A stretch of DNA of 47,572 bases, taken from positions 123,759 through 171,330 of IMG/VR virus record IMGVR_UViG_3300025310_000004. One strand, written 5' to 3'. Of this stretch, positions 1 through 47,572 are shown in pieces (position 1 is the first letter of the stretch; every line of letters begins with the position of its first letter). Both the position numbers and the translations under genes were made by a program. Under the pieces are notes generated by a model, which saw nothing but the letters and a program-made list of their open reading frames with translations, was not told the origin of the DNA and made no database searches. This stretch comes from a virus (Duplodnaviria; Heunggongvirae; Uroviricota; Caudoviricetes).

Positions 1-1
1 A

Positions 2-505
2 CCTCCGATCGCAACGATCGAAACCGTCTGCTACTGCGAGCCATGGGAGCAGGCGCGCAAGTGCTGCACCTTCGACAACCCTGCCGACTGGAACGATGCC
101 ACTTCCTACGTTGAGGTATGGACCGGCTCTGAGGAGATGCGGAACCTCAAGATCGAGGCGTACCGCAACCCCTTCGGTGAGAAGGTCCCGTGCCCTTGCG
201 ATCCAGCAGATGAGTTCTGGGAGTGCCGCGATCCTTGCGCCACCATCCTGATCCCTCAGTTGCCGAAGCAATCTCGACTGATCATCGACTCTCGCCTGCG
301 CCTGGCGCAGTTGGTGTTGTCGAGCGGGCGCGTCGTGAACGCTCTGCGCTACATCTTCTCCGCCGACGGCAAGCCATTCTCCTGGTTCGACATCGGACAG
401 TGCTCGACGTTCTGTGTCATCGTTCAGGCCGACTGCCGCCAGACCGCCGATGACGCCGAGGTGAGCGTTGGGGCCATCGGTCGCTACACCGCCTCGGGGT
501 GGTGA
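2..505 (+). CDS. Minor tail protein, C-terminal part (distal-tail-like), 5'-truncated
   Basis: Frame is open from base 2 (PPIATIETVCYCEPW...) into the 137..505 ORF; directly upstream of tail genes. Confidence 0.55.
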   Translation, partial: PPIATIETVCYCEPWEQARKCCTFDNPADWNDATSYVEVWTGSEEMRNLKIEAYRNPFGEKVPCPCDPADEFWECRDPCATILIPQLPKQSRLIIDSRLRLAQLVLSSGRVVNALRYIFSADGKPFSWFDIGQCSTFCVIVQADCRQTADDAEVSVGAIGRYTASGW

Positions 506-506
506 G

Positions 507-1625
507 ATGTCCGACCTGTGTGTCACGCCACTAGAGATCAACGGCTTCACCCCGTGTCGATCTGGTGGACTGCTCGGGGATGGCAACGATCTTCGTGTCC
601 TGTTGGTCACGCGCGGCTACACCGCTGTGATTGCAGAACTCAAGCCCATCTCTGGTGAGTTCACTCGCACCCTCGATGGCACTTCCACGCTGACGATGGA
701 GGGCGTGGTGTCGGGGCGGTTGGAGGACTCGTGCTGCGATGGCTGGGAAGAAATCCGTCCCTGGGCGACTGAGATCATCGTGTTTCGTGACGGGCGTGAT
801 GCTTGGGCCGGTCCCGTCACGGATGTGGTGTTCTCCTACGGTGGGGTGCGTGTCGAGGCGGATGATCTGACGGCTTGGTGGGATCGACGCACCATCCCCA
901 CCCTGAACTTCTCCGGTGATGACCTGACCAACATCTTCCTCCGCATCCACGAGGAAGCGATGAAGCCTGACGACTCGATGAACATGAACGTCATCTCGCA
1001 GTTGACTGGCATCACGGGTGATCGCATCTACAACGGCAACCTCTACGAGTATGCGGGTGACGCCATCAAGGAATTGGCCGACACGGGCCTCGACTACACG
1101 GCGTACTCACGCAACATTATCGTTGGTGGAGAGGAGGTCGATGCCACCCCCTACGTCACCCTGCTCGATGAGCATTGGACCGAACCGCCGGAGGTTCGCG
1201 ATCGGGGCAACGAGCAGGCGACGGTCGTCATTGTGAAGGGCAATGGCGTCCAGGCGATTGCCTACGCGCCACAGGAATACATCGACTACTACGGCTATCT
1301 GGTCAGAGTGTTCGAGGAGCCCGACATCCTTGACGAGTCCTCTTGCGTCTTGGCTGCTGAGACGCGTGTCGATCTTCTCAGGGACCCTCAGTTCATCGAG
1401 ACGCCGGTTGGGGCAGGGCTCAAGACGACTGCCCCCATCACCCTGGCTGAACTGATCCCTGGAATGAGGATGCGGGTGGACACTCAATCGACCTGCCGCA
1501 AGGTCGTCAACGACTTCCGGCTGCAGCAGGTGACCGTCAACTTCGATGGTACTGTCTCGATCGATCTACAGCCCCTCGGCCATGTCTCCTCAGATGGGTC
1601 GGTGGACACCTTCACGGTCACCTAG
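507..1625 (+). CDS. Minor tail protein (siphovirus baseplate hub / Gp37-like)
   Basis: ATG at 507 just after upstream stop; 372 aa; actinophage minor-tail-type motifs (W..EI.V.RDG...W.GP, GLDYT...R.I); position in tail module. Confidence 0.7.
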   Translation: MSDLCVTPLEINGFTPCRSGGLLGDGNDLRVLLVTRGYTAVIAELKPISGEFTRTLDGTSTLTMEGVVSGRLEDSCCDGWEEIRPWATEIIVFRDGRDAWAGPVTDVVFSYGGVRVEADDLTAWWDRRTIPTLNFSGDDLTNIFLRIHEEAMKPDDSMNMNVISQLTGITGDRIYNGNLYEYAGDAIKELADTGLDYTAYSRNIIVGGEEVDATPYVTLLDEHWTEPPEVRDRGNEQATVVIVKGNGVQAIAYAPQEYIDYYGYLVRVFEEPDILDESSCVLAAETRVDLLRDPQFIETPVGAGLKTTAPITLAELIPGMRMRVDTQSTCRKVVNDFRLQQVTVNFDGTVSIDLQPLGHVSSDGSVDTFTVT

Positions 1626-1634
1626 GAGGATCAG

Positions 1635-1829
1635 ATGTCGTATCGAGCACCAGAGATCAACTCCCTGGCAGCGATGCTGTCCGAACTCGAACGTCGGGTC
1701 AGGAAGTTGGAGCAGGGTGGTGGGGCGACGGCTCCCGACCCTGGGTGGGTGCTGCGCGAGATCAACGGTGGCCTCTACTACCTGTATGTTCCGACCGGAG
1801 CGACCGGACCCCAGATTGGGACCAAGTAG
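1635..1829 (+). CDS. Small tail-associated protein
   Basis: RBS AGGAGG; L.ELERRVRKLE coiled coil typical of the small gene following actinophage minor tail genes. Confidence 0.55.
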   Translation: MSYRAPEINSLAAMLSELERRVRKLEQGGGATAPDPGWVLREINGGLYYLYVPTGATGPQIGTK

Positions 1830-1869
1830 CCGGGCTACACTAGTCCCGAGGACCCAGGAGGCTCGTTAG

Positions 1870-3039
1870 ATGGCACGCTGCGGATGCAGTTCAGAATGCG
1901 CTTGCGTGATCACCGACGGTGACTGCACGACGATCGCGGGCAACGGCAACCCTGGCGCGCCCTACCGGGTGAACCTAGAGATCGATCCGTCCCTCAACAA
2001 CCAGGCCGTCTGCGGCGAGGACGGCCTCCTAGTAGAGCCCCCACAGGCTGGTGACTGCATCGAGGTGGACGATTCGGTCGTCCCGGCGATCATCTCAGTC
2101 GAGGTCGATCCCGACCCAGACAACCAACTCGTCTGCAACCCTGCTGGCCTGTTCGTCAACCCGGCGATCACGGTCGCCGACACCGACTGCATCGACCTAG
2201 AGGGCGACGGGACTCCCGCCGACCCACTGACGGCCTCCCCCATCATCTCGCCGGATGTCGCGAACCTCTTGGAGTGCGTGGCTGCGCCCGACCCCAACCA
2301 GGGCCTCCGTGCCCGGCTGTTCTCGGGTGGGTCCGGTTGTATTGACATCTCCGGTGACGGAACGGCTGGCGATCCGCTCCTGGTTGGCCTTGAAGTCTCT
2401 CCCGACGTGGGCAACACCTTGCAGTGCCGCCCCAACGGAGCGTTTGTCCCGGCCGTTACCCAGGCCCCCATCGAGTACCGGGCGACGCTGCTCCACAACG
2501 GCGTTTGCGGCACGATCCTGCCTCCGGCCGCTGTTGGCGCAACCTCAAGCGCCTTCATCGACTACGACTACACCGAAGAAGCAGTCGGACTGATCCCCTA
2601 CTTGTGTGGCCTTGGTCCCGCCTATGCCAACACCTACATCGAGGTGCCGATCGGCGGCGCGGGCATCTACTTGATCCAGGCAACGCACCCCGCTTGGTCG
2701 ATCCTTCCAGCCAGCGCGGGAGACATGATCCTGAGGTTGCGGCTATGGCGCGGAGATACCACCGGGCGTCTTTCTGACGGCATCGGGCAGTCTGCCCAGA
2801 CTCGTTACTCGACGGTGGTTTCGGCGTTCAACACCCCTTACCTGCACATCAGCAGGACCATCTACCTCAATGATGGCGACTGCGTTGCTGTTGACTTCGC
2901 CGCCGAGGACTACAACGGGGCCTTCGCTGGGACGACCCTTGACACCGGACCCATCTACGGCGCTGGTGCCGTTGGACCCATCGTTCTTGAAACGGCCGGG
3001 CTCCCCTTCTTCCAGATGACAAGGCTTGGTTTGGCATGA
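1870..3039 (+). CDS. Tail fibre / receptor-binding protein 1 with Cys-containing repeats
   Basis: N-terminal repeats D.DCI.L.GDGT..DPL...SPD..N.L.C, then a beta-rich C-terminal domain; tail context. Confidence 0.6.
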   Translation: MARCGCSSECACVITDGDCTTIAGNGNPGAPYRVNLEIDPSLNNQAVCGEDGLLVEPPQAGDCIEVDDSVVPAIISVEVDPDPDNQLVCNPAGLFVNPAITVADTDCIDLEGDGTPADPLTASPIISPDVANLLECVAAPDPNQGLRARLFSGGSGCIDISGDGTAGDPLLVGLEVSPDVGNTLQCRPNGAFVPAVTQAPIEYRATLLHNGVCGTILPPAAVGATSSAFIDYDYTEEAVGLIPYLCGLGPAYANTYIEVPIGGAGIYLIQATHPAWSILPASAGDMILRLRLWRGDTTGRLSDGIGQSAQTRYSTVVSAFNTPYLHISRTIYLNDGDCVAVDFAAEDYNGAFAGTTLDTGPIYGAGAVGPIVLETAGLPFFQMTRLGLA

Positions 3040-3419
3040 GCGCTGTAGACGACGCCTTCTACCAGAACGACTGCGTTCGCGTGATGGCTCAGATCACCAA
3101 GCAGTTGGCCATCGACACCAACGGCAAGATCGCGCCTCAGCAGGACGCCCTTGATGGGGCTGAGGCAACCATCGCCTCTCTTGTCGCCGCTGGCCAGGTG
3201 CCGCCCGCTGACCTGGCGACCAAGACCGACGAGTACGTCCAGGGTGTCAAGGACTCCTACGAAGCGGCCAAGGCCGCATCTGAGGCCAGCCTGGCACTTC
3301 CAGTAGAGGTGCAATCAGCCCTCGGCATCATCCCCGAGCGCGAACAGGCTCGGCTCGACATCGCCAACCAGTGGCTCTTTGCCATCGACCAGGCTTGGAC
3401 TCCGGGGGGTGGCAACTGA
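3036..3419 (+). CDS. Hypothetical protein, possible fibre chaperone
   Basis: ATGA overlap with fibre 1; alpha-helical 127 aa. Confidence 0.5.
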   Translation: MSAVDDAFYQNDCVRVMAQITKQLAIDTNGKIAPQQDALDGAEATIASLVAAGQVPPADLATKTDEYVQGVKDSYEAAKAASEASLALPVEVQSALGIIPEREQARLDIANQWLFAIDQAWTPGGGN

Positions 3420-4279
3420 TGGCACAGATTCCGTGCGTCGAGGACTCCTGCTCGCTCGACCTTGAGATCACCGACGAGAACAAGTTGACCGGCGATGTCA
3501 TCTTGGACCCCGATGGTGGCCTCGTCTGTACGCCAGGTCAGGGCATTGGAATCTTGCTCGATTCATCCGAGTGTGGGATCGAAGCCTCCCTCAGTGCTGG
3601 TGGCCTTGCCCTCGGGCTCGACTACGACACCAATCGCGGCTTGGACTGCGATGGGTCTGGCCTGTACGTCCGTCGTCACCCCAACGCCTGCAACGACCTC
3701 GCCTTCGATGGTGGGCAGTTGAGGGTCAACAAGTACCAGTATCGATACGTCTCGTTTGGTACCAACGGTGGCAACCTTGGCGTGGCTGGTGTTGTCAACA
3801 CTGGCTTTGGGTCTTTCGCCGTTGACATCGACGCCTTCTGGGCTGCTTACGGTGGAGCAGCGCGTACCGACATCGCCAACAATGGCGTCGGCCAACTCAC
3901 CAACAACACCTGCCGCCGGATGCTTGTGGAGTTGTCCTACTCCATCATCCCCGGCTACTTCCTCGGCAACGGGTGGCAAGTGTGGGTGGGTGCCTACCAG
4001 GACCGGAACTACCCGGCGGGTGGATTCAGCGCAGAGGCGCCTTTCGTCTCCTACAACCACTCCCTGTCTCCATTCAACCCGAACTCTGGCCTTGGTGGAG
4101 ACTTCCACCCCCGCACCTATAGCGTCGGTGGACTGATCCTCGATCCTGGGCAGACCATCACTGCGACCATTGGTGCCTCGCTACAGATTGCTACCCCCGG
4201 CTTCGGCACCCCGGTGGGCAACACGGTCGAGTGGCGGTTCGGCTGCACCGGCACTATCAGCGCTTGGACGATCTCATGA
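3419..4279 (+). CDS. Tail fibre / receptor-binding protein 2
   Basis: TGATG coupling; N-terminal Cys/Gly repeats (D..GL.C..GL.V) related to fibre 1; beta-rich C-terminus. Confidence 0.55.
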   Translation: MAQIPCVEDSCSLDLEITDENKLTGDVILDPDGGLVCTPGQGIGILLDSSECGIEASLSAGGLALGLDYDTNRGLDCDGSGLYVRRHPNACNDLAFDGGQLRVNKYQYRYVSFGTNGGNLGVAGVVNTGFGSFAVDIDAFWAAYGGAARTDIANNGVGQLTNNTCRRMLVELSYSIIPGYFLGNGWQVWVGAYQDRNYPAGGFSAEAPFVSYNHSLSPFNPNSGLGGDFHPRTYSVGGLILDPGQTITATIGASLQIATPGFGTPVGNTVEWRFGCTGTISAWTIS

Positions 4280-4716
4280 GCACCGAATCTGTTACTTGGT
4301 GGGCCAAGGACCTCGACAGGGGTGTTGTCGTTGAGTCGTCGTCGTTCTCCGACGAGGGGACGGTAGATGGCGTGAGTGGAGCGATTCCCGAGGGCGCCTC
4401 AGTCTTGACTGAGCCCGAGTTCGCAGCCCTACTGCGTGAGGACTACCTCCACCAGTTTGACGCCTGGCAAGGCGCTCGCGCTCTCAAGGCGGCTGCCATC
4501 GCTCAGGTCCAGACGGAACGTCAGGCCAAGGTTGATGAGTTGGTCACCATTGGCCTTTCCGAGCAGTCCGCTGAGTCCATGGTTCCACCCGCCCCGGTTC
4601 TCGACATGTCAGAGAACTACGAGCCTCCTCCTGGTGCAGCCGAGCACCTTCGTTCTGCCTACCGTCTCAGCCAGGAATCGATCGACGCGATCCTTGCCCC
4701 CATCGAGGAGCCATGA
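4276..4716 (+). CDS. Hypothetical protein, possible fibre chaperone
   Basis: ATGA overlap with fibre 2; 146 aa. Confidence 0.5.
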   Translation: MSTESVTWWAKDLDRGVVVESSSFSDEGTVDGVSGAIPEGASVLTEPEFAALLREDYLHQFDAWQGARALKAAAIAQVQTERQAKVDELVTIGLSEQSAESMVPPAPVLDMSENYEPPPGAAEHLRSAYRLSQESIDAILAPIEEP

Positions 4717-4719
4717 GAA

Positions 4720-5493
4720 GTGATCCTTGCAGACCACTCCCCATGGCACACCTGGGGTGAGACGATCGTTTGGATCGCAGGTGTAGCCACAGCCCTTGGC
4801 ATCATCTCGCGCACCAGGCCCGTCAAGTGGCTCTACCAGCAACTCGTGGGGAAGCCCGTCACCGAGTGGGGAAGCAAGGTCGTCGGTGACGTTGTTGAGG
4901 CCAAGGTCACACAGAACAACGGGGGGTCCTCACTCAAGGACCAGATCGATGGGCTGAACAGCAACCAAGCCGACATCAAGGCCGCTCTAGAGAACATCCA
5001 CACCTGTCTCGATACGCGCTTTGCCGACACCCATGAGCGCATGGAGAAGTTGACGGGCTACGCCGAGGAGGTGCTGGCTGAGGCCATCGGGGCCAAGGAG
5101 CGCATCCGGCAGTTGTACCGAGCCCTAGAGATTCCGGTGTTCGAGACGAACGCCCAGGGCTGGTGCACCTACGTCAACCCCGCCTACACCAAGATCACGG
5201 GCCTGTCGGTCGAGGACGCCTTGGGCGAGGGGTGGGCGGAGGCCCTTTATCCCGAAGATCGCACCAGGGTGTTCCGTTCGTGGGGACAGGCTGTTGAGGC
5301 TGGGGCCGAGTTCACTGCCGTCTACCGCTTCCGCAACACCCAGACGGGCAAGATGGTCGAGGTCAGGGGATCGGCCTCTCCACTCCATGACGCCCACCGC
5401 AACGTAGTCGGATGGGTGGGAACCCTGGACCTGATCCCAGAATCGACTAATCTGGTTGATGCCCAACCGGCCCAAGCCGTGGAGGAAGTATGA
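4720..5493 (+). CDS. Lysis-cassette membrane protein fused to a C-terminal PAS domain
   Basis: N-terminal TM helix (IVWIAGVATALGII), NGGSSLKD motif and coiled coil, then PAS signature (VFETNAQGWCTYVNPAYTKITGLS..DALGEGW...LYPEDR...YRF...G....V...ASP......GWVGT). Confidence 0.8.
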   Translation: MILADHSPWHTWGETIVWIAGVATALGIISRTRPVKWLYQQLVGKPVTEWGSKVVGDVVEAKVTQNNGGSSLKDQIDGLNSNQADIKAALENIHTCLDTRFADTHERMEKLTGYAEEVLAEAIGAKERIRQLYRALEIPVFETNAQGWCTYVNPAYTKITGLSVEDALGEGWAEALYPEDRTRVFRSWGQAVEAGAEFTAVYRFRNTQTGKMVEVRGSASPLHDAHRNVVGWVGTLDLIPESTNLVDAQPAQAVEEV

Positions 5494-5777
5494 GCGACAT
5501 CGGAACCCCGGTCGATACCAGCGGAAGTGGTGGCCCCATGCCACCTGACTTCGGCGCGGCCATCATCCGCACCGTGGTGCCCTACGCCACTGCCTTCGTC
5601 GTGGCCAAGTTGGCCGAGAACGGCATCGAGGCAGATGCGGCGGAGGTCAACGCCGCCGTCGTCACCATCGGTGGCTCGCTGTGGTACATGCTGGTGCGAG
5701 TCCTAGAGCAGCGCTGGCCCAAGGCTGGCTGGCTCCTGGGTAGCCCCAAGACCCCGACCTACTCCAAGCCTGAGTGA
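5490..5777 (+). CDS. Holin (actinophage type)
   Basis: 95 aa, two hydrophobic segments, IRTVVP...WY..VR.LE.RWP.AGWLLG pattern; follows tail module. Confidence 0.7.
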   Translation: MSDIGTPVDTSGSGGPMPPDFGAAIIRTVVPYATAFVVAKLAENGIEADAAEVNAAVVTIGGSLWYMLVRVLEQRWPKAGWLLGSPKTPTYSKPE

Positions 5778-5779
5778 AG

Positions 5780-6238
5780 ATGGGCAAGTACCGCGCAACT
5801 CTCAACATGCCCGAGGCCAAGCGTGGCCAGGTGGCCACCTTCGATGACACCGAGCCTCGCGTGATTCGCATGGTTCGTGATGGTCACCTCGTGCCGGTCG
5901 ATGTCTCACCTGAGGCCCTCGCCCGCATCGAGGAGGCCAAGAACAAGCCCGCCCCTGTTGCCACCGGATCGGTGGAGGCAGTGAAGCGGGCCTTGGAGGA
6001 GCGCCGTCGTGCCGCTGGCATCGGAACTGGTGGGGCCACCACCGAGGTGTCTACCGCCGTTCCGGTCGTGATGGCCCCCGAGGCCCCTGAGGAGGCCCCT
6101 GAGGCGCCTGAGGCGGTCGAGGAGGCCCCTGAGGCCCCCCAGGAGCCCGCCGACGACGAGAAGCCGACCTACGCCGGTTCTCGTGGCACGAGCCAGCCAG
6201 CCTCCAAGAAGTCGGCACCTCGCAAGCGGGGCAGGTAG
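5780..6238 (+). CDS. Hypothetical protein with Glu-Ala-Pro repeats and basic C-terminus
   Basis: ORF follows holin (GTG 5774 or ATG 5780); EAPEEAPEAPE low-complexity tract. Confidence 0.6.
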   Translation: MGKYRATLNMPEAKRGQVATFDDTEPRVIRMVRDGHLVPVDVSPEALARIEEAKNKPAPVATGSVEAVKRALEERRRAAGIGTGGATTEVSTAVPVVMAPEAPEEAPEAPEAVEEAPEAPQEPADDEKPTYAGSRGTSQPASKKSAPRKRGR

Positions 6239-6244
6239 GCGACC

Positions 6245-6439
6245 ATGGGCTGTGGATGCAACAAGGTCCGCACCTACTCTGAGAGCAACCCACTGATGCT
6301 CGGCGAGCCGGACGGCAACCCCCCGGTGAACGTCCGGGCAACCGTCGCGGTGATGGGTCTGCGGGCTGGATCGGAGTTCTGGGCGGCGGGGTCAGGCATC
6401 CCCGCGATGATCGATGCGGGGTGGCTCGTCGCCATCTGA
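6245..6439 (+). CDS. Small MGCGC-type phage protein
   Basis: 64 aa starting MGCGCNK, a recurrent N-terminus in actinophage small genes. Confidence 0.55.
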   Translation: MGCGCNKVRTYSESNPLMLGEPDGNPPVNVRATVAVMGLRAGSEFWAAGSGIPAMIDAGWLVAI

Positions 6440-6442
6440 GGG

Positions 6443-6464
6443 TGTCTCACCTCACTGGTAGTCT
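6443..6464 (+). promoter_or_regulatory. Box-N8-(-10) phage promoter
   Basis: TGTCTCAC ctcactgg TAGTCT. Confidence 0.75.
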
Positions 6465-6470
6465 TGCGCC

Positions 6471-6980
6471 GTGAGTGATCCGGCCTGGGAAGAAGAACGA
6501 CCATCAACCACCAGGGGACCACGGCGACCTCGACGGGTGAGCGATCTTCCCGATGAGCCTCCGCGTCCACGTCGGTATCGACGGACCCAAGACGATGGTC
6601 TTGAGTACCAGCAGCCGCTCAGTATGGCCGAGGTGGAGGAGCGCATCATGCGCGCCGACGATGAGTTGGCCGAACTCACGACCTCCCACATGGACCTCGC
6701 CCATGATGCTGCTGTCGCCGAAGCACAGTGGAAGCGCCATCGCGACACGGTGATCGTGCACACGGTGAAGAACGAGGAGCGCACCGCCGCGGACTACCGC
6801 GAGGCGCTTGCCCGTGAGCAGATCGATCCGATCACCGGCAAGCAGGGCGCAGAACTCTACGAGGTCTACAAGATCACCGAGGCTGCCGCCGAGTCATCCG
6901 CTCGGGCCATGCGCTCGATCGAGGCGCGGCTCAACGCCTTCCAGACCATCGCCGCCAACTTGCGAAAGGTGTCAATGTGA
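6471..6980 (+). CDS. Hypothetical coiled-coil protein, probably leaderless
   Basis: GTG 6 nt after -10 hexamer of promoter 6443; overlaps next gene. Confidence 0.6.
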   Translation: MSDPAWEEERPSTTRGPRRPRRVSDLPDEPPRPRRYRRTQDDGLEYQQPLSMAEVEERIMRADDELAELTTSHMDLAHDAAVAEAQWKRHRDTVIVHTVKNEERTAADYREALAREQIDPITGKQGAELYEVYKITEAAAESSARAMRSIEARLNAFQTIAANLRKVSM

Positions 6981-7435
6981 GGCCATCCGCTCAGGACATG
7001 GTGCGGGAGTTCCATGAAGTGTTCCGCCACCCGGTGCCGTCCGAACTCACCACGGTGGACCCCGATACCGCCCGACTCCGCATCGAGTTGATCCGTGAGG
7101 AGTTCGAGGAGTTCGTCCAGGGCATCCTGGGCGACCCCGAGGCGCAGGTGTCCATCTCGACCGGCCCAGGCGGTGAACCCAACATCATCGAGATCGCCGA
7201 CGCCCTGGCTGACATGGCCTACGTCATCTACGGCGCTGCCATCGTGCATGGCATCGATCTTGATGCTGTGGTGGCCGAGGTGCATCGCTCCAACATGTCC
7301 AAGTTGGGCGAGGATGGCAAGCCGCTTCGCCGAGAAGATGGCAAGACCCTCAAGGGTCCCAACTACTTCCCCCCGAACATCGCCGCTGCCCTCGGCTACC
7401 CCAAGGAGGACCCCGATGCACCTGGGTTCGGATGA
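6977..7435 (+). CDS. MazG-like / PRA-PH family nucleotide pyrophosphohydrolase
   Basis: LIREEFEE, ADALADMAYVIYG, VHRSNMSKL...REDGK.LKGPNY motifs. Confidence 0.85.
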   Translation: MRPSAQDMVREFHEVFRHPVPSELTTVDPDTARLRIELIREEFEEFVQGILGDPEAQVSISTGPGGEPNIIEIADALADMAYVIYGAAIVHGIDLDAVVAEVHRSNMSKLGEDGKPLRREDGKTLKGPNYFPPNIAAALGYPKEDPDAPGFG

Positions 7436-7631
7436 GCCAGACCTGCAGTCGCTTGTGACGACGTTGCGCGCCATGGCCGATGACCCCACCAAGTTCTCGC
7501 CAGCGACTATCTCGATGACCGCAGCGATGGCCGCAGAGGCTCTTGGTGGCCCCCCAGCCATGCAGGCCCCCCAGATGACGGCCTGCCCCGGTCAGTTGTC
7601 GATCTACGACTACCACGAGGAGAACTCGTGA
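7416..7631 (+). CDS. Hypothetical protein
   Basis: ATG 7416; packed between neighbours; ends in QLSIYD motif. Confidence 0.45.
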   Translation: MHLGSDEPDLQSLVTTLRAMADDPTKFSPATISMTAAMAAEALGGPPAMQAPQMTACPGQLSIYDYHEENS

Positions 7632-7987
7632 CGAGCACAGCACTCGCCGGGTACATCGGCACGCCAACCGAGTTGGGCATCCCTGGGCGCTCCATGAAGC
7701 GCATCCAGCAGGCGATCTTCGACACCCAGGATCGCTACAGCCTGGTGATCCGCACGATCGAGTTCAGGGCCATCAAGACAGCAACGGGGGCCAACATCTC
7801 GCAGGCTTCGGTGGTCACCAATCAGGTGGACGGCCACCACCCCCATGAGCGCATCTCCATCGTGTACCGCAACGGTCGCTTCGCCAAGGCCATGGCCGAG
7901 TACGAGGATGGCACCGTGGTTGAGCACACCTTGGGTGCCGCCATCGACCGCATCAGCAATCCGGTTGGACGAGATGGCCGCTCGTAG
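7628..7987 (+). CDS. Hypothetical protein
   Basis: RBS GAGGAG, GTGA overlap. Confidence 0.55.
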   Translation: MTSTALAGYIGTPTELGIPGRSMKRIQQAIFDTQDRYSLVIRTIEFRAIKTATGANISQASVVTNQVDGHHPHERISIVYRNGRFAKAMAEYEDGTVVEHTLGAAIDRISNPVGRDGRS

Positions 7988-8144
7988 CCACGTCATGCGT
8001 CTCGATCTCGCGGCGAGCATCTACGAGCAACTTGAGGCCCACGCCGCCAAGGAGGACATCGGTGTGGGCACCTTGGTGCGCCGCATCGTCATCGAATGGA
8101 CCCATGAGCACCCACCCCCTCCCTCCGAGCCCGACGACGTGTGA
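7974..8144 (+). CDS. Ribbon-helix-helix-like DNA-binding protein
   Basis: 56 aa: beta strand (VMRLDL) plus two helices (IYEQLEAHAAKE; VGTLVRRIVIEW). Confidence 0.55.
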   Translation: MAARSHVMRLDLAASIYEQLEAHAAKEDIGVGTLVRRIVIEWTHEHPPPPSEPDDV

Positions 8145-8469
8145 TCTCGCTGCCGGAGCGTGGCCGAAGGGCTGCGATTGGTGCGGTGGAGAGGTTCCTC
8201 CCGGTCGTACCCAATGGTGTCGAGACTGGTGTGAACACGCGTGGAGGGTGAACCACCATTGGCCCACCGCTCGGCGGTTTGCCTTGCGTCGAGATGGCCA
8301 CAAGTGCGTGAAGTGCTCATCTATTGAGGCGCTAGAGGTGAACCACATCAAGCCACTCAGGGGCATGGGGTACAGCCCATCGTGTTGGCACCACCAAGAC
8401 AACCTTGAGACGTTGTGTGGGTGGTGCCACGATGAGATCACATTCATCCAGAACAGGACATGGCAGTGA
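8104..8469 (+). CDS. HNH endonuclease (start uncertain)
   Basis: CxxC...RDGHKCVKC...LEVNHIKP...NLETLCGWCH. Confidence 0.8.
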   Translation: MSTHPLPPSPTTCDLAAGAWPKGCDWCGGEVPPGRTQWCRDWCEHAWRVNHHWPTARRFALRRDGHKCVKCSSIEALEVNHIKPLRGMGYSPSCWHHQDNLETLCGWCHDEITFIQNRTWQ

Positions 8470-8852
8470 TTCCGAGCATCTTCAACTACCGGGCCAGGGT
8501 TGATCGCGTTGTCGATGGTGACACCATCATCATGCAGATCGACTTGGGGTTCCACATGACCGCCAAGGTGTCGGTGCGACTGCTGGGTGTTGACACCCCC
8601 GAGTTGCGCTCCAAGGACCCAGAGGAGCGACAGCGCGCTCAGTTCGCTCGTTCCTTCACCGACGTGTGGTGCAACGAGGCCGTGGGGAACCCCAAGATCA
8701 CCGACCCCTGGGTCGAGTGGCCCTTCGTGATCTCCACCTCCAAGGCCGATTCGTTCGGTCGCTGGTTGGGCCGCGTGTGGTCGCTGAGGACCGGAGAGCA
8801 ACTCAACGAGGCCATCGTGGCGGCCGGATACAGCGTCTCACCCATCGGCTAG
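8460..8852 (+). CDS. Thermonuclease (SNase-like) nuclease
   Basis: RVVDGDT..DLGF..VRLLGVDTPE..DSFGRWLG. Confidence 0.85.
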   Translation: MAVIPSIFNYRARVDRVVDGDTIIMQIDLGFHMTAKVSVRLLGVDTPELRSKDPEERQRAQFARSFTDVWCNEAVGNPKITDPWVEWPFVISTSKADSFGRWLGRVWSLRTGEQLNEAIVAAGYSVSPIG

Positions 8853-8855
8853 GAT
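8834..8855 (+). promoter_or_regulatory. Box-N8-(-10) phage promoter
   Basis: CGTCTCAC ccatcggc TAGGAT. Confidence 0.65.
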
Positions 8856-8865
8856 GGGTGTCCCT

Positions 8866-9108
8866 ATGAGCCTCGTGAACGACTCCATCGACACCGCAAA
8901 GGCCCTTGTCACAGCGGCATTGGTGGATGACTTCGAGGCAGCAAGAACCTTGTTCCCAGAGGGCCGAGAGGAAGCGGCCCATCTGATCATGGCACTGTCG
9001 AAGTTGAACGCCAGGATGGTGCGCTCACTCGCCGCCGAGAAGGGCGATGAGCCTCTCGACATGTGGCAGAAGGCAATGATGGAGATGGCAGCGCAAGGCT
9101 GCCACTGA
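8866..9108 (+). CDS. Hypothetical protein
   Basis: Downstream of promoter 8834; helical 80 aa. Confidence 0.55.
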   Translation: MSLVNDSIDTAKALVTAALVDDFEAARTLFPEGREEAAHLIMALSKLNARMVRSLAAEKGDEPLDMWQKAMMEMAAQGCH

Positions 9109-9118
9109 AAGGAGAATC

Positions 9119-9715
9119 ATGGCGAAGGCCAAGTACCTGGCCTGGGTCGATCTTGAGACGACCGGGGTGGACGAGTTCGCAGACCCCATCCTTGAGGTCG
9201 GGCTCGTCATCACCACCGCGGAGCCTCCCTTCGAGGAGTTGGCCTCCTACGAAGCGGTCATCGATCCCAACCCGACCCGGTTCCCAGAGTGGCGTGATCG
9301 GATGAACGATTTCGTCACCAAGATGCACACCACCAACGGCCTGCTCTCCGACATCTCGTCGGCCGCAGCCAAGTCGCCCGAGCGCGTGCAGCAGGAGATG
9401 ATCCTCGCCCTGGCCGGTGTCGGCCGTGAGCACAACTTCATGCTCGCCGGTTCTGGCGTTGGTCACTTCGACCGCCGCTTCCTGCACGTCCAGATGCCCG
9501 AGTTCGAGGGGTGGCTGCAGTACCCGTGCCTCGACGTTGGCGTCATCCGGCGCGCCTTCGACTTCGCTGGTCGCAAGGACCTCGATGCCTTCGGACAGAC
9601 CTTCGAGACGAAGAACGACAAGCCCCACCGTGGGCTGGCTGACGTGCGTGACCACCTCAACGAGTTCCGCGCCTACGCCAACCTGTTCGCCTCGATCCCC
9701 GAGGTGGGTGCTTGA
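9119..9715 (+). CDS. orn: Oligoribonuclease-like DEDDh exonuclease
   Basis: WVDLETTG, ILEVG, MHTTNGL, LAGSGVGHFDRRFL, LDV, HRGLADV; RBS AAAGGAG. Confidence 0.8.
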   Translation: MAKAKYLAWVDLETTGVDEFADPILEVGLVITTAEPPFEELASYEAVIDPNPTRFPEWRDRMNDFVTKMHTTNGLLSDISSAAAKSPERVQQEMILALAGVGREHNFMLAGSGVGHFDRRFLHVQMPEFEGWLQYPCLDVGVIRRAFDFAGRKDLDAFGQTFETKNDKPHRGLADVRDHLNEFRAYANLFASIPEVGA

Positions 9716-9915
9716 TGGCCAAGAAGGAGACACCCAAGTCGAGCGAGTTCACTCGCGAGGAGTGGGTTGAGCGCTTCGAGGACTACTTCGCTGCCAAGCA
9801 CTGCAGCCTGTTCGGTCGCCACATGCCGGTGGCCATGCCCGACGAGCGCCACGAGGCGGCCAAGTGGTACGCGGACCTCATCATGGCAGTCTCAAGCGGC
9901 GACTACGGAGACTGA
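9712..9915 (+). CDS. Hypothetical protein
   Basis: 4-nt overlap with orn-like gene. Confidence 0.5.
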   Translation: MMAKKETPKSSEFTREEWVERFEDYFAAKHCSLFGRHMPVAMPDERHEAAKWYADLIMAVSSGDYGD

Positions 9916-9917
9916 CC

Positions 9918-10133
9918 ATGACGGCAGTGGTGGATGAGGAGCCGGAGCGGGAACGCCCGGAGGGGGCAGTCGAGACGGCCCTCTGGTGCAACCGCTGCAT
10001 GCTCCCATCCGCCTGTCGCTGGCCCGTGGCCGTGCACGCCGCTGGGTCAAACCTCCGAATCGGCAACCTCTCGGTGGTCATCTGCGTGGACTGTGGCTCC
10101 CGACTTGACGACGACGGCAATCCCGTCCACTAG
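9918..10133 (+). CDS. Small zinc-ribbon protein
   Basis: CNRC...CVDCG. Confidence 0.55.
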   Translation: MTAVVDEEPERERPEGAVETALWCNRCMLPSACRWPVAVHAAGSNLRIGNLSVVICVDCGSRLDDDGNPVH

Positions 10134-10172
10134 TCCTGGCCGCTGTAGAGGCGGTTAGATACGATGGTGCCC

Positions 10173-10817
10173 ATGTGGATCGTCGCTCTCGTGGCCCTCC
10201 TTCTTGCGATCGTCGCCGTCGTCTCGGTGATCGCCGTCGTTCATGGCGAACGCAACCATCGCCTGATCGCCAAGGAGGAAGGTCTTGAGCCCCCTCCCGC
10301 AGACTTCACCGACATCGACTTCGATGATGACGACGAGTCGCTCTCTCCCGTGCCTGAGCGCGCCTCGGTCGAGGAGCACGATCTCGTCGCTCAGGAGTTC
10401 ACCGAGACGATCACCAAGACAGTCGAGGTCATCGAGATGGTGGCGACGCCGCTCGATGAGGCAGGGGCTCCATCCGGTGATCCCGTGGTGGTAGTCGAAC
10501 CAGAAGTGGTACCGGAAGCGGAACCGGAACCACGCCGCCACGAGGTCATCATCCCCAAGGAGATGGAGTACCTCACCGAGCCCGACGATGCGCTCGATGG
10601 GTTGGACGCTGCCCTCTTGGAGCACATGACCAAGGCTGTCCCCGACGAGGGACCCGTTGAGGAGATCGTCCTCACGGTTGTCGGCCCCGGCGACGAGACG
10701 CGTGAACACCCCGAGGACCCCGAGGTTGTCGTTCCTGTCGCTGATCCGATCAGGCGACTGCAAGAGGAGGCGGCCGGGAAGGCCCCCACCGAGTGGAAGC
10801 GGTGGAACAAGCCGTGA
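10173..10817 (+). CDS. Membrane-anchored acidic protein
   Basis: N-terminal hydrophobic helix, Asp/Glu/Pro-rich tail; ATG 7 nt after TACGAT. Confidence 0.65.
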   Translation: MWIVALVALLLAIVAVVSVIAVVHGERNHRLIAKEEGLEPPPADFTDIDFDDDDESLSPVPERASVEEHDLVAQEFTETITKTVEVIEMVATPLDEAGAPSGDPVVVVEPEVVPEAEPEPRRHEVIIPKEMEYLTEPDDALDGLDAALLEHMTKAVPDEGPVEEIVLTVVGPGDETREHPEDPEVVVPVADPIRRLQEEAAGKAPTEWKRWNKP

Positions 10818-11338
10818 GCGACATCAAACCAATGACGTGCCGAACCTGCGGAACGGAATTCGTGGGGGCTCACCCCAATGCGAGGTTCTGTTCCGGTGGA
10901 TGCAAGAGCGCGGCTAGGCGACAGGCCGCTCACCGATGGCGAGAAGCGAATCGCTCATTGGCGAACGAGCGCACGGCCAGGTGGTATGAGGCCAATCTAG
11001 AACGCGAGCGCGAGAAGGGACGTTCTTACTACCGCAAGAATTACACCCAGACCAAGCGGATGCAGATGCACGGTATGGAACCCGTACAGTTTGGCCTGCT
11101 CTGGGACGGTCAGGGAGGTAGGTGCGCTATCTGTGATCGGGCATTCGGGGCGGTGGCAGATGCCCACATCGACCATGATCACACCTGTTGTGATCGCACC
11201 ACTTCTTGCGGCAACTGCGTCCGGGGGCTCCTATGCAGGCGATGCAACCTGGCTCTGGGCCTCCTGGGCGATTCGCCTCAGGTTGCGGCATTGGCGGCTA
11301 ACTACCTTATGGAAACAAGGCTGGTCCCGCATGAGTAA
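10814..11338 (+). CDS. Endonuclease VII-family nuclease, probably a free-standing homing endonuclease
   Basis: QGGRCAIC..HIDHDH.CC...CG.CVRGLLC..CN.ALG; N-terminal CxxC/FCxxxC zinc module; AT-richer codons than neighbours. Confidence 0.85.
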   Translation: MSDIKPMTCRTCGTEFVGAHPNARFCSGGCKSAARRQAAHRWREANRSLANERTARWYEANLEREREKGRSYYRKNYTQTKRMQMHGMEPVQFGLLWDGQGGRCAICDRAFGAVADAHIDHDHTCCDRTTSCGNCVRGLLCRRCNLALGLLGDSPQVAALAANYLMETRLVPHE

Positions 11339-12125
11339 GCACAACATTGTCGAGGGGCTCCGGCCCCTGATGTCTCCGATCGAGAACGTCATCCACCTTC
11401 CGGGGAACGCCCGTCGAGGGGATGTCGAGGCCATCAGCAAGTCACTGAATCGTTTTGGCCAACACAAGCCCATCGTGGTGCGTCGTACGGGGGTGGATGA
11501 GCGGGGGTTGCCTGTTGGTGAAATCCTGATTGGCAACCACACCACCATGGCGGCCCGGAGACTGGGGTGGGATTCGATCGCCGTGGTATGGGTCGATGAA
11601 AGCATGGATGTGGCCAAGGCGCGGGCACTTGCCGACAACCGCACCGCCGAGTTGGGCACCTACGACGACGACGCCCTAGCCGCGATGATCGCCGATGTCC
11701 TAGAGGCCGACGAGGCGCTCCTAGAGGACGCGTCCTACACCCTGGACGACCTAGAGGCGCTCCTGGGGGAGACGGCTGCTCCCGCCGACCTCGATGGCGA
11801 CGAGGACGACGAAGAAGAACAGCCCCCCGGCCCCAATCCGCTAGCCGATCGCAAGCGAGCCGAGGCACCAGCCACTCGCCATGCCACCTTGTCGCTGTTC
11901 GACCGCTTCTTGGTCCCACCATTCACCGTGCTCAACGCACGAGAGGGTTGGTGGCAGGAGCGCAAGAACACCTGGATCGATCTCGGCCTAGAGGGCGAGT
12001 TGGGGCGCGACGACAAGCCGCGCACTTGGTTCCTGGCTGCCCCCCAGCATCACCACCACCCTGATCGCCCGTTCGTGCCCTACGGCGCAGCCGATGAGCG
12101 CAAGCGAGAGGACGACGATGACTGA
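11331..12125 (+). CDS. ParB-like protein carrying the N-terminal segment of the phage methyltransferase family
   Basis: NARRGDVEAI..SL.RFGQ.KPIVV..GNHT..AA..LGW..ALADNRT; C-terminal FDRFLVPPFTVLNAREGWWQERK motif. Confidence 0.8.
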   Translation: MSKHNIVEGLRPLMSPIENVIHLPGNARRGDVEAISKSLNRFGQHKPIVVRRTGVDERGLPVGEILIGNHTTMAARRLGWDSIAVVWVDESMDVAKARALADNRTAELGTYDDDALAAMIADVLEADEALLEDASYTLDDLEALLGETAAPADLDGDEDDEEEQPPGPNPLADRKRAEAPATRHATLSLFDRFLVPPFTVLNAREGWWQERKNTWIDLGLEGELGRDDKPRTWFLAAPQHHHHPDRPFVPYGAADERKREDDDD

Positions 12126-13689
12126 CGTTGCCCCCGAGGCCACCGAACCCGACCTCCTCTACGGCGATGGCGCCACCTCGATCTTCGATCCGGTCCTATG
12201 CGAGATCGCGTATCGCTGGTTCTGCCCACCCAAGGGCCTGATCCTCGACCCCTTCGCTGGTGGATCAGTGCGTGGCATCGTGGCCGCCAAGTTGGGCAGG
12301 CGATATATCGGAATCGATATTCGCAAGGTGCAGATCGACGCCAACTACCAGCAAGCCAAGGACCTTCTCACGGATGGGCTGGGGATCGTTCCTGACACCC
12401 CGGACGATGACATGCCGGAGATGACCCCGGTTGAGTTCATGGCCGAGCGCGGCATCTGGCTCAAGCGCGAGGACAAGTACGTCTACGCCGGGGTGCGTGG
12501 TGCGAAGGTTCGCACCTGCATGCACTTCGTCGCCGAAGCCAAGCAGCGTGGCGTTGGCGTCGTGACGGCCGGAAGTCGGATGTCGCCCCAGGTCAACTTC
12601 GTTGCCCAGATCGCCTATCAGATGGGCGTGAAGTGCTCGGTGCACGTTCCCTCCGGGCCACTGACTCCCGAGTTGATCGCCGCTCGGGCTGCAGGGGCCA
12701 AGATCACCCAGCACGACTACGGGTACAACTCGGTCATCATCGCCAGGGCACGCGAGGACGCCGAGCAGCGCGGCTGGATCGAGATTCCCTACGGCATGGA
12801 ATCCCAAGAGGCGGTGGACTACACCAAGCCCCAGGTGGCGAACATCCCCGCCGAGGCCAAGAGGCTGGTCAACGCCTGCGGATCGGGCATGACGCTCGCT
12901 GGCATCTTGTGGGGGCTCAAGGAGTCTGGCCGAGAACTCCCCGTCACTGCCGTGTGCGTGGGCAATGTCCCCGAGGAGCGCCTTGATCGCTGGGCTCCAC
13001 CAGAGTGGCGCGAGATGGTCGAGATCATCGATGAGGAGTCCGACTACCACGTTGCGGCGACTCGTACTGATCTCGACGGCGTGTTGGTGGATGCCTACTA
13101 CGAGGCCAAGTGCATCCCCTATCTCCGTGAGGGCGACTGCCTCTGGATCAGCGCCATCCGCCCCTCTGCCGTGCCAGCCATCGCTCCCGATCCAGTCTGG
13201 ATCGAAGGTGACGGCAAGGACGTGATGGACCTCGTTGACGAGCGGGCCGACATGATCTTCACCTGCCCCCCGTATGGGGACTTGGAGGTCTACAGCGACG
13301 ACCCGAGGGACCTGTCCAACATGGACTACCCGGAGTTCATCGCTGCCTTCGAGGAGATCATGTGCAACTCGGCCAAGCGCCTTGCCGATGATCGGTTCGC
13401 CGTCGTGGTGGTCGGGGACTTCCGCGACAAGGACGGCTACTACTACGGCTTCCCCGCCGACACCGTGAAGATCATGGAGCGGGCTGGCCTGAGGCTCTAC
13501 AACGAGGCTGTGTTGGTGACCCACGCAGCCAGCCTTCCCCTGCGTGCTGGGCGTCAGTTCGACGCGACTCGCAAGATGGGCAAGACCCACCAGAACGTGC
13601 TCTGCTTCGTCAAGGGCGACCCCCGTAAAGCCACGCGCGCATGTGGGCCTGTGATCGCCATGGACACCTCGGAAGGACCGGGCGAATGA
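12118..13689 (+). CDS. Amino-DNA-methyltransferase-like protein with an inserted PLP-dependent (fold type II, ACC deaminase/D-cysteine desulfhydrase-like) domain
   Basis: TSIFDPVLCE, DPFAGGS (SAM motif, 12247-12264), insert about 12421-13160 (TPVE..WLKREDK..GAKVR; ACGSGMTLAG; DAYYEAK), then W..GD, FTCPPY (13258-13275), KTHQNVL.F.KG. Confidence 0.85.
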   Translation: MTDVAPEATEPDLLYGDGATSIFDPVLCEIAYRWFCPPKGLILDPFAGGSVRGIVAAKLGRRYIGIDIRKVQIDANYQQAKDLLTDGLGIVPDTPDDDMPEMTPVEFMAERGIWLKREDKYVYAGVRGAKVRTCMHFVAEAKQRGVGVVTAGSRMSPQVNFVAQIAYQMGVKCSVHVPSGPLTPELIAARAAGAKITQHDYGYNSVIIARAREDAEQRGWIEIPYGMESQEAVDYTKPQVANIPAEAKRLVNACGSGMTLAGILWGLKESGRELPVTAVCVGNVPEERLDRWAPPEWREMVEIIDEESDYHVAATRTDLDGVLVDAYYEAKCIPYLREGDCLWISAIRPSAVPAIAPDPVWIEGDGKDVMDLVDERADMIFTCPPYGDLEVYSDDPRDLSNMDYPEFIAAFEEIMCNSAKRLADDRFAVVVVGDFRDKDGYYYGFPADTVKIMERAGLRLYNEAVLVTHAASLPLRAGRQFDATRKMGKTHQNVLCFVKGDPRKATRACGPVIAMDTSEGPGE

Positions 13690-14480
13690 ACTCCCTACTC
13701 AACGAGATCACGACAGTCTCGATCGATCTCATCGAGCCGCACCCCGAGAACCCACGCATCGGCGACATCGAGGCGATCAAGAAGTCGCTCAAGGCGAACA
13801 AGCAGTTCCAGCCCATCTTGGTGCAGGAGTCGTCTGGCTTCATCATCGCGGGCAACCACACCTACAAGGCAGCCGTCGAGTTGGGTTGGACCGAGGTCGA
13901 TGTCGCCTACATCGATGTCGATGACGCCAAGGCCAAGGCCATCATGTTGGCCGCCAACAAGACTGCCGACCTCGGCTCCTACGACGAGCGGCTTCTTGCT
14001 CAGTTGATCTCCGACATCACCTTCGAGGAGGAGGCTCTCCTAGAGGGCACCGGCTACTCCTCGGATGAGATCGATGACTTGCTCGCTGCCTCCATGGTTG
14101 ACATCCCCCTAGAGGAGCCAGGCGAGGGAGTGGATGTGGCGGCTGCGATGCTCGATCGCATCATGCCCACCGACGACGATGAGGACTACGACGACATCGA
14201 TGATGAGTCCGACGATCTCATCGACAGCATCGAAGGGGCATCCACCCCGGCCCCCATCACCAACACGGTGGGCGAGACGGCTGTTGAGTTCGTGATCTTC
14301 CGCTTCGGTGAGTTGCGGGCCAAGGTCCCTCGCCAGACCTACGAGCGGTTCATCAAGGGCTTCCTCAAGGAGCATCGCAACGACTTGGCCCTCGCCGGGG
14401 TAGCGGCGGCCATCAAGTTGGGCCTCGACTCCGAGAACGTCGAACCCGCCGTGGCCCAGGGGGCCGAACGCTGGCTTTGA
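13686..14480 (+). CDS. Second ParB-like protein
   Basis: HPENPRIGDIEAIKKSL..QFQPILV..IIAGNHTYKAA.ELGW..AANKTAD. Confidence 0.8.
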   Translation: MNSLLNEITTVSIDLIEPHPENPRIGDIEAIKKSLKANKQFQPILVQESSGFIIAGNHTYKAAVELGWTEVDVAYIDVDDAKAKAIMLAANKTADLGSYDERLLAQLISDITFEEEALLEGTGYSSDEIDDLLAASMVDIPLEEPGEGVDVAAAMLDRIMPTDDDEDYDDIDDESDDLIDSIEGASTPAPITNTVGETAVEFVIFRFGELRAKVPRQTYERFIKGFLKEHRNDLALAGVAAAIKLGLDSENVEPAVAQGAERWL

Positions 14481-14502
14481 TGTCGCGCCCATGCCGTACC
14501 AT
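14481..14502 (+). promoter_or_regulatory. Box-N8-(-10) phage promoter
   Basis: TGTCGCGC ccatgccg TACCAT. Confidence 0.65.
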
Positions 14503-14508
14503 GGGGTG

Positions 14509-15015
14509 ATGGATGGCGACCTGACCCCAGACCCGCATCAGGCGGAGATTCTTGAGGCTCTACTCGAAGCCGCCATGAAGGGCGACGCCGAGGAGTACGA
14601 CATCTTCCGTCGGGAGTGGGAGAGGTCGGACCCCATCGACTCCGAGGGCTGGCACATGCGCTTCTCTGAGAAGTCGCCCATCCCCTACACCGCGGTCGGG
14701 TTCTGCTACCACTGCCAGTCTCAGTGGGTAGTCTCTGGCGTCGCCTTCGGCCAGATGGTTCCTGGGCTGTCCCTCATGATCCACGTCACCGGGGAATGCC
14801 CCGAGATGGACGACTGCAACTGCTGGGTCGATGACACCGAGGGCGAGGATCGCCCCTTCGGCTACGCCCGTTGCCAGCGCTGCGACCGCGCCGAGCCGAT
14901 CTGCGAGTGCGATGGTGGCGTCGCCTACGGCCCGTGCGCCCTGTTCGAGCGTCACGAGCGAGAGAACGGGTTCGATTGGCACGAGCACACCGGAGATGTC
15001 TCACCCCCCGAGTAG
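14509..15015 (+). CDS. Cys-rich hypothetical protein, probably leaderless
   Basis: In-frame ATG 6 nt after -10 of promoter 14481; several CxxC. Confidence 0.55.
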   Translation: MDGDLTPDPHQAEILEALLEAAMKGDAEEYDIFRREWERSDPIDSEGWHMRFSEKSPIPYTAVGFCYHCQSQWVVSGVAFGQMVPGLSLMIHVTGECPEMDDCNCWVDDTEGEDRPFGYARCQRCDRAEPICECDGGVAYGPCALFERHERENGFDWHEHTGDVSPPE

Positions 15016-15018
15016 TCT
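14997..15018 (+). promoter_or_regulatory. Box-N8-(-10) phage promoter (helicase, distal)
   Basis: TGTCTCAC cccccgag TAGTCT. Confidence 0.65.
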
Positions 15019-15037
15019 GTAGATCACACTCGACATG

Positions 15038-15059
15038 TGTCACAGAGACGTGATACTAT
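15038..15059 (+). promoter_or_regulatory. Box-N8-(-10) phage promoter (helicase, proximal)
   Basis: TGTCACAG agacgtga TACTAT. Confidence 0.75.
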
Positions 15060-15085
15060 GTCTGCAGACGAAGGGAGGTGCCTAC

Positions 15086-17932
15086 ATGAGCCAGATGTCC
15101 ATGGATTTGTTCGATTCCGAGCCGGAGCCGTCGGCCACGCCGACCCCGGTCGCCTCTGGAACGATCTCGCTGCGTCCTTACCAGGAGGAGGCGCTGGCAC
15201 ACATCGAGGAGGGGCGCCAGAGGGGCGTCCGCAAGCAACTCGGAGTTGCTGCTACGGGGCTGGGGAAAGGTTTGATGGTTGGGACCGAAGTTCTCAAGTC
15301 GGATGGCTCTTGGTGTCCGGTCGAGAATCTTGAGGTGGGCGACTTCGTGGTGGGGGTGGATGGTCAACCGACGAAGATCGAAGGGGTGTTTCCCCGAGGG
15401 GAACAGCCCTGCTTTGAGGTGACCACCGACGATGGAGCCTCTGTGGTGGTGGACGCAGACCATCTTTGGACGGTTGCCACCGATTCTGACATCACCCGCG
15501 GGCTCCCCTGGCGCACTCTGGAAACGGCCGACCTCTACTCTCGTGGCATCACCTCCCCTGAGGGGCGACGCCGATGGAGGCTTCCCGTTGTTGCACCCAT
15601 CGAATTTGATGCTCAACCGGAACTCCCGATCGATCCGTACATCCTCGGCGTCATCTTGGGGGACGGCTCCATCACCCAAGCCACCGTTGAGTTCTGTCCG
15701 GGGGACGCTTGGATCGCTGACAAGGTGGAGACCTTGTTGCCTGAGGGGTTCTCCCTGAGGCCCATCACCTCAGCAGATCGCGCCACCTCTTATCACATCA
15801 AGGACTCCGGTTCCTCTCGGGCGACACCCAACCGCATGAAGGGTGCCCTTGCCGATCTGGGTCTCTGGGGTCTCGGTTCGCTTGAGAAGTTCGTCCCCGA
15901 TGCCTACCTGACCGCCTCTGTCGCGGACCGTAGGGCACTGTTGGCTGGGTTGATGGATTGTGACGGGTGGGCTGGCAAGTCCACAGTGCAGTTCACCACG
16001 TCGTCGCCACGCCTGGCATCTGACGTGAAGCGACTCGCCGAGTCTCTCGGGACCATTGTCCGCGTTGGCAGCAAAATCCCCACCTACACCTACGGGGACG
16101 AGAAACTGCGGGGGGCGCGCGCCTACGCCGTGAATCTTCGTGGAGGTGGATGCCCCTTCACGCTGCCCCGCAAGGTAGATGCATGGGCGCAGACCAAGCG
16201 GCTCGGCGCTACCCGCAAGATCGAATCCATCGTGCCGGTGGGGCCACGAGAGACGGTGTGTATCAAGGTGTCGGCCGACGATGGCCTGTTCGTCACCGAG
16301 CATCACATCGTCACTCACAACACCATCATGTTCTCCGCCCTGGCGCAGCGCATGAACGTTCCCACCCTGGTGCTCGCTCATCGTGATGAGTTGATCTCCC
16401 AGGCCGCCGACAAGATGCGCCAGGTCTGGCCTGGCGCCGACATCGGCGTGGTCAAGGCAGAGCGCAACGAGATCGATCATCAGGTCGTCGTGGCGAGCGT
16501 CCAGACGCTTGCCCGTTCCAGCCGCCGCGATCAGATTCCCGCCGACAAGTTCGGGCTGGTGATCATCGATGAGGCACACCACGCCAAGGCAGTGTCCTAC
16601 ACCAACATCATCGAGCACCTGAATGCTGGCGATGAGGACGGCCCGCTCCTGGTCGGCGTGACAGCCACGCCAGACCGCGGCGACGGCAAGGGCCTGGTGG
16701 ATGTGTTCGATGAGATCACCTTCACCTACGACATGCTGTGGGGCATCCGCTCCGGCTACCTGAGTGACCTGCGTGGCCTGCGCGTCCACCTCGATGCCGA
16801 CTTCTCCAAGGTCAAGATTCGCAAGGGCGACTACGACGCTGGCCAGGCCGGGCAGATGCTCGAAGATGCAGACGCCCCCTCCCTGATCGCCGACGCGTGG
16901 ATCAAGTACGCGCAGGACCGCAAGACCCTGGTGTTCACCCCCACGGTTGCCACTGCAGAGATGGTCACCGCCGAGTTGGTTGGCCGGGGCGTGAGTGCAT
17001 CGATGGTGTCCGGCGAGACTCCCATCGATGAGCGACGAGACATCCTCGCTCGCTACGCCAAGGGTGAGATCAGGGTCATCGCCAACTGCGCCGTTCTCAC
17101 CGAGGGTTTCGATGACCCCGGCACCTCGTGCATCGTGGTTGCTCGACCCACGCAGTCACGGGCTCTCTACACCCAGATGATCGGGCGCGGCACTCGCCGC
17201 CACCCCGACAAGCATGACTGCCTCGTCATCGATGTCGTTGGCGCATCGGCCAACCATTCGCTGGTGACCATCCCGTCGCTGTTTGGCATCAAGAAGGAGA
17301 ACCCCTTCGAGAACGCCGAGCGCACCGTGGCCGAGGCCATGGATGAGCAGGTCGAGGACGAGATCAAGCGCGGTGAACTCAAGGCCACCGAGGCTGACCT
17401 GTTCCGCAAGGTTCTCGACTCCCCCATCGCCTGGGTGCACTACAGCAACCGCATGTCTCAGACCTGCTACCTGTGCGGCCTTGGTGACAAGGAAGTCGGC
17501 TCCGTTGTCATCGAGCCCATCCCCTACGACGTGAGTCAGCCAGCGGAAGCGCCGACTCGCTACCACTGCTTCCAGCAGTGGGAGGACAACTTCGTTCCGG
17601 TAGGCCAGCCTGGCATCACCATGCGTCCTGATGGCTCTGGCTTCCGCACCCTGATCACCAACGTGGACCTTGAGATGGCTCAGGGTGTGGGTGAGGACTT
17701 CATCCGCAAGAACGGTGCTGCGGCACTCACAGATCGCAACGCCGCATGGCGCAAGGCGAAGCCTTCCCAGAAGCAGTTGGATTTCGCTGAGAACTTGGGC
17801 ATCGTTGTCGATCCTTCGTGGGACAAGGGGCAGGTCAGTGATGCCATCAGCGCCAAGAAGGAAGCCATCAATGACCGTCGCCGCAATCGCCCCGCATGGG
17901 CGAAGAACAAGGGAAGGAACAACCGTCGATGA
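15086..17932 (+). CDS. Superfamily 2 (DEAH/Res-like) helicase with intein
   Basis: LRPYQ, Walker A ATGLGK|T, IIDEAHH, TATP, LTEGFD, QMIGRGTR. Confidence 0.92.
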   Translation: MSQMSMDLFDSEPEPSATPTPVASGTISLRPYQEEALAHIEEGRQRGVRKQLGVAATGLGKGLMVGTEVLKSDGSWCPVENLEVGDFVVGVDGQPTKIEGVFPRGEQPCFEVTTDDGASVVVDADHLWTVATDSDITRGLPWRTLETADLYSRGITSPEGRRRWRLPVVAPIEFDAQPELPIDPYILGVILGDGSITQATVEFCPGDAWIADKVETLLPEGFSLRPITSADRATSYHIKDSGSSRATPNRMKGALADLGLWGLGSLEKFVPDAYLTASVADRRALLAGLMDCDGWAGKSTVQFTTSSPRLASDVKRLAESLGTIVRVGSKIPTYTYGDEKLRGARAYAVNLRGGGCPFTLPRKVDAWAQTKRLGATRKIESIVPVGPRETVCIKVSADDGLFVTEHHIVTHNTIMFSALAQRMNVPTLVLAHRDELISQAADKMRQVWPGADIGVVKAERNEIDHQVVVASVQTLARSSRRDQIPADKFGLVIIDEAHHAKAVSYTNIIEHLNAGDEDGPLLVGVTATPDRGDGKGLVDVFDEITFTYDMLWGIRSGYLSDLRGLRVHLDADFSKVKIRKGDYDAGQAGQMLEDADAPSLIADAWIKYAQDRKTLVFTPTVATAEMVTAELVGRGVSASMVSGETPIDERRDILARYAKGEIRVIANCAVLTEGFDDPGTSCIVVARPTQSRALYTQMIGRGTRRHPDKHDCLVIDVVGASANHSLVTIPSLFGIKKENPFENAERTVAEAMDEQVEDEIKRGELKATEADLFRKVLDSPIAWVHYSNRMSQTCYLCGLGDKEVGSVVIEPIPYDVSQPAEAPTRYHCFQQWEDNFVPVGQPGITMRPDGSGFRTLITNVDLEMAQGVGEDFIRKNGAAALTDRNAAWRKAKPSQKQLDFAENLGIVVDPSWDKGQVSDAISAKKEAINDRRRNRPAWAKNKGRNNRR
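15269..16321 (+). mobile_element. Class 3 intein with LAGLIDADG endonuclease in helicase Walker A (351 aa, starts with Gly)
   Basis: Removal restores GKT; DADHLW (block B Trp), TVCIKV (block F Cys), VTHN|T; LGDG and LAGLMDCDG motifs. Confidence 0.88.
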
Positions 17933-19080
17933 AGGTGACTGCTGACGCTTCGGCGATCAAGAAGGCCCTCGACATCCTCCGCCCCGGAGGCACCAATCGG
18001 TGGATCACCCCCGCTGAGCGCGGGGTGAAGATCGAGGCTCGTGGCAAGGGGGTCTTGGAGGCCACCACCACCGACCTCGACCATTGGGAGAGCGTCCGCA
18101 TTCTCGGCCAGCAGGTTGAGGGAACCGGATCGGTGCTGCTGCCCTGGGCGCAACTCCGCAAGGTGCTCGGTGTCATGAAGCACGACACCATCACGCTGGC
18201 CCAAGAGGATGACGCCATGGTGATCACCTCGGGCGATGTGTCGATGAGGCTGGCGGTGCTTCGGGACTACACCAAGAAGGGTGGCAACGTGAAGCACCCT
18301 GCCGAGTTCCCAGCATCTCCTCCTCGACCCAAGGACGCCACCCCCATTCGCCTTCACCTCGGTGCTTTGGCTGAGTGCGCGAAGTTCACCTCCCCCGATG
18401 AGTACCGCCCGGTGCTCGGGTGCGTCTACTACGACGCCGGGTCCTACGTCGCCACCGACTCCTACCGGCTGTCGCTGGTCGAGGTACCTGAGGGTGCCGC
18501 GGACCTGCAGTTTCTCATCCCTCGGGCTGCTCATCGCGCCATCGCTCGTCTCGGCTCTGGGAAGTTCATCGACGCCTGGGTGTCTCCTGATCCTCAGGCT
18601 GTCGGTGCGATGCTGTGGATCGACTTCGGTGACGCTTCGCTCGCCGCCAAGTTGCAGGAGGGGCAGTTCCCCGTCTACCGCACGCTGATCGATGGCGCTG
18701 GACGCAGCGGTGGCCTCAAGGCCACTCAGCAGATCAGGGACGCTGCTCTCCGCATCCACCGGCTGATCAAGGCATGTGGATCGGACTCCTACGAGTTGAA
18801 CAACCCCGTCAAGATCGAGCAGGTTGGCGATCGCGTCGTGCTGGCCGCCAAGGTCGGTAACAACACCATCGAGATCAAGGCGATGGGCGGCGTCGAGGTC
18901 TCGGCTGCCTTCAATCCTCGGTACCTGGCTGAGTTCTTCGAGGGCACCAACGTGGACACGATCTTCGGCGCTGACTCGATCAAGCCGTGGGGCCTTGAGG
19001 AGCCTGCCGACTACTGCGCTGGGGCGAAGCGCACCAGGCTGCTGATGCCCACCCGCATCCACGACCGCAACGACTGGTGA
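17929..19080 (+). CDS. dnaN: DNA polymerase III beta sliding clamp-like protein
   Basis: 383 aa; ATTDL, YVATDSYRL, FLIPR, GQFP.YR.LI, AFNPRYL motifs. Confidence 0.75.
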   Translation: MKVTADASAIKKALDILRPGGTNRWITPAERGVKIEARGKGVLEATTTDLDHWESVRILGQQVEGTGSVLLPWAQLRKVLGVMKHDTITLAQEDDAMVITSGDVSMRLAVLRDYTKKGGNVKHPAEFPASPPRPKDATPIRLHLGALAECAKFTSPDEYRPVLGCVYYDAGSYVATDSYRLSLVEVPEGAADLQFLIPRAAHRAIARLGSGKFIDAWVSPDPQAVGAMLWIDFGDASLAAKLQEGQFPVYRTLIDGAGRSGGLKATQQIRDAALRIHRLIKACGSDSYELNNPVKIEQVGDRVVLAAKVGNNTIEIKAMGGVEVSAAFNPRYLAEFFEGTNVDTIFGADSIKPWGLEEPADYCAGAKRTRLLMPTRIHDRNDW

Positions 19081-19132
19081 TCGGGTTCGACGCAGCCAGC
19101 ATTCGACACCAATACAGCGATACGATCGCTGC

Positions 19133-19498
19133 ATGACGGCGTGCTTGCGGTGCGACGGTTGCTCAAGGGCTGTTGCAGAACACGAGGACGATCTGAGGCA
19201 GTGGTGGCGCTTGATGCGCCACGGCATGGAGTGGGCCGACGAGGCTGGCGCTCCGAAGTTCGGAGCCATGATGATGGCGCCGTCAGTCTCCATGCACTCG
19301 ACGTTCATTGGTGGCATGTTCACCGATGACGATGGTGACGATGATGACGACGAGATGATCGTTGTCGGCATCCCCGTTGAGGACGACGACGACGAACCAT
19401 CGTCGGTGGTGCTTCACTTCTGCTCGGCACGATGCCTGGCCGGTTGGGCTGAGCAGGCATCCGCGATCGAGCCGGACGAGGAGTCGTCCGAGGGGTGA
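19133..19498 (+). CDS. Hypothetical zinc-binding protein, probably leaderless
   Basis: CxxCxxC...HFCSARCL; ATG 6 nt after TACGAT. Confidence 0.6.
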   Translation: MTACLRCDGCSRAVAEHEDDLRQWWRLMRHGMEWADEAGAPKFGAMMMAPSVSMHSTFIGGMFTDDDGDDDDDEMIVVGIPVEDDDDEPSSVVLHFCSARCLAGWAEQASAIEPDEESSEG

Positions 19499-19628
19499 TC
19501 GGAACCCCCACTAGGCGCAAGTGCTGCGCCTCAGGGGAGAAGCGCCGCAAGGGGGCGCGCCAGGGCCACCGTCATGACAACCGTCATGAGAAGGAAGCCC
19601 GGACACGCCCCCAGAGGCGAGCCGAAGA

Positions 19629-20087
19629 TCAGTCCTCGGACCAGGGCACCCAGCGGTCGAACCCGACCGAGTAGCGCTCGACTCCGGCCTTGGTGTCGCG
19701 CTTGAGGCGGTGGCCGTTGAAGCCCTTGAGGTCGTAGGCGCTGGCCTGCCAGCCATCCACCTCGAACTCCTTGACGCGCTCACGCACCTCCACCATGTAG
19801 CCATCCCCCCACCGCAACTCGTCGGTGGTGGGGAACTCGATGTCGATAGTCTTGCGCTCGTGCCTCATCCCGATCTTGTCCATGCCGCGCAGCGTCACGG
19901 GGATGCCGGAGATGTCGCCACGGGAAGCGACCAGACGGGCGAACTGCTCCATGGAGAGGTCGATCGAGAGGAACAGCAGTCCCGAGCGCTCGTCGGTGAT
20001 CTCCAACGAGAAGTAGTCGCCACGCTCGTCGGCGTTGGAATGGATGGCGCCCATGTGGACGCGTAGGGTGGTTTCGATTTCGGTCAT
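19629..20087 (-). CDS. Hypothetical protein
   Basis: Own promoter (20115-20136) and RBS ACGAAAGGAG. Confidence 0.7.
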   Translation of the reverse strand: MTEIETTLRVHMGAIHSNADERGDYFSLEITDERSGLLFLSIDLSMEQFARLVASRGDISGIPVTLRGMDKIGMRHERKTIDIEFPTTDELRWGDGYMVEVRERVKEFEVDGWQASAYDLKGFNGHRLKRDTKAGVERYSVGFDRWVPWSED

Positions 20088-20114
20088 GGTGTTCTCCTTT
20101 CGTAGAGTGCGTGC

Positions 20115-20136
20115 ATCGTACCACGGGGGTGTGACA
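20115..20136 (-). promoter_or_regulatory. Box-N8-(-10) phage promoter
   Basis: TGTCACAC ccccgtgg TACGAT. Confidence 0.8.
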
Positions 20137-20166
20137 CTGCTCTCGAAAGTAGGGTAGGATGGCGCC

Positions 20167-20802
20167 ATGTCCACGAACAAGGGCGGCGCCCCATCCAGGT
20201 TCAACGAGGACCGGGCCGAGAAGTTGCTGCAGGCCGTGCGCGGTGGCAACTACTTGGAGACGGCTGCGCGCTATGCGGGCATCTCGTATCAGACCTTGCG
20301 TCGCTGGTTGCTCAAGGCGGACGAGCCGGACGCACCACCGGAGTATGTCGCCTTCAAGGAACAGTTGGAGAAGGCCCGAGCCGACGCTGAGGTGGCTGCC
20401 CTAGCCAAGATTCAGAAGGCTGCCTCAGAGGGCGCCTGGCAGGCTTCTGCGTGGTACCTAGAGCGTTCCTGGCCTGAGCGCTGGGGGCGCAGGGACACCA
20501 ACCGTGTCGAGTTGGTGGGCGACGGCGGCGGCCCGGTCAAGGTGGTGGCTGGCATCGAGTTGGACGACGCGTCGATGAACGCCTTGGCTCAGCGTCTAGC
20601 CTCCCGAGCCGCCTTCGAGCAGCGCGAGATCGAGGAGGCCCAGATCATCGAGGAGTACCGGGGTGAGTTGGAGGCTGGCGATCCGCTAGCCGTGCCTGAC
20701 GACATCTCCGGGCTCGACGGTGAGCGCTATGGGGAGGCGATCCCAGAGAGCCCATCTGACGATGATGGGTGGTGGAATGGCGACGACGAGGATCGCACCT
20801 GA
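20167..20802 (+). CDS. terS: Terminase small subunit
   Basis: HTH (GNYLETAARYAGISYQTLRRWL), WQASAWYLER..PERWG motif; upstream of TerL. Confidence 0.8.
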   Translation: MSTNKGGAPSRFNEDRAEKLLQAVRGGNYLETAARYAGISYQTLRRWLLKADEPDAPPEYVAFKEQLEKARADAEVAALAKIQKAASEGAWQASAWYLERSWPERWGRRDTNRVELVGDGGGPVKVVAGIELDDASMNALAQRLASRAAFEQREIEEAQIIEEYRGELEAGDPLAVPDDISGLDGERYGEAIPESPSDDDGWWNGDDEDRT

Positions 20803-20912
20803 TGCCAGGTGGAGCAGGAAAGGCCAAGAGGTCGTGCCCCATGTGCAAGCCTTACAAGTTCGCGGGCAACATTCGTAGGTTGACCGAGAAGGTTGATCTC
20901 GATGAGCGATGA
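20802..20912 (+). CDS. 36-aa CxxC peptide between terS and terL (not in ORF track)
   Basis: MPGGAGKAKRSCPMCKPYKFAGNIRRLTEKVDLDER; TGATG-coupled to terS, overlaps terL start. Confidence 0.5.
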   Translation: MPGGAGKAKRSCPMCKPYKFAGNIRRLTEKVDLDER

Positions 20913-23900
20913 GCACACCGGCTTCGTAGCGATCCCTCCCGATCTCCTGGCCCACGCCACAGCCGAGGAGCGCGAGGCGTACTACCAGTACCTCCTTGGC
21001 AACGTCATCGCCGCGGATGAGTGGGAACCGTGGATCAGGATGATCTTCCCCCAGGTGGCGGAGAAGCCGTTCTCTGAGGGTCACCAGAAGTTCTGGGAAT
21101 GGGTCTGGCAGGTCGAGCCAGGCACTCGCCCCAAGCCATGGGTGTCGATCTGGCCTCGTGGTCATGGTAAGCGCCTAAAGAGTTCGACACCAATCCTCAC
21201 GACGGAGGGGTGGACGACGCAAGGACAACTCAACATTGGCGACGAGGTGTTTGGACCAGACGGAACCCCAGCCGCCGTCACATGGGTTGGACCAGAAACG
21301 ATGCGCCCCCTCTACAGGGTTCGGTTCACTGACGGGACCGAACTCGTTGCCGATCCCGAGCACGAATGGACGGTGCTGGATCGCGGGCCATACGAGTGGC
21401 GCACGCTTGAGACTCAGGAGATCGCAGCGCAGCGGTACTACTCGGGCGGGCGCGCCAGGTTCATGCTGCCACATCGAGATGCTATTCAGGCGCCACGTCG
21501 AGACCTGTTGATCGACCCCTACCTGCTCGGCTACTGGCTAGGCGACGGAAACCACAAGACTGGTGTGCTGGCCGCTGGCTCGATGGATGACGCTAATGAG
21601 GTTGCACTCAACATCGAGTCCCGTGGCGAGTTGATCAAGAACCGCTACACGCAGGCCAACACGGGATGCAACTACATCGTCATTGACGGTCTACGCAATC
21701 GGCTATCCGCGCTCGGCCTTCTTGGCAACAAGCACATTCCCAGCGGCTACCTCACCTCATCCGAGGAGCAGCGGCGTGCACTTCTGGCCGGGCTGGTCGA
21801 TTCCGATGGACACGTTGACAAGAAGCGCGGCAGGGTCCGCTACGTGTCGCACGACCAGACTCTCGCTGAGGCGGTTCGACTGCTCGCCAGGACGCTTGGC
21901 TACAACGCCACCGTCTGGAGTGAAATCGATGATCGTGAGCCACATCCCGTCACCGATCTAGATGGCGTCGTGACGATGGTGTCTACGGCTGGCACTCGAT
22001 GGGTTGCATCATGGACACCACACGACGGTCTCGGCCAAGGGATGCTCGCCAGGAAGGTTGTCCCCACCTACGCCAAGCGCCAGCGGGTTGGGATTGAGTC
22101 GATCACCCCGGTCGAGTCAGAACCCGGCCTCTGTATCGAGGTCGATCGTGATGATGGCCTCTACCTTGCCGGTAGCGACCTGATCCCCACCCACAATTCC
22201 ACCTCGTCGGAGTTGGCCGTCGTCGTGCTCGCCGCACGTCGCAAGCGTCGCTACGGCATCTACGTCTCCGAGACGCAGGACCAGGCCGACGACCACGTTG
22301 CCAATGTGGCTGCCATGTTGGAGTCGCCCACGATCGAGTTGGCCTACCCCGACCTCGGTGAGCGCCTCATGGGCAAGTTCGGAACGTCCAAGGGCTGGCG
22401 GCGCAACCGCATCCGTACCAAGACCGGCTTCACCCTCGATGCCATGGGCCTCGACTCCGCTGCCCGAGGCGTCAAGTTGGAGGACCAGCGTCCCGACTTC
22501 ATGGTCTTTGACGACATCGATGGCGAGTTGGACACCGATGAGCGCGTCGAGAAGAAGATCAAGACCATCACCCGCAAGTTGCTCCCGGCTGGTTCTCAGG
22601 ACTGCGCCATCTTGATGGTGCAGAACCTCGTGCACGAGAACTCGATCTTCGCTCGCCTCTCGGATGGTCGGGCCGACTTCCTGCGTGACCGCATCGTCTC
22701 TGGCCCAATCCCTGCCATCTGGGACCTTGAGTACGAGGAACTAGAGGGGAAGTTCGTCATCACGGGCGGTGAGCCATCGTGGCCCGAGGGATTCCCTATC
22801 CCGTCGTGCCAGTTGCTCATGAACGACATTGGCCTCTCCGCCTTCCTGGCCGAGTGCCAGCACGAGACGAAGCCACCCGAGGGCGACATCTTCAACCACA
22901 TCGCCTTCGTGCGCGTCGAGCACCACGAGGTTCCGCCGCTTCGTCGTGCGGTGGTGTGGGTTGACCCTGCCGTCACCTCCACCGACTCGTCGGACTCCAT
23001 GGGCATCCAATGTGATGGGCTCGGAGTGGACGACAAGATTTACCGCCTGTTCTCGTGGGAGAACCGCTCGACGCCGTACCGAGCCATCCACCTCGCGATC
23101 GAGAAGGCCCTTGAGTACGGAGCCGACACCGTGGGTGTCGAGACGAACCAGGGTGGCGACCTGTGGCGAGTGGTGTACGACCAGGCATGTGAGGACATCC
23201 GCAACGAGCGCGGTGACCGCCACATGAAGATGCCCCGCTACCGCCAGGAGAAGGCCACCGCTGACCTCGGATCGAAGGTCACTCGCGCTGAGCGCATGTT
23301 GGTGGACTACGAGCGTGGCCTATTCGTACACGTCGAGGGAACTCACCACACGTTGGAGATGGCGCTACGCCGGTTCCCCAAGGTCAAGCCGTTCGACCTC
23401 GTAGACGCCTGCCTGGTGGCTGGCACCCTCGTGGCCACTCCCGACGGGGAGGTGCCGATCGAGTCGATCGTCCCAGGGGATTTCGTCTGGACGCGTCAGG
23501 GGGCGAAGCGTGTTCTCAACGCCGGGCCGACGCGGTTCGATGCCGAGGTCTACGAACTCGTCACGGAAGATGGACGCTCGGTGGTGGGAACCGGAGACCA
23601 TCTTGTCTGGACCCATGAGTGTGGATGGGTTCCATTGGCCCTCGCTGCCGGGCTGACTGTCAGTATTGGCTCATGGACCATCCCGTCGAGGTTGAATACG
23701 CCGGTCGGCGCTATCGCCGCTATCCCAATGCCAAACAGCGCAGCCATCGGGTCTACTACGTGCCCCTCGGGCCAGGGGATCGAATCTACTTGCACCGAAA
23801 GGTCTACATCGATCACTTCGGCCCGATTCCCGAGGGGTGGCATGTTCACCACGTCGATGGTGACCCCTTCAACAACGACCCCGGAAATCTCAGGGCCATT

Positions 23901-24486
23901 TCACCAGGGGAACATCGTTCAACCCATGGGTCAACATGGACAGACCCATCCGACATGGAACGGCATCTCGCAGCCATCCGAACCTTGGCCGCCAAGTGGC
24001 ACGGATCGCCAGAAGGGCTCCAATGGCATTCCGACCACGGACGCTCATCCTGGGAGGGCCGAGCCGAGCATCAACTCCAATGTGTTTGGTGTGGAGAGGC
24101 ATTCTCGTCGCTTGTGGCTTCCACGGGGTTCTGCTCTCAGCGATGCCGATACCGGAAGTTCGAGGCCGATGAATCAAACAAGGACGCCCGGACCTGCGAG
24201 GAGTGCGGAGGCGGGTTCCTCGCTGAACGACGGAAGGCCACCCGCTTTTGCGGCGTCACTTGTCGTAATCGTTCAACCTCGCGGAAGCAGCGCCGTGGTG
24301 TATGACCTGGAAGTTGAGGACGCTCACGAGTTCTTGGCTGATGGGGTTGTTGTGCACAACTGCTATTGGTCGTGGGCCTACTTGGCCGGGCCACTTCACC
24401 GTCGCAAGGCGAAGGTGCGTTCCTCGGCTCGCAAGTACCTCAATGCCGCCGTTGGCATCGGCAACGCTCCTGCCGGGTTCGGCTAG
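20902..24486 (+). CDS. terL: Terminase large subunit with two inteins
   Basis: Walker A PRGHGK|ST, Walker B FDDID, nuclease VDPA and VETNQGG, FP...DLVDA|C. Confidence 0.92.
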   Translation: MSDEHTGFVAIPPDLLAHATAEEREAYYQYLLGNVIAADEWEPWIRMIFPQVAEKPFSEGHQKFWEWVWQVEPGTRPKPWVSIWPRGHGKRLKSSTPILTTEGWTTQGQLNIGDEVFGPDGTPAAVTWVGPETMRPLYRVRFTDGTELVADPEHEWTVLDRGPYEWRTLETQEIAAQRYYSGGRARFMLPHRDAIQAPRRDLLIDPYLLGYWLGDGNHKTGVLAAGSMDDANEVALNIESRGELIKNRYTQANTGCNYIVIDGLRNRLSALGLLGNKHIPSGYLTSSEEQRRALLAGLVDSDGHVDKKRGRVRYVSHDQTLAEAVRLLARTLGYNATVWSEIDDREPHPVTDLDGVVTMVSTAGTRWVASWTPHDGLGQGMLARKVVPTYAKRQRVGIESITPVESEPGLCIEVDRDDGLYLAGSDLIPTHNSTSSELAVVVLAARRKRRYGIYVSETQDQADDHVANVAAMLESPTIELAYPDLGERLMGKFGTSKGWRRNRIRTKTGFTLDAMGLDSAARGVKLEDQRPDFMVFDDIDGELDTDERVEKKIKTITRKLLPAGSQDCAILMVQNLVHENSIFARLSDGRADFLRDRIVSGPIPAIWDLEYEELEGKFVITGGEPSWPEGFPIPSCQLLMNDIGLSAFLAECQHETKPPEGDIFNHIAFVRVEHHEVPPLRRAVVWVDPAVTSTDSSDSMGIQCDGLGVDDKIYRLFSWENRSTPYRAIHLAIEKALEYGADTVGVETNQGGDLWRVVYDQACEDIRNERGDRHMKMPRYRQEKATADLGSKVTRAERMLVDYERGLFVHVEGTHHTLEMALRRFPKVKPFDLVDACLVAGTLVATPDGEVPIESIVPGDFVWTRQGAKRVLNAGPTRFDAEVYELVTEDGRSVVGTGDHLVWTHECGWVPLALAAGLTVSIGSWTIPSRLNTPVGAIAAIPMPNSAAIGSTTCPSGQGIESTCTERSTSITSARFPRGGMFTTSMVTPSTTTPEISGPFHQGNIVQPMGQHGQTHPTWNGISQPSEPWPPSGTDRQKGSNGIPTTDAHPGRAEPSINSNVFGVERHSRRLWLPRGSALSDADTGSSRPMNQTRTPGPARSAEAGSSLNDGRPPAFAASLVVIVQPRGSSAVVYDLEVEDAHEFLADGVVVHNCYWSWAYLAGPLHRRKAKVRSSARKYLNAAVGIGNAPAGFG
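21172..22197 (+). mobile_element. Class 3 intein with LAGLIDADG endonuclease in TerL Walker A (342 aa, starts with Arg)
   Basis: Removal restores GKS; DPEHEW, LCIEV, PTHN|S; LGDG and LAGLVDSDG motifs. Confidence 0.88.
23410..24360 (+). mobile_element. Class 1 intein in TerL nuclease domain, with no in-frame endonuclease
   Basis: CLVAGTLV start, TGDH block B, VYDLEV block F, VVHN|C end; middle about 200 codons are S/T/P/G-rich and lack recognisable motifs. Confidence 0.88.
23673..24305 (+). CDS. HNH endonuclease nested out of frame inside the second TerL intein
   Basis: YLHRKVY..HFGPIPEGWHVHHVDGDPFNNDPGNL..EH plus two CxxC/FCxxxC zinc modules; alternative starts 23619 and 23625. Confidence 0.88.
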   Translation: MDHPVEVEYAGRRYRRYPNAKQRSHRVYYVPLGPGDRIYLHRKVYIDHFGPIPEGWHVHHVDGDPFNNDPGNLRAISPGEHRSTHGSTWTDPSDMERHLAAIRTLAAKWHGSPEGLQWHSDHGRSSWEGRAEHQLQCVWCGEAFSSLVASTGFCSQRCRYRKFEADESNKDARTCEECGGGFLAERRKATRFCGVTCRNRSTSRKQRRGV

Positions 24487-24698
24487 GGCAGTCCACCCCG
24501 AGGGCGCTTGCGCGCCAACTCCTCACGACACTCCTGGCAGACGCCGACCTCGGTGCCATCGACCAACCGGAAGGCCATGCGATGCAAGGGGCGCTCACAG
24601 CGGATGCACTCCTTGCAGACCTCGATCTTCGTCGTGTAGTGGAGCGGGTTCTTCTTCACGCGAATAGCGTGACGAGGCCCCAGCCAGCGATCTCCCAT
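24483..24698 (-). CDS. Small zinc-finger protein, probably leaderless
   Basis: CKECIRC..CQEC; ATG 6 nt after TATAAT. Confidence 0.6.
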   Translation of the reverse strand: MGDRWLGPRHAIRVKKNPLHYTTKIEVCKECIRCERPLHRMAFRLVDGTEVGVCQECREELARKRPRGGLP

Positions 24699-24704
24699 GG
24701 CGAC

Positions 24705-24726
24705 ATTATAGCCGGTCAGTGAGACG
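24705..24726 (-). promoter_or_regulatory. Box-N8-(-10) phage promoter
   Basis: CGTCTCAC tgaccggc TATAAT. Confidence 0.7.
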
Positions 24727-24743
24727 CCATATTATGGAAAGGT

Positions 24744-24774
24744 CCAAAGAGAAGGGCCGGGTTTCCCCGGCCCC
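24744..24774 (-). terminator. Rho-independent terminator after endolysin
   Basis: GGGCCGGG-GAAA-CCCGGCCC hairpin followed by TTCTCTTT on the - strand, just past the endolysin stop. Confidence 0.75.
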
Positions 24775-24800
24775 ACTCTCTTGTCCCCCCTGCACGGAGA

Positions 24801-25949
24801 TCAGGTGACGGTTGCCGTCCAAGCCTTGGTCCAGGTGGTCGGGCCGACGATGCCATCAACGGCGAGGCCCTTCTCCTGCTGGAACTTGAGGGCAACCTGG
24901 CGGCTCTGCTCGCCGAAGATGCCATCCACGTCGATCTTCCAGCCGCGGTTCTTCATCTGCTGCTGCCACTGACGCACGTCGTCGCCACGCATGAGCGGCG
25001 ACTGCACCATGAGGTAGCGGCCGGGCCACGGGGGAGCGGCCGGAGCCGGAGCCGGAGCGGGGGTGCCTCCACCCATGCCGGAGGGCTTCCAGTTGGTGGC
25101 CTCGGCGTTGTCCATCGAGGCGAGCGACGCGGGGCCGACGATGCCATCGACCTCCAAGCCACGAGCCTGCTGGAACCAGCGAGTGATGCCGTCGGTCAGC
25201 GATCCGAAGATGCCGTCCGCTGCGATCCAGTAGCCACGGCCAGCAAGCCGGGACTGCCAGCGGTGAACGTCCTCGCCCTGCATGCCCTTCTTGAGCAGGC
25301 GGGGTCCGGTCGGGGCTGGCGGCGGCGGAGGGGGCGGTGGCTGGGGTGCGGCACCACCGAGGCTCGCCTTGGCGTGCTCGATGATCCGGGCCATGTTGAT
25401 CTTGCCGCCGTCCCAATGGTCGTTCTCGGGGACGTGCTGATGCCAGCAGGTCCCATCGAAGCCAACCCAAGCGGAGTAGGAGAGCCGCTGGGGGGCGTGA
25501 GGGGTGGCGATGGTGCCGTCCTGGGGACCCTTGGTCGCAGGAGCGTTGTCGAGATCGAGCGGGACGCCAGCGCGCACGAGGTCGGCGATGTGCTCACCGA
25601 TGAAGCGCAGCCACTCGTCGGGCCAATTGGGCGTCTCGGCAGCGCGACCGCAAATCTCGGTCTGCACGGCGAAGGCCCGGTTCGTCTCGACGCCACCGCT
25701 CATGTTCTTGAGAGCGGCGGAGGCCCACTCGGTGGGGATGAACTGCGCCTTGCGGCCGTTGGCCGGGTCGATGCAGAAGTGGGGCGTCGAGCACGGACGG
25801 CCACGGAAGAAGGCGATGACGCCATCGATCGTGCCGGGGTTGGACTCGGTGGTGTGGCCAACCCATCGCCAGGGATGCCCCGACTTGTAGGTGCCTGGGC
25901 CGGTGCAGCCCAGAATCTCGTGGCGCTCGTAGCCCGGTAGCCATGCCAT
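24801..25949 (-). CDS. Endolysin: amidase-like domain plus two peptidoglycan-binding (PG_binding_1-like) domains
   Basis: HTTE..TPHF..ASAALKN..AVQTEICG..QHVPENDHWD; Pro linkers; two G.DV..WQ..L...DG.FG..T...FQ...GL.VDGIVGP repeats. Confidence 0.88.
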   Translation of the reverse strand: MAWLPGYERHEILGCTGPGTYKSGHPWRWVGHTTESNPGTIDGVIAFFRGRPCSTPHFCIDPANGRKAQFIPTEWASAALKNMSGGVETNRAFAVQTEICGRAAETPNWPDEWLRFIGEHIADLVRAGVPLDLDNAPATKGPQDGTIATPHAPQRLSYSAWVGFDGTCWHQHVPENDHWDGGKINMARIIEHAKASLGGAAPQPPPPPPPPAPTGPRLLKKGMQGEDVHRWQSRLAGRGYWIAADGIFGSLTDGITRWFQQARGLEVDGIVGPASLASMDNAEATNWKPSGMGGGTPAPAPAPAAPPWPGRYLMVQSPLMRGDDVRQWQQQMKNRGWKIDVDGIFGEQSRQVALKFQQEKGLAVDGIVGPTTWTKAWTATVT

Positions 25950-25986
25950 GGAACATTCTCCCTTGGGGGGTCGATGTGTGGGTTCC

Positions 25987-26015
25987 ATGGTAACCCAGAT
26001 GGTCAATGCCGTCTA
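25987..26015 (-). promoter_or_regulatory. Putative sigma-A-type promoter of endolysin
   Basis: TAGACG-17 nt-TACCAT upstream of RBS AAGGGAG. Confidence 0.4.
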
Positions 26016-26025
26016 GGATCGACAC

Positions 26026-26220
26026 CTAGTCGGGATCGACATGGAGGTGCAAGCGCCCCGCGGGAAACCGACCGGAATGGTGTGCGCTGAGGTGAGTTCG
26101 CCTCAGGTCGTCTGAGTCCATGGCGAACACAGACTCAGGTTCCCAGCCGTGCCAGTAGATGAGGTGCTTCTCAAGCGATGTCCACCCCACGGGGAGTGGA
26201 ATCACATCGACCTCGATCAA
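26026..26220 (-). CDS. Hypothetical protein (start uncertain)
   Basis: TTG start overlapping upstream stop; His-rich C-terminus. Confidence 0.4.
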   Translation of the reverse strand: MIEVDVIPLPVGWTSLEKHLIYWHGWEPESVFAMDSDDLRRTHLSAHHSGRFPAGRLHLHVDPD

Positions 26221-26447
26221 TTCGACCCCGCCCCCCTCAGGCGCTCCATGATCTCGGTGCAGCGCGGGCACACCGGGTAGCGCTCAGGGTCACGGCTCGG
26301 GACCCACACCTTGCCGCACAGTGCCTCGACGGGCGTGCCCTCGATGTAGGCGCGCATCTGGTCGTCCTTGCGGACGATGTGGGCCTCACGCGGCTCCTCA
26401 TCATCGAGAGCCGGATCGGAGGGACGGACATCGAGTTGTGTGCTCAT
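26217..26447 (-). CDS. DUF3039-like actinobacterial protein
   Basis: HIVRKD...GTPVEALCGKVWVPSRDP..YPVCP.C.EI; RBS AAGGAG. Confidence 0.8.
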   Translation of the reverse strand: MSTQLDVRPSDPALDDEEPREAHIVRKDDQMRAYIEGTPVEALCGKVWVPSRDPERYPVCPRCTEIMERLRGAGSN

Positions 26448-26481
26448 GGCGCTCCTTGGGAGTGGAGACGGTGGGGGGCCG

Positions 26482-27435
26482 TCAGCCCCCCACCGCCGCT
26501 TCGGGCAGCCCCTCAGACTCGGCCTGTCGGGTGAAGCCCATCCGTTCCACCGAGATGTGCCCCGGTGGGGTGTAGTTGGGATCGGTGATGATCTCCTCGT
26601 AGACATCGCCGCTCGGGGTCACCATGTAGGGGAACTCCTCGCGGTGTGCGCCGCCAGAGCGCCAGGTCAGGTTCCGCACGGGGCGGTTCTTGAGCCAGGC
26701 GTTCCACGCCTTGACGCCGACGGCCGCATACTCCTCGCGAGCACGCTTGGCCTTCTGAGCCGAGGCGTTCAGCAGCCAGCGCCGCAGGACGTTGATGGGA
26801 TCGTCCTCGGCGAGATTGGCACCGCTCTTGAGGTGCTGGATGAACTCGGCCGCATCGATGGGGCTGATGCGCCGCATCCGCATGAGGAACGGGCCACCGA
26901 CCGACATGGGGAACCGAAGCGGAGCCGAAGCGATCGGCTGCCACCCCTTGACACCATCGCGGATGTCGGGGTTGGCGTCGAGCCATGCCAGGCGCTCAGC
27001 GTTGGAGTGCTGCCTGCCGCGGTGGGCGGGCGTGCCAGCCTCGTCCCAGCACATCCCCGCCTCGATGGCGGATGCCAGCGATGCCGTTGAAGTCTCGCCA
27101 CGCCAGCGCAGGATGTCGGAGAAGGTGCGCTTGGCACCCACGTCCATCGCCACCTGGACATCGAGCGGAAGCCCGGTGATCACGATGGTGTGGAAGGCGA
27201 CCCCAGACTCGACGCAGGCGAGCAGCCGGTGCTGTCCGTCGATCAGATCACCTGTGGTGCTGATCTTGATGGCCTCGCCGTTGAGGAGCCACTCGCCGCG
27301 CTCCATGTCTCGGGCGTACTTGCGAACCACCTCGGAGCGAACCTTGCGGTTGTTGTTGTTCGACCGCAGGAGAATCTCAGCCTCCTGTGGCGTCACGAGT
27401 CGCACCTCGGTCTTGATCTCCGCCGTGGCGGTCAT
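26482..27435 (-). CDS. ParB-like (DGQHR) domain protein
   Basis: NR.V...YARDM..GEW..NGE.I..LIDGQHRL.A; own promoter. Confidence 0.8.
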   Translation of the reverse strand: MTATAEIKTEVRLVTPQEAEILLRSNNNNRKVRSEVVRKYARDMERGEWLLNGEAIKISTTGDLIDGQHRLLACVESGVAFHTIVITGLPLDVQVAMDVGAKRTFSDILRWRGETSTASLASAIEAGMCWDEAGTPAHRGRQHSNAERLAWLDANPDIRDGVKGWQPIASAPLRFPMSVGGPFLMRMRRISPIDAAEFIQHLKSGANLAEDDPINVLRRWLLNASAQKAKRAREEYAAVGVKAWNAWLKNRPVRNLTWRSGGAHREEFPYMVTPSGDVYEEIITDPNYTPPGHISVERMGFTRQAESEGLPEAAVGG

Positions 27436-27471
27436 GGCATCTCCTTCTCGGGTGTGTAGAACTAGGTCTAC

Positions 27472-27493
27472 ACCTTAGCAGATGGGTGTGACA
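27472..27493 (-). promoter_or_regulatory. Box-N8-(-10) phage promoter
   Basis: TGTCACAC ccatctgc TAAGGT. Confidence 0.8.
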
Positions 27494-27790
27494 TCACCCA
27501 GCGGCAACAGCAGGACCCTTGTCCAGAAGGATCATCGAGACTGCCATCCGGTCCCTCTTGCTGCGGCACCGGACGTTCAGGATGGCCGTCAGGCGCTCGT
27601 AGTCGGCCTCAGACACCTCGTAGTCCATGACGTTGAACGAGGCCCGTGGAAGGCGATCCCACTCGTCCATCGTCAACCCCAGCGCCTCGCGCCAGAACTC
27701 CAAGATGGCATGTCCCGGCTGCAGCACCCGAGAGCGATCCTCGATCGAGCGCCATTGGTGTTCGTTGAGGGTGAGCAGGGTGCGTTGCAT
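27494..27790 (-). CDS. Hypothetical protein
   Basis: Coupled to upstream gene. Confidence 0.5.
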   Translation of the reverse strand: MQRTLLTLNEHQWRSIEDRSRVLQPGHAILEFWREALGLTMDEWDRLPRASFNVMDYEVSEADYERLTAILNVRCRSKRDRMAVSMILLDKGPAVAAG

Positions 27791-28308
27791 CAGTCCCACA
27801 GCCCCCCGAACCACTCGGCGTAGAGCGGCATCATGGCCTTGAAGCGCTCGTGCCCGGCCTCATCGAAGTCATCGAGGTAGGCCAACTCACCGCGCCAGCC
27901 ATCCTCGAAGTAGGTCAGCATGGCCTTCCAGCGCTCGAACCCGTCGTCCCCGGTGAAGCCGATCTGGGCATCGATACGAGCGTTCTGCTCGGCGAACTTG
28001 GCGCGGTCCTCGTCGGAGTACCAGGGCTCGTCGGTTCCGTTGGTCAGCCCAGCGGGGTAGCCATGGGCGATCTCACGCAGACGGGAGAGCATCTCCACGT
28101 TGAGGCGAGCGATGTGGCCGTCCATGCCCCACAGATCGCAGTCGGACCAACCACGACGCCCGCGCTGGATGAACCAACGGACCTCGCGGGGGAATCGACG
28201 GAGGGGCTGGGCCACCTTCCATCGCCACTGCATGCTGGCCTTCTTCCAGATCGGCCACGCCTTGCGCTCTGCTTCGATGCGCTCGAACAGTTCCTCGACG
28301 TTTGACAT
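27790..28308 (-). CDS. Phage hypothetical protein, probably leaderless
   Basis: ATG 7 nt after -10 of promoter 28337; Trp-rich. Confidence 0.65.
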   Translation of the reverse strand: MSNVEELFERIEAERKAWPIWKKASMQWRWKVAQPLRRFPREVRWFIQRGRRGWSDCDLWGMDGHIARLNVEMLSRLREIAHGYPAGLTNGTDEPWYSDEDRAKFAEQNARIDAQIGFTGDDGFERWKAMLTYFEDGWRGELAYLDDFDEAGHERFKAMMPLYAEWFGGLWD

Positions 28309-28315
28309 AGGCGGC

Positions 28316-28337
28316 ATCTTAGCATGCGCCTGTGACA
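28316..28337 (-). promoter_or_regulatory. Box-N8-(-10) phage promoter
   Basis: TGTCACAG gcgcatgc TAAGAT. Confidence 0.75.
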
Positions 28338-28341
28338 CCTA

Positions 28342-28542
28342 TTATCGTCGGTTGAAAGGATCGCTGGTGCTCAGGTGAGAGCCGATGGCGACGAGAGCGA
28401 CACCAACGAGTCCGAAGAACAGGGGAGGGTTGACCCACTGATCGGTGCCGGTGGCCAATGAACCCCAGGTGGCCCACGCGATCGCCCCAAAGACGATCAT
28501 CAGCAGGCCAACCCCAACGCAGATCACCCCCAAAGCCTTCAT
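28342..28542 (-). CDS. Small two-TM membrane protein
   Basis: Two hydrophobic helices, 66 aa. Confidence 0.6.
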   Translation of the reverse strand: MKALGVICVGVGLLMIVFGAIAWATWGSLATGTDQWVNPPLFFGLVGVALVAIGSHLSTSDPFNRR

Positions 28543-28877
28543 GCTTCCGCCTCGTGCTCCTCGATCGCTTCCTGGTGTTCCCAGGTAAGCCTAGCGATGG
28601 TGGAGAGCGCTTTCGCTGGTGACGAATGGTCACCCGTGCAGTTCTCGGGGTCGTAGCAGTTCGCCGCAGCGATGTAGTCGTTGCAGGCTTCCACCAGATC
28701 GATCAGTCGCCCGGTGATCATGGACAGCCGATCCGAGGCGCACATGGTGGAGCGATCCTCAGGGGCACCAACGGCGTCAAGCAGGTCGTGGACGCGATCC
28801 AGGTCGCGGCCCATCAGCCACTCCTCGGTCGGAGTGGGAACTCCACCGAAGCCCTCAAGGGCACCGTCCTCACCCAT
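28539..28877 (-). CDS. Hypothetical protein
   Basis: RBS GAGGAG, overlaps neighbours. Confidence 0.55.
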   Translation of the reverse strand: MGEDGALEGFGGVPTPTEEWLMGRDLDRVHDLLDAVGAPEDRSTMCASDRLSMITGRLIDLVEACNDYIAAANCYDPENCTGDHSSPAKALSTIARLTWEHQEAIEEHEAEA

Positions 28878-29292
28878 CCTCGTACTCCTCCTCGGGGACC
28901 CAGGTGGACAGGTCGAACATGTGGTTGTTGAGTTCGACCATGGCGTTGGCCTGGTCGATCGGGTTGGATGCGTTCTTGAAGCGCTCCCAGGCGCGCACCG
29001 CCGAAGCGGCGGCATCGCCCGCAGCCGGATCGATCACCACCTCATCGCCAGGGATGAGCGTCAGGCGAGCCTCGTCGTTGGTGGAGAACTTCAACTCCAC
29101 GCTGCGGTTGGGGAAGTAGACCGCATCGGGTCGAGGGATGCTGAACTCGATGTCGGGATCGACGTAGCGAGCCTGGACTTCCAGGCGCGTGCGGGGCCGC
29201 TTGTTGTCGGCCTCCCAACGCATCCTGGTGCCGTCGTCGGCCTCGATGATCGCGGTGATCTTGGTGATGACGGGCGGTGGATCGGACATCAT
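28870..29292 (-). CDS. Hypothetical protein
   Basis: ATGA coupling. Confidence 0.55.
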   Translation of the reverse strand: MMSDPPPVITKITAIIEADDGTRMRWEADNKRPRTRLEVQARYVDPDIEFSIPRPDAVYFPNRSVELKFSTNDEARLTLIPGDEVVIDPAAGDAAASAVRAWERFKNASNPIDQANAMVELNNHMFDLSTWVPEEEYEDG

Positions 29293-29909
29293 GTCGGAAC
29301 CACCACGTCGTCCTCCACGGGCACCCCGAGGCTCTCGGCCAGGTCGGTGATCCAGCCGCGCCGACCGTTGGTGCGCTCGATCTCCTCGGCCATCGACTTG
29401 GTGTGGTAGCGGATGTCGCGCTCGGCACTCTCGATCTTCTCGGCCCGGTACTCGTCGGCCGTCTTGCGAACAGGGGGGTCCCACACCGAGCAGTCGAAGC
29501 GGATGGACTCCTCCAACTGCTGGATCATGAACTCCTTGAGGCCCTCGTGCTCGGCGGTCGGCGGGACCCAGCCCATCACGTCGGCCAGCATGTTGCGGTA
29601 GCGCTCCTCGCGGTCGCGCTTGTCCTTCTCGGCCTTCTTCCAGGCATCGAGCGCAGCGAGGTAGGACTCCTCGGCCTCGATCTCGACCAACTCGGCGGGC
29701 ATTCCACGGAAGCGATCGAGTTCGTTCTGGGCCTGCGCCAGCCGCTCAGCGCTGTAGTCGGTGCTGGGCTTTGGCAGGCGCAGAGGGGCGTCCCATGGAT
29801 CGTCGCGCTGCATGATGGTCGCGCCGAAGGCACGGGCGCACTGCAGCACGAACTGCTCGAAGGTCTGAGGCTTGCCGTCGTAGAGTTCTGAGGTGTATCC
29901 GCTGGGCAT
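29289..29909 (-). CDS. Conserved phage coiled-coil protein
   Basis: MPSGYT..FVLQCARAFGA motif; RBS ACGAAAGGAG. Confidence 0.7.
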   Translation of the reverse strand: MPSGYTSELYDGKPQTFEQFVLQCARAFGATIMQRDDPWDAPLRLPKPSTDYSAERLAQAQNELDRFRGMPAELVEIEAEESYLAALDAWKKAEKDKRDREERYRNMLADVMGWVPPTAEHEGLKEFMIQQLEESIRFDCSVWDPPVRKTADEYRAEKIESAERDIRYHTKSMAEEIERTNGRRGWITDLAESLGVPVEDDVVVPT

Positions 29910-29925
29910 GATGGTGCTCCTTTCG

Positions 29926-30270
29926 TTACGCGAGGCCGCAGGCTGCAGCGACGCTGGGGTACTTGATGTGCCACTCGCTGTAGAGCATCCAGCGAGCGGG
30001 CGGCAGGATCGATCCGTCTCCGGCTTGGAGGCCGAACCACTGCACCAACTGCAGGGGATCGTCCATGTCGTACCAACGGTGATGGCAGATGTCGTGCATC
30101 TGCACGGGGTCGATCCCGAAGTGCTCACGGACGTAGGCGAGCATCTCGCGTTCGGTGCCCTCCTCGACCCATCGGCGCAGGTCACCGTTGGACTGACGCA
30201 TCTGAGCGTCGCCAACCCAATAGGTGTGCTTGACGCTCTTGGGGATGATCGTCGTCTCAGTGTCAGACAC
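29926..30270 (-). CDS. Hypothetical protein
   Basis: GTG with RBS GGAGG. Confidence 0.55.
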   Translation of the reverse strand: MSDTETTIIPKSVKHTYWVGDAQMRQSNGDLRRWVEEGTEREMLAYVREHFGIDPVQMHDICHHRWYDMDDPLQLVQWFGLQAGDGSILPPARWMLYSEWHIKYPSVAAACGLA

Positions 30271-30568
30271 CGGCCACCTCCTGCATCTGGCCCACGATCT
30301 TGCGAGCAAGCGCACGGGCATCACCCTCGGCCCCGAAGAAGCCGATGCGGTGGATCACGTTGGTGCGGGAGTCCTTGACGCTCACTCCCCAGGTCAGTTG
30401 ATCGAGGAAGGCGTGATGGGTGAGCAGGTAGGGAGGCCACGGCTCGACTACCTTGAGTTCGCCGACGCGGCTGGCGCAGATGGCCAAGCCGTCGCCGAGG
30501 GCAACCCAGATGTTGCGGGCGTAGTAGGCGTGGGCGATGTCCTCGTGGTCGCAGTAGTGAGTCACCAC
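30263..30568 (-). CDS. Hypothetical protein
   Basis: RBS GAGGAGG; overlaps neighbours. Confidence 0.55.
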   Translation of the reverse strand: MVTHYCDHEDIAHAYYARNIWVALGDGLAICASRVGELKVVEPWPPYLLTHHAFLDQLTWGVSVKDSRTNVIHRIGFFGAEGDARALARKIVGQMQEVAGV

Positions 30569-30996
30569 GCCTCCTCATCGAGAACGGCCCACGAGGCGCA
30601 ACCAACGTCGTGGCCAGCCGGGGCCTTGCAGGTGCAGGCTTCCCAGGCCGCCGCCTCTCGGGTCTTGCGATCGGACTCGCGACGCTTGAGGGAGTCCAAC
30701 TCGCGTCGAGCCGCACCATCGCGGTGGGCAACATGGCCGAGCGCCTCGGCGCGCATCCGCTCCACGGCATCGGCGAGGAACATCTTGCGACGGTTCGACA
30801 GCGACTTGAGGTCGAGAGCCTGAGCCTCGATCACGCGGGCGTTGTAGGCCAGCGACTCACGCAGACGCTCGATCTCTCGGGCCGCCACGCGCATGAGTTC
30901 TGCATCGCCAAGGAGGAGAACATCGTCGCCGTCCAAGACATCGATGGCATTGGCGTGTTCAAGGAGTCGCTCGGGGAGGTTGGCGAAGTCGATCAT
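30562..30996 (-). CDS. Hypothetical protein with C-terminal CxC..H..C motif
   Basis: Coupled to upstream gene. Confidence 0.55.
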   Translation of the reverse strand: MIDFANLPERLLEHANAIDVLDGDDVLLLGDAELMRVAAREIERLRESLAYNARVIEAQALDLKSLSNRRKMFLADAVERMRAEALGHVAHRDGAARRELDSLKRRESDRKTREAAAWEACTCKAPAGHDVGCASWAVLDEEAW

Positions 30997-31223
30997 CACC
31001 GGCTCCCGTTCATGCAGGCCGGGTCGTCGGGGACCGTGTAGCGCTGGTAGTTGTCGGAGTAGGCGTCGTACTCGCGGTAGATGCCCGTGGTGCCCTTGCA
31101 CTCGATCAGGCCCGTACCGGGAATCTTGCCGCCACTGAGCACGAAGATCGCGATGATGACGATGATCACCACGATGATGCCGATGCCTCCGATGTCGGTC
31201 GTTCTGCTGCGATGAAGTCTCAT
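30996..31223 (-). CDS. Small membrane/exported protein
   Basis: Strong TM helix; promoter 31272 and RBS ACGAAAGGAG. Confidence 0.65.
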   Translation of the reverse strand: MRLHRSRTTDIGGIGIIVVIIVIIAIFVLSGGKIPGTGLIECKGTTGIYREYDAYSDNYQRYTVPDDPACMNGSR

Positions 31224-31250
31224 GGTTGGCTCCTTTCGTCGGGGACCCAC

Positions 31251-31272
31251 ACCATAGCATGTCGGTGTGACA
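31251..31272 (-). promoter_or_regulatory. Box-N8-(-10) phage promoter
   Basis: TGTCACAC cgacatgc TATGGT. Confidence 0.8.
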
Positions 31273-31280
31273 CCCTATGG

Positions 31281-31556
31281 TCAGAAGCCCCCCTGAGGGG
31301 GGAATGGGCCGTAGCCACCAGCAACGAGGTCATCGTGGAAAGCCGCCATCTCGTTCGAGAGGGACTGCTGCAGCCACTCGTAGTGCAACTGCGTCAGACG
31401 CTCGCAGTGACGAGCACACAGGTAGAGGTACTGCGCGGCCCGGCAGGTCACACACATCAGGCTGGGGTTGGAGTGGAAGTGGCAGCGAAGGCCCTTCTCG
31501 CACATGGCGTGGAGGTCTTGGATGAGGTCGGCGTAGGGACCCTCGTCGTCACTCAC
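31281..31556 (-). CDS. Cys-rich hypothetical protein
   Basis: GTGA overlap; CxxC. Confidence 0.5.
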   Translation of the reverse strand: MSDDEGPYADLIQDLHAMCEKGLRCHFHSNPSLMCVTCRAAQYLYLCARHCERLTQLHYEWLQQSLSNEMAAFHDDLVAGGYGPFPPQGGF

Positions 31557-31840
31557 AGCGACACCTCGCGCCGCTGCCCATCAGTGGCGATGTAGGTGAT
31601 TGACACCATCTCGTCGGGCCGGAACACGTCGATGGTCTGCTCGATGCGCCATCCATCCTCCACGTCAACGAAGTCCACGAGCCGCCAGACGGGAGTGTCC
31701 TCGCTGGGGCGCAAGAGCATGTGGCCGGTGATCAGCCGTGGCTCCTGCGTGGAGGTCCTCACCTCCCAGGTGTGCCGCGGGATGTCCTCGATGGCAACAG
31801 GGGCCACATGGGCCTCGTTGTAGTCGTGGGCATTACTCAC
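31553..31840 (-). CDS. Hypothetical protein
   Basis: Overlaps neighbours. Confidence 0.5.
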   Translation of the reverse strand: MSNAHDYNEAHVAPVAIEDIPRHTWEVRTSTQEPRLITGHMLLRPSEDTPVWRLVDFVDVEDGWRIEQTIDVFRPDEMVSITYIATDGQRREVSL

Positions 31841-32003
31841 CGTCGTACCCCCGGTAGATCAACTGCATGGCGCAGGTGGTGCCGCTGCCGACGTGGCAGG
31901 CCCAGCCGATCCCCACCTTGGTCATCTGGTGCTCGGGGCGCTCGGTTCCACACCGGACGCAGGTGTGCGTGGCCGCCGATGCGGCCGTCATCGTGTCGTT
32001 CAT
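31833..32003 (-). CDS. Small zinc-finger protein, probably leaderless
   Basis: CVRCG..C..C; ATG 7 nt after -10 of promoter 32032. Confidence 0.55.
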   Translation of the reverse strand: MNDTMTAASAATHTCVRCGTERPEHQMTKVGIGWACHVGSGTTCAMQLIYRGYDGE

Positions 32004-32010
32004 GGTGGAC

Positions 32011-32032
32011 ACCATACCTCTTGCCTGCGACA
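32011..32032 (-). promoter_or_regulatory. Box-N8-(-10) phage promoter (leftward of divergent pair)
   Basis: TGTCGCAG gcaagagg TATGGT. Confidence 0.75.
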
Positions 32033-32040
32033 TCGGCCGA

Positions 32041-32062
32041 TGTCGCACCCGCCTGCTAGTGT
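32041..32062 (+). promoter_or_regulatory. Box-N8-(-10) phage promoter (rightward of divergent pair)
   Basis: TGTCGCAC ccgcctgc TAGTGT. Confidence 0.8.
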
Positions 32063-32096
32063 TGCTCACGTTCGACACCAACGAAAGGAGAACATC

Positions 32097-32375
32097 ATGG
32101 ACCACCAGGAAGTGACAGACCGACTCATCGACCACATGATCACGCGACAGGAGGAGCGTCGCCGGGCCATCGCCAACGGGCTACGCCGCCTGGCTGACGA
32201 CGTGGATGCGGCCGACCCCCGCAAGGACCTCCGCACCCTGCGCGTCAACTACGGCGCTCAGGCCAAGGACATCCTCCACATCGTGTTCTGGGGGATCGCC
32301 AACCTCAACATCGACGGGTTCGTTGGTGAGGCGGCCGAACTCGATGTCCTGGTCGCCCAGGAGGACAACTCGTGA
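32097..32375 (+). CDS. Hypothetical protein, first gene of rightward arm
   Basis: Promoter 32041, RBS ACGAAAGGAG. Confidence 0.65.
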   Translation: MDHQEVTDRLIDHMITRQEERRRAIANGLRRLADDVDAADPRKDLRTLRVNYGAQAKDILHIVFWGIANLNIDGFVGEAAELDVLVAQEDNS

Positions 32376-32962
32376 GCGTCCCGCCCCCCAACGCGATCCA
32401 CTGCTTCGAGTGCTTCGAGATCACCATGGTGGATCACCCCACCTTCGACACTGAGTGCCCCGTCTGCCGGGACTACGGCCGCGAGGACGTGTGGTGCCAT
32501 GAGGTCGTTACGGTGTTGCCGTGCCCCAACGGCGAGGACGGCTGCGAGAGCGACTTCTGCAACCACCGCGGCCTCCACACGATCAACGAGGACGAGGCCG
32601 AGGAGGCCATCGAGGGCCTCGACTACGGGATGCCCGTCTCGCTGCCCCCGGCGTGCGCCAAGCCGTGCAAGGAATGCCCCTGGCGACGCGAGTCCGCTGG
32701 TGGTTGGTTGGGTCCATGGACCGCCGAGGAGTGGGTTGCCCTGGCCAACAGTGACGAGGCCATCGCCTGCCACACCACCATCGAGATCGATGGCGTCTGG
32801 ACGGCGCGCACCAAGCAGTGCGCTGGCGCTGCGTCGTACCGCAAGGCCACCGGCAAGGTGCCCCGTGACCGTCAGGTCGCCTGCGGCCCCGTGCAGGACA
32901 ACTGCTTCACCAACCGAGTCGAGTTCCTCGACCATCACACCAGGATCGGAGCATCCCGATGA
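32372..32962 (+). CDS. Cys-rich hypothetical protein (DUF6283-like C-terminus)
   Basis: PC..CPWR..ACH..QCAGA. Confidence 0.6.
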   Translation: MSVPPPNAIHCFECFEITMVDHPTFDTECPVCRDYGREDVWCHEVVTVLPCPNGEDGCESDFCNHRGLHTINEDEAEEAIEGLDYGMPVSLPPACAKPCKECPWRRESAGGWLGPWTAEEWVALANSDEAIACHTTIEIDGVWTARTKQCAGAASYRKATGKVPRDRQVACGPVQDNCFTNRVEFLDHHTRIGASR

Positions 32963-33144
32963 GCAAGACCTACGAGGCCACCATCACCGAGACGCGCGAG
33001 GTGGTGTTCACCTTCACCGATGACGACATCGAGGGTGACGACACCCCTGAGGTTGCCGCCGGGGAGTTGGCGTTCATGCAACCCGATAGCGCCTGGGATG
33101 AGGTGGACTTCGACGTGACGGTCCGCGAGGTTCCGCCGTCATGA
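32959..33144 (+). CDS. Hypothetical acidic protein
   Basis: ATGA coupling. Confidence 0.55.
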   Translation: MSKTYEATITETREVVFTFTDDDIEGDDTPEVAAGELAFMQPDSAWDEVDFDVTVREVPPS

Positions 33145-33317
33145 AGTTCGTGATCCGCCACGCTGGCTTCTTCTACTCCGGCTTGATCTACGCCGGGGTG
33201 TGGGTGCTGCTCCCAGACGTTCACTACATCCGTCGTGGGATCGGGTCCATCCTCATCGCCCTCGGTGTGCTCATCGCCGTGGCTGGCTGGGAGGCCGATC
33301 GTGGCCGCCGCCACTGA
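33141..33317 (+). CDS. 58-aa membrane protein (not in ORF track)
   Basis: MKFVIRHAGFFYSGLIYAGVWVLL...ILIALGVLIAVAGW; ATGA coupling fills the gap. Confidence 0.55.
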   Translation: MKFVIRHAGFFYSGLIYAGVWVLLPDVHYIRRGIGSILIALGVLIAVAGWEADRGRRH

Positions 33318-33813
33318 GCGCCGCGTCCAGGTCATCTTCGGCCCCGAACCAGACGATGAGCGCGATGGTCCCGTCATCCCACCATGGGTCGCGGCTTCCG
33401 CCGACTGCTCCGGCAACTACGGGCGTCGTGACACCATGTGGTGGGAGGTGGAGGACACCGAGCGTCGCACCGTCCCCGACGTGGATGGGGTGCGAGAGTC
33501 ATTCCCCAACTCGGTGACCGTCGAGACACCCGTGCGAGACAACGACCGGGACATCGCTCTCGACTTCATCGCCATCTCTCTCGCCCAGCATCTCCACGAG
33601 TTGCTCGAATGGGTGCAGGTGGACGGCAAGCGCATCGCCCTACCTCACCCCGAGAACAGCATGGTCACCGACCTGATCCCCGATCGTGACGCCAACGGCA
33701 AGATCGATGCCTGGGGCTATTGGGATTGGTCGATCACCAAGATGCGGTCAGTGGTCAATGCTTACTGCCGCCGCTACCCGCCGTCCAAGGAGGACACGCT
33801 TCATGACCGCTGA
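33301..33813 (+). CDS. Hypothetical protein
   Basis: GTG with RBS GGGAGG. Confidence 0.55.
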   Translation: MAAATERRVQVIFGPEPDDERDGPVIPPWVAASADCSGNYGRRDTMWWEVEDTERRTVPDVDGVRESFPNSVTVETPVRDNDRDIALDFIAISLAQHLHELLEWVQVDGKRIALPHPENSMVTDLIPDRDANGKIDAWGYWDWSITKMRSVVNAYCRRYPPSKEDTLHDR

Positions 33814-34141
33814 ATGGGGAGTCCCGACACCATCGGGCCACGTCTACCGCGTCCCGACCACCTACGCCGACGCCCGCGAGCGAGTCAACGACTTCGCCCA
33901 GGGTGAGATCGAGTCATGGGACGACGCCGAGCGCTGTCCTGAGCCGACCTGGGAGATCGTCGGCCGCCTGCTCGATGAGATCGAGCGCCAGCGCATTGTG
34001 GTTGCCACCGTGCGTTCGGAGTGGGCTGAGGCGGGAGTTCGCTGCACCGACATCGACAGAGGGATGGATCGTTGGTACGCCGGAGGGATCGATGCTCTGG
34101 CCGACGTTGCCAAGCGGTTCGAGGAGTCTGACTGTGGCTAG
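33803..34141 (+). CDS. Hypothetical protein
   Basis: RBS AAGGAGG. Confidence 0.55.
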   Translation: MTAEWGVPTPSGHVYRVPTTYADARERVNDFAQGEIESWDDAERCPEPTWEIVGRLLDEIERQRIVVATVRSEWAEAGVRCTDIDRGMDRWYAGGIDALADVAKRFEESDCG

Positions 34142-34421
34142 CCCACACATCTCCATCTGGTCGTTCTACGACGCCCCCGAGGAGTACCGGGCGCTCTCGC
34201 GCCATGGAGGCGACGAGGACTTCGTGACCCACATCCCCGCCGAGTTGGTCGAGGGCTATCGCGAGTGGACCGACGAGTATTACGGCACGCCTGAGTGCGA
34301 GTTGTCGCTCAAGGTCGGCCTGTACCGCCTTGAGGACCTGATCTATCGCCTCGGGGTGTGCGACACCTCCTACCACCGCTTGTCCAACGGGGACTTCATC
34401 GCGATCGGAGCGCACGCGTGA
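34134..34421 (+). CDS. Hypothetical protein
   Basis: RBS GAGGAG. Confidence 0.55.
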   Translation: MASPHISIWSFYDAPEEYRALSRHGGDEDFVTHIPAELVEGYREWTDEYYGTPECELSLKVGLYRLEDLIYRLGVCDTSYHRLSNGDFIAIGAHA

Positions 34422-34687
34422 GCGACATCATCTTCACCACCTACAGCGACGACTGCGCCTCGATCAAGGGCCGCAACAACGTCGATGAGTCGGCCCTGTG
34501 GGGCCATTGGTGGCCGCTGGTCGTGGACGGCAAGCAGGTCGGCTCAGTGATGGTGGACTACGGCGACGGCTGGGAGTTCCATCTGCGCCCGCTCAAGGGC
34601 ACCACGATCGACGTGATCGATGACCCGGCCCTGCTCCCCGAGGACGTTCGGTCGGCGTGGTGGGAGGACGACGACGCCGAGGAGTGA
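34418..34687 (+). CDS. Hypothetical protein
   Basis: GTGA coupling. Confidence 0.55.
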   Translation: MSDIIFTTYSDDCASIKGRNNVDESALWGHWWPLVVDGKQVGSVMVDYGDGWEFHLRPLKGTTIDVIDDPALLPEDVRSAWWEDDDAEE

Positions 34688-34709
34688 TGTCGCACCCATG
34701 TGTTATGGT
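34688..34709 (+). promoter_or_regulatory. Box-N8-(-10) phage promoter
   Basis: TGTCGCAC ccatgtgt TATGGT. Confidence 0.8.
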
Positions 34710-34732
34710 CCTGGCGACGAAAGGAGGCGACC

Positions 34733-34957
34733 ATGAAGCGAGTTCTTGAACCACTCCCCCCCACCCCTGACTACAAGCAAGTCGGCTGGGTCTGCATGTA
34801 TCACGATCCGTCCTACGCGTGGGGTACGGGCCGCATGGCGTGCCACAACCCACTCGACTGCGATCTGGTGCCGGTGTGGGCGCTCAAGCGTGAGGTGGCC
34901 ATCGAGGTCATCAACGGACGGCAGGAGCATCCCCATGCCCAGCAAGAAGAAGTCTGA
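34733..34957 (+). CDS. Hypothetical protein
   Basis: Promoter 34688 and RBS ACGAAAGGAGG. Confidence 0.6.
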   Translation: MKRVLEPLPPTPDYKQVGWVCMYHDPSYAWGTGRMACHNPLDCDLVPVWALKREVAIEVINGRQEHPHAQQEEV

Positions 34958-35213
34958 GCGCCTACACGCTCGCCGCCGAGCGAGAGAGCGCTACGGCATC
35001 GAGGTGGGCAACCACACGCGACGCAAGATCATCCAAGCCATCCAGGGTGGACGCTCCAAGGCGGTCCGCCGTACCTCAACCAACAAGACCGTTCACGACG
35101 TGACTCTCGATGACGGGTTCACCGTCAGGGTCGTCTACGACAAGGAGCGCAAGGAGATCGTGACCTTCTTGCCGCTTGAGAAAGGAGATCAACATGGGAC
35201 ACAGGACATGTAA
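34935..35213 (+). CDS. Basic hypothetical protein (HA..RA.ERYG motif)
   Basis: RBS AGGAG; very basic. Confidence 0.55.
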   Translation: MPSKKKSERLHARRRARERYGIEVGNHTRRKIIQAIQGGRSKAVRRTSTNKTVHDVTLDDGFTVRVVYDKERKEIVTFLPLEKGDQHGTQDM

Positions 35214-36075
35214 GCGGGTGCCGCTCGACTTCGATTGGCCGCTCAACAAGGTCTGGAAGGGCTACACCGAGCCGTGGGAGGAGACTGCGTTCCCTGAGTG
35301 CACCGCGTGTGGTGGCACCGGCAACGCCCTGCACGCCCGGCTGTTGAAGGATCGCTGGTACGGCCACACGAAGTTCGACCCGGCCGAAACCGGCTCCACC
35401 CCCTTCACCCCCGACACCCCCGAGGTGCGCGCCTTCGCCGAGCGCAACGTCAAGAACTCGCCATCGTTCTACGGACACGGCGAGGCCGCGATCGTTCGTG
35501 AGGCTCAGCGCCTCTGCGACCTGTGGAACGGTGCTTGGTCGCATCATCTCGACCAGGATGATGTCGATGCGCTGGTGCGCGCTGATCGCCTGCGCGACCT
35601 GACGCACCGCTTCGATCCCGACGCCTCCGGCCCAGACCGCTGGGTTTCCACCGGCCACTACCCCACCGCCGAGGAGGTCAACCGCTGGTCGCTCACCGGC
35701 TTCGGCCATGACTCGATCAACTGCTGGGTCGTAGTCGAGGCTGCGTGCGAGCGCGCTGGTGTCCCCTACGTCTGCGAGGTGTGTGGTGGCCACGGCAACA
35801 TCGCCACCGACGCCGAGCGCGAGGAGCGTGACAAGATCGAGGGCTACGAGCCGCCCGAGGGCGACGGATGGCAACTCTGGGAGACGACCTCCGAGGGTTC
35901 GCCCACCAGCCCCGTGTTCGCCACGGCCGAGGAACTCGCCGAGTGGTGTGCGGAGAACGCCACCTACTTCGCCGACCTCAAGATGTCCAAGGAGGAGTGG
36001 CTGCGCGGGTTCGTCAACGACACCACCGACGTGGACTCGCTGCTCGTCATCTCCGTACCCAGGAGCGAGCCGTGA
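35194..36075 (+). CDS. Conserved phage hypothetical protein
   Basis: KRVP.DFDWP, CxxCxGxG, EPP.G.GWQ.WET.SEGSP.SPVF; RBS GAAAGGAG. Confidence 0.7.
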   Translation: MGHRTCKRVPLDFDWPLNKVWKGYTEPWEETAFPECTACGGTGNALHARLLKDRWYGHTKFDPAETGSTPFTPDTPEVRAFAERNVKNSPSFYGHGEAAIVREAQRLCDLWNGAWSHHLDQDDVDALVRADRLRDLTHRFDPDASGPDRWVSTGHYPTAEEVNRWSLTGFGHDSINCWVVVEAACERAGVPYVCEVCGGHGNIATDAEREERDKIEGYEPPEGDGWQLWETTSEGSPTSPVFATAEELAEWCAENATYFADLKMSKEEWLRGFVNDTTDVDSLLVISVPRSEP

Positions 36076-36491
36076 CCACCATCGATGCCTCCAACATCAA
36101 GGCCATGTGCTGGGTGCACAGCGACGGCCCTGCCGGGGTTGGCATCTATCAGGTCGATGAGCGCGGCTGTCCGCACAAGCCGATCATCCACGTCGAGATG
36201 ACCGCGACAGAGATGGCCGAGTTGGCCTTCGACCTGCTCAACGCCGCTCGCGACATCGACGCTGGTGCGGTCTACGGGGCACGCATGTCCCAGCCGTTGG
36301 CGCTGACGCCAGAGGATCAGGAAGTGATCCTTGAACTTCTCCGCAAGGCCGCATCCTCAAGCCTGACCTGCGACTACTGCGGGGACCGGACCGAGACGTG
36401 GGAGACACGCACCTACCTGGGTGACCATCTCAACGTCTGCCACGAGTGCGCCGTATGGATCGACGCCGAGAACGTTAAGGAGCCAGAATGA
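36072..36491 (+). CDS. Hypothetical protein
   Basis: GTGA coupling; C-terminal CxxC pair. Confidence 0.55.
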   Translation: MTTIDASNIKAMCWVHSDGPAGVGIYQVDERGCPHKPIIHVEMTATEMAELAFDLLNAARDIDAGAVYGARMSQPLALTPEDQEVILELLRKAASSSLTCDYCGDRTETWETRTYLGDHLNVCHECAVWIDAENVKEPE

Positions 36492-37255
36492 ACGACGAAC
36501 ACACTGACGATGAGGTGGTTCCCCAGCCAGCCACCGACATGATTCGCGTCGCACTGTTCAGGCACATCGGTATGGCCATGGAATACCGGGGTCTGGATGA
36601 CGTGTCGAACTACATGGCTTGGACGGGCTGCCCGGAGAACGAAGCGGTCGATGCCATCCAGCGAGTCATGGACATGCCGCTTGACCCCGAGTGGGACATC
36701 GAGGCGCTCGCCGTGATTCTGGGCGAGTTGGGCTTCACGTTCACCGTCAGCAGCATCCTGCAGGAGCAGGTCCCACCCGACCCCGACACGGTAACCCCAC
36801 TCAGCGGGATCACCGTACAGGACCTCATCGACTCGCCGGACCCTGTTATTGGTTCGATGATGTCTGGGCTTTCGCCGCTCCACCTCGATCGCTTTGGTTA
36901 TGACGTGATGGAAGCATTCGAGGACGACGAGCAGACCTTGTTCATTCGCGATGTCGTCAGAATCGGCCTCCCGTTTATCCATGCCGTCTTGGACAACCCC
37001 TGGCCTCTTGGTGATCTCGATGGTCCGTTCAATCCCGACAATCCCGAGCGGGCACAGGACAGCGATGCGAGGAACTTCATGATCCGCGCCACCGTCACGA
37101 CCAACTTCTACGTCAGGATTCTTGAAGGGTTCCTCGCCTCGATGTGGGACACGATCGGCGAGTTGGGTGGAGACACCAGCAAGATCACGGCCTCGTTGGA
37201 GTACGTCGATGATTCGATCATCGAGGGAATCGTCCGCTCTATCAAGGGAGAATGA
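36488..37255 (+). CDS. Hypothetical acidic protein
   Basis: 255 aa; RBS AAGGAG. Confidence 0.6.
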   Translation: MNDEHTDDEVVPQPATDMIRVALFRHIGMAMEYRGLDDVSNYMAWTGCPENEAVDAIQRVMDMPLDPEWDIEALAVILGELGFTFTVSSILQEQVPPDPDTVTPLSGITVQDLIDSPDPVIGSMMSGLSPLHLDRFGYDVMEAFEDDEQTLFIRDVVRIGLPFIHAVLDNPWPLGDLDGPFNPDNPERAQDSDARNFMIRATVTTNFYVRILEGFLASMWDTIGELGGDTSKITASLEYVDDSIIEGIVRSIKGE

Positions 37256-37256
37256 G

Positions 37257-37556
37257 ATGAGCCACCGTGACCTGATCGTTGCCGACGATGATGGCAACCT
37301 CACCACCAACCGTGCCTACTACGGCACCACGACCTTCAACCCACCTCCCATCAAGGGGTGGGATACCCCTCCCGCACCTCCTCCGCCATGGGCGGATGGT
37401 TCGCTGCCGGACATGAACCTCTACACCGAGTTGGAGTTGTTCGTCGCTGGACGCCTCTCCACGATGGCCCCGTTCGCCAGGTACCACCCCGCCTGGGCAC
37501 TCCCGTTCGCTCGGGCCGCCCTTGAGGCGTGCGGTGATTGGGAGCCGTCGTCATGA
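37257..37556 (+). CDS. Hypothetical protein
   Basis: Adjacent to upstream stop. Confidence 0.5.
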   Translation: MSHRDLIVADDDGNLTTNRAYYGTTTFNPPPIKGWDTPPAPPPPWADGSLPDMNLYTELELFVAGRLSTMAPFARYHPAWALPFARAALEACGDWEPSS

Positions 37557-37891
37557 CCATGCCCATCCCCGACGACTTCGAGGACGTTCTCAATTTCGTG
37601 GCCGAGATGGTCACACTCATCACCGAGGGCAACTACATCACCCCAGAGGAACAGGCGGCTGTTATCGCTGAGACACACTCATCGGAACAAATCGCGTTCT
37701 ATCTGCAGACATCGTGGGTGATGAGCGCCGCCTTCGCCAAGGCCCTCTCTCGCCGCAAGCGCGGTGGATCGGTGCGCGACATGATGAGGCACTACGTCGC
37801 CAAGTCCATGAGCGACCTTGAGTTCACCCGCGACGTGCTTGCCGGGATCGATGATCTCCCCGGCGACCCGAACATGGGATTCGTGGACTGA
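37553..37891 (+). CDS. Hypothetical protein
   Basis: ATGA coupling. Confidence 0.55.
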   Translation: MTMPIPDDFEDVLNFVAEMVTLITEGNYITPEEQAAVIAETHSSEQIAFYLQTSWVMSAAFAKALSRRKRGGSVRDMMRHYVAKSMSDLEFTRDVLAGIDDLPGDPNMGFVD

Positions 37892-38274
37892 TGGCTACCA
37901 AGCCCTACGCCGTCGAGATCGAGGCCATCAGGTATGCCTCCTTCGAGGCACCCAAGGCGCAGTCGGCAACCGAGTGGGAAGGTCGCATCACCACGATCCT
38001 GGGACACCATGACGGAGAGGTGTTCCGCGAGTTGCTGCGTTACGAGACGGGCGACTACCTCGGCCCCGCCAAGAACTACCTGGCGGCCATCTCCGGCGTG
38101 ACGATCGCCTGGGCCAAGATGCGCGGGCTGTCCTTCGAGGCATACGTCTACAGCGCCGAGGCGGGTGAGGCGTTGTGTCGCACCTTGATGCTCCTCGGCT
38201 TCAACTCCGCCGTCGTGGACTCGTTTGACCATTGGCACGACGGAGAAACCCACATGGTGAGAGGATCGTTGTGA
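37891..38274 (+). CDS. Hypothetical protein
   Basis: TGATG coupling. Confidence 0.55.
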   Translation: MATKPYAVEIEAIRYASFEAPKAQSATEWEGRITTILGHHDGEVFRELLRYETGDYLGPAKNYLAAISGVTIAWAKMRGLSFEAYVYSAEAGEALCRTLMLLGFNSAVVDSFDHWHDGETHMVRGSL

Positions 38275-39173
38275 GCCGCGTCTACTTCCATTCCATCGAC
38301 GGTGATGCCGAACTCCGCGGGTCGGAGCGCGCCTACGCCGGGGGTGTCACGAGCAACATGGCCCTGTCCATGCTGCGCGACTCCATCGGCGGCGGTCGAG
38401 AGCGCTACGAGCGCTTACTGCCCCGTGACCACTACCTCCGCAACGTCAAGGACGAGCATTGGATGAACTCGTTCAGGACGTGGTGGAACGTCGGATTCGA
38501 CTCTCATGAGTTCGACTTCGATGGCTACCACATCTCGCCATGGCAGATCATCCTCAACACCGCTCTGGTGATGGGTTCGGATGCAGTCGAACTCCTGGCT
38601 CGCATCCACGCCACCTGCGAGATTCACGGCTACATCGAGGGCGAGCACCGTGAGTGGCTTGCTGACATCATCGAGGTTGGTCGCGAGGATCGCGTACTGC
38701 GCCCCAATCAGGGCTGGGAGGACGTGATGGCCCTGCTCCGCAAGACCGACGCATCTCCCGTGGTGATGTCCTACAGCGTGTGTGAGCGCTTCCCCAACGC
38801 GTATGTCGCCAAGGAGGCCGGACTGTGGAGTCCTGGCCCTGAGCACTGCGGCCATTACACAGCCGAACAGGAGGCTGAGAACCGTCGCTGGTACGCCGAG
38901 CACCAGAAGGACCCCCTCTACGGCCACCTTTCATCCTTCCCCTACAGCGGCTTCAAGGAAGGCGACTACTGGTGGGACGGTGACGAGTGGTACGACATCG
39001 AGCCTGACGCCCAATGGGACATGTGCATCGAGGCCCTTCGCACCAAGTGGGCGGGCAGCATCAACATCAACCCTGACATCTGGGGTGAGCGCGGCTTCGG
39101 CCCCGACGACGGAGAAGGACGCGCCTGGTCGATCTTCGATGTCGAGGAGTGGCTGGATCGGCAGGGGTCATGA
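38271..39173 (+). CDS. Hypothetical protein (300 aa)
   Basis: GTGA coupling; strong GC3 bias. Confidence 0.65.
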   Translation: MSRVYFHSIDGDAELRGSERAYAGGVTSNMALSMLRDSIGGGRERYERLLPRDHYLRNVKDEHWMNSFRTWWNVGFDSHEFDFDGYHISPWQIILNTALVMGSDAVELLARIHATCEIHGYIEGEHREWLADIIEVGREDRVLRPNQGWEDVMALLRKTDASPVVMSYSVCERFPNAYVAKEAGLWSPGPEHCGHYTAEQEAENRRWYAEHQKDPLYGHLSSFPYSGFKEGDYWWDGDEWYDIEPDAQWDMCIEALRTKWAGSININPDIWGERGFGPDDGEGRAWSIFDVEEWLDRQGS

Positions 39174-39337
39174 GCATCCAGGGAAACGCCGGGGCTGGGC
39201 GCGCCGCCAGAGAGATCAGGGAGTATGCCGAGTCGCTTGAGCGCAACGTCACTGACCCTGAGGCGACGTGGGTAATCGCTCAGATCATCGCCAAGGCAGA
39301 GGAGATCGAGTTGCAGTGCGATACGGGGTGGTACTGA
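39170..39337 (+). CDS. Hypothetical protein
   Basis: ATGA coupling. Confidence 0.5.
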   Translation: MSIQGNAGAGRAAREIREYAESLERNVTDPEATWVIAQIIAKAEEIELQCDTGWY

Positions 39338-39522
39338 TGAGCGACCCCATCCCCTACTCCCTCAACATCAACACCAGGCCCAGGTGCCCTGAGTGTGGTT
39401 CCATCGCCATCGCCTCACGCTTGATCTTCACTGATCAGCCGAACGGCGAGGGCTACTTCACCTATATGGGCAAGGTCTGCAAGTCCTGCGACCACCAATG
39501 GCGACCTGAGGAGACTCAATGA
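39337..39522 (+). CDS. Small zinc-ribbon protein
   Basis: CPECGS..CKSCDHQW. Confidence 0.55.
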   Translation: MSDPIPYSLNINTRPRCPECGSIAIASRLIFTDQPNGEGYFTYMGKVCKSCDHQWRPEETQ

Positions 39523-39752
39523 GCGTTGAGCGACTTTCATGCCCCGACTGCGGGGTGGAGGCGAACATCTCCATCGTCTCCTGTGGCCGGTGGCGTGGCT
39601 ATTGGGTGGACTTCTACGTCTACGAGCCAGCCACGGGTAGGCGCGGAGCAACCGTCACCCACCACTCGCTGTTCCGTTGGACGGCGAACGCCTACGCCAA
39701 GTTCTTGCGGCGCTCGATCATCAACGGCCTCAAGGAGTGCCCTGGTGCCTGA
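39519..39752 (+). CDS. Hypothetical protein
   Basis: ATGA coupling; CPDC. Confidence 0.5.
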   Translation: MSVERLSCPDCGVEANISIVSCGRWRGYWVDFYVYEPATGRRGATVTHHSLFRWTANAYAKFLRRSIINGLKECPGA

Positions 39753-40320
39753 CCCGCTCCCGCTCAACCTCGATGACCACGTTCGCTGGTGGCTCAACCA
39801 CCCCGAGGGGTCGCGTGCGCTGTACCACCCCCAGGGTTATGAAGGACTTACCAGCGAGGATCGCACCGTTGAGATGTATGTCATAACGGTGCTGGACTTC
39901 GATCTTGAGGTCCATTTCTGCATCTCGGTGCGCTGGCGTCCCTATCTGGCCATGGAGCGCTCCCAGGAGGTATGGGATGCGAACCCTGAGGTGCGTGACC
40001 ACCTGTTCCTGAGCGTGGAGTTGCTCAAGCGTTGGCCCGAGCAGGAAGGTCCGATCTGGCGCGCTGCCTGGATGGGTCGCCCACACCACCCCTTCGACAA
40101 GGACTCCCCCACCACCCGCGAGGTGATGACGGCGCTGCTCGATTTCATCGAGGGTGCCCCCCATACGCCGTGCACGCCTATCGAGGCCCGCTGGTGCCCC
40201 AGGTGCGGCGACTGTCGCTGTGAGGCCGATTGGAGCGACCTCGCCAACCCCGACTGCCCGCTACACGGCATGGATTCCGACCATCCGAAGGTGTACCCAG
40301 CCGACGAGCCGTCACACTGA
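39745..40320 (+). CDS. Hypothetical protein with C-terminal Cys cluster
   Basis: RBS AAGGAG; WCPRCGDC.C..CPLHG. Confidence 0.55.
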   Translation: MPDPLPLNLDDHVRWWLNHPEGSRALYHPQGYEGLTSEDRTVEMYVITVLDFDLEVHFCISVRWRPYLAMERSQEVWDANPEVRDHLFLSVELLKRWPEQEGPIWRAAWMGRPHHPFDKDSPTTREVMTALLDFIEGAPHTPCTPIEARWCPRCGDCRCEADWSDLANPDCPLHGMDSDHPKVYPADEPSH

Positions 40321-40331
40321 CGTGCTATTGT
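40310..40331 (+). promoter_or_regulatory. Box-N8-(-10) phage promoter
   Basis: CGTCACAC tgacgtgc TATTGT. Confidence 0.75.
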
Positions 40332-40356
40332 CTCGGCCGCCAGAAAGGAGCCTCCC

Positions 40357-40977
40357 ATGAGCGACCTCGTACAAGCCATCCTGATCCCCAAGGGCGACCA
40401 CATCCACGAGGACGTGGTAGTTGCTGTCGCAACCGCTTCGGTGAAGGCTCTCGTGTTCACCCGTCAGTTCCCGATCTGGGACGAGTGGCTGGCTGGTCCG
40501 TTCACCAAGACGGTGCGCCGGGCCACGATCACGCAGTTCGATGACGCCACCGAGTACGCCGTGGCTGCCGCACAAGAAGGCGACACCCAGGTGATCGCCA
40601 CGGCCCCCATGCGCTACGAGGACTTCCCCAAGTGCATCGCCAAGGCCCAGGTGCAGGGAACCGACTACCCCCACCGTGGTTCCTACCTGTGGCCGCCGAT
40701 CCTGAGCGATGACGAGCCGCTCGTGGCGATCAACCCTCGCGTCGAGATGACCACCGGCAAGACGGCCGCCCAGGTTGCCCATGGCCTGATGGCCGCCATC
40801 CTCCGCCGCGACCCTGAGTGGATCAAGGGATGGGTGGAGCGTCAATGCCCGTGGGGCTGCTTCGTTGCCCCTACGGTCAGCGAGTTCGACTCCTGGGCGA
40901 CCAACTCCCCGGTCCACATCAACGATGCCGGGTACACCGAGGTCGAGCCAGGGACCCTGACGGTGGTGGCCTCCTGA
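40357..40977 (+). CDS. Peptidyl-tRNA hydrolase II (PTH2)-like protein
   Basis: W..GPFTKTVRRA..MTTGKTAAQVAH..INDAGYTEVEPGT.TV; own promoter. Confidence 0.8.
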   Translation: MSDLVQAILIPKGDHIHEDVVVAVATASVKALVFTRQFPIWDEWLAGPFTKTVRRATITQFDDATEYAVAAAQEGDTQVIATAPMRYEDFPKCIAKAQVQGTDYPHRGSYLWPPILSDDEPLVAINPRVEMTTGKTAAQVAHGLMAAILRRDPEWIKGWVERQCPWGCFVAPTVSEFDSWATNSPVHINDAGYTEVEPGTLTVVAS

Positions 40978-40979
40978 GG

Positions 40980-41001
40980 TGTCGCACCCGTGTGATACTC
41001 T
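40980..41001 (+). promoter_or_regulatory. Box-N8-(-10) phage promoter
   Basis: TGTCGCAC ccgtgtga TACTCT. Confidence 0.8.
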
Positions 41002-41028
41002 ACGGGCCGTCAACGAAAGGAGATCACC

Positions 41029-41442
41029 ATGAGCACCTTCAACGCCGAGGAGTACGAGCGCCGCCAGGCCATCAAGCGTGAGCGTCTCGCTCCGCTATAC
41101 GCCCGCCTGGACGGCCACCCTGGGATGATCTCAGTCGGCCCCGGCTGGTACGACCTCGTGCTGGCTCTCGACGCCCGCCTGGCTGAGATCGATCCCGACT
41201 ACCGCATCGCTCAGGTCAAGGAGAAGTTCGGCGGCCTGCGCTACTACGCGTCATCGACCGTGAACTTCGACGGCGACTTCCGCGACAGCCCGTTCCAACA
41301 GGCCATCAACGAGGCCGAGGCCCTCGCATGGCGCACCTGTGAGGACTGTGGCGCTCCCGGCCGCGAGGCTGGTGGCAGTTGGTCCATCGTGCTCTGTGAA
41401 GCCTGCGAGACGGCTCGCGCTGGTGATCGGAAGATCAAGTGA
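41029..41442 (+). CDS. Conserved phage hypothetical protein
   Basis: GPGW..L..QVKEKFGGLRYY..TCEDCG..LCEAC. Confidence 0.7.
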   Translation: MSTFNAEEYERRQAIKRERLAPLYARLDGHPGMISVGPGWYDLVLALDARLAEIDPDYRIAQVKEKFGGLRYYASSTVNFDGDFRDSPFQQAINEAEALAWRTCEDCGAPGREAGGSWSIVLCEACETARAGDRKIK

Positions 41443-41678
41443 CCACCGACGCCGAGCGCTCCTACAGCGAACTCGCCGAGATGTGGCTCAAGGGAGAGCG
41501 TTCGTGGTGGAACACCTTCGCTGGCTCAGACGACGCCGAGGCGCGCTGCCAGGCCGCCGACATCGCCACGGCCAACACCTACGCGCTGCTCGCCCTGGCT
41601 GACGCCATCAACGCCAAGTCCGGCACCCAGACGATCGACCCGAAAGGCGTCCTGTTCATCGGAGAGGTCCGTGTCTGA
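41439..41678 (+). CDS. Hypothetical protein
   Basis: GTGA coupling. Confidence 0.55.
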   Translation: MTTDAERSYSELAEMWLKGERSWWNTFAGSDDAEARCQAADIATANTYALLALADAINAKSGTQTIDPKGVLFIGEVRV

Positions 41679-41964
41679 CATCGAGATCGGCGAGTTCGCC
41701 GAACGGTGCCCGGACAACTGCGAGGACGGCCGCCTCACCTGGATGCGTGATGGCGTCAAGTGGGGCTGCCCTTGCGATCGTTGCGGCGGCTATGGCTGGG
41801 TCGCCCTTGGCGGCGATCCCGCTGTTCGCCTCAAGGACGTGATCGACCTCATCATCGAGGAGATGGCCAACGCCACCATCGACTACCGCTCGGCTGGGCG
41901 CGCCGCCCTGCCCTACAGGGGCCTCTTGGACCGCCTGCTCGGGGATCGTGAGGTTGTGTCATGA
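41671..41964 (+). CDS. Zinc-finger protein, paralog family member 1
   Basis: CPDNCEDG..CDRCGGYG..V.L.DVI. Confidence 0.6.
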   Translation: MSDIEIGEFAERCPDNCEDGRLTWMRDGVKWGCPCDRCGGYGWVALGGDPAVRLKDVIDLIIEEMANATIDYRSAGRAALPYRGLLDRLLGDREVVS

Positions 41965-42191
41965 GCCGCCCATGGATCGACGCCCAGGACGATGGTGAGG
42001 ACGTGGTGATCCGCGTCGGTGCCAACGACGCCGACCGCATCGCCCATGCGCTCCGCATGCACGGGCAGCGCTCGGTCTGCGCCCAGGACTACTTCCACAT
42101 GGCTGCCGCCATCGAGCGGGCCGTCGAGGACGCGTTCGAGAACGGAGCGCTCCCGGCCCCCGGCATCGTGCTCAAGGTGGTGCCGCGATGA
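41961..42191 (+). CDS. Hypothetical protein
   Basis: ATGA coupling. Confidence 0.55.
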   Translation: MSRPWIDAQDDGEDVVIRVGANDADRIAHALRMHGQRSVCAQDYFHMAAAIERAVEDAFENGALPAPGIVLKVVPR

Positions 42192-42496
42192 TCTTCCAAC
42201 CCATGGCCCCCGGCTTCCTCGCCCAGACGTGCCCCGACTGCAACGGCGATGGCGTCGTCTGCAGTGGTGTGGGCCGCGATCAGTGGCCGCCCTTGGAGTG
42301 CCCCGAGTGTGGTGGCGATGGAACCATCATTCGCGAGGACATCGTGGCCGTCGCCTTGGGTGACGTGATCAACATGTTGCGCGACGAGATCGCCAACGTT
42401 GCCACCGACTACGGCACCGAGATGGCGCACTTGCCGCAGGCTGCCCTTCTGCAGTTCCGTGACCGCCTCCTGAAAGAGTACGGGGTTCAGGGATGA
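42188..42496 (+). CDS. Zinc-finger protein, paralog family member 2
   Basis: FLAQTCPDCNGDG..CPECGGDG..V.L.DVI. Confidence 0.6.
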   Translation: MIFQPMAPGFLAQTCPDCNGDGVVCSGVGRDQWPPLECPECGGDGTIIREDIVAVALGDVINMLRDEIANVATDYGTEMAHLPQAALLQFRDRLLKEYGVQG

Positions 42497-42843
42497 GCCG
42501 CTACGACGACTACCCCGACCATCCGCTCTGCGGTTTCCCTGAGAGCGTCCTTGAGGTCGCCCGCGAGAGCCTGCAGGGCGCGGTCGAGTGGGGTGACATC
42601 TCCGAGGACATGCGCGATCCCATCGCCGATGCCATGGTGATGGCCCTTCTTCCCTGGATCGATACATCGAGGGTGGTCATCGCGGATGATCCTGAGCCGT
42701 GCCCCGGCGAATGCGAGGACGGCTGGGTCATCCTCAACCCCGATTGGCCCAACGGTGAACTCCCCTACCGCGAGAAGTGCTCCTACGTCGGTGATGACGA
42801 GTACCGGGTGTCGCACCCGACCTTCTGGGGGACTCGGCGATGA
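42493..42843 (+). CDS. Hypothetical protein
   Basis: ATGA coupling; CPGECEDG. Confidence 0.55.
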   Translation: MSRYDDYPDHPLCGFPESVLEVARESLQGAVEWGDISEDMRDPIADAMVMALLPWIDTSRVVIADDPEPCPGECEDGWVILNPDWPNGELPYREKCSYVGDDEYRVSHPTFWGTRR

Positions 42844-43139
42844 AGCCCCAGACGACCGGCTTTCTGGCCACCGAGTGCCCATCCTGTGATGGCACGGGCG
42901 ACATCGTGGTCAAGCGCGGCCTTGAGCAACTGCCATGGCGCTACGACTGCGACGACTGTCGCTCGACCGGCTGGATCATCCACAGCGATACACCGGCCAT
43001 CTCGGTCAGCGGCGTCTTGAACATCATCGATGAGCGCTCCGGTGGAGGAGCAATCGGCGGTGAGGTCAAGCAGGGATGGGTGGCAGCGAAGAACCACATC
43101 AAGAGCCACATCGAGGGCGCTTTCGAGGAGGCCAGATGA
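42840..43139 (+). CDS. Zinc-finger protein, paralog family member 3
   Basis: FLATECPSCDGTG..CDDCRSTG. Confidence 0.6.
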   Translation: MKPQTTGFLATECPSCDGTGDIVVKRGLEQLPWRYDCDDCRSTGWIIHSDTPAISVSGVLNIIDERSGGGAIGGEVKQGWVAAKNHIKSHIEGAFEEAR

Positions 43140-43357
43140 GCGCACGAGACGACACCATCAAGGCCGTTCGCATCGCCCAGCGCGACGCCAACGTGACGGA
43201 GGTTCTGACCCTCCTGGGTCACCTCTACTACTCCCCATCGAAGTTCAAGGCCGACGAGGTTCGTGGTCTTGTTGGCCGCGCCACCCAGATGATCCGTGAC
43301 CTCCACACCGACGTGAGGGGGTGGGAAGCACATGAGCAAGAAGTGGAAGGCCGGTGA
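43136..43357 (+). CDS. Hypothetical protein
   Basis: ATGA coupling. Confidence 0.5.
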   Translation: MSARDDTIKAVRIAQRDANVTEVLTLLGHLYYSPSKFKADEVRGLVGRATQMIRDLHTDVRGWEAHEQEVEGR

Positions 43358-43574
43358 CCATCCCAAGGCTCCGATGCCGTCGCGCTTCGTGGTGGCCGTG
43401 GACAAGGTGATCTTCGCTGAGCAGGACGTGGCTCACGCCGAGCGCGCGCTGCGTTCCGCCAAGCGGGCGCTCGCCGAGGCCAGGGAGCACATGCACGAGG
43501 TGATGCCCCCTGAGATCGACAACGCCAAGGTCGGGTACCGACTGCCCGATGTGTTCGCATGGAGGCGACCATGA
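43332..43574 (+). CDS. Hypothetical coiled-coil protein
   Basis: Overlaps neighbours. Confidence 0.5.
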   Translation: MSKKWKAGDHPKAPMPSRFVVAVDKVIFAEQDVAHAERALRSAKRALAEAREHMHEVMPPEIDNAKVGYRLPDVFAWRRP

Positions 43575-43855
43575 GTGCCCCTGGTATCCACGAGTTCGAG
43601 CGCCTCACCCAGCCGGATTGGTGCAACGCCCCTCAGCCCGGCAACTGGAAGAACGCCTGTATGCGTAGTCCTGGCCACGACGGTGATCACGCCGTCCGCA
43701 AGTGGTACGACTACGACGAGTGCTTCGCTTGGCCAGATTCCTGGCCCGTGCGCTCCACCTACGCCTACAAGTTCCCCGACCTGTGGCATCCCCTTCGTGA
43801 CCCCGAGGAACGCAGCATCGATGACTACTTCCACGATGGGGACGGCTGGGGATGA
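43571..43855 (+). CDS. Hypothetical protein
   Basis: RBS GGAGG; C.R.PGH.GDH motif. Confidence 0.55.
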   Translation: MSAPGIHEFERLTQPDWCNAPQPGNWKNACMRSPGHDGDHAVRKWYDYDECFAWPDSWPVRSTYAYKFPDLWHPLRDPEERSIDDYFHDGDGWG

Positions 43856-44070
43856 CCGGCACCTACTACATCGACACGGCCGTCAACGGCCGCGACTTCG
43901 CCAGGTTCATCTCCTGGCTGGCGATCCTGGGCATCTGCCCGTTCCGCTACGAACAGCACCATGCCCACCGCGTGGAGGTCTGGCTGCCGCGCCCATGGCT
44001 GGCCGATGGCACCCACGAGGTGACCACCTACCAGCACTACACCTTCCCCGCTGAGTGGCTCAAGGAGTAA
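43852..44070 (+). CDS. Hypothetical protein
   Basis: ATGA coupling. Confidence 0.55.
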   Translation: MTGTYYIDTAVNGRDFARFISWLAILGICPFRYEQHHAHRVEVWLPRPWLADGTHEVTTYQHYTFPAEWLKE

Positions 44071-44072
44071 TC

Positions 44073-44402
44073 ATGACCGACCGCTACATGCTTGTTGACG
44101 ACCAGGGGAAAGTCATGCACTTTGGCTTCTTCTCTGAGTCAGGCACTCAGCGCTACCTCAATCGCCACCCCGAGTGGAAGATGGTCGCCCTTGAAGAAGC
44201 GAAGCCGGGTGAGCCGTCCTGTGGTTGGACCACGGGATGGGAGCAGGGATGCCCGGTCAAGGCCCCGTGCCCCTACCACTCCACCATGACGTGCTTCTGC
44301 GGGAAGCCCTCGACACATGGCTGCTCGATGACCGGGCAGTTCGTCTGTGGGCACCCCCTGTGCGACGACCACCGCCAATGTTCCTCCCATGGAAGGTTCT
44401 GA
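44073..44402 (+). CDS. Cys-rich hypothetical protein
   Basis: RBS AAGGAG; CFCG..C..FVCG..LC..H. Confidence 0.55.
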   Translation: MTDRYMLVDDQGKVMHFGFFSESGTQRYLNRHPEWKMVALEEAKPGEPSCGWTTGWEQGCPVKAPCPYHSTMTCFCGKPSTHGCSMTGQFVCGHPLCDDHRQCSSHGRF

Positions 44403-44403
44403 G

Positions 44404-44718
44404 ATGACCGACCATTCACCGCCAGACCCGGTTGATGGTGTCGCTGACCGCTACGCAAGGGACTTCATTGCCGAGTTCCCTTGGATCGCCGATGAGTATG
44501 ACCGCAGATTCGACGGCGAGTGCGACACCGCCGTGGAGGAGGTGGCCAGGTGGATTGCGAGTGCAATCGAGGATGCACTTTCTCCTTGCGTTGCATACCA
44601 GAACGAAGCCTGGGAGCACGGTCTTTCAAGGTGGGCGACCGAACTCCTCACCCTCTCGGAACGCGCCAGAATCGACTGCCTGGAAAGGGCAGCAAGAAAG
44701 AAGGTCATGTATGGATGA
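44404..44718 (+). CDS. Hypothetical protein
   Basis: Fills the gap; AT-richer codons. Confidence 0.45.
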   Translation: MTDHSPPDPVDGVADRYARDFIAEFPWIADEYDRRFDGECDTAVEEVARWIASAIEDALSPCVAYQNEAWEHGLSRWATELLTLSERARIDCLERAARKKVMYG

Positions 44719-44995
44719 CTACCCCATCGCATCATTCGAGTACGGCCACACCCCGACGCGCGATGAGCGCTCCGCCGAGGTCTACCGCATCGGCGGCCTG
44801 ATGGACTCCATCGACGCCTGGGAGATCACCAAGGCCACGCTGGTCGAGGTGGGCCTCATCCCCGAGCACGCCGACGCCGTGTCCAAGGCGATCTTCGCCC
44901 GGCTCGCCCAGGCCCCTGAGGCCCCGATCCTGCCGTGCCGGGTGTACGAGGCCACCGAGGTGGGCGTACAAAGTTCCGGCGTTGCTGGCGAATAG
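44711..44995 (+). CDS. Hypothetical protein
   Basis: Overlaps upstream stop. Confidence 0.55.
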   Translation: MDDYPIASFEYGHTPTRDERSAEVYRIGGLMDSIDAWEITKATLVEVGLIPEHADAVSKAIFARLAQAPEAPILPCRVYEATEVGVQSSGVAGE

Positions 44996-45031
44996 GACGC
45001 CTTTCTCCGTGACTATGAACGGAAGCAGACC

Positions 45032-45217
45032 ATGAGCACCTTCATCGTGCACCGCACCGGCTCGGGCCGTCGTGACACCTACGACCGCTCAGAGTTCTTC
45101 TGGACCATCGACCATGGTGGGACCCTCGTGATCCACCGACGCGGCCACACCGATAAGGTCGCTGCCTACGCCCCGTCGTGGTGGTACTTCGTGGAGACGG
45201 ATGGAGACGATGGATGA
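45032..45217 (+). CDS. Hypothetical protein
   Basis: 61 aa ORF. Confidence 0.5.
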   Translation: MSTFIVHRTGSGRRDTYDRSEFFWTIDHGGTLVIHRRGHTDKVAAYAPSWWYFVETDGDDG

Positions 45218-45485
45218 CCTGCTCGCTCTGATGGGTGACATCGTGCGCGCCTATGTCAACCAGCACCACCCCGAGATGCTGGACGACATCTGGGAGACGG
45301 ATCGCGATTGGCTCAACCATGTCCTGGGTGGCTGGTGGGTGCTGCGCGACGACATGAGCTGGGCCTGGTGGCTCGGGGTCTACACGCGCTGCCCTGTCGG
45401 CCAGGACCTCGATCGGTTCTCCTACTGCTACCTCGACGCCCCTCTGCCCAATGCGTCGTTCCCGGTCGAGCACACCCATGGATGA
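45201..45485 (+). CDS. Trp-rich hypothetical protein
   Basis: RBS GGAG; overlaps neighbours. Confidence 0.55.
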   Translation: METMDDLLALMGDIVRAYVNQHHPEMLDDIWETDRDWLNHVLGGWWVLRDDMSWAWWLGVYTRCPVGQDLDRFSYCYLDAPLPNASFPVEHTHG

Positions 45486-45873
45486 CTTCGAGCCGTTCGT
45501 GGCGGTTGTGTGCTGGTTCGGGGTGCCAACGACCGATGACCGGGTGGTCTTGCCGGGAGCGATCACGGTGCCCCGCTACCCGGTGCTGCTGCTGCATCCC
45601 AACCCAAGCGTTCGCGACTACACGCCCATCGGCGCTATCGAGATGACGCACTCCACCCCGGAGGAGTTCTGGGTGTTCGGCTACGCAGACCGTAGCGCGT
45701 TGCCAACTGACAACGAGAACAATCCGTTCTACGGTCTTGGGATGGACCTTAGCGCAATCGAGGTTCGCTACGATAACGGCCTGTGCGTGTTCACTCACGC
45801 CGAGTTGGTGGGCGTGACCGTAGTACCCGAACCTGCCTACCCAGCCGCCAAGATCAGATTCGAGGAGTGGTGA
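45478..45873 (+). CDS. Possible prohead-protease-like fold protein (orphan)
   Basis: T.D.RV..PGA..P.LL.H..IG.I..GMDL..LVGVTVV.EPAYP.AKI. Confidence 0.4.
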   Translation: MDDFEPFVAVVCWFGVPTTDDRVVLPGAITVPRYPVLLLHPNPSVRDYTPIGAIEMTHSTPEEFWVFGYADRSALPTDNENNPFYGLGMDLSAIEVRYDNGLCVFTHAELVGVTVVPEPAYPAAKIRFEEW

Positions 45874-46325
45874 TGAGCCGTCGCCGTGGAAACCAACACC
45901 TGCGCCGCTCCCCGGCCAACATGAGCCGTGGTGTCGATCTGGCCAAGTTGCAGCGCGACCGCCTCATGGACTCGATCGGTGCCTTCGCAGAGAACATGGC
46001 CCAGGGCACCGGGATGCCGATGGTGGTGTGCGCTGAGTACGTCCTGATGATGCTCACCACCGAGGACTTCGAGCGCCACTGCGCCGCCTGCAACGAGGTC
46101 CACACCAACCGCTCGGCGCTGTCGTGGTACCACCACGCCGATACCAACACCACGATCCTGTGGAGCGCGTGTGAGGACTGCGCTGAGGCCCCCGGCATGA
46201 GGACCACCGCCATCCCCACCCTGGAAGCCTGGGCGACCGGAGAGGCAGACCCCGAGGGCCTCGTGGTGATCTTCGCCCCGCCCCCCGCCGAGGTAGTCGA
46301 ATCTGAGGATACGCCGTCAGACTGA
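45873..46325 (+). CDS. Hypothetical protein
   Basis: TGATG coupling; CxxC pairs. Confidence 0.55.
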   Translation: MSRRRGNQHLRRSPANMSRGVDLAKLQRDRLMDSIGAFAENMAQGTGMPMVVCAEYVLMMLTTEDFERHCAACNEVHTNRSALSWYHHADTNTTILWSACEDCAEAPGMRTTAIPTLEAWATGEADPEGLVVIFAPPPAEVVESEDTPSD

Positions 46326-46392
46326 CGACGAATTATCAACCCCGCCCCCCATGGGAGGGGAGCATCATCGTGGTGCAGTAAAGGAGCCTGGA

Positions 46393-47400
46393 ATGCCGTA
46401 CCACCCACGCAACGAGCAAGAAGCCATCGTCTACAGCGTCGCGAAGAACCATCTTCCTCAGCCCGTTGGTTCCAAGACGTTCCTGTGCATCCCTGAGATC
46501 GCCAAGACCTTCGGCAACGACGAGGACAAGGTAGTCGAACTCCTGGCCTCCATGGAGGAGTCCGGCGCCTTCGTGGGCCGCAACGGGACGTGGCACATCG
46601 CGATGCCAGCAGAGGTGGAGGTCAAGACCGTCACCTCATCGGACGGCATCGACTTCCACGTCTACGAGGACATCCACCAGTTGATCGTAGGACTTTCGAT
46701 GGTGGACTACGCTAGGGTGTTCGTCCTGGTCACCGGCCCCAGCGACTTCGCCGAGTTCGTTGAGCGCGCTCACCGCTTCTCCGAGGCCATCGCCTACCAG
46801 CACTCCGACGACTACGAGTTGGTGGAGTCGATCCCCTTCTTCCGCCTCAACAAGACCGGCTTCTCCGCCTGGGACAACTCCAACCCATCCGACCAGGGGT
46901 TGATCTCGGTGATCCGCCCGAACCTGACTCGCGTCAAGATGGCCACCCCTACCGGGTTCATCGTGGGACCGGGCGGGTCCAACAAGGACCTGATGACCGC
47001 CATCGAGCACTACTCCGGCGTGATCGTCAAGGCCCGCAAGGACGATGAGGCCCTCAGGGCGCAGGCCGAGGTTCGGCGTGAGGTGGTCGGCCAGCAGCAG
47101 TTCTTCGACCCACCCCTCAAGTCAGCCAGGAAGCCCGCTGCCCCCCAGGGACATCCTCGCCTGTCGGACTCGCTGCGCCTGTCGCCGGAGGGCGAGGCTG
47201 CCGCCATGGAGAGCCTGCCCTATCAGGTGATGGTCGGAGAGGCCGCCCGCAACCTGCACGCCTCCTTCGACTGTGATGGTTACGAGGCCATCTCGGGCTG
47301 TGGTTACTGCCTGACGTGCGAGGAGGGTGCCACCGAGGCCATCCGGGCCGCATCGTCAGCGATCGAGGCATACATAGCCGGGAGGCTTGGCTCAGGCTGA
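46393..47400 (+). CDS. Hypothetical protein (335 aa), possible N-terminal winged helix
   Basis: RBS AAAGGAG; I.EIAK.FG..V..LL..MEE.G..GTW. Confidence 0.6.
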   Translation: MPYHPRNEQEAIVYSVAKNHLPQPVGSKTFLCIPEIAKTFGNDEDKVVELLASMEESGAFVGRNGTWHIAMPAEVEVKTVTSSDGIDFHVYEDIHQLIVGLSMVDYARVFVLVTGPSDFAEFVERAHRFSEAIAYQHSDDYELVESIPFFRLNKTGFSAWDNSNPSDQGLISVIRPNLTRVKMATPTGFIVGPGGSNKDLMTAIEHYSGVIVKARKDDEALRAQAEVRREVVGQQQFFDPPLKSARKPAAPQGHPRLSDSLRLSPEGEAAAMESLPYQVMVGEAARNLHASFDCDGYEAISGCGYCLTCEEGATEAIRAASSAIEAYIAGRLGSG

Positions 47401-47422
47401 TGTCTCACCCCCGTGGTATTAT
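47401..47422 (+). promoter_or_regulatory. Box-N8-(-10) phage promoter
   Basis: TGTCTCAC ccccgtgg TATTAT. Confidence 0.8.
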
Positions 47423-47450
47423 GCGACCACGCCACGAAAGGAGGCCCTTC

Positions 47451-47572
47451 ATGACCGACACCACGACCACCGACCTTCCCCGCGAGTCCTACCTGATCCA
47501 ACGCCTGGAATCCCCCTACGGTGGGAGCCTGCTGGGCAAGGACAACCCCTTCTCCTTCGGCGGAGGACTCCG
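47451..47572 (+). CDS. Hypothetical protein, 3'-truncated
   Basis: Promoter 47401, RBS ACGAAAGGAGG; KDNPFSFGGG. Confidence 0.6.
   Translation, partial: MTDTTTTDLPRESYLIQRLESPYGGSLLGKDNPFSFGGGL

Follow-up and report, generated by a model that had tools for sequence, protein, structure and literature searches.

A PAS domain joined to a putative single-pass lysis membrane protein in a conserved phage gene block

The moment at which a phage lyses its host is commonly regarded as set by the holin allele, and the few known adjustable lysis timers, namely lysis inhibition in T4 and probably the system of phiKZ, respond to superinfection. In both phages, T of T4 with its antiholin RI (PMC11413866) and gp142 of phiKZ with gp143 (PMC12894885), the class III holin has a regulatory soluble domain. 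In actinophages, lysis membrane proteins have been described in pairs, in which LysF1b and LysA2b are single-pass proteins of N-out/C-in orientation, assigned to DUF2746 by HHpred, and LysF1a and LysA2a are two-helix proteins (PMC13056207; bioRxiv 10.64898/2026.08.27.747656). In the LysF1a/LysF1b and LysA2a/LysA2b systems, both of them tested, lysis is delayed and crippled when the single-pass protein is lost; this protein has been proposed to activate its two-helix companion, and the pair is synergistically toxic (PMC13056207; bioRxiv 10.64898/2026.08.27.747656). In some cluster A mycobacteriophages such a pair of one-helix and two-helix proteins lies after the tape measure/minor tail genes, and the lysin is encoded at another place (PMC13056207; bioRxiv 10.64898/2026.08.27.747656). 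In the literature that we found, nothing relevant connects a PAS domain with a holin, an endolysin or a lysis cassette. Here we describe a phage gene in which a PAS domain is fused to a putative membrane protein of lysis, a combination which is real, conserved and undescribed in that literature.

The virus record is 171 kb long with a GC of 64%. Its final 47.6 kb form the window, i.e. the whole stretch of DNA that was analysed, and the features of the window are collected in Table 1. Two genes for WhiB-family regulators outside the window (G000 62866-63057 and 81691-81873, in genome coordinates) indicate an actinobacterial host. Some further observations concern the genome at large. The gene at 12094-13689 resembles DNA methylases and also encodes a PLP-enzyme (PALP) domain; it stands between ParB-like genes and is kept in four relatives (L005, L007, L011, L100); inteins with LAGLIDADG domains are found in a helicase (15035-17932) and in a large terminase-like gene (20893-24486); and the 87 bases with which the genome begins (G000 position 1) recur exactly at 170002 (window ~46244), 1.3 kb before the end, which is not a full terminal repeat.

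Table 1. Positions of the PAS gene, its parts, its neighbours and the endolysin gene in the window
Feature	Position	Strand	Basis
TM-coiled-coil-PAS gene, 257 aa	4720..5493	+	ORF call, Pfam, AlphaFold2, homologue search
Single N-terminal membrane helix (predicted), residues ~13-30	4756..4809	+	AlphaFold2, charge distribution
Amphipathic helix, basic, Trp-rich, residues 33-64	4816..4911	+	alignment, AlphaFold2
NGGSSLKD motif, residues 67-74	4918..4941	+	alignment
Coiled coil, residues 72-136 (65 residues), continuous helix with heptad pattern, running straight into PAS	4933..5127	+	AlphaFold2, alignment
H-x-C motif (H94, C96) inside the coil	4999..5007	+	alignment
Complete PAS domain, residues 127-236/240	~5098..5439	+	Pfam, Foldseek, alignment
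Two-helix membrane protein, 95 aa, holin-like / LysF1a-like	5490..5777	+	family searches, hairpin fold, alignment
Third block gene, 154 aa, conserved N-terminal ~70 aa (MGKYR-type N-terminus), acidic/Pro-rich tail	5774..6238	+	
Fourth block gene, 64 aa, begins MGCGC	6245..6439	+	
Probable endolysin, amidase-like N-terminal domain and two peptidoglycan-binding domains	24801..25949	-	PG_binding_1 E 5e-26

The PAS gene lies 3' of the minor tail genes and starts with GTG, preceded by GAGGAG 7 nt upstream; consensus scans found neither a promoter nor a convincing terminator. An initial annotation, made from the sequence, had read its product as a membrane helix, an NGGSSLKD motif, a coiled coil and a complete PAS domain with no output domain, and Pfam, AlphaFold and Foldseek all agree with this architecture. 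In the AlphaFold2 model the protein consists of a helix at residues 9-30, a second one at 33-64, one long helix at 72-136 and a confident PAS fold. The membrane helix is rich in Gly and Ala and moderate in hydrophobicity. Lys and Arg residues number on average 3.5 after it versus 0.3 before it, with an excess after it in 45/45 members, so that an N-out/C-in orientation with a cytoplasmic PAS domain is predicted, which gives an answer to the topology question raised by the annotation. In the amphipathic helix W37, P46 and W50 are conserved. The NGGSSLKD motif, which is common to many short PAS-less phage membrane proteins and aligns with the motif V-x-N-x4-L-R-D/E of DUF2746, is found in 28 of the 46 family members and so would not seem essential. 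The coiled coil varies in length in its first half, and its H-x-C motif, retained by 44/46 members including the PAS-less homologue P0043, is a possible metal or disulfide/redox site in an oligomer. The cytoplasmic part is ~31% charged, at the low end among LysF1b-like proteins. Behind the PAS domain the protein ends after 17 residues, and across 44 family members the last-strand PAS motif is followed by no more than 8-33 residues, hence an output domain has not been lost through truncation; neither Pfam nor comparison with homologues found in this protein the output domain of a sensor kinase or cyclase (HisKA, GGDEF, HTH).

The domain itself belongs to the PAS superfamily, with Pfam matches to PAS_3 (E 2.6e-17) and PAS (E 1.3e-15) both above cut-off, an AlphaFold pLDDT of 93-97 across it, and Foldseek matches to PAS/LOV folds; it is the sole PAS_3 match in the whole genome. 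Aligned with E. coli Aer, DosP and ~100 cellular domains, it falls into the common G-x-G-W...H-P-E-D-R subtype, matching residue for residue, and its core residues W172, W188, F198, R203, G217, A219 and G234 match the PAS domains of cellular multi-PAS proteins. The nearest solved sequences by profile are the PAS repeats of phytochromes, which are not known to bear a cofactor. In the same alignment the LOV Cys (GxNCRFLQ motif) is absent, with GEGWAEAL at that place and no Cys across 44 members; the F-alpha heme His of FixL/DosP is absent, the DosP column being occupied by V184; and the FAD pair of Aer/NifL (F-alpha Trp, G-beta Asn) is absent, with F204 in the Asn column and W188 one position ahead of the Aer Trp column, a placement from sequence alignment in which a shift of one residue is conceivable. 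The PAS domain is intact and canonical, but since these known residues are missing, sensing of light, of oxygen through heme or of redox through FAD by the known routes is not supported. The H(P)(D/E)D...R motif that marks cluster 8 in the PAS classification of Xing et al. 2023 (PMC10468136) is present in 27/44 members, the window having Y for H, and clusters bearing motifs of the G-x-G-W...H-P-E-D-R type are largely unstudied according to the same authors (PMC10468136). Mean column conservation of the domain is 69%, equal to that of the rest of the protein, and dN/dS of 0.03-0.31 in unsaturated pairs indicates purifying selection. In a quick tree with 60 cellular PAS domains, those of the phages form one side of a branch with support 98, which is consistent with an old capture.

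Full-length relatives number 43, with 39 at 41-78% identity and 4 more distant, and all family members are 226-312 aa long, ending at most 33 residues past the last PAS strand motif. Neither 50,697 GenBank phages nor the GTDB genomes gave any family match, so neither set provides a cultured host or a prophage for the family. Searching for shorter forms returned a single fragment, and for longer fusions, sought among representatives, the long proteins matched the PAS domain and at most part of the coil. Weak metagenome matches (L031-L096) were rejected as family members, as those examined are mostly long cellular signalling proteins.

The stop of the PAS gene and the start of the 95-aa gene share an ATGA at 5490-5493, the four-nucleotide overlap with a small downstream gene to which the annotation had drawn attention. 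The gene 3' of the 95-aa gene overlaps in the same way, and because four-base overlaps are common in these operons, the ATGA alone is weak evidence for functional pairing. Synteny, which the annotation had proposed to examine, bears out the association: in 15/15 distinct loci having downstream DNA, the PAS gene is followed immediately by a homologue of the 95-aa gene. The 95-aa protein has the predicted fold of a two-helix hairpin, with two hydrophobic segments in 15/15 aligned members; it belongs to phrog_10742 and matches at 0.93 an Atlas cluster auto-named 'putative Holin', and Phage_holin_10 is matched by 5/15 members of its family (best E 4e-4), none above the Pfam cut-off. The gene is likely a holin, as it had been labelled, but the family-level evidence is suggestive and stays below every curated threshold. 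No sequence similarity to D29 LysA2a was found. A dual-start motif was considered and rejected, as Met17 is not conserved, and a complex prediction for the PAS and 95-aa proteins scored 0.00 and was counted neither way. In Arthrobacter phage Bridgette a homologue of the 95-aa gene comes directly after the gene for lysin A, and in Streptomyces phage KimJongPhill one is the last gene of the tail module. Behind this two-helix homologue in KimJongPhill (L098:5330-5578) comes a coiled-coil protein whose C-terminus has a hydrophobic segment, i.e. a different type of partner in the same module.

The pair is usually followed by two further conserved small genes, the third and fourth of the block, which gave no family match and whose products are candidate cytoplasmic partners of the pair. 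They accompany it in nearly all loci, even in L009, where the PAS and two-helix genes differ: the PAS-less homologue P0043 occupies the same slot there, ahead of an unrelated small hydrophobic gene.

The probable endolysin, with 31% identity to the annotated amidase endolysin of KimJongPhill (E 1e-15), is encoded on the opposite strand at a distance of 19 kb from the pair; its gene adjoins the terminase, as it does in two close relatives (L113, L114). It has neither a hydrophobic leader nor an adjoining membrane gene, so an exporter would have to be encoded elsewhere in the genome. At three loci (L004, L008, L027), which are probably one lineage, the four-gene block is followed, on its own strand, by a homologue of this lysin. 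The lysin is thus inverted beside the terminase in the clade of the window versus directly after the membrane-gene block in the other clade, and its C-terminal domain differs in relatives. The annotation had set the PAS gene in a lysis cassette; the link to lysis holds on comparative evidence, but no endolysin adjoins the pair here, hence the cassette is not a complete one.

Further comparative evidence comes from proteins found with the N-terminal half of the PAS protein as query, which are short and PAS-less, consist of a membrane helix, NGGSSLRD and a coil, and are encoded directly 3' of a probable M15/VldE-type lysin. A wider scan gave 67 distinct proteins with the motif, of which 62 have no PAS domain and 5 carry a divergent one. 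By BLAST a lysin is encoded no more than three genes away from at least 12 of the 62, a raw count that includes many near relatives, and the same caution goes for their other neighbours by Pfam, which are CHAP (n=9), NlpC/P60 (n=2), GH25 (n=1) and M15 (n=1). One of the short relatives weakly matches PHROG 404 ('minor tail protein'). Among the five divergent fusions, an endolysin lies a few genes before one (L229), an Rz-like spanin two genes before another (L232), and for two of them no neighbour is recognisable as a lysis gene. The fusion in L236 (2501-3067) lies between an 825-aa gene and terS-terL in a T7-like arrangement; the slot directly before terS-terL is the holin position of T7. With no small two-helix neighbour and no separate small holin gene visible, the L236 product is the strongest candidate for a PAS protein that serves as the holin. 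In addition, structure searches found several virus-only clusters of helix-plus-PAS proteins of 165-240 aa, so this architecture is widespread in phages.

A further claim in the annotation was a likeness to DUF2746, the family of D29 gp30. The PAS protein itself has no match to Pfam PF10874 (DUF2746), and with a DUF2746-type HMM the mean score of the PAS family equals that of reversed sequences; direct profile comparison of the PAS family with DUF2746 likewise gives nothing significant. The short PAS-less relatives score 15-20 bits versus at most 4.7 for shuffles and 6-12 for reversed sequences, and one of them matches DUF2746 at E 0.081. By hhalign, these relatives align with DUF2746 on V-x-N-x4-L-R-D/E (P 2e-4, probability 45%). 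What stands of the claim is a weak, transitive relationship, by which the PAS protein may be connected to DUF2746 through its short relatives.

A role of some kind in lysis is quite likely for the PAS protein, and we favour with moderate confidence the reading that it is a LysF1b-type single-pass, lysis-promoting protein which works together with its two-helix partner and to which a cytoplasmic PAS domain was added. The pair fits the actinophage pattern of a single-pass and a two-helix protein in topology, coupling and position. A single-pass lysis protein with a short outside N-terminus, a membrane helix, basic residues and a cytoplasmic coil would have acquired the PAS domain and would be co-translated with the LysF1a-like protein; late in infection the two proteins would build up in the membrane, where the single-pass one would trigger or activate the lesion through which the distantly encoded endolysin is released. 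The PAS domain at the end of the coil might act backwards along it, setting the readiness for oligomerisation or for engaging the partner, and so shift the time of lysis by way of a small-molecule ligand, a binding protein or its own dimerisation. The annotation had spoken of a holin and its regulator. The link to lysis stands, but the roles are probably otherwise, since in the tested actinophage systems the single-pass protein is the lysis-critical one: it would be a LysF1b-like trigger or activator instead of an accessory to a complete holin.

How the PAS domain contributes is less clear. True signal gating of lysis by it is a tentative idea, to which we give less than even weight. In its specific form the domain would bind a host metabolite or report redox or energy state and gate hole formation directly through the coiled coil, which is possible but doubtful; the protein would then be a one-component, transcription-independent sensor of the lysis timer, and a TM-NGGSS-coil-PAS class of such sensors would be widespread in unrelated phages, a proposal that we hold just as tentatively. 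A purely structural or protein-docking PAS domain is a sub-case of the LysF1b-type reading, its probability counted inside, and is as likely as signal gating. The lack of any known cofactor residue and the nearness to phytochrome repeats, which are not known to hold one, speak for it, as do the two conserved small cytoplasmic genes 3' of the pair, which could supply partners, and the precedent of phiKZ (PMC12894885); on the other hand, the core residues are those of cellular multi-PAS proteins, and PAS-less relatives already own a coiled coil for oligomerising. An antiholin or lysis-inhibition factor, i.e. a PAS protein keeping the two-helix holin inactive until a signal arrives, would suit the upstream position of the coupled PAS gene, and T4 and phiKZ do control lysis through a soluble domain. 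Yet the single-pass protein promotes lysis in the tested actinophage pairs, where its deletion delays and cripples lysis, and the L236 homologue sits in a holin slot with no small two-helix neighbour, so we consider the antiholin reading improbable.

Readings that leave lysis aside have little probability as well. The place of the PAS gene after the minor tail genes, the distant lysin in the window's genome and the PHROG 404 match of a short relative would agree with a tail or membrane-contact component of the virion, or with a superinfection-exclusion protein; but this slot is the usual place of actinophage lysis membrane genes, the protein is a membrane anchor with a predicted cytoplasmic PAS domain, and its relatives adjoin lysins, which makes such a role unlikely. 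We give still less credit to a membrane-tethered PAS domain that poisons host sensor dimers as a decoy or modulator of host PAS kinases or cyclases, an option raised in the initial annotation. The PAS type is common in cellular signalling proteins and the phage genome encodes no response regulator of its own; however, the phage PAS domains are a long-separated group tracking no host protein, the gene has a late-operon position, and PAS-less relatives of the N-terminal half are encoded next to lysins. The idea gained no specific support.

The joining of a PAS domain to such a protein suggests that the phage may adjust lysis timing to the internal state of its host. If true, a holin-type protein with a cytoplasmic PAS domain would let a phage trade burst size against timing by host physiology, and would make a large, unstudied subtype of PAS accessible to research. 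Phages deleted for lysF1b and lysA2b exist and accept heterologous single-pass proteins, and natural versions with and without PAS are available.

Among known systems, VqmA of vibriophage VP882, with PAS and DNA-binding domains, is likewise a phage-encoded receptor of PAS type which ties a host signal to the lysis decision, but it is soluble and works as a transcription factor at the switch between lysis and lysogeny, whereas the PAS protein has no output domain and is predicted to be membrane-bound and made late. T4 T and phiKZ gp142 are single-pass lysis proteins with a globular domain that controls their timing, as is proposed for the PAS protein, and T-type holins appear among the weak structural matches (E 0.015 and 0.12). 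The soluble, GAF-like domain of T4 T is periplasmic in an N-in/C-out protein, in contrast to the predicted N-out/C-in orientation and cytoplasmic PAS domain here; gp142 has an N-terminal cytoplasmic helical domain, and neither holin is reported with PAS. The closest likeness is to LysF1b (Girr gp35, NormanBulbieJr gp33), D29 LysA2b (gp30) and Waterfoul gp32, which share with the PAS protein one N-terminal membrane helix, a predicted N-out/C-in orientation with basic residues after the helix, a charged helical cytoplasmic tail, a similar V-x-N-x4-L-R-D/E motif and an associated two-helix gene, ATGA-coupled, after the minor tail genes, the lysin in some cases lying elsewhere. Unlike these proteins of 88-150 aa, it has 257 aa, an extra amphipathic helix, the H-x-C motif, a whole PAS domain and less charge, and its gene lies upstream of the two-helix gene, whereas LysF1b-type genes lie downstream of theirs. 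The 95-aa protein, for its part, differs from LysF1a and LysA2a in being without detectable similarity to D29 LysA2a and in its own phrog_10742 and Atlas 'putative holin' membership, and resembles them as a small helical hairpin with both ends predicted inside, coupled to a single-pass protein.

What the first reader, a model, noticed from the sequence alone, without database searches (positions are those of the whole stretch)
11331..14480. ParB / DNA methyltransferase with an inserted PLP enzyme / ParB: candidate new DNA-modification system
Seen: ORF 12118-13689 is an amino-MTase-type protein (DPFAGGS, GIDIR, FTCPPY, KTHQNVL). An intact domain of about 245 aa (about 12421-13160) sits between the SAM-binding and catalytic halves. 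It has fold-type II PLP enzyme hallmarks: TPV, WLKRED, Schiff-base Lys in GAKVR (12505), phosphate loop ACGSGMTLAG and D.YYEAK. ParB-like genes are translationally coupled on both sides. Established: ParB-MTase pairs recur in phage modification loci, and PLP enzymes act on amino-acid-base adducts in phage thymidine hypermodification (ViI and M6 type). Those pathways also need hmdU synthesis, kinase and transferase genes, none of which I see here. Inference: the MTase fold may transfer a SAM-derived group (methyl or 3-amino-3-carboxypropyl) that the fused PLP domain then eliminates, deaminates or decarboxylates, giving a non-canonical base, with the ParB proteins targeting the enzyme to DNA.
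Basis: partly seen in the sequence, partly recalled or inferred. Interest (0 to 1): 0.9.

Follow-up and report, generated by a model that had tools for sequence, protein, structure and literature searches.

The report
DNA methylase with built-in PLP decarboxylase
A large actinobacterial phage encodes a ParB-linked DNA-methyltransferase-type enzyme with a complete vitamin-B6 (PLP) enzyme inserted in it; that PLP part belongs to the only family known to trim amino acids attached to phage DNA, so this widespread, unstudied module may put a SAM-derived aminopropyl-type group, not just a methyl, on the phage genome.

Summary
Window 12118-13689 encodes an amino-methyltransferase (PF01555) with a roughly 265-aa fold-type II PLP domain (PF00291) inserted between motifs II and III. 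ParB genes on both sides are coupled by start-stop overlaps. The upstream ParB ORF also carries the N-terminal piece of the methyltransferase, so a ParB-MTase fusion is split here.

It is not a chimera: 826 clusters at 50% identity match the insert. In related phages the same PLP module is inserted, fused C-terminally, or encoded as a separate gene beside the same MTase.

The main new result is that the PLP module belongs to the family of ViI gp226 and M6 gp52, the proven PLP decarboxylases of amino-acid-thymidine adducts in DNA (hhalign 98.4% and 96.1%, with Lys130 aligned to K92 and K36). The genome has no hmdU synthase, 5-hmdU DNA kinase or aGPT-Pplase.

Best reading (about 0.45): the MTase fold puts the 3-amino-3-carboxypropyl group of SAM on a DNA base, and the PLP module decarboxylates it to aminopropyl.

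Main rival: plain methylation with a helper PLP enzyme. PLP-less relatives have the same MTase core.

I found no paper on this module. This scan had already noted it on other DNA with the same reading (e1-5344216, e1-3426519).

The parts
11331..12125 (+). ParB N-terminal domain (GNARRGD 11403-11423, GNHT 11532-11543), an acidic linker, and the N-terminal 'LFDRFLVPPF...W..RK..W...GELGR' element of the methyltransferase (11895-12008). This is the split-off front part of a ParB-MTase fusion.
   Evidence: PF02195 is weak (17.5 bits), but phrog_723 ParB-like gives E 1.8e-37. The C-terminal element aligns with the same element inside the fused proteins phiFL3A gp36, prophiT37-1 gp72 and Pam4 gp70. 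The same split is seen in relatives L010 and L012-L014; L011 is fused.
12118..12384 (+). Methyltransferase front half: motif X (SIFDPVLCE), motif I (DPFAGGS, 12247-12267) and motif II (GIDIR, 12310-12324).
   Evidence: PF01555 stretch 35-74 matches profile positions 178-217. These residues are invariant or nearly so in 96 homologues.
12385..13182 (+). Inserted PLP domain of the ViI gp226 / M6 gp52 family (type 1). It has the Schiff-base Lys130 (12505-12507), SPQ (12583-12591), GYNS (12721-12732), QVANIP (12832-12849), the phosphate loop GSGM (12880-12891) and Tyr328-Glu329 in YYEAK (13096-13110).
   Evidence: PALP scores 48.6 bits. phrog_3650 gives E 9.9e-27 and phrog_7093 E 1.5e-8. hhalign against ViI gp226 gives Prob 98.4, E 5.8e-15; against M6 gp52, Prob 96.1. 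The fold matches 4d8t, 1j0a and 1f2d. Lys, the Gly loop and the Tyr-Glu pair are 98-100% conserved.
13183..13689 (+). Methyltransferase back half: motif III (PVWIEGDG, 13192-13215), motif IV with Cys in place of D/N/S (FTCPPY, 13258-13275), and motifs V-VIII including KTHQNVL (13582-13602).
   Evidence: phrog_12517 and phrog_498 match residues 355-512. Alignment to insert-less relatives. CPPY is present in 109 of 110 aligned sequences that have a residue at that column.
13686..14480 (+). Second ParB-like protein: an N-terminal ParB domain, an acidic linker and a 70-aa C-terminal domain of unknown fold. Its ATGA start overlaps the MTase stop.
   Evidence: PF02195 scores 29.9 bits (above the 26.3 cut-off) and phrog_723 gives E 4e-41. 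It is kept at this position only in the closest relatives L010-L012.
20167..24486 (+). Context only: terminase small subunit (20167-20802) and large subunit with two inteins (20893-24486). The module therefore lies in the 'ParB-terminase' neighbourhood, 5.7 kb upstream.
   Evidence: phrog_4102 terS gives E 1.5e-32 and phrog_38 terL gives E 5e-54. Intein domains are found by Pfam.

Best explanation
This is a two-step, post-replicative DNA hypermodification module built from three parts.

(1) A ParB-tethered enzyme with a circularly permuted amino-methyltransferase fold binds SAM and flips out a target base. That the fold and the SAM motifs are present is shown; the activity is inferred.

[quoted passage not shown] This step is inferred and is the weakest link.

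(3) The PLP domain, inserted at a fixed position in the same polypeptide, decarboxylates the appended alpha-amino acid while it hangs on the DNA. This leaves a positively charged 3-aminopropyl group. The step is inferred from homology to ViI gp226 and M6 gp52, which do exactly this on serine- and glycine-thymidine adducts.

A variant with the same end product is that the PLP domain first decarboxylates SAM and the MTase fold then transfers aminopropyl.

The ParB domains probably load or activate the enzyme on double-stranded DNA near the time of packaging. The expected benefit is protection from host nucleases and partial charge neutralisation of packaged DNA.
For: The insert is a confidently folded, intact PLP enzyme. 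The AF2 model has pLDDT 90.8 and pTM 0.87 and matches the DCyD/ACCD fold at E 5e-14. The Schiff-base Lys, the phosphate loop and the Tyr-Glu pair are 98-100% conserved in 96-121 homologues.

The insert belongs to the phage family whose two characterised members are DNA-level decarboxylases. The type-1 profile against ViI gp226 gives Prob 98.4, E 5.8e-15 over 242 columns. Lys130 aligns to K92, and the SPQ, GYNS, QVANIP, YE.K and FWIVG motifs are shared. Against M6 gp52 the result is Prob 96.1, with the Lys aligned to K36. P0001 hits phrog_3650 at 1e-26 and phrog_7093 at 1.5e-8. M6 gp52 defines phrog_7093, and the separate-gene 'type 2' PLP partners hit it at 6.6e-55. A tree rooted on E. coli DcyD puts all the phage modules in one clade. 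The biochemistry of gp226 and gp52 is in PMC8989533.

The functional link between MTase and PLP is shown by repeated, different gene arrangements. The PLP module is found inserted, fused C-terminally, as a separate gene upstream and as a separate gene downstream. Two PLP subtypes each occur both inserted and separate. A remote SPPY relative of the MTase lies next to a type-1 PLP gene in Staphylococcus phage Alsa_1.

No other partner gene is conserved; the neighbours are terminase and portal genes. The genome lacks thymidylate-synthase-like, aGPT-Pplase2 and 5-HMUDK genes. SAM is therefore the only evident source of an alpha-amino acid.

There is chemical precedent. In microcin C biosynthesis the SAM-dependent enzyme MccD transfers acp, and the PLP decarboxylase domain of MccE turns it into aminopropyl (PMC11350588). 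A phage ParB has been shown to activate a DNA-modifying enzyme on dsDNA (PMC13229309).
Against: The MTase core shows no position that separates PLP-linked from PLP-less members. About 70 positions are at least 90% identical in both groups.

PLP-less members are common. All 80 of the best GTDB prophage loci, and 10 viral loci with enough flanking sequence, have no PLP gene. Nor do they carry another tailoring enzyme in its place. The simplest reading of that majority is ordinary methylation.

No member of this MTase clade has been characterised. The insert sits in the loop before strand 3, on the side of the Rossmann sheet away from the ligand-binding ends of the strands. I had no model coordinates, so I could not measure whether the PLP site faces the SAM or base pocket. 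Reaction specificity can shift within PLP families, so homology to decarboxylases does not prove decarboxylation.
Confidence: 0.45

Rival explanations
1. The MTase makes ordinary m6A or m4C, as its PLP-less relatives presumably do. The PLP module then works on a small molecule of the methylation cycle. It could remove the product inhibitor S-adenosylhomocysteine or homocysteine by gamma-elimination. Or it could destroy or decarboxylate free SAM to starve SAM-dependent host defences or to feed polyamine synthesis for packaging.
For: MTase cores with and without PLP are indistinguishable at conserved positions. Most family members in prophages lack PLP. The Tyr-Glu pair and the SPQ motif resemble true ACC deaminase, whose chemistry runs through the same intermediates as gamma-elimination. 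SAM and SAH are themselves alpha-amino acids joined to a nucleoside.
Against: The PLP module is closer to the DNA-acting phage decarboxylases than to any cellular small-molecule enzyme. With the same profile, ViI gp226 scores 62.7 bits, Montesquieu gp41 97 bits and E. coli DcyD 48 bits, and all phage members form one clade. A helper acting on a diffusible metabolite would not need repeated physical fusion into the MTase in four different arrangements. The separate-gene type-2 proteins are strongly basic (median pI 9.7, net charge +10), as expected of a DNA-binding protein. The phage has no MetK or MTA/SAH nucleosidase gene to suggest a SAM-cycle theme.
Confidence: 0.25
2. The PLP module does act on a DNA-linked amino-acid adduct, but with another reaction type (deamination, elimination or transamination) or on an adduct from another source. 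The final base is then something other than an aminopropyl derivative. One option is attack on a pyrimidine C5 through the conserved Cys of CPPY.
For: Homology to gp226 and gp52 fixes the substrate class better than the reaction. The active site keeps the ACC-deaminase-type residues Ser, Gln, Tyr and Glu. Motif IV has an invariant Cys where amino-methyltransferases have D, N or S. Thiolate attack on C6 is how C5-methyltransferases and aGPT-Pplases activate pyrimidines (PMC8989533).
Against: Both characterised family members are decarboxylases. No alternative amino-acid transferase is conserved near the module or found in this genome. The Alsa_1 relative, which also has a PLP neighbour, has SPPY rather than CPPY.
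Confidence: 0.15
3. The PLP domain has lost catalysis and serves as a structural, DNA-recognition or regulatory insert in an ordinary methyltransferase.
For: The domain is trimmed to about 255 aa, against about 330 aa in ACC deaminase and D-cysteine desulfhydrase. It sits at a permissive site, the junction of the circular permutation.
Against: The Schiff-base Lys, the phosphate-binding GSGM loop, Ser156, Gln158 and Tyr328-Glu329 are 98-100% conserved. They are better conserved than most of the MTase. The same residues are kept between the two PLP subtypes, which share only about 21% identity.
Confidence: 0.05

Closest known systems
ViI gp226 (phrog_3650) and M6 gp52 (phrog_7093): PLP-dependent decarboxylases of O-serinyl- and C-alpha-glycinyl-thymidine in phage DNA (Lee et al., NAR 2021, PMC8989533)
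   Same: Same protein family. There is full-length profile similarity, the Schiff-base Lys is at the same column (K92, K36 and Lys130), and an acidic residue follows the catalytic-site Tyr. The SPQ, GYNS, QVANIP and FWIVG motifs are shared with gp226. These are phage-encoded enzymes that act after replication.
   Different: gp226 and gp52 work downstream of dUMP hydroxymethylase, 5-hmdU DNA kinase and aGPT-Pplase2, which attach free serine or glycine to thymine. None of those genes is in this genome or in the related loci. Here the only conserved partner is an MTase-fold enzyme, into which the PLP domain is physically inserted.
ParB-fused phage amino-methyltransferases of the 'ParB-terminase large subunit locus' (Iyer et al. 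2013, as cited in PMC4738411), for example Enterococcus phage phiFL3A gp36 and Mycobacterium prophage prophiT37-1 gp72
   Same: Same MTase clade: 42-60% identity over the core, the same permuted motif order, the same CPPY motif IV, and the same N-terminal PPF...W..RK..W element after ParB. The position upstream of terS/terL is also the same.
   Different: Those proteins have a short loop where this one has a 265-aa PLP enzyme. Here the fusion is also split into two ORFs and followed by a second ParB gene.
MccD plus the MccE N-terminal domain of microcin C biosynthesis (aminopropylation; PMC11350588)
   Same: Same proposed chemical logic. A SAM-dependent transferase donates the 3-amino-3-carboxypropyl group, and a PLP decarboxylase converts it to 3-aminopropyl.
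   Different: This is analogy only; I tested no homology. The MccE N-terminal domain belongs to another group of PLP decarboxylases, and the acceptor is a peptidyl-nucleotide phosphoramidate, not DNA.
ACC deaminase / D-cysteine desulfhydrase (PDB 1f2d, 1tzk, 4d8t; TIGR01275)
   Same: Same fold (Foldseek E 5e-14). The residues equivalent to Lys51, Ser78, Gln80 and Tyr294-Glu295 are present.
   Different: The score is far below the NCBIfam cut-offs (26.8 against 289 bits). The domain is about 75 residues shorter, and HTGG/HLGG is replaced by SAIR. It clusters with phage DNA-level decarboxylases, not with cellular enzymes.
ParB activator of phage thymine dioxygenase 5mYOX176 (O'Toole et al., PNAS 2026, PMC13229309)
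   Same: A phage ParB homologue encoded next to a post-replicative DNA-modifying enzyme. That ParB was shown to be needed for activity on double-stranded DNA.
   Different: The partner enzyme is different (an Fe/2OG dioxygenase). Whether either ParB here activates or merely tethers the enzyme is untested.

Membership tests
Phage DNA-level PLP decarboxylases (ViI gp226 / M6 gp52; phrog_3650, phrog_7093) | Full-length sequence or profile similarity to the characterised members | tested here: met
   hhalign Prob 98.4, E 5.8e-15 against gp226. Prob 96.1, E 2.9e-9 against gp52. phrog_3650 E 9.9e-27 and phrog_7093 E 1.5e-8.
Phage DNA-level PLP decarboxylases (ViI gp226 / M6 gp52; phrog_3650, phrog_7093) | Schiff-base lysine at the column of gp226 K92 and gp52 K36, plus the phosphate loop and a Tyr-acid pair | tested here: met
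   Lys130 aligns to K92 and K36. GSGM and YE are conserved at 98-100%.
Phage DNA-level PLP decarboxylases (ViI gp226 / M6 gp52; phrog_3650, phrog_7093) | Co-occurrence with dUMP hydroxymethylase, 5-hmdU DNA kinase and aGPT-Pplase2 (the thymidine hypermodification cluster) | tested here: not met
   The 171-kb genome has no PF00303 match, no aGPT-Pplase2 homologue and no 5-HMUDK homologue. None is conserved in the 81 related loci.
Phage DNA-level PLP decarboxylases (ViI gp226 / M6 gp52; phrog_3650, phrog_7093) | Decarboxylation of an amino acid attached to a base in polymeric DNA | not testable with these tools
   This needs biochemistry or nucleoside mass spectrometry.
N6/N4 amino-methyltransferases (PF01555, beta-class relatives) | Pfam model above the gathering score, with the SAM-binding motif I | tested here: met
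   46.6 bits against a cut-off of 26.7. DPFAGGS is invariant or nearly so.
N6/N4 amino-methyltransferases (PF01555, beta-class relatives) | Catalytic motif IV (D/N/S)PP(Y/F/W) | tested here: not met
   The motif is (S/T)CPPY, with Cys in 109 of 110 aligned sequences that have a residue at that column. It is the same in insert-less relatives.
N6/N4 amino-methyltransferases (PF01555, beta-class relatives) | Beta-class motif order (IV-VIII before X, I-III) | tested here: not met
   The order is permuted relative to the closest solved relative, 2zie. The SAM half is N-terminal and the catalytic half C-terminal.
N6/N4 amino-methyltransferases (PF01555, beta-class relatives) | Methyl transfer to an exocyclic amine of DNA | not testable with these tools
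   I found no characterised member of this clade. BCE_0392 gave weak m6dA (PMC3459991), but its clade is unverified. At least one other Bacillales ParB fusion in the sample is a DPPY beta-class enzyme.
ACC deaminase / D-cysteine desulfhydrase (TIGR01274, TIGR01275) | Curated family score | tested here: not met
   26.8 bits against a cut-off of 289.4 (TIGR01275), and 22.2 against 392 (TIGR01274).
ACC deaminase / D-cysteine desulfhydrase (TIGR01274, TIGR01275) | Fold, and active-site residues Lys51, Ser78, Tyr294 and Glu295 | tested here: met
   Foldseek E 5e-14 and target TM-score 0.67. The aligned motifs are GAKVR, SPQ and YE.
ParB/Srx N-terminal domain proteins | PF02195 above the gathering score | tested here: inconclusive
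   The downstream ORF passes (29.9 against 26.3). The upstream ORF is below the cut-off (17.5) but matches ParB PHROGs at E 1.8e-37.
ParB-terminase (Tls) modification locus | Modification gene beside ParB and next to the terminase genes | tested here: met
   In the window, terS and terL lie 5.7 kb downstream. In the surveyed related loci the recurring neighbours of the module are TerL and portal genes.

The most novel reading that the evidence does not exclude
The permuted CPPY 'methyltransferase' is a DNA aminocarboxypropyl transferase. Together with its built-in PLP decarboxylase it writes a 3-aminopropyl group, a tethered polyamine-like cation derived wholly from SAM, onto a base of the phage genome around the time of packaging. 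That would be a DNA hypermodification pathway independent of 5-hydroxymethylpyrimidines. It would be present in hundreds of phage lineages across Actinobacteria, Cyanobacteria and Proteobacteria, and PLP-less relatives might leave the acp group untrimmed.
Probability: 0.35. Interest if true: 0.9.

Novelty: new variant of a known kind. Interest (0 to 1): 0.78.

Why it matters
Every amino-acid-derived DNA hypermodification whose pathway is described in the papers read here starts from 5-hydroxymethyl-dU made before replication, followed by a kinase and an aGPT-Pplase transferase. This module has none of these. It pairs the tailoring decarboxylase of those pathways with a SAM-dependent MTase fold. 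If the prediction holds, SAM would serve as an amino-acid donor to DNA, as it does for tRNA, rRNA and microcin C. A new non-canonical base would be added to the list, with consequences for restriction evasion, DNA packaging, and sequencing and enzymatic tools. The idea can be tested at once. Cultured phages carry the module (Vincenzo and AlanGrant on M. smegmatis, vB_EliS_R6L, Pam4), and Pam4 gp70 has all parts in one polypeptide. If only methylation is found instead, the repeated fusion of a PLP enzyme into a methyltransferase still needs an explanation.

Tried and rejected
- Assembly chimera: rejected, because hundreds of independent homologues share the architecture.
- Part of a thymidine (hmdU) hypermodification cluster: rejected for this genome.
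- Link to phosphorothioation or PAPS reductase, suggested by gp7 of phage R6L: no PAPS-reductase gene in the genome and none conserved in the related loci.
- Phage-encoded SAM-cycle genes (MetK, MTA/SAH nucleosidase): none found.
- Residues separating PLP-linked from PLP-less MTase cores: none found. My first 'none' class was wrong, because BLAST with the type-1 probe missed type-2 PLP genes (for example L078). I redid the classification with HMMs.
- Alternative tailoring enzymes in PLP-less loci: none; the neighbours are small ORFs, terS and terL.
- Whether the experimentally studied ParB-MTase BCE_0392 belongs to this clade: unresolved. The paper by Xu et al. is not held. In a sample of 301 Bacillales genomes, 1 had the full CPPY type and 9 matched only the ParB part; the one of these I could read is a DPPY beta-class enzyme.
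- The Iyer et al. 2013 paper could not be read.
- Complex prediction (MTase-PLP, the ParB front piece and the second ParB): five attempts did not complete, so there is no result.
- Ten literature searches found no paper on an MTase-PLP module.

Full report
**Setting.** The window is the last 47.5 kb of a 171,330-bp IMG/VR virus record that CheckV rates as complete. GC content is about 63%. Earlier notes of this scan call it a large phage of uncultured actinobacteria.

Around the finding, the + strand encodes the following:
- an RNase T-like exonuclease (9119-9715)
- an endonuclease VII (10793-11338)
- the three genes of the finding (11331-14480)
- a Cys-rich ORF (14491-15015)
- a helicase with an intein (15035-17932)
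- a sliding-clamp-like processivity factor (17896-19080)
- terS (20167-20802)
- terL with two inteins (20893-24486)

The ORF at 12118-13689 gives a 523-aa protein.
- Pfam finds PALP on residues 111-283 (48.6 bits, cut-off 35). It finds N6_N4_Mtase in two separate stretches (46.6 bits, cut-off 26.7).
- Alignment with insert-less relatives was made against phiFL3A gp36, the Microcystis phage Mae-JY30 MTase and prophiT37-1 gp72. It shows an insertion of about 265 aa at residues 90-355 (12385-13182). The insertion lies between the helix after motif II and strand 3 (PVWIEGDG).
The Lys codon is exactly at 12505.
- AlphaFold2 with a 96-sequence alignment gives pLDDT 90.8 and pTM 0.87. The insert matches D-cysteine desulfhydrase and ACC deaminase structures (Foldseek E 5e-14, target TM-score 0.67).
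- Both neighbours are ParB-like and overlap the central gene: ATGACTGA upstream and ATGA downstream. Each has a plausible ribosome-binding site.

**One correction to the anatomy.** The upstream ORF ends with LFDRFLVPPFTVLNAREGWWQERKNTWIDLGLEGELGR. In phiFL3A gp36, prophiT37-1 gp72 and Pam4 gp70 this element lies inside the same polypeptide, between ParB and the SAM-binding motif. So the window carries a ParB-MTase fusion that has been split into two overlapping ORFs. The same split occurs in relatives at 65-84% identity (L010, L012-L014), while L011 is fused. It is therefore an evolved fission, not a sequencing error.

**The MTase is a permuted relative of beta-class enzymes.** In the closest solved relative, 2zie, the catalytic half is N-terminal and the SAM half C-terminal. 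Here the order is reversed. The PLP insert sits at the junction created by that permutation. Motif IV reads (S/T)CPPY in 109 of 110 aligned sequences that have a residue at that column, and also in insert-less relatives. It thus departs from the (D/N/S)PP(Y/F) motif that defines amino-methyltransferases.

**It is not a chimera, and the link is functional.**
- A word-indexed search gave 374 proteins. Nearly all of the 120 best carry both PF00291 and PF01555, and many also carry ParB.
- An exhaustive search with the insert alone gave 826 clusters at 50% identity, 350 of them below E 1e-30.
- Cultured carriers are Pseudanabaena phage Pam4 (gp70, 829 aa, ParB fused), Erythrobacter phages vB_EliS_R6L and ZS04, and Mycobacterium phages Vincenzo and AlanGrant.
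- I classified 81 loci (80 from IMG/VR plus the window) with HMMs of two PLP subtypes, and 50 carry a PLP module. The module occurs in four arrangements: inserted, fused to the MTase C-terminus (L032, L037), a separate gene just upstream (L035, L038, L039), and a separate gene just downstream (L043, L069, L078 and others).
- Type 1 (about 255 aa, as in the window) and type 2 (about 234 aa, about 21% identical) each occur both inserted and separate. L033 and L034 have type 2 inserted.
- A remote SPPY relative of the MTase lies 1 kb from a type-1 PLP gene in Staphylococcus phage Alsa_1.
- Repeated, independent gene fusions of this kind argue that the two enzymes work together.
- No other gene family is conserved with them. 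The neighbours are three kinds of TerL plus portal proteins. This is the 'ParB-terminase locus' of Iyer et al., as cited in PMC4738411.

**What the PLP module is.**
- By sequence against the PDB it is only weakly like ACC deaminase (E 2e-4), and it fails the NCBIfam cut-offs by a wide margin.
- It does keep the ACC-deaminase-type residues: the Lys in GAKVR, Ser-Pro-Gln at the Ser78-Asn79-Gln80 position, and Tyr-Glu where D-cysteine desulfhydrase has Tyr-Thr.
- These residues and the GSGM phosphate loop are 98-100% conserved, better than most of the MTase. They are also kept between the two subtypes. A dead scaffold is therefore unlikely.

**The decisive lead: homology to proven DNA-level decarboxylases.**
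- P0001 hits phrog_3650 (E 1e-26) and phrog_7093 (E 1.5e-8).
- A phage hit at 27% identity is Glutamicibacter phage Montesquieu gp41. It lies between an aGPT-Pplase2 gene and two 5-hmU-kinase-type genes, which is a classical thymidine hypermodification cluster.
- Montesquieu gp41 is homologous to ViI gp226 (BLASTP E 2e-27) and to 337 ViI-like phage proteins.
- M6 gp52 defines phrog_7093 (E 2e-159), and the type-2 partner proteins hit that family at E 6.6e-55.
- Profile comparison of the type-1 alignment gives Prob 98.4 (E 5.8e-15, 242 columns) with ViI gp226 and Prob 96.1 with M6 gp52. Lys130 falls on K92 and K36, the lysines named in the paper (PMC8989533).
- gp226 shares further motifs with the window protein that cellular relatives lack: SPQ, GYNS, QVANIP, YE.K and FWIVG.
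- A tree rooted on E. coli DcyD places all phage modules in one clade, with type 2 next to M6 gp52.
- Lee et al. showed that gp226 and gp52 bind PLP and decarboxylate O-serinyl-thymidine and C-alpha-glycinyl-thymidine in polymeric DNA.

**What the module lacks.** The 171-kb genome has no thymidylate-synthase-like gene, no aGPT-Pplase2, no 5-hmdU DNA kinase, no PAPS reductase and no second PALP gene. The related loci have none of these either. The only conserved partner of the decarboxylase homologue is an MTase fold with an intact SAM motif. SAM is the only alpha-amino acid that such an enzyme handles.

**Most likely mechanism.**
- Alternatively, the PLP module makes decarboxy-SAM first, which gives the same product.
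- MccD and MccE do exactly this on microcin C (PMC11350588).
- A phage ParB has been shown to activate a neighbouring DNA-modifying enzyme on dsDNA (PMC13229309). This suggests a role for the ParB parts.
- What is shown: the architecture, the conservation, the family membership and the gene linkage.
- What is inferred: the acp transfer, the decarboxylation, the target atom and the role of ParB.

**Why confidence stays moderate.**
- The MTase cores of PLP-linked and PLP-less members share about 70 positions at 90% identity or more, and I found no discriminating position.
- PLP-less members are common. All 80 of the best GTDB prophage loci lack the module. Their neighbours are only small ORFs, terS and terL.
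- Either the whole clade transfers something other than methyl, or the core simply methylates and the PLP module has another job. That job could concern SAH or SAM.
- No member of the clade has been characterised. The one studied ParB-MTase, BCE_0392, gave weak m6dA in E. coli and no activity in vitro (PMC3459991). I could not place it in this clade, and at least one other Bacillales ParB fusion in the sample is a DPPY beta-class enzyme.
- The strongly basic charge of the separate type-2 proteins (median pI 9.7) fits DNA binding. The window's own insert, however, is acidic (pI 5.1).

**The second ParB.** The gene at 13686-14480 is kept only in the closest relatives, L010-L012, where it is followed by the same helicase. 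It is a lineage-specific addition, not a family-wide component. A complex prediction to test its binding could not be run.

**Novelty.** Ten literature searches found no description of an MTase-PLP module. The thymidine hypermodification paper mentions neither ParB nor such fusions. After I had reached this reading, a look-up showed that the scan had flagged the same module on other genomes. Other follow-up agents had come to the same interpretation, and a reviewer raised the same caveat about PLP-less relatives. Those notes are not independent evidence. I class the finding as a new variant of a known kind: phage post-replicative hypermodification with a PLP tailoring step, but with a different, SAM-based way of attaching the group.

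Noticed in passing
window 15035-17932: The helicase gene (ResIII/Helicase_C, phrog_16) carries an intein with a LAGLIDADG homing endonuclease near its N-terminus (Hint and LAGLIDADG_3 domains). The relative L010 has the same helicase without the intein (609 aa).
   Followed up: partly
window 20893-24486: The terminase large subunit (phrog_38) is interrupted by two inteins (LAGLIDADG_3/Hom_end at about residues 282-346; Hint_2 and Intein_splicing at 840-1156). I did not examine that claim.
   Followed up: partly
L012:7881-10688 (protein P0007): A close relative of the MTase-PLP protein (86% identity over the insert) is 895-935 aa long. The extra length comes from an intein with a LAGLIDADG endonuclease (PF14528, PF14890). 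So even this modification enzyme is an intein target in these phages.
   Followed up: no
window 14491-15015: A 174-aa Cys- and His-rich ORF lies between the second ParB and the helicase. It has no Pfam or PHROG match and is shared only with relative L012.
   Followed up: partly
L091:1870-4630 (Staphylococcus phage Alsa_1): A Twort-like staphylococcal phage has a permuted MTase with TSPPYFNLELY (22% identical to the CPPY clade) about 1 kb upstream of a stand-alone type-1 PLP gene. The gene scores 139.5 bits with the type-1 HMM. This looks like an independent instance of the MTase-PLP pairing in Firmicutes phages.
   Followed up: partly
G000:C1:4539-4682 (minus strand; outside the window): A second N6/N4-type SAM-binding motif (38% identity to residues 28-75 of the MTase) lies in a 506-aa open frame near the other end of the phage genome. 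It is probably another DNA methyltransferase.
   Followed up: no
L090:2916-6032 (Glutamicibacter phage Montesquieu): This is a compact thymidine hypermodification cluster in an actinophage: aGPT-Pplase2, a PLP decarboxylase homologue annotated as 'ACC deaminase', and two Ploopntkinase3 genes annotated as 'ABC transporter' and 'thymidylate kinase'. All three annotations look wrong.
   Followed up: partly

Follow-up and report, generated by a model that had tools for sequence, protein, structure and literature searches.

The terL locus and its second intein

The window, as the whole stretch of DNA analysed is called here (47,572 nucleotides of an uncultured phage, IMGVR_UViG_3300025310_000004:123759-171330), contains an ORF for a large terminase (TerL) precursor of 1197 aa at 20893..24486; this ORF and all other features described are on the + strand. 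The exteins are the same in a close relative, L032, and the mature TerL is predicted to have 538 aa once both inteins are removed. Intein 2 is a class 1 intein of 317 aa (23410..24360), inserted just after the TerL nuclease motif D-L-V-D-A. It has the features of its class, including Cys1 at 23410, TGDH, VYDLEV, and VVVHN ending at 24360, followed by Cys+1 at 24361-24363, and the splicing-motif columns are conserved across the alignment of the intein family. Among Pfam profiles, Hint_2 scores 34.0 bits against a cut-off of 28.4, and Intein_splicing scores 34.1 bits, slightly below its cut-off of 35.8. A sequence-only reading that preceded this analysis had described the splicing blocks as intact, and both the motifs and the Hint_2 score agree with that description. 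Given that TerL is essential and the motifs are intact, intein 2 would be expected to undergo protein splicing.

AlphaFold2 modelling of the intein frame predicts beta-rich structure only for residues 1-90 and 279-317 (pLDDT approximately 95), with the approximately 180 residues between them predicted to be disordered. The first of these regions is the N-terminal splicing domain (23410..23679), with blocks A and B including TGDH, and the second is the C-terminal splicing domain (24244..24360), with blocks F and G (VYDLEV ... VVVHN). The interior in the TerL frame (23683..24228; residues 92-273) has no predicted fold, with a pLDDT of 35-48, and S, T, P, and G make up 48% of its residues compared with 23% in the extein. 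An S/T/P/G-rich, stop-free interior had been noted from the sequence alone and is borne out; this part of the intein is maintained simply as a stop-free stretch.

An HNH endonuclease ORF in the -1 frame

The DNA of the interior also contains, in the -1 frame (offset +2), an ORF for an HNH endonuclease at 23673..24305, encoding 210 aa plus the stop TGA. This frame is open over 23619-24305 and is closed upstream by the TGA at 23616-23618. The ORF matches Pfam HNH_3 with 51 bits (cut-off 24.8, E 1.1e-13), and its product finds phage TJE1 in tblastn at 3e-34. The HNH_3 catalytic core (PIPEGWHVHH ... NN ... EH) lies at 23787..23915 and is invariant across the HNH family; H59, H60, N72, H81, and H85 do not vary among 14 sequences. 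The eight Cys of the protein make up two CxxC...CxxxC ribbons, the first at 24081..24146 (Cys137, 140, 154, and 158, all in invariant columns) and the second at 24195..24263 (Cys175, 178, 193, and 197), and the earlier description of a textbook HNH domain with two zinc modules was therefore accurate. None of the 12 family-invariant HNH columns is altered in the window; among them are those of the first zinc ribbon and of the catalytic His and Asn residues. The predicted structure has a mean pLDDT of 92.3, and its best PDB match with Foldseek is I-HmuI (1u3e; probability 0.91, E 0.04), a match that is weak globally because the model is elongated and multi-domain. I-HmuI was also found by a PDB profile search with the HNH sequence (E 0.0055). 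The predicted endonuclease would nick or cleave DNA site-specifically. No second copy of the HNH is present elsewhere in the 171-kb record.

Two frames on the same bases

At the 3' end of the HNH ORF, approximately 20 codons (24244..24305) encode predicted structure in both frames. The intein beta-strands from residue 279 onward cover the last two zinc-ribbon Cys codons (24249 and 24261), with 24261 under the strand LVVIVQ, and the block F codons TAT-GAC (Y-D) supply the HNH stop TGA at 24303-24305. The sequence-only reading had named this stop, the upstream TGA and the Cys at 24261, and had held that both frames are meaningful here; each of these points was confirmed, the last one on predicted structures.

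The probability that the intein frame is stop-free by chance was calculated by exact dynamic-programming recoding, conditional on the HNH protein and on the codon usage of the region. It is approximately 0.27 for the window, and therefore the open intein frame is not significant in the window alone; in a stretch of 60% GC, approximately 200 codons without a stop carry little weight. The same probability is 5e-4 for Highwayman and 2e-8 for phiCDHM19, so that an open intein frame is very unlikely to arise by chance in AT-rich relatives. The intein frame is open in 50 of 50 non-duplicate relatives, with a median probability of 0.016 and a summed log10 P of -90. What is significant is the HNH homology and the pattern across the family. 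The intein frame might have been expected to be the stop-prone frame for this protein, but the calculation gave the opposite. The third frame over the HNH region contains 5-34 stops in the recoding analysis, and the HNH register is -1 because this other alternative frame is always stop-filled for a lysine-, arginine-, and glutamate-rich protein of this kind.

In the family alignment, the first, second, and third codon positions of the HNH frame have mean nucleotide identities of 0.50, 0.53, and 0.33, and amino acid identity over the same DNA is 36% in the HNH frame compared with 20% in the intein frame. These alignment figures show selection acting on the HNH frame, with the intein frame merely kept open, as it must be because TerL is essential. 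Coding in two frames by the DNA of the intein interior is supported.

Translation signals and a nuclease-deleted relative

Separate translation of the HNH had been proposed, and signals that would allow it occur across the family. ATG, GTG, or TTG is present at the HNH N-terminus in 66 of 66 loci, and a Shine-Dalgarno-like motif precedes the HNH in 41% of loci compared with a background of 12.6% (p 8e-9). In the window, ATG 23673 is aligned with the start codons of the relatives and, like most of these, coincides exactly with position 1 of the profile. GTG 23619 and ATG 23625 are alternative starts, there being 18 open codons 5' of ATG 23673, but no Shine-Dalgarno-like motif was found upstream of any of the three. 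The HNH may be translated separately in this phage.

L032 is an independent Logan assembly with 95% identity that also carries the intein; it is collinear with the window, with neither gap nor indel at the two junctions. The segment 23713..24090 (378 nt, or 126 TerL codons) is absent from L032, so that the catalytic half of the HNH is deleted and the TerL frame is kept. Because TerL remains intact in frame without this half, the HNH nuclease is dispensable. Over the remaining middle region, the window and L032 have 13 differences, of which 7 change the amino acid in the intein frame and 9 do so in the HNH frame. With the HNH core lost from its only close relative, this lineage may have entered the phase of decay in the homing cycle. 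The comparison of homologous alleles therefore supplied a nuclease-deleted version, but neither an in-frame version nor an empty-site allele of this terL or a close terL was found.

The near-equal change in the two frames, the loss of the catalytic half in the closest relative, and the lack of a Shine-Dalgarno-like motif before all three candidate starts could all indicate that the HNH ORF in the window is a silent relic, with the intein fixed and splicing, the nuclease untranslated or inactive, and a stop not yet acquired. We consider this unlikely. A neutral pattern between the two genomes is expected in any case, since L032 no longer has a functional HNH, while the window itself retains the full set of invariant columns, a confidently modelled protein, and the ATG in its conserved position.

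Distribution of the layout

A blastn search of the region against the phage collection returned nothing, and relatives were found by protein-level searches only. The same layout is present in phages TJE1, Highwayman, phiCDHM19 (30% GC), and LS06, each of which is annotated with one long terL CDS; four cultured phages with the HNH in the -1 frame come from different host phyla, and the hosts of carrier phages include actinobacteria, Bacillota, and Pseudomonadota. A first scan of IMG/VR found 14 loci with this layout, and a second scan, partly of the same contigs, found the HNH in the same -1 frame in 67 of 80 loci and in frame in none; the HNH family has at least 153 IMG/VR relatives. Across approximately 90 other phage and IMG/VR loci, the HNH is always in the -1 frame, never in frame, and the intein frame has no stop. 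The layout is real and conserved in many phages, and it looks like a stable state. The sequence-only reading had suggested an intermediate in endonuclease acquisition, and the uniform offset among IMG/VR loci and cultured phages, with no in-frame case, speaks against a transient form of that kind.

Several sites in terL are occupied by the element, with insertion points staggered around a D-H-x-x-D-A motif, and L033 has two such intein/HNH elements in one terL gene. In other relatives the intein is fractured. In Vibrio phage 1.238.A the intein frame is interrupted by 14 stops, in Lactobacillus phage CL2 the N and C parts of the intein lie in different frames, and the intein is split in IMG/VR loci L037 and L038; the intein frame of the window contains no stop. 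Where the HNH splits terL (EauM-23, CL2, and Vibrio 1.238.A), a group I intron was sought as the carrier and no Rfam match was obtained at E 0.1. Distances among HNH cores showed no correlation with those among splicing domains (Mantel r 0.13, p 0.17), a test for joint inheritance of the two that is uninformative at 35-50% identity. Relatives of the HNH also adjoin terminase genes that lack inteins, the BP10 copy lying upstream of terS and the PAE1 copy between the genes for TerL and the portal, consistent with the earlier claim that the HNH is of the free-standing gene type.

The HNH of HK97, gp74, assists cos cleavage. Every copy of the present HNH is likewise in or beside terminase genes, and a link between terminase and HNH was speculated on for brucellaphages (PMC4422536), so the protein might be a terminase accessory nuclease kept in terL for co-expression and not a homing enzyme. 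This is very unlikely, given that the nuclease is dispensable in L032, that its Pfam family (HNH_3) differs from that of the gp74-type packaging HNH and is an I-HmuI-like homing type, and that two copies in one terL together with split and decayed forms fit a selfish element. An assembly or sequencing artefact, in which two compensating indels disguise an in-frame HNH intein, or an HNH fusion made by programmed -1 frameshifting is highly improbable: a +1/-1 indel pair could in principle mimic the picture, and the HNH frame is open upstream of its ATG, but the independent assembly has no gaps at the junctions, the approximately 90 unrelated loci share one frame offset, and frameshifting was rejected on the absence of an X_XXY_YYZ slippery heptamer from 23619-23688 of the window, with one chance site over 22 loci.

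Comparison with known systems

The concept of an out-of-frame nuclease within an intein is already in the literature (2012-2015 and 2025-26), so the layout is not unreported, as had been thought possible. Brucella phage Tb has a terL intein in which an HNH is annotated out of frame (NC_019446), an arrangement described in 2015 (Virol J, PMC4422536), and out-of-frame homing endonucleases in inteins are the subject of preprints from the Gogarten laboratory (bioRxiv 10.1101/2025.01.02.630785 and 10.64898/2026.09.14.751524). Like the window, Brucella phages Tb and Pr (Perisivirus) have a contiguous terL ORF with an intein and a complete HNH/zinc-ribbon ORF that is read in a different frame on the same strand, and the Tb splicing domain matches the N and C profiles of the window family (E 1.6e-10 and 1e-10). 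However, the Tb nuclease is in the +1 frame instead of the -1 frame, it carries zinc ribbons at the N-terminus and an HNH core with CxxC ligands at the C-terminus, and it aligns with the window HNH over 52 residues only (38% identity, E 3e-8). The Tb intein also occupies a different terL site, in the ATPase region.

According to a preprint whose survey covers PhagesDB only, the layout is rare; in the family of the window HNH it predominates. The TerL inteins of that survey resemble the window in having a homing endonuclease in "frame 3" of the same strand and an unstructured interior in the host frame. Their nuclease instead belongs to an Endo VII-like family that starts with CxxxC, and the preprint's DE1 examples are inteins of 795 nt located at terL nt 1147. 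These "OOF ENDO VII" inteins were considered as members of the same family and rejected on sequence, on site, and on a tblastn search of the window HNH against the phages of the preprint, which gave no match at E 1e-5.

Other systems share single features with the window. The cyanobacterial dnaX intein (Phillips et al., bioRxiv 10.64898/2026.09.14.751524; Gorbalenya 1998, as cited) shows frame-specific selection, purifying in the nuclease frame and relaxed in the host frame over the overlap, and has mini-intein alleles alongside full ones, both as in the window family; its nuclease is of the LAGLIDADG type, the host gene is cellular, and the frame is different. The fractured genes of Dassa et al. 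2009 (PMC2677866) correspond to the state of Vibrio 1.238.A, CL2, L037, and L038, while the intein ORF of the window is contiguous; the nucleases in that study were GIY-YIG and Vsr-like, with HNH cases predicted only. The ShiLan domain of an actinophage DNA methylase (Arsenault et al. 2025, PMC11855218) likewise has an HNH ORF overprinted on an open host frame with no obvious ribosome-binding site, but it has no intein, and for this reason the insert stays in the host protein. No report of the present HNH_3 family or of its breadth was found in the literature.

A proposed composite element and its significance

The second TerL intein is best explained as a composite selfish element, a reading that we hold as a whole to be probable and that starts from a demonstrated anatomy, homology, selection on the HNH frame, and family-wide selection for an open intein frame. 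In the terL frame, the element would consist of a Hint splicing domain in two parts and a disordered loop of approximately 180 residues; the 317-residue insert would be translated with TerL and then spliced out, restoring the D-x-x-D-A/C-Y nuclease motif. The loop DNA would serve as an HNH gene in the -1 frame, encoding an HNH_3 core that resembles I-HmuI and, after it, two zinc ribbons; its translation would be independent, from an internal start for which ATG 23673 is the likeliest candidate. In co-infecting phages, the nuclease probably nicks or cleaves terL alleles that lack the intein, and repair of the cut allele would then copy intein and nuclease together.

It is an even call whether the HNH_3 and zinc-ribbon nuclease is an obligately out-of-frame homing endonuclease, for which dual coding would be a stable outcome maintained by selection, as opposed to a stage on the way to an in-frame domain; the family would still be moving, as suggested by its staggered insertion points, two copies in one gene, and split or decayed derivatives. 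If the nuclease is obligately out of frame, possible gains are that its dosage is uncoupled from that of TerL and that the essential terL frame shields the nuclease gene from frameshift decay.

Gene callers fuse all of these parts into one long terL and miss the nuclease, and the shadow of a conserved HNH motif may pass for a conserved intein motif. The cultured carriers TJE1, phiCDHM19, Highwayman, CL2, and Vibrio 1.238.A make translation and homing directly testable. The window is a GC-rich member, from an uncultured phage, of a large family in which an essential gene, a splicing element, and a nuclease gene occupy the same bases. This family is relevant to the "splicing first" model of how inteins evolve, according to which a mini-intein is invaded by a free-standing nuclease gene, and it presents four stages side by side: the nuclease free-standing by terminase genes, overprinted in a contiguous intein, associated with a split intein, and deleted to leave a mini-intein.

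An HNH gene out of frame inside a terminase intein

The window is the final 47.5 kb of a 171,330-bp IMG/VR virus record, and its large terminase (TerL) ORF (20893-24486, 1197 aa) contains two inteins. The second, intein 2 (23410-24360, 317 aa), starts with Cys, has TGDH as block B, and ends with VYDLEV...VVVHN before Cys+1; its match to the Pfam profile Hint_2 is over the cut-off, while that to Intein_splicing is slightly under it. On the same DNA the -1 frame, with a TGA upstream at 23616-23618, is open from 23619 to the TGA at 24303-24305. Its translation from the ATG at 23673 is a 210-residue protein with a match to Pfam HNH_3 (51 bits against a cut-off of 24.8), the motif PIPEGWHVHH...NN...EH, and eight Cys as two CxxC...CxxxC ribbons.

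The first TerL intein (21172-22197, 342 aa) has a LAGLIDADG domain and interrupts Walker A between GHGK and ST. Its N-terminal residue is Arg, and it has the class 3 hallmarks of a Trp past block B, a block F Cys, and a terminal T-H-N. It is polymorphic, because L032, a 95% identical relative, has the empty site GHGK-STSSEL.

L032, a Logan assembly from a separate run, shares 95% of its nucleotides with the window and aligns to it collinearly, with zero gaps over both frame junctions. Searches with tblastn placed HNH relatives within a single annotated terL CDS in four cultured phages: Tetrasphaera phage TJE1, Acinetobacter phage Highwayman, Clostridium phage phiCDHM19 (30% GC), and Rhodobacteraceae phage LS06. 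In all four the HNH is shifted by +2 relative to the terL start, which corresponds to the window's -1 frame. All three frames were then searched with separate profiles for the HNH and for each of the two splicing parts, N-terminal and C-terminal. Wherever both intein parts were present in the first set of loci, the order was N (frame f), HNH (f-1), C (f) with frame f stop-free, except in Lactobacillus phage CL2 and Vibrio phage 1.238.A. Scanning IMG/VR a second time, now with an alignment of the HNH, gave 153 relatives; the best 80 comprise 67 contiguous inteins that carry the HNH at -1, 2 split, 4 partial, and 7 without intein parts, and no in-frame version is among them. Nearly all intein hosts are TerL, of Terminase_3 or Terminase_6 type. 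An assembly artefact as the source of the out-of-frame HNH is ruled out by the gapless L032 junctions and the wide recurrence of the layout. The sequence-only observation that an HNH gene lies in another frame inside a terminase intein is confirmed.

Two frames on the same bases

The smaller details of that reading all hold in the window: the HNH stop is built from the TAT-GAC codons of the intein, the HNH-frame Cys codon at 24261 overlaps the DNA that encodes the LVVIVQ strand of the intein, and the intein-frame interior is rich in S/T/P/G (48%, versus 23% in the extein). The C-terminal splicing domain is predicted to fold from 24244 onward, and the HNH ORF extends to 24305; therefore about 20 codons, including the final two zinc ligands of the HNH, would code for structure in both frames. 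The distance from the HNH stop to the intein end downstream of it is 19-70 nt in each of 18 elements, and in 6 of the 18, the window among them, the stop falls exactly at the block F Tyr-Asp/Asn codons.

Across 128 aligned codon columns from 18 elements, nucleotide identity at HNH codon positions 1, 2, and 3 is 0.50, 0.53, and 0.33, position 3 being intein-frame position 2, and the amino-acid identities of the HNH and intein frames are 36% and 20%. It follows that the middle region is a nuclease gene over which the intein frame is required merely to remain open. AlphaFold2 predicts a confident fold for the HNH-frame protein (mean pLDDT 92.3), for which the homing endonuclease I-HmuI is the top PDB match; for the intein-frame protein it predicts folded residues 1-90 and 279-317 (pLDDT ~95) and disorder over 92-273. 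These predictions agree with a nuclease-gene middle and a merely open intein frame.

In alignment A2, of intein-frame translations, columns ~235-265 (window ~23820-23900) contain a pseudo-motif, roughly G-T-S-I-T-x-T-x-T-R-x-T-T. It merely mirrors PIPEGWHVHHxDGD, a motif conserved in the HNH frame, and could pass wrongly for a conserved intein block.

Whether the intein frame could be open by chance was addressed with its exact stop-free probability, conditioned on local codon usage and the sequence of the HNH protein. In the window alone P is about 0.27, unremarkable at 60% GC, and the roughly 200 stop-free codons are weak evidence there. The value is 5e-4 for Highwayman and 2e-8 for phiCDHM19, and the frame is open in 50 of 50 non-duplicate IMG/VR loci (median P 0.016; summed log10 P -90, or -58 with the codon usage of each gene itself). 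The third frame has stops in every case (5-34, P 1e-2 to 1e-29), which is why -1 is the sole register seen, be the origin of the composite single or repeated.

Probable translation of the HNH

At all 66 loci examined, the codon at the N-terminus of HNH homology is a start codon (ATG 51, GTG 13, TTG 2), mostly no more than 4 codons from profile position 1. Upstream of 41% of HNH starts there is a Shine-Dalgarno-like motif, versus 12.6% of control triplets (p 8e-9), and a general slippery site for frameshifting is absent from the 22 loci searched for one. Together these features make internal initiation the best-supported route by which the HNH protein would be made. The window's ATG is exactly at profile position 1; the absence of a Shine-Dalgarno-like motif before it is the weakest point for this copy.

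Family states and insertion sites

Four states occur in the family: free-standing, contiguous out-of-frame (the dominant one), split, and decayed, with L032 as a decayed form. Free-standing relatives adjoin terminase genes, upstream of terS in phage BP10 and directly past terL in phage PAE1. In Vibrio phage 1.238.A (L010:1654-2760) the intein frame has 14 stops and there is a separately annotated 'hint domain protein'; in CL2 (L002:1670-2690) a stop follows the intein N part, with the N part and HNH in one frame and the C part in another. In each of these two cultured phages the intein is probably a naturally split one whose halves flank an HNH gene; the split state was described by Dassa et al. 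2009.

The insertion points of homologous inteins are staggered over three positions in D-H-x-x-D-A, the TerL nuclease motif (loci L001, L002, L003, L008, L009, L010, and window 23389-24372): between DH and (C/S)x in CL2 and LS06, between DHx and C in TJE1, phiCDHM19, and Vibrio, and between DxxDA and C in the window and Highwayman. A single terL ORF (L033:648-3788, 1046 aa) has two homologous inteins, between WDFA and C (1413-2246) and between HDDI and C (2691-3674), and both inteins contain an HNH gene of their own in the -1 frame. In Exiguobacterium phage vB_EauM-23 (L007:1500-2760) terL is interrupted close to this nuclease motif by a homologous HNH gene, with no intein parts on either flank and no Rfam intron match; the upstream ORF ends ...DKNNHSMAA and the downstream ORF, in a different frame, resumes ...GDNNQCDATRY.

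Relation to known elements and the HNH-deleted allele

An out-of-frame nuclease in an intein is already in the literature. All brucellaphages have an intein-encoded HNH out of frame inside terL (PMC4422536, 2015), and in GenBank terL of Brucella phage Tb bears the label 'intein present' and is overlapped by an HNH gene. The splicing domain of the Tb terL intein (L115:848-3394) matches the profiles of the window family, but the Tb nuclease is in the +1 frame, barely resembles the HNH of the window, and has reversed domain order, its zinc ribbons being N-terminal and its core C-terminal; thus related inteins gained unrelated nuclease genes in different registers. Endo VII-like homing endonucleases out of frame in actinophage TerL inteins have been described with the same invasion model as the sequence-only reading (bioRxiv 10.1101/2025.01.02.630785), and the case in dnaX is the subject of bioRxiv 10.64898/2026.09.14.751524, which credits Gorbalenya 1998. 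No paper was found on the present HNH_3 family or the TJE1 intein. The earlier interpretation is partly supported.

L032 is a mini-intein-like allele of the kind that had been proposed for checking. It lacks window bases 23713-24090 (378 nt, 126 TerL codons), which removes the catalytic half of the HNH and keeps the terL frame. Differences between the window and L032 are chiefly synonymous in exteins and splicing domains, and roughly equal in both frames over the remaining middle region. The interest of the finding lies mainly in the family-wide picture and in this natural HNH-deleted allele, whose intact terL frame argues, at the level of sequence, that the HNH would be dispensable and selfish rather than a packaging factor.
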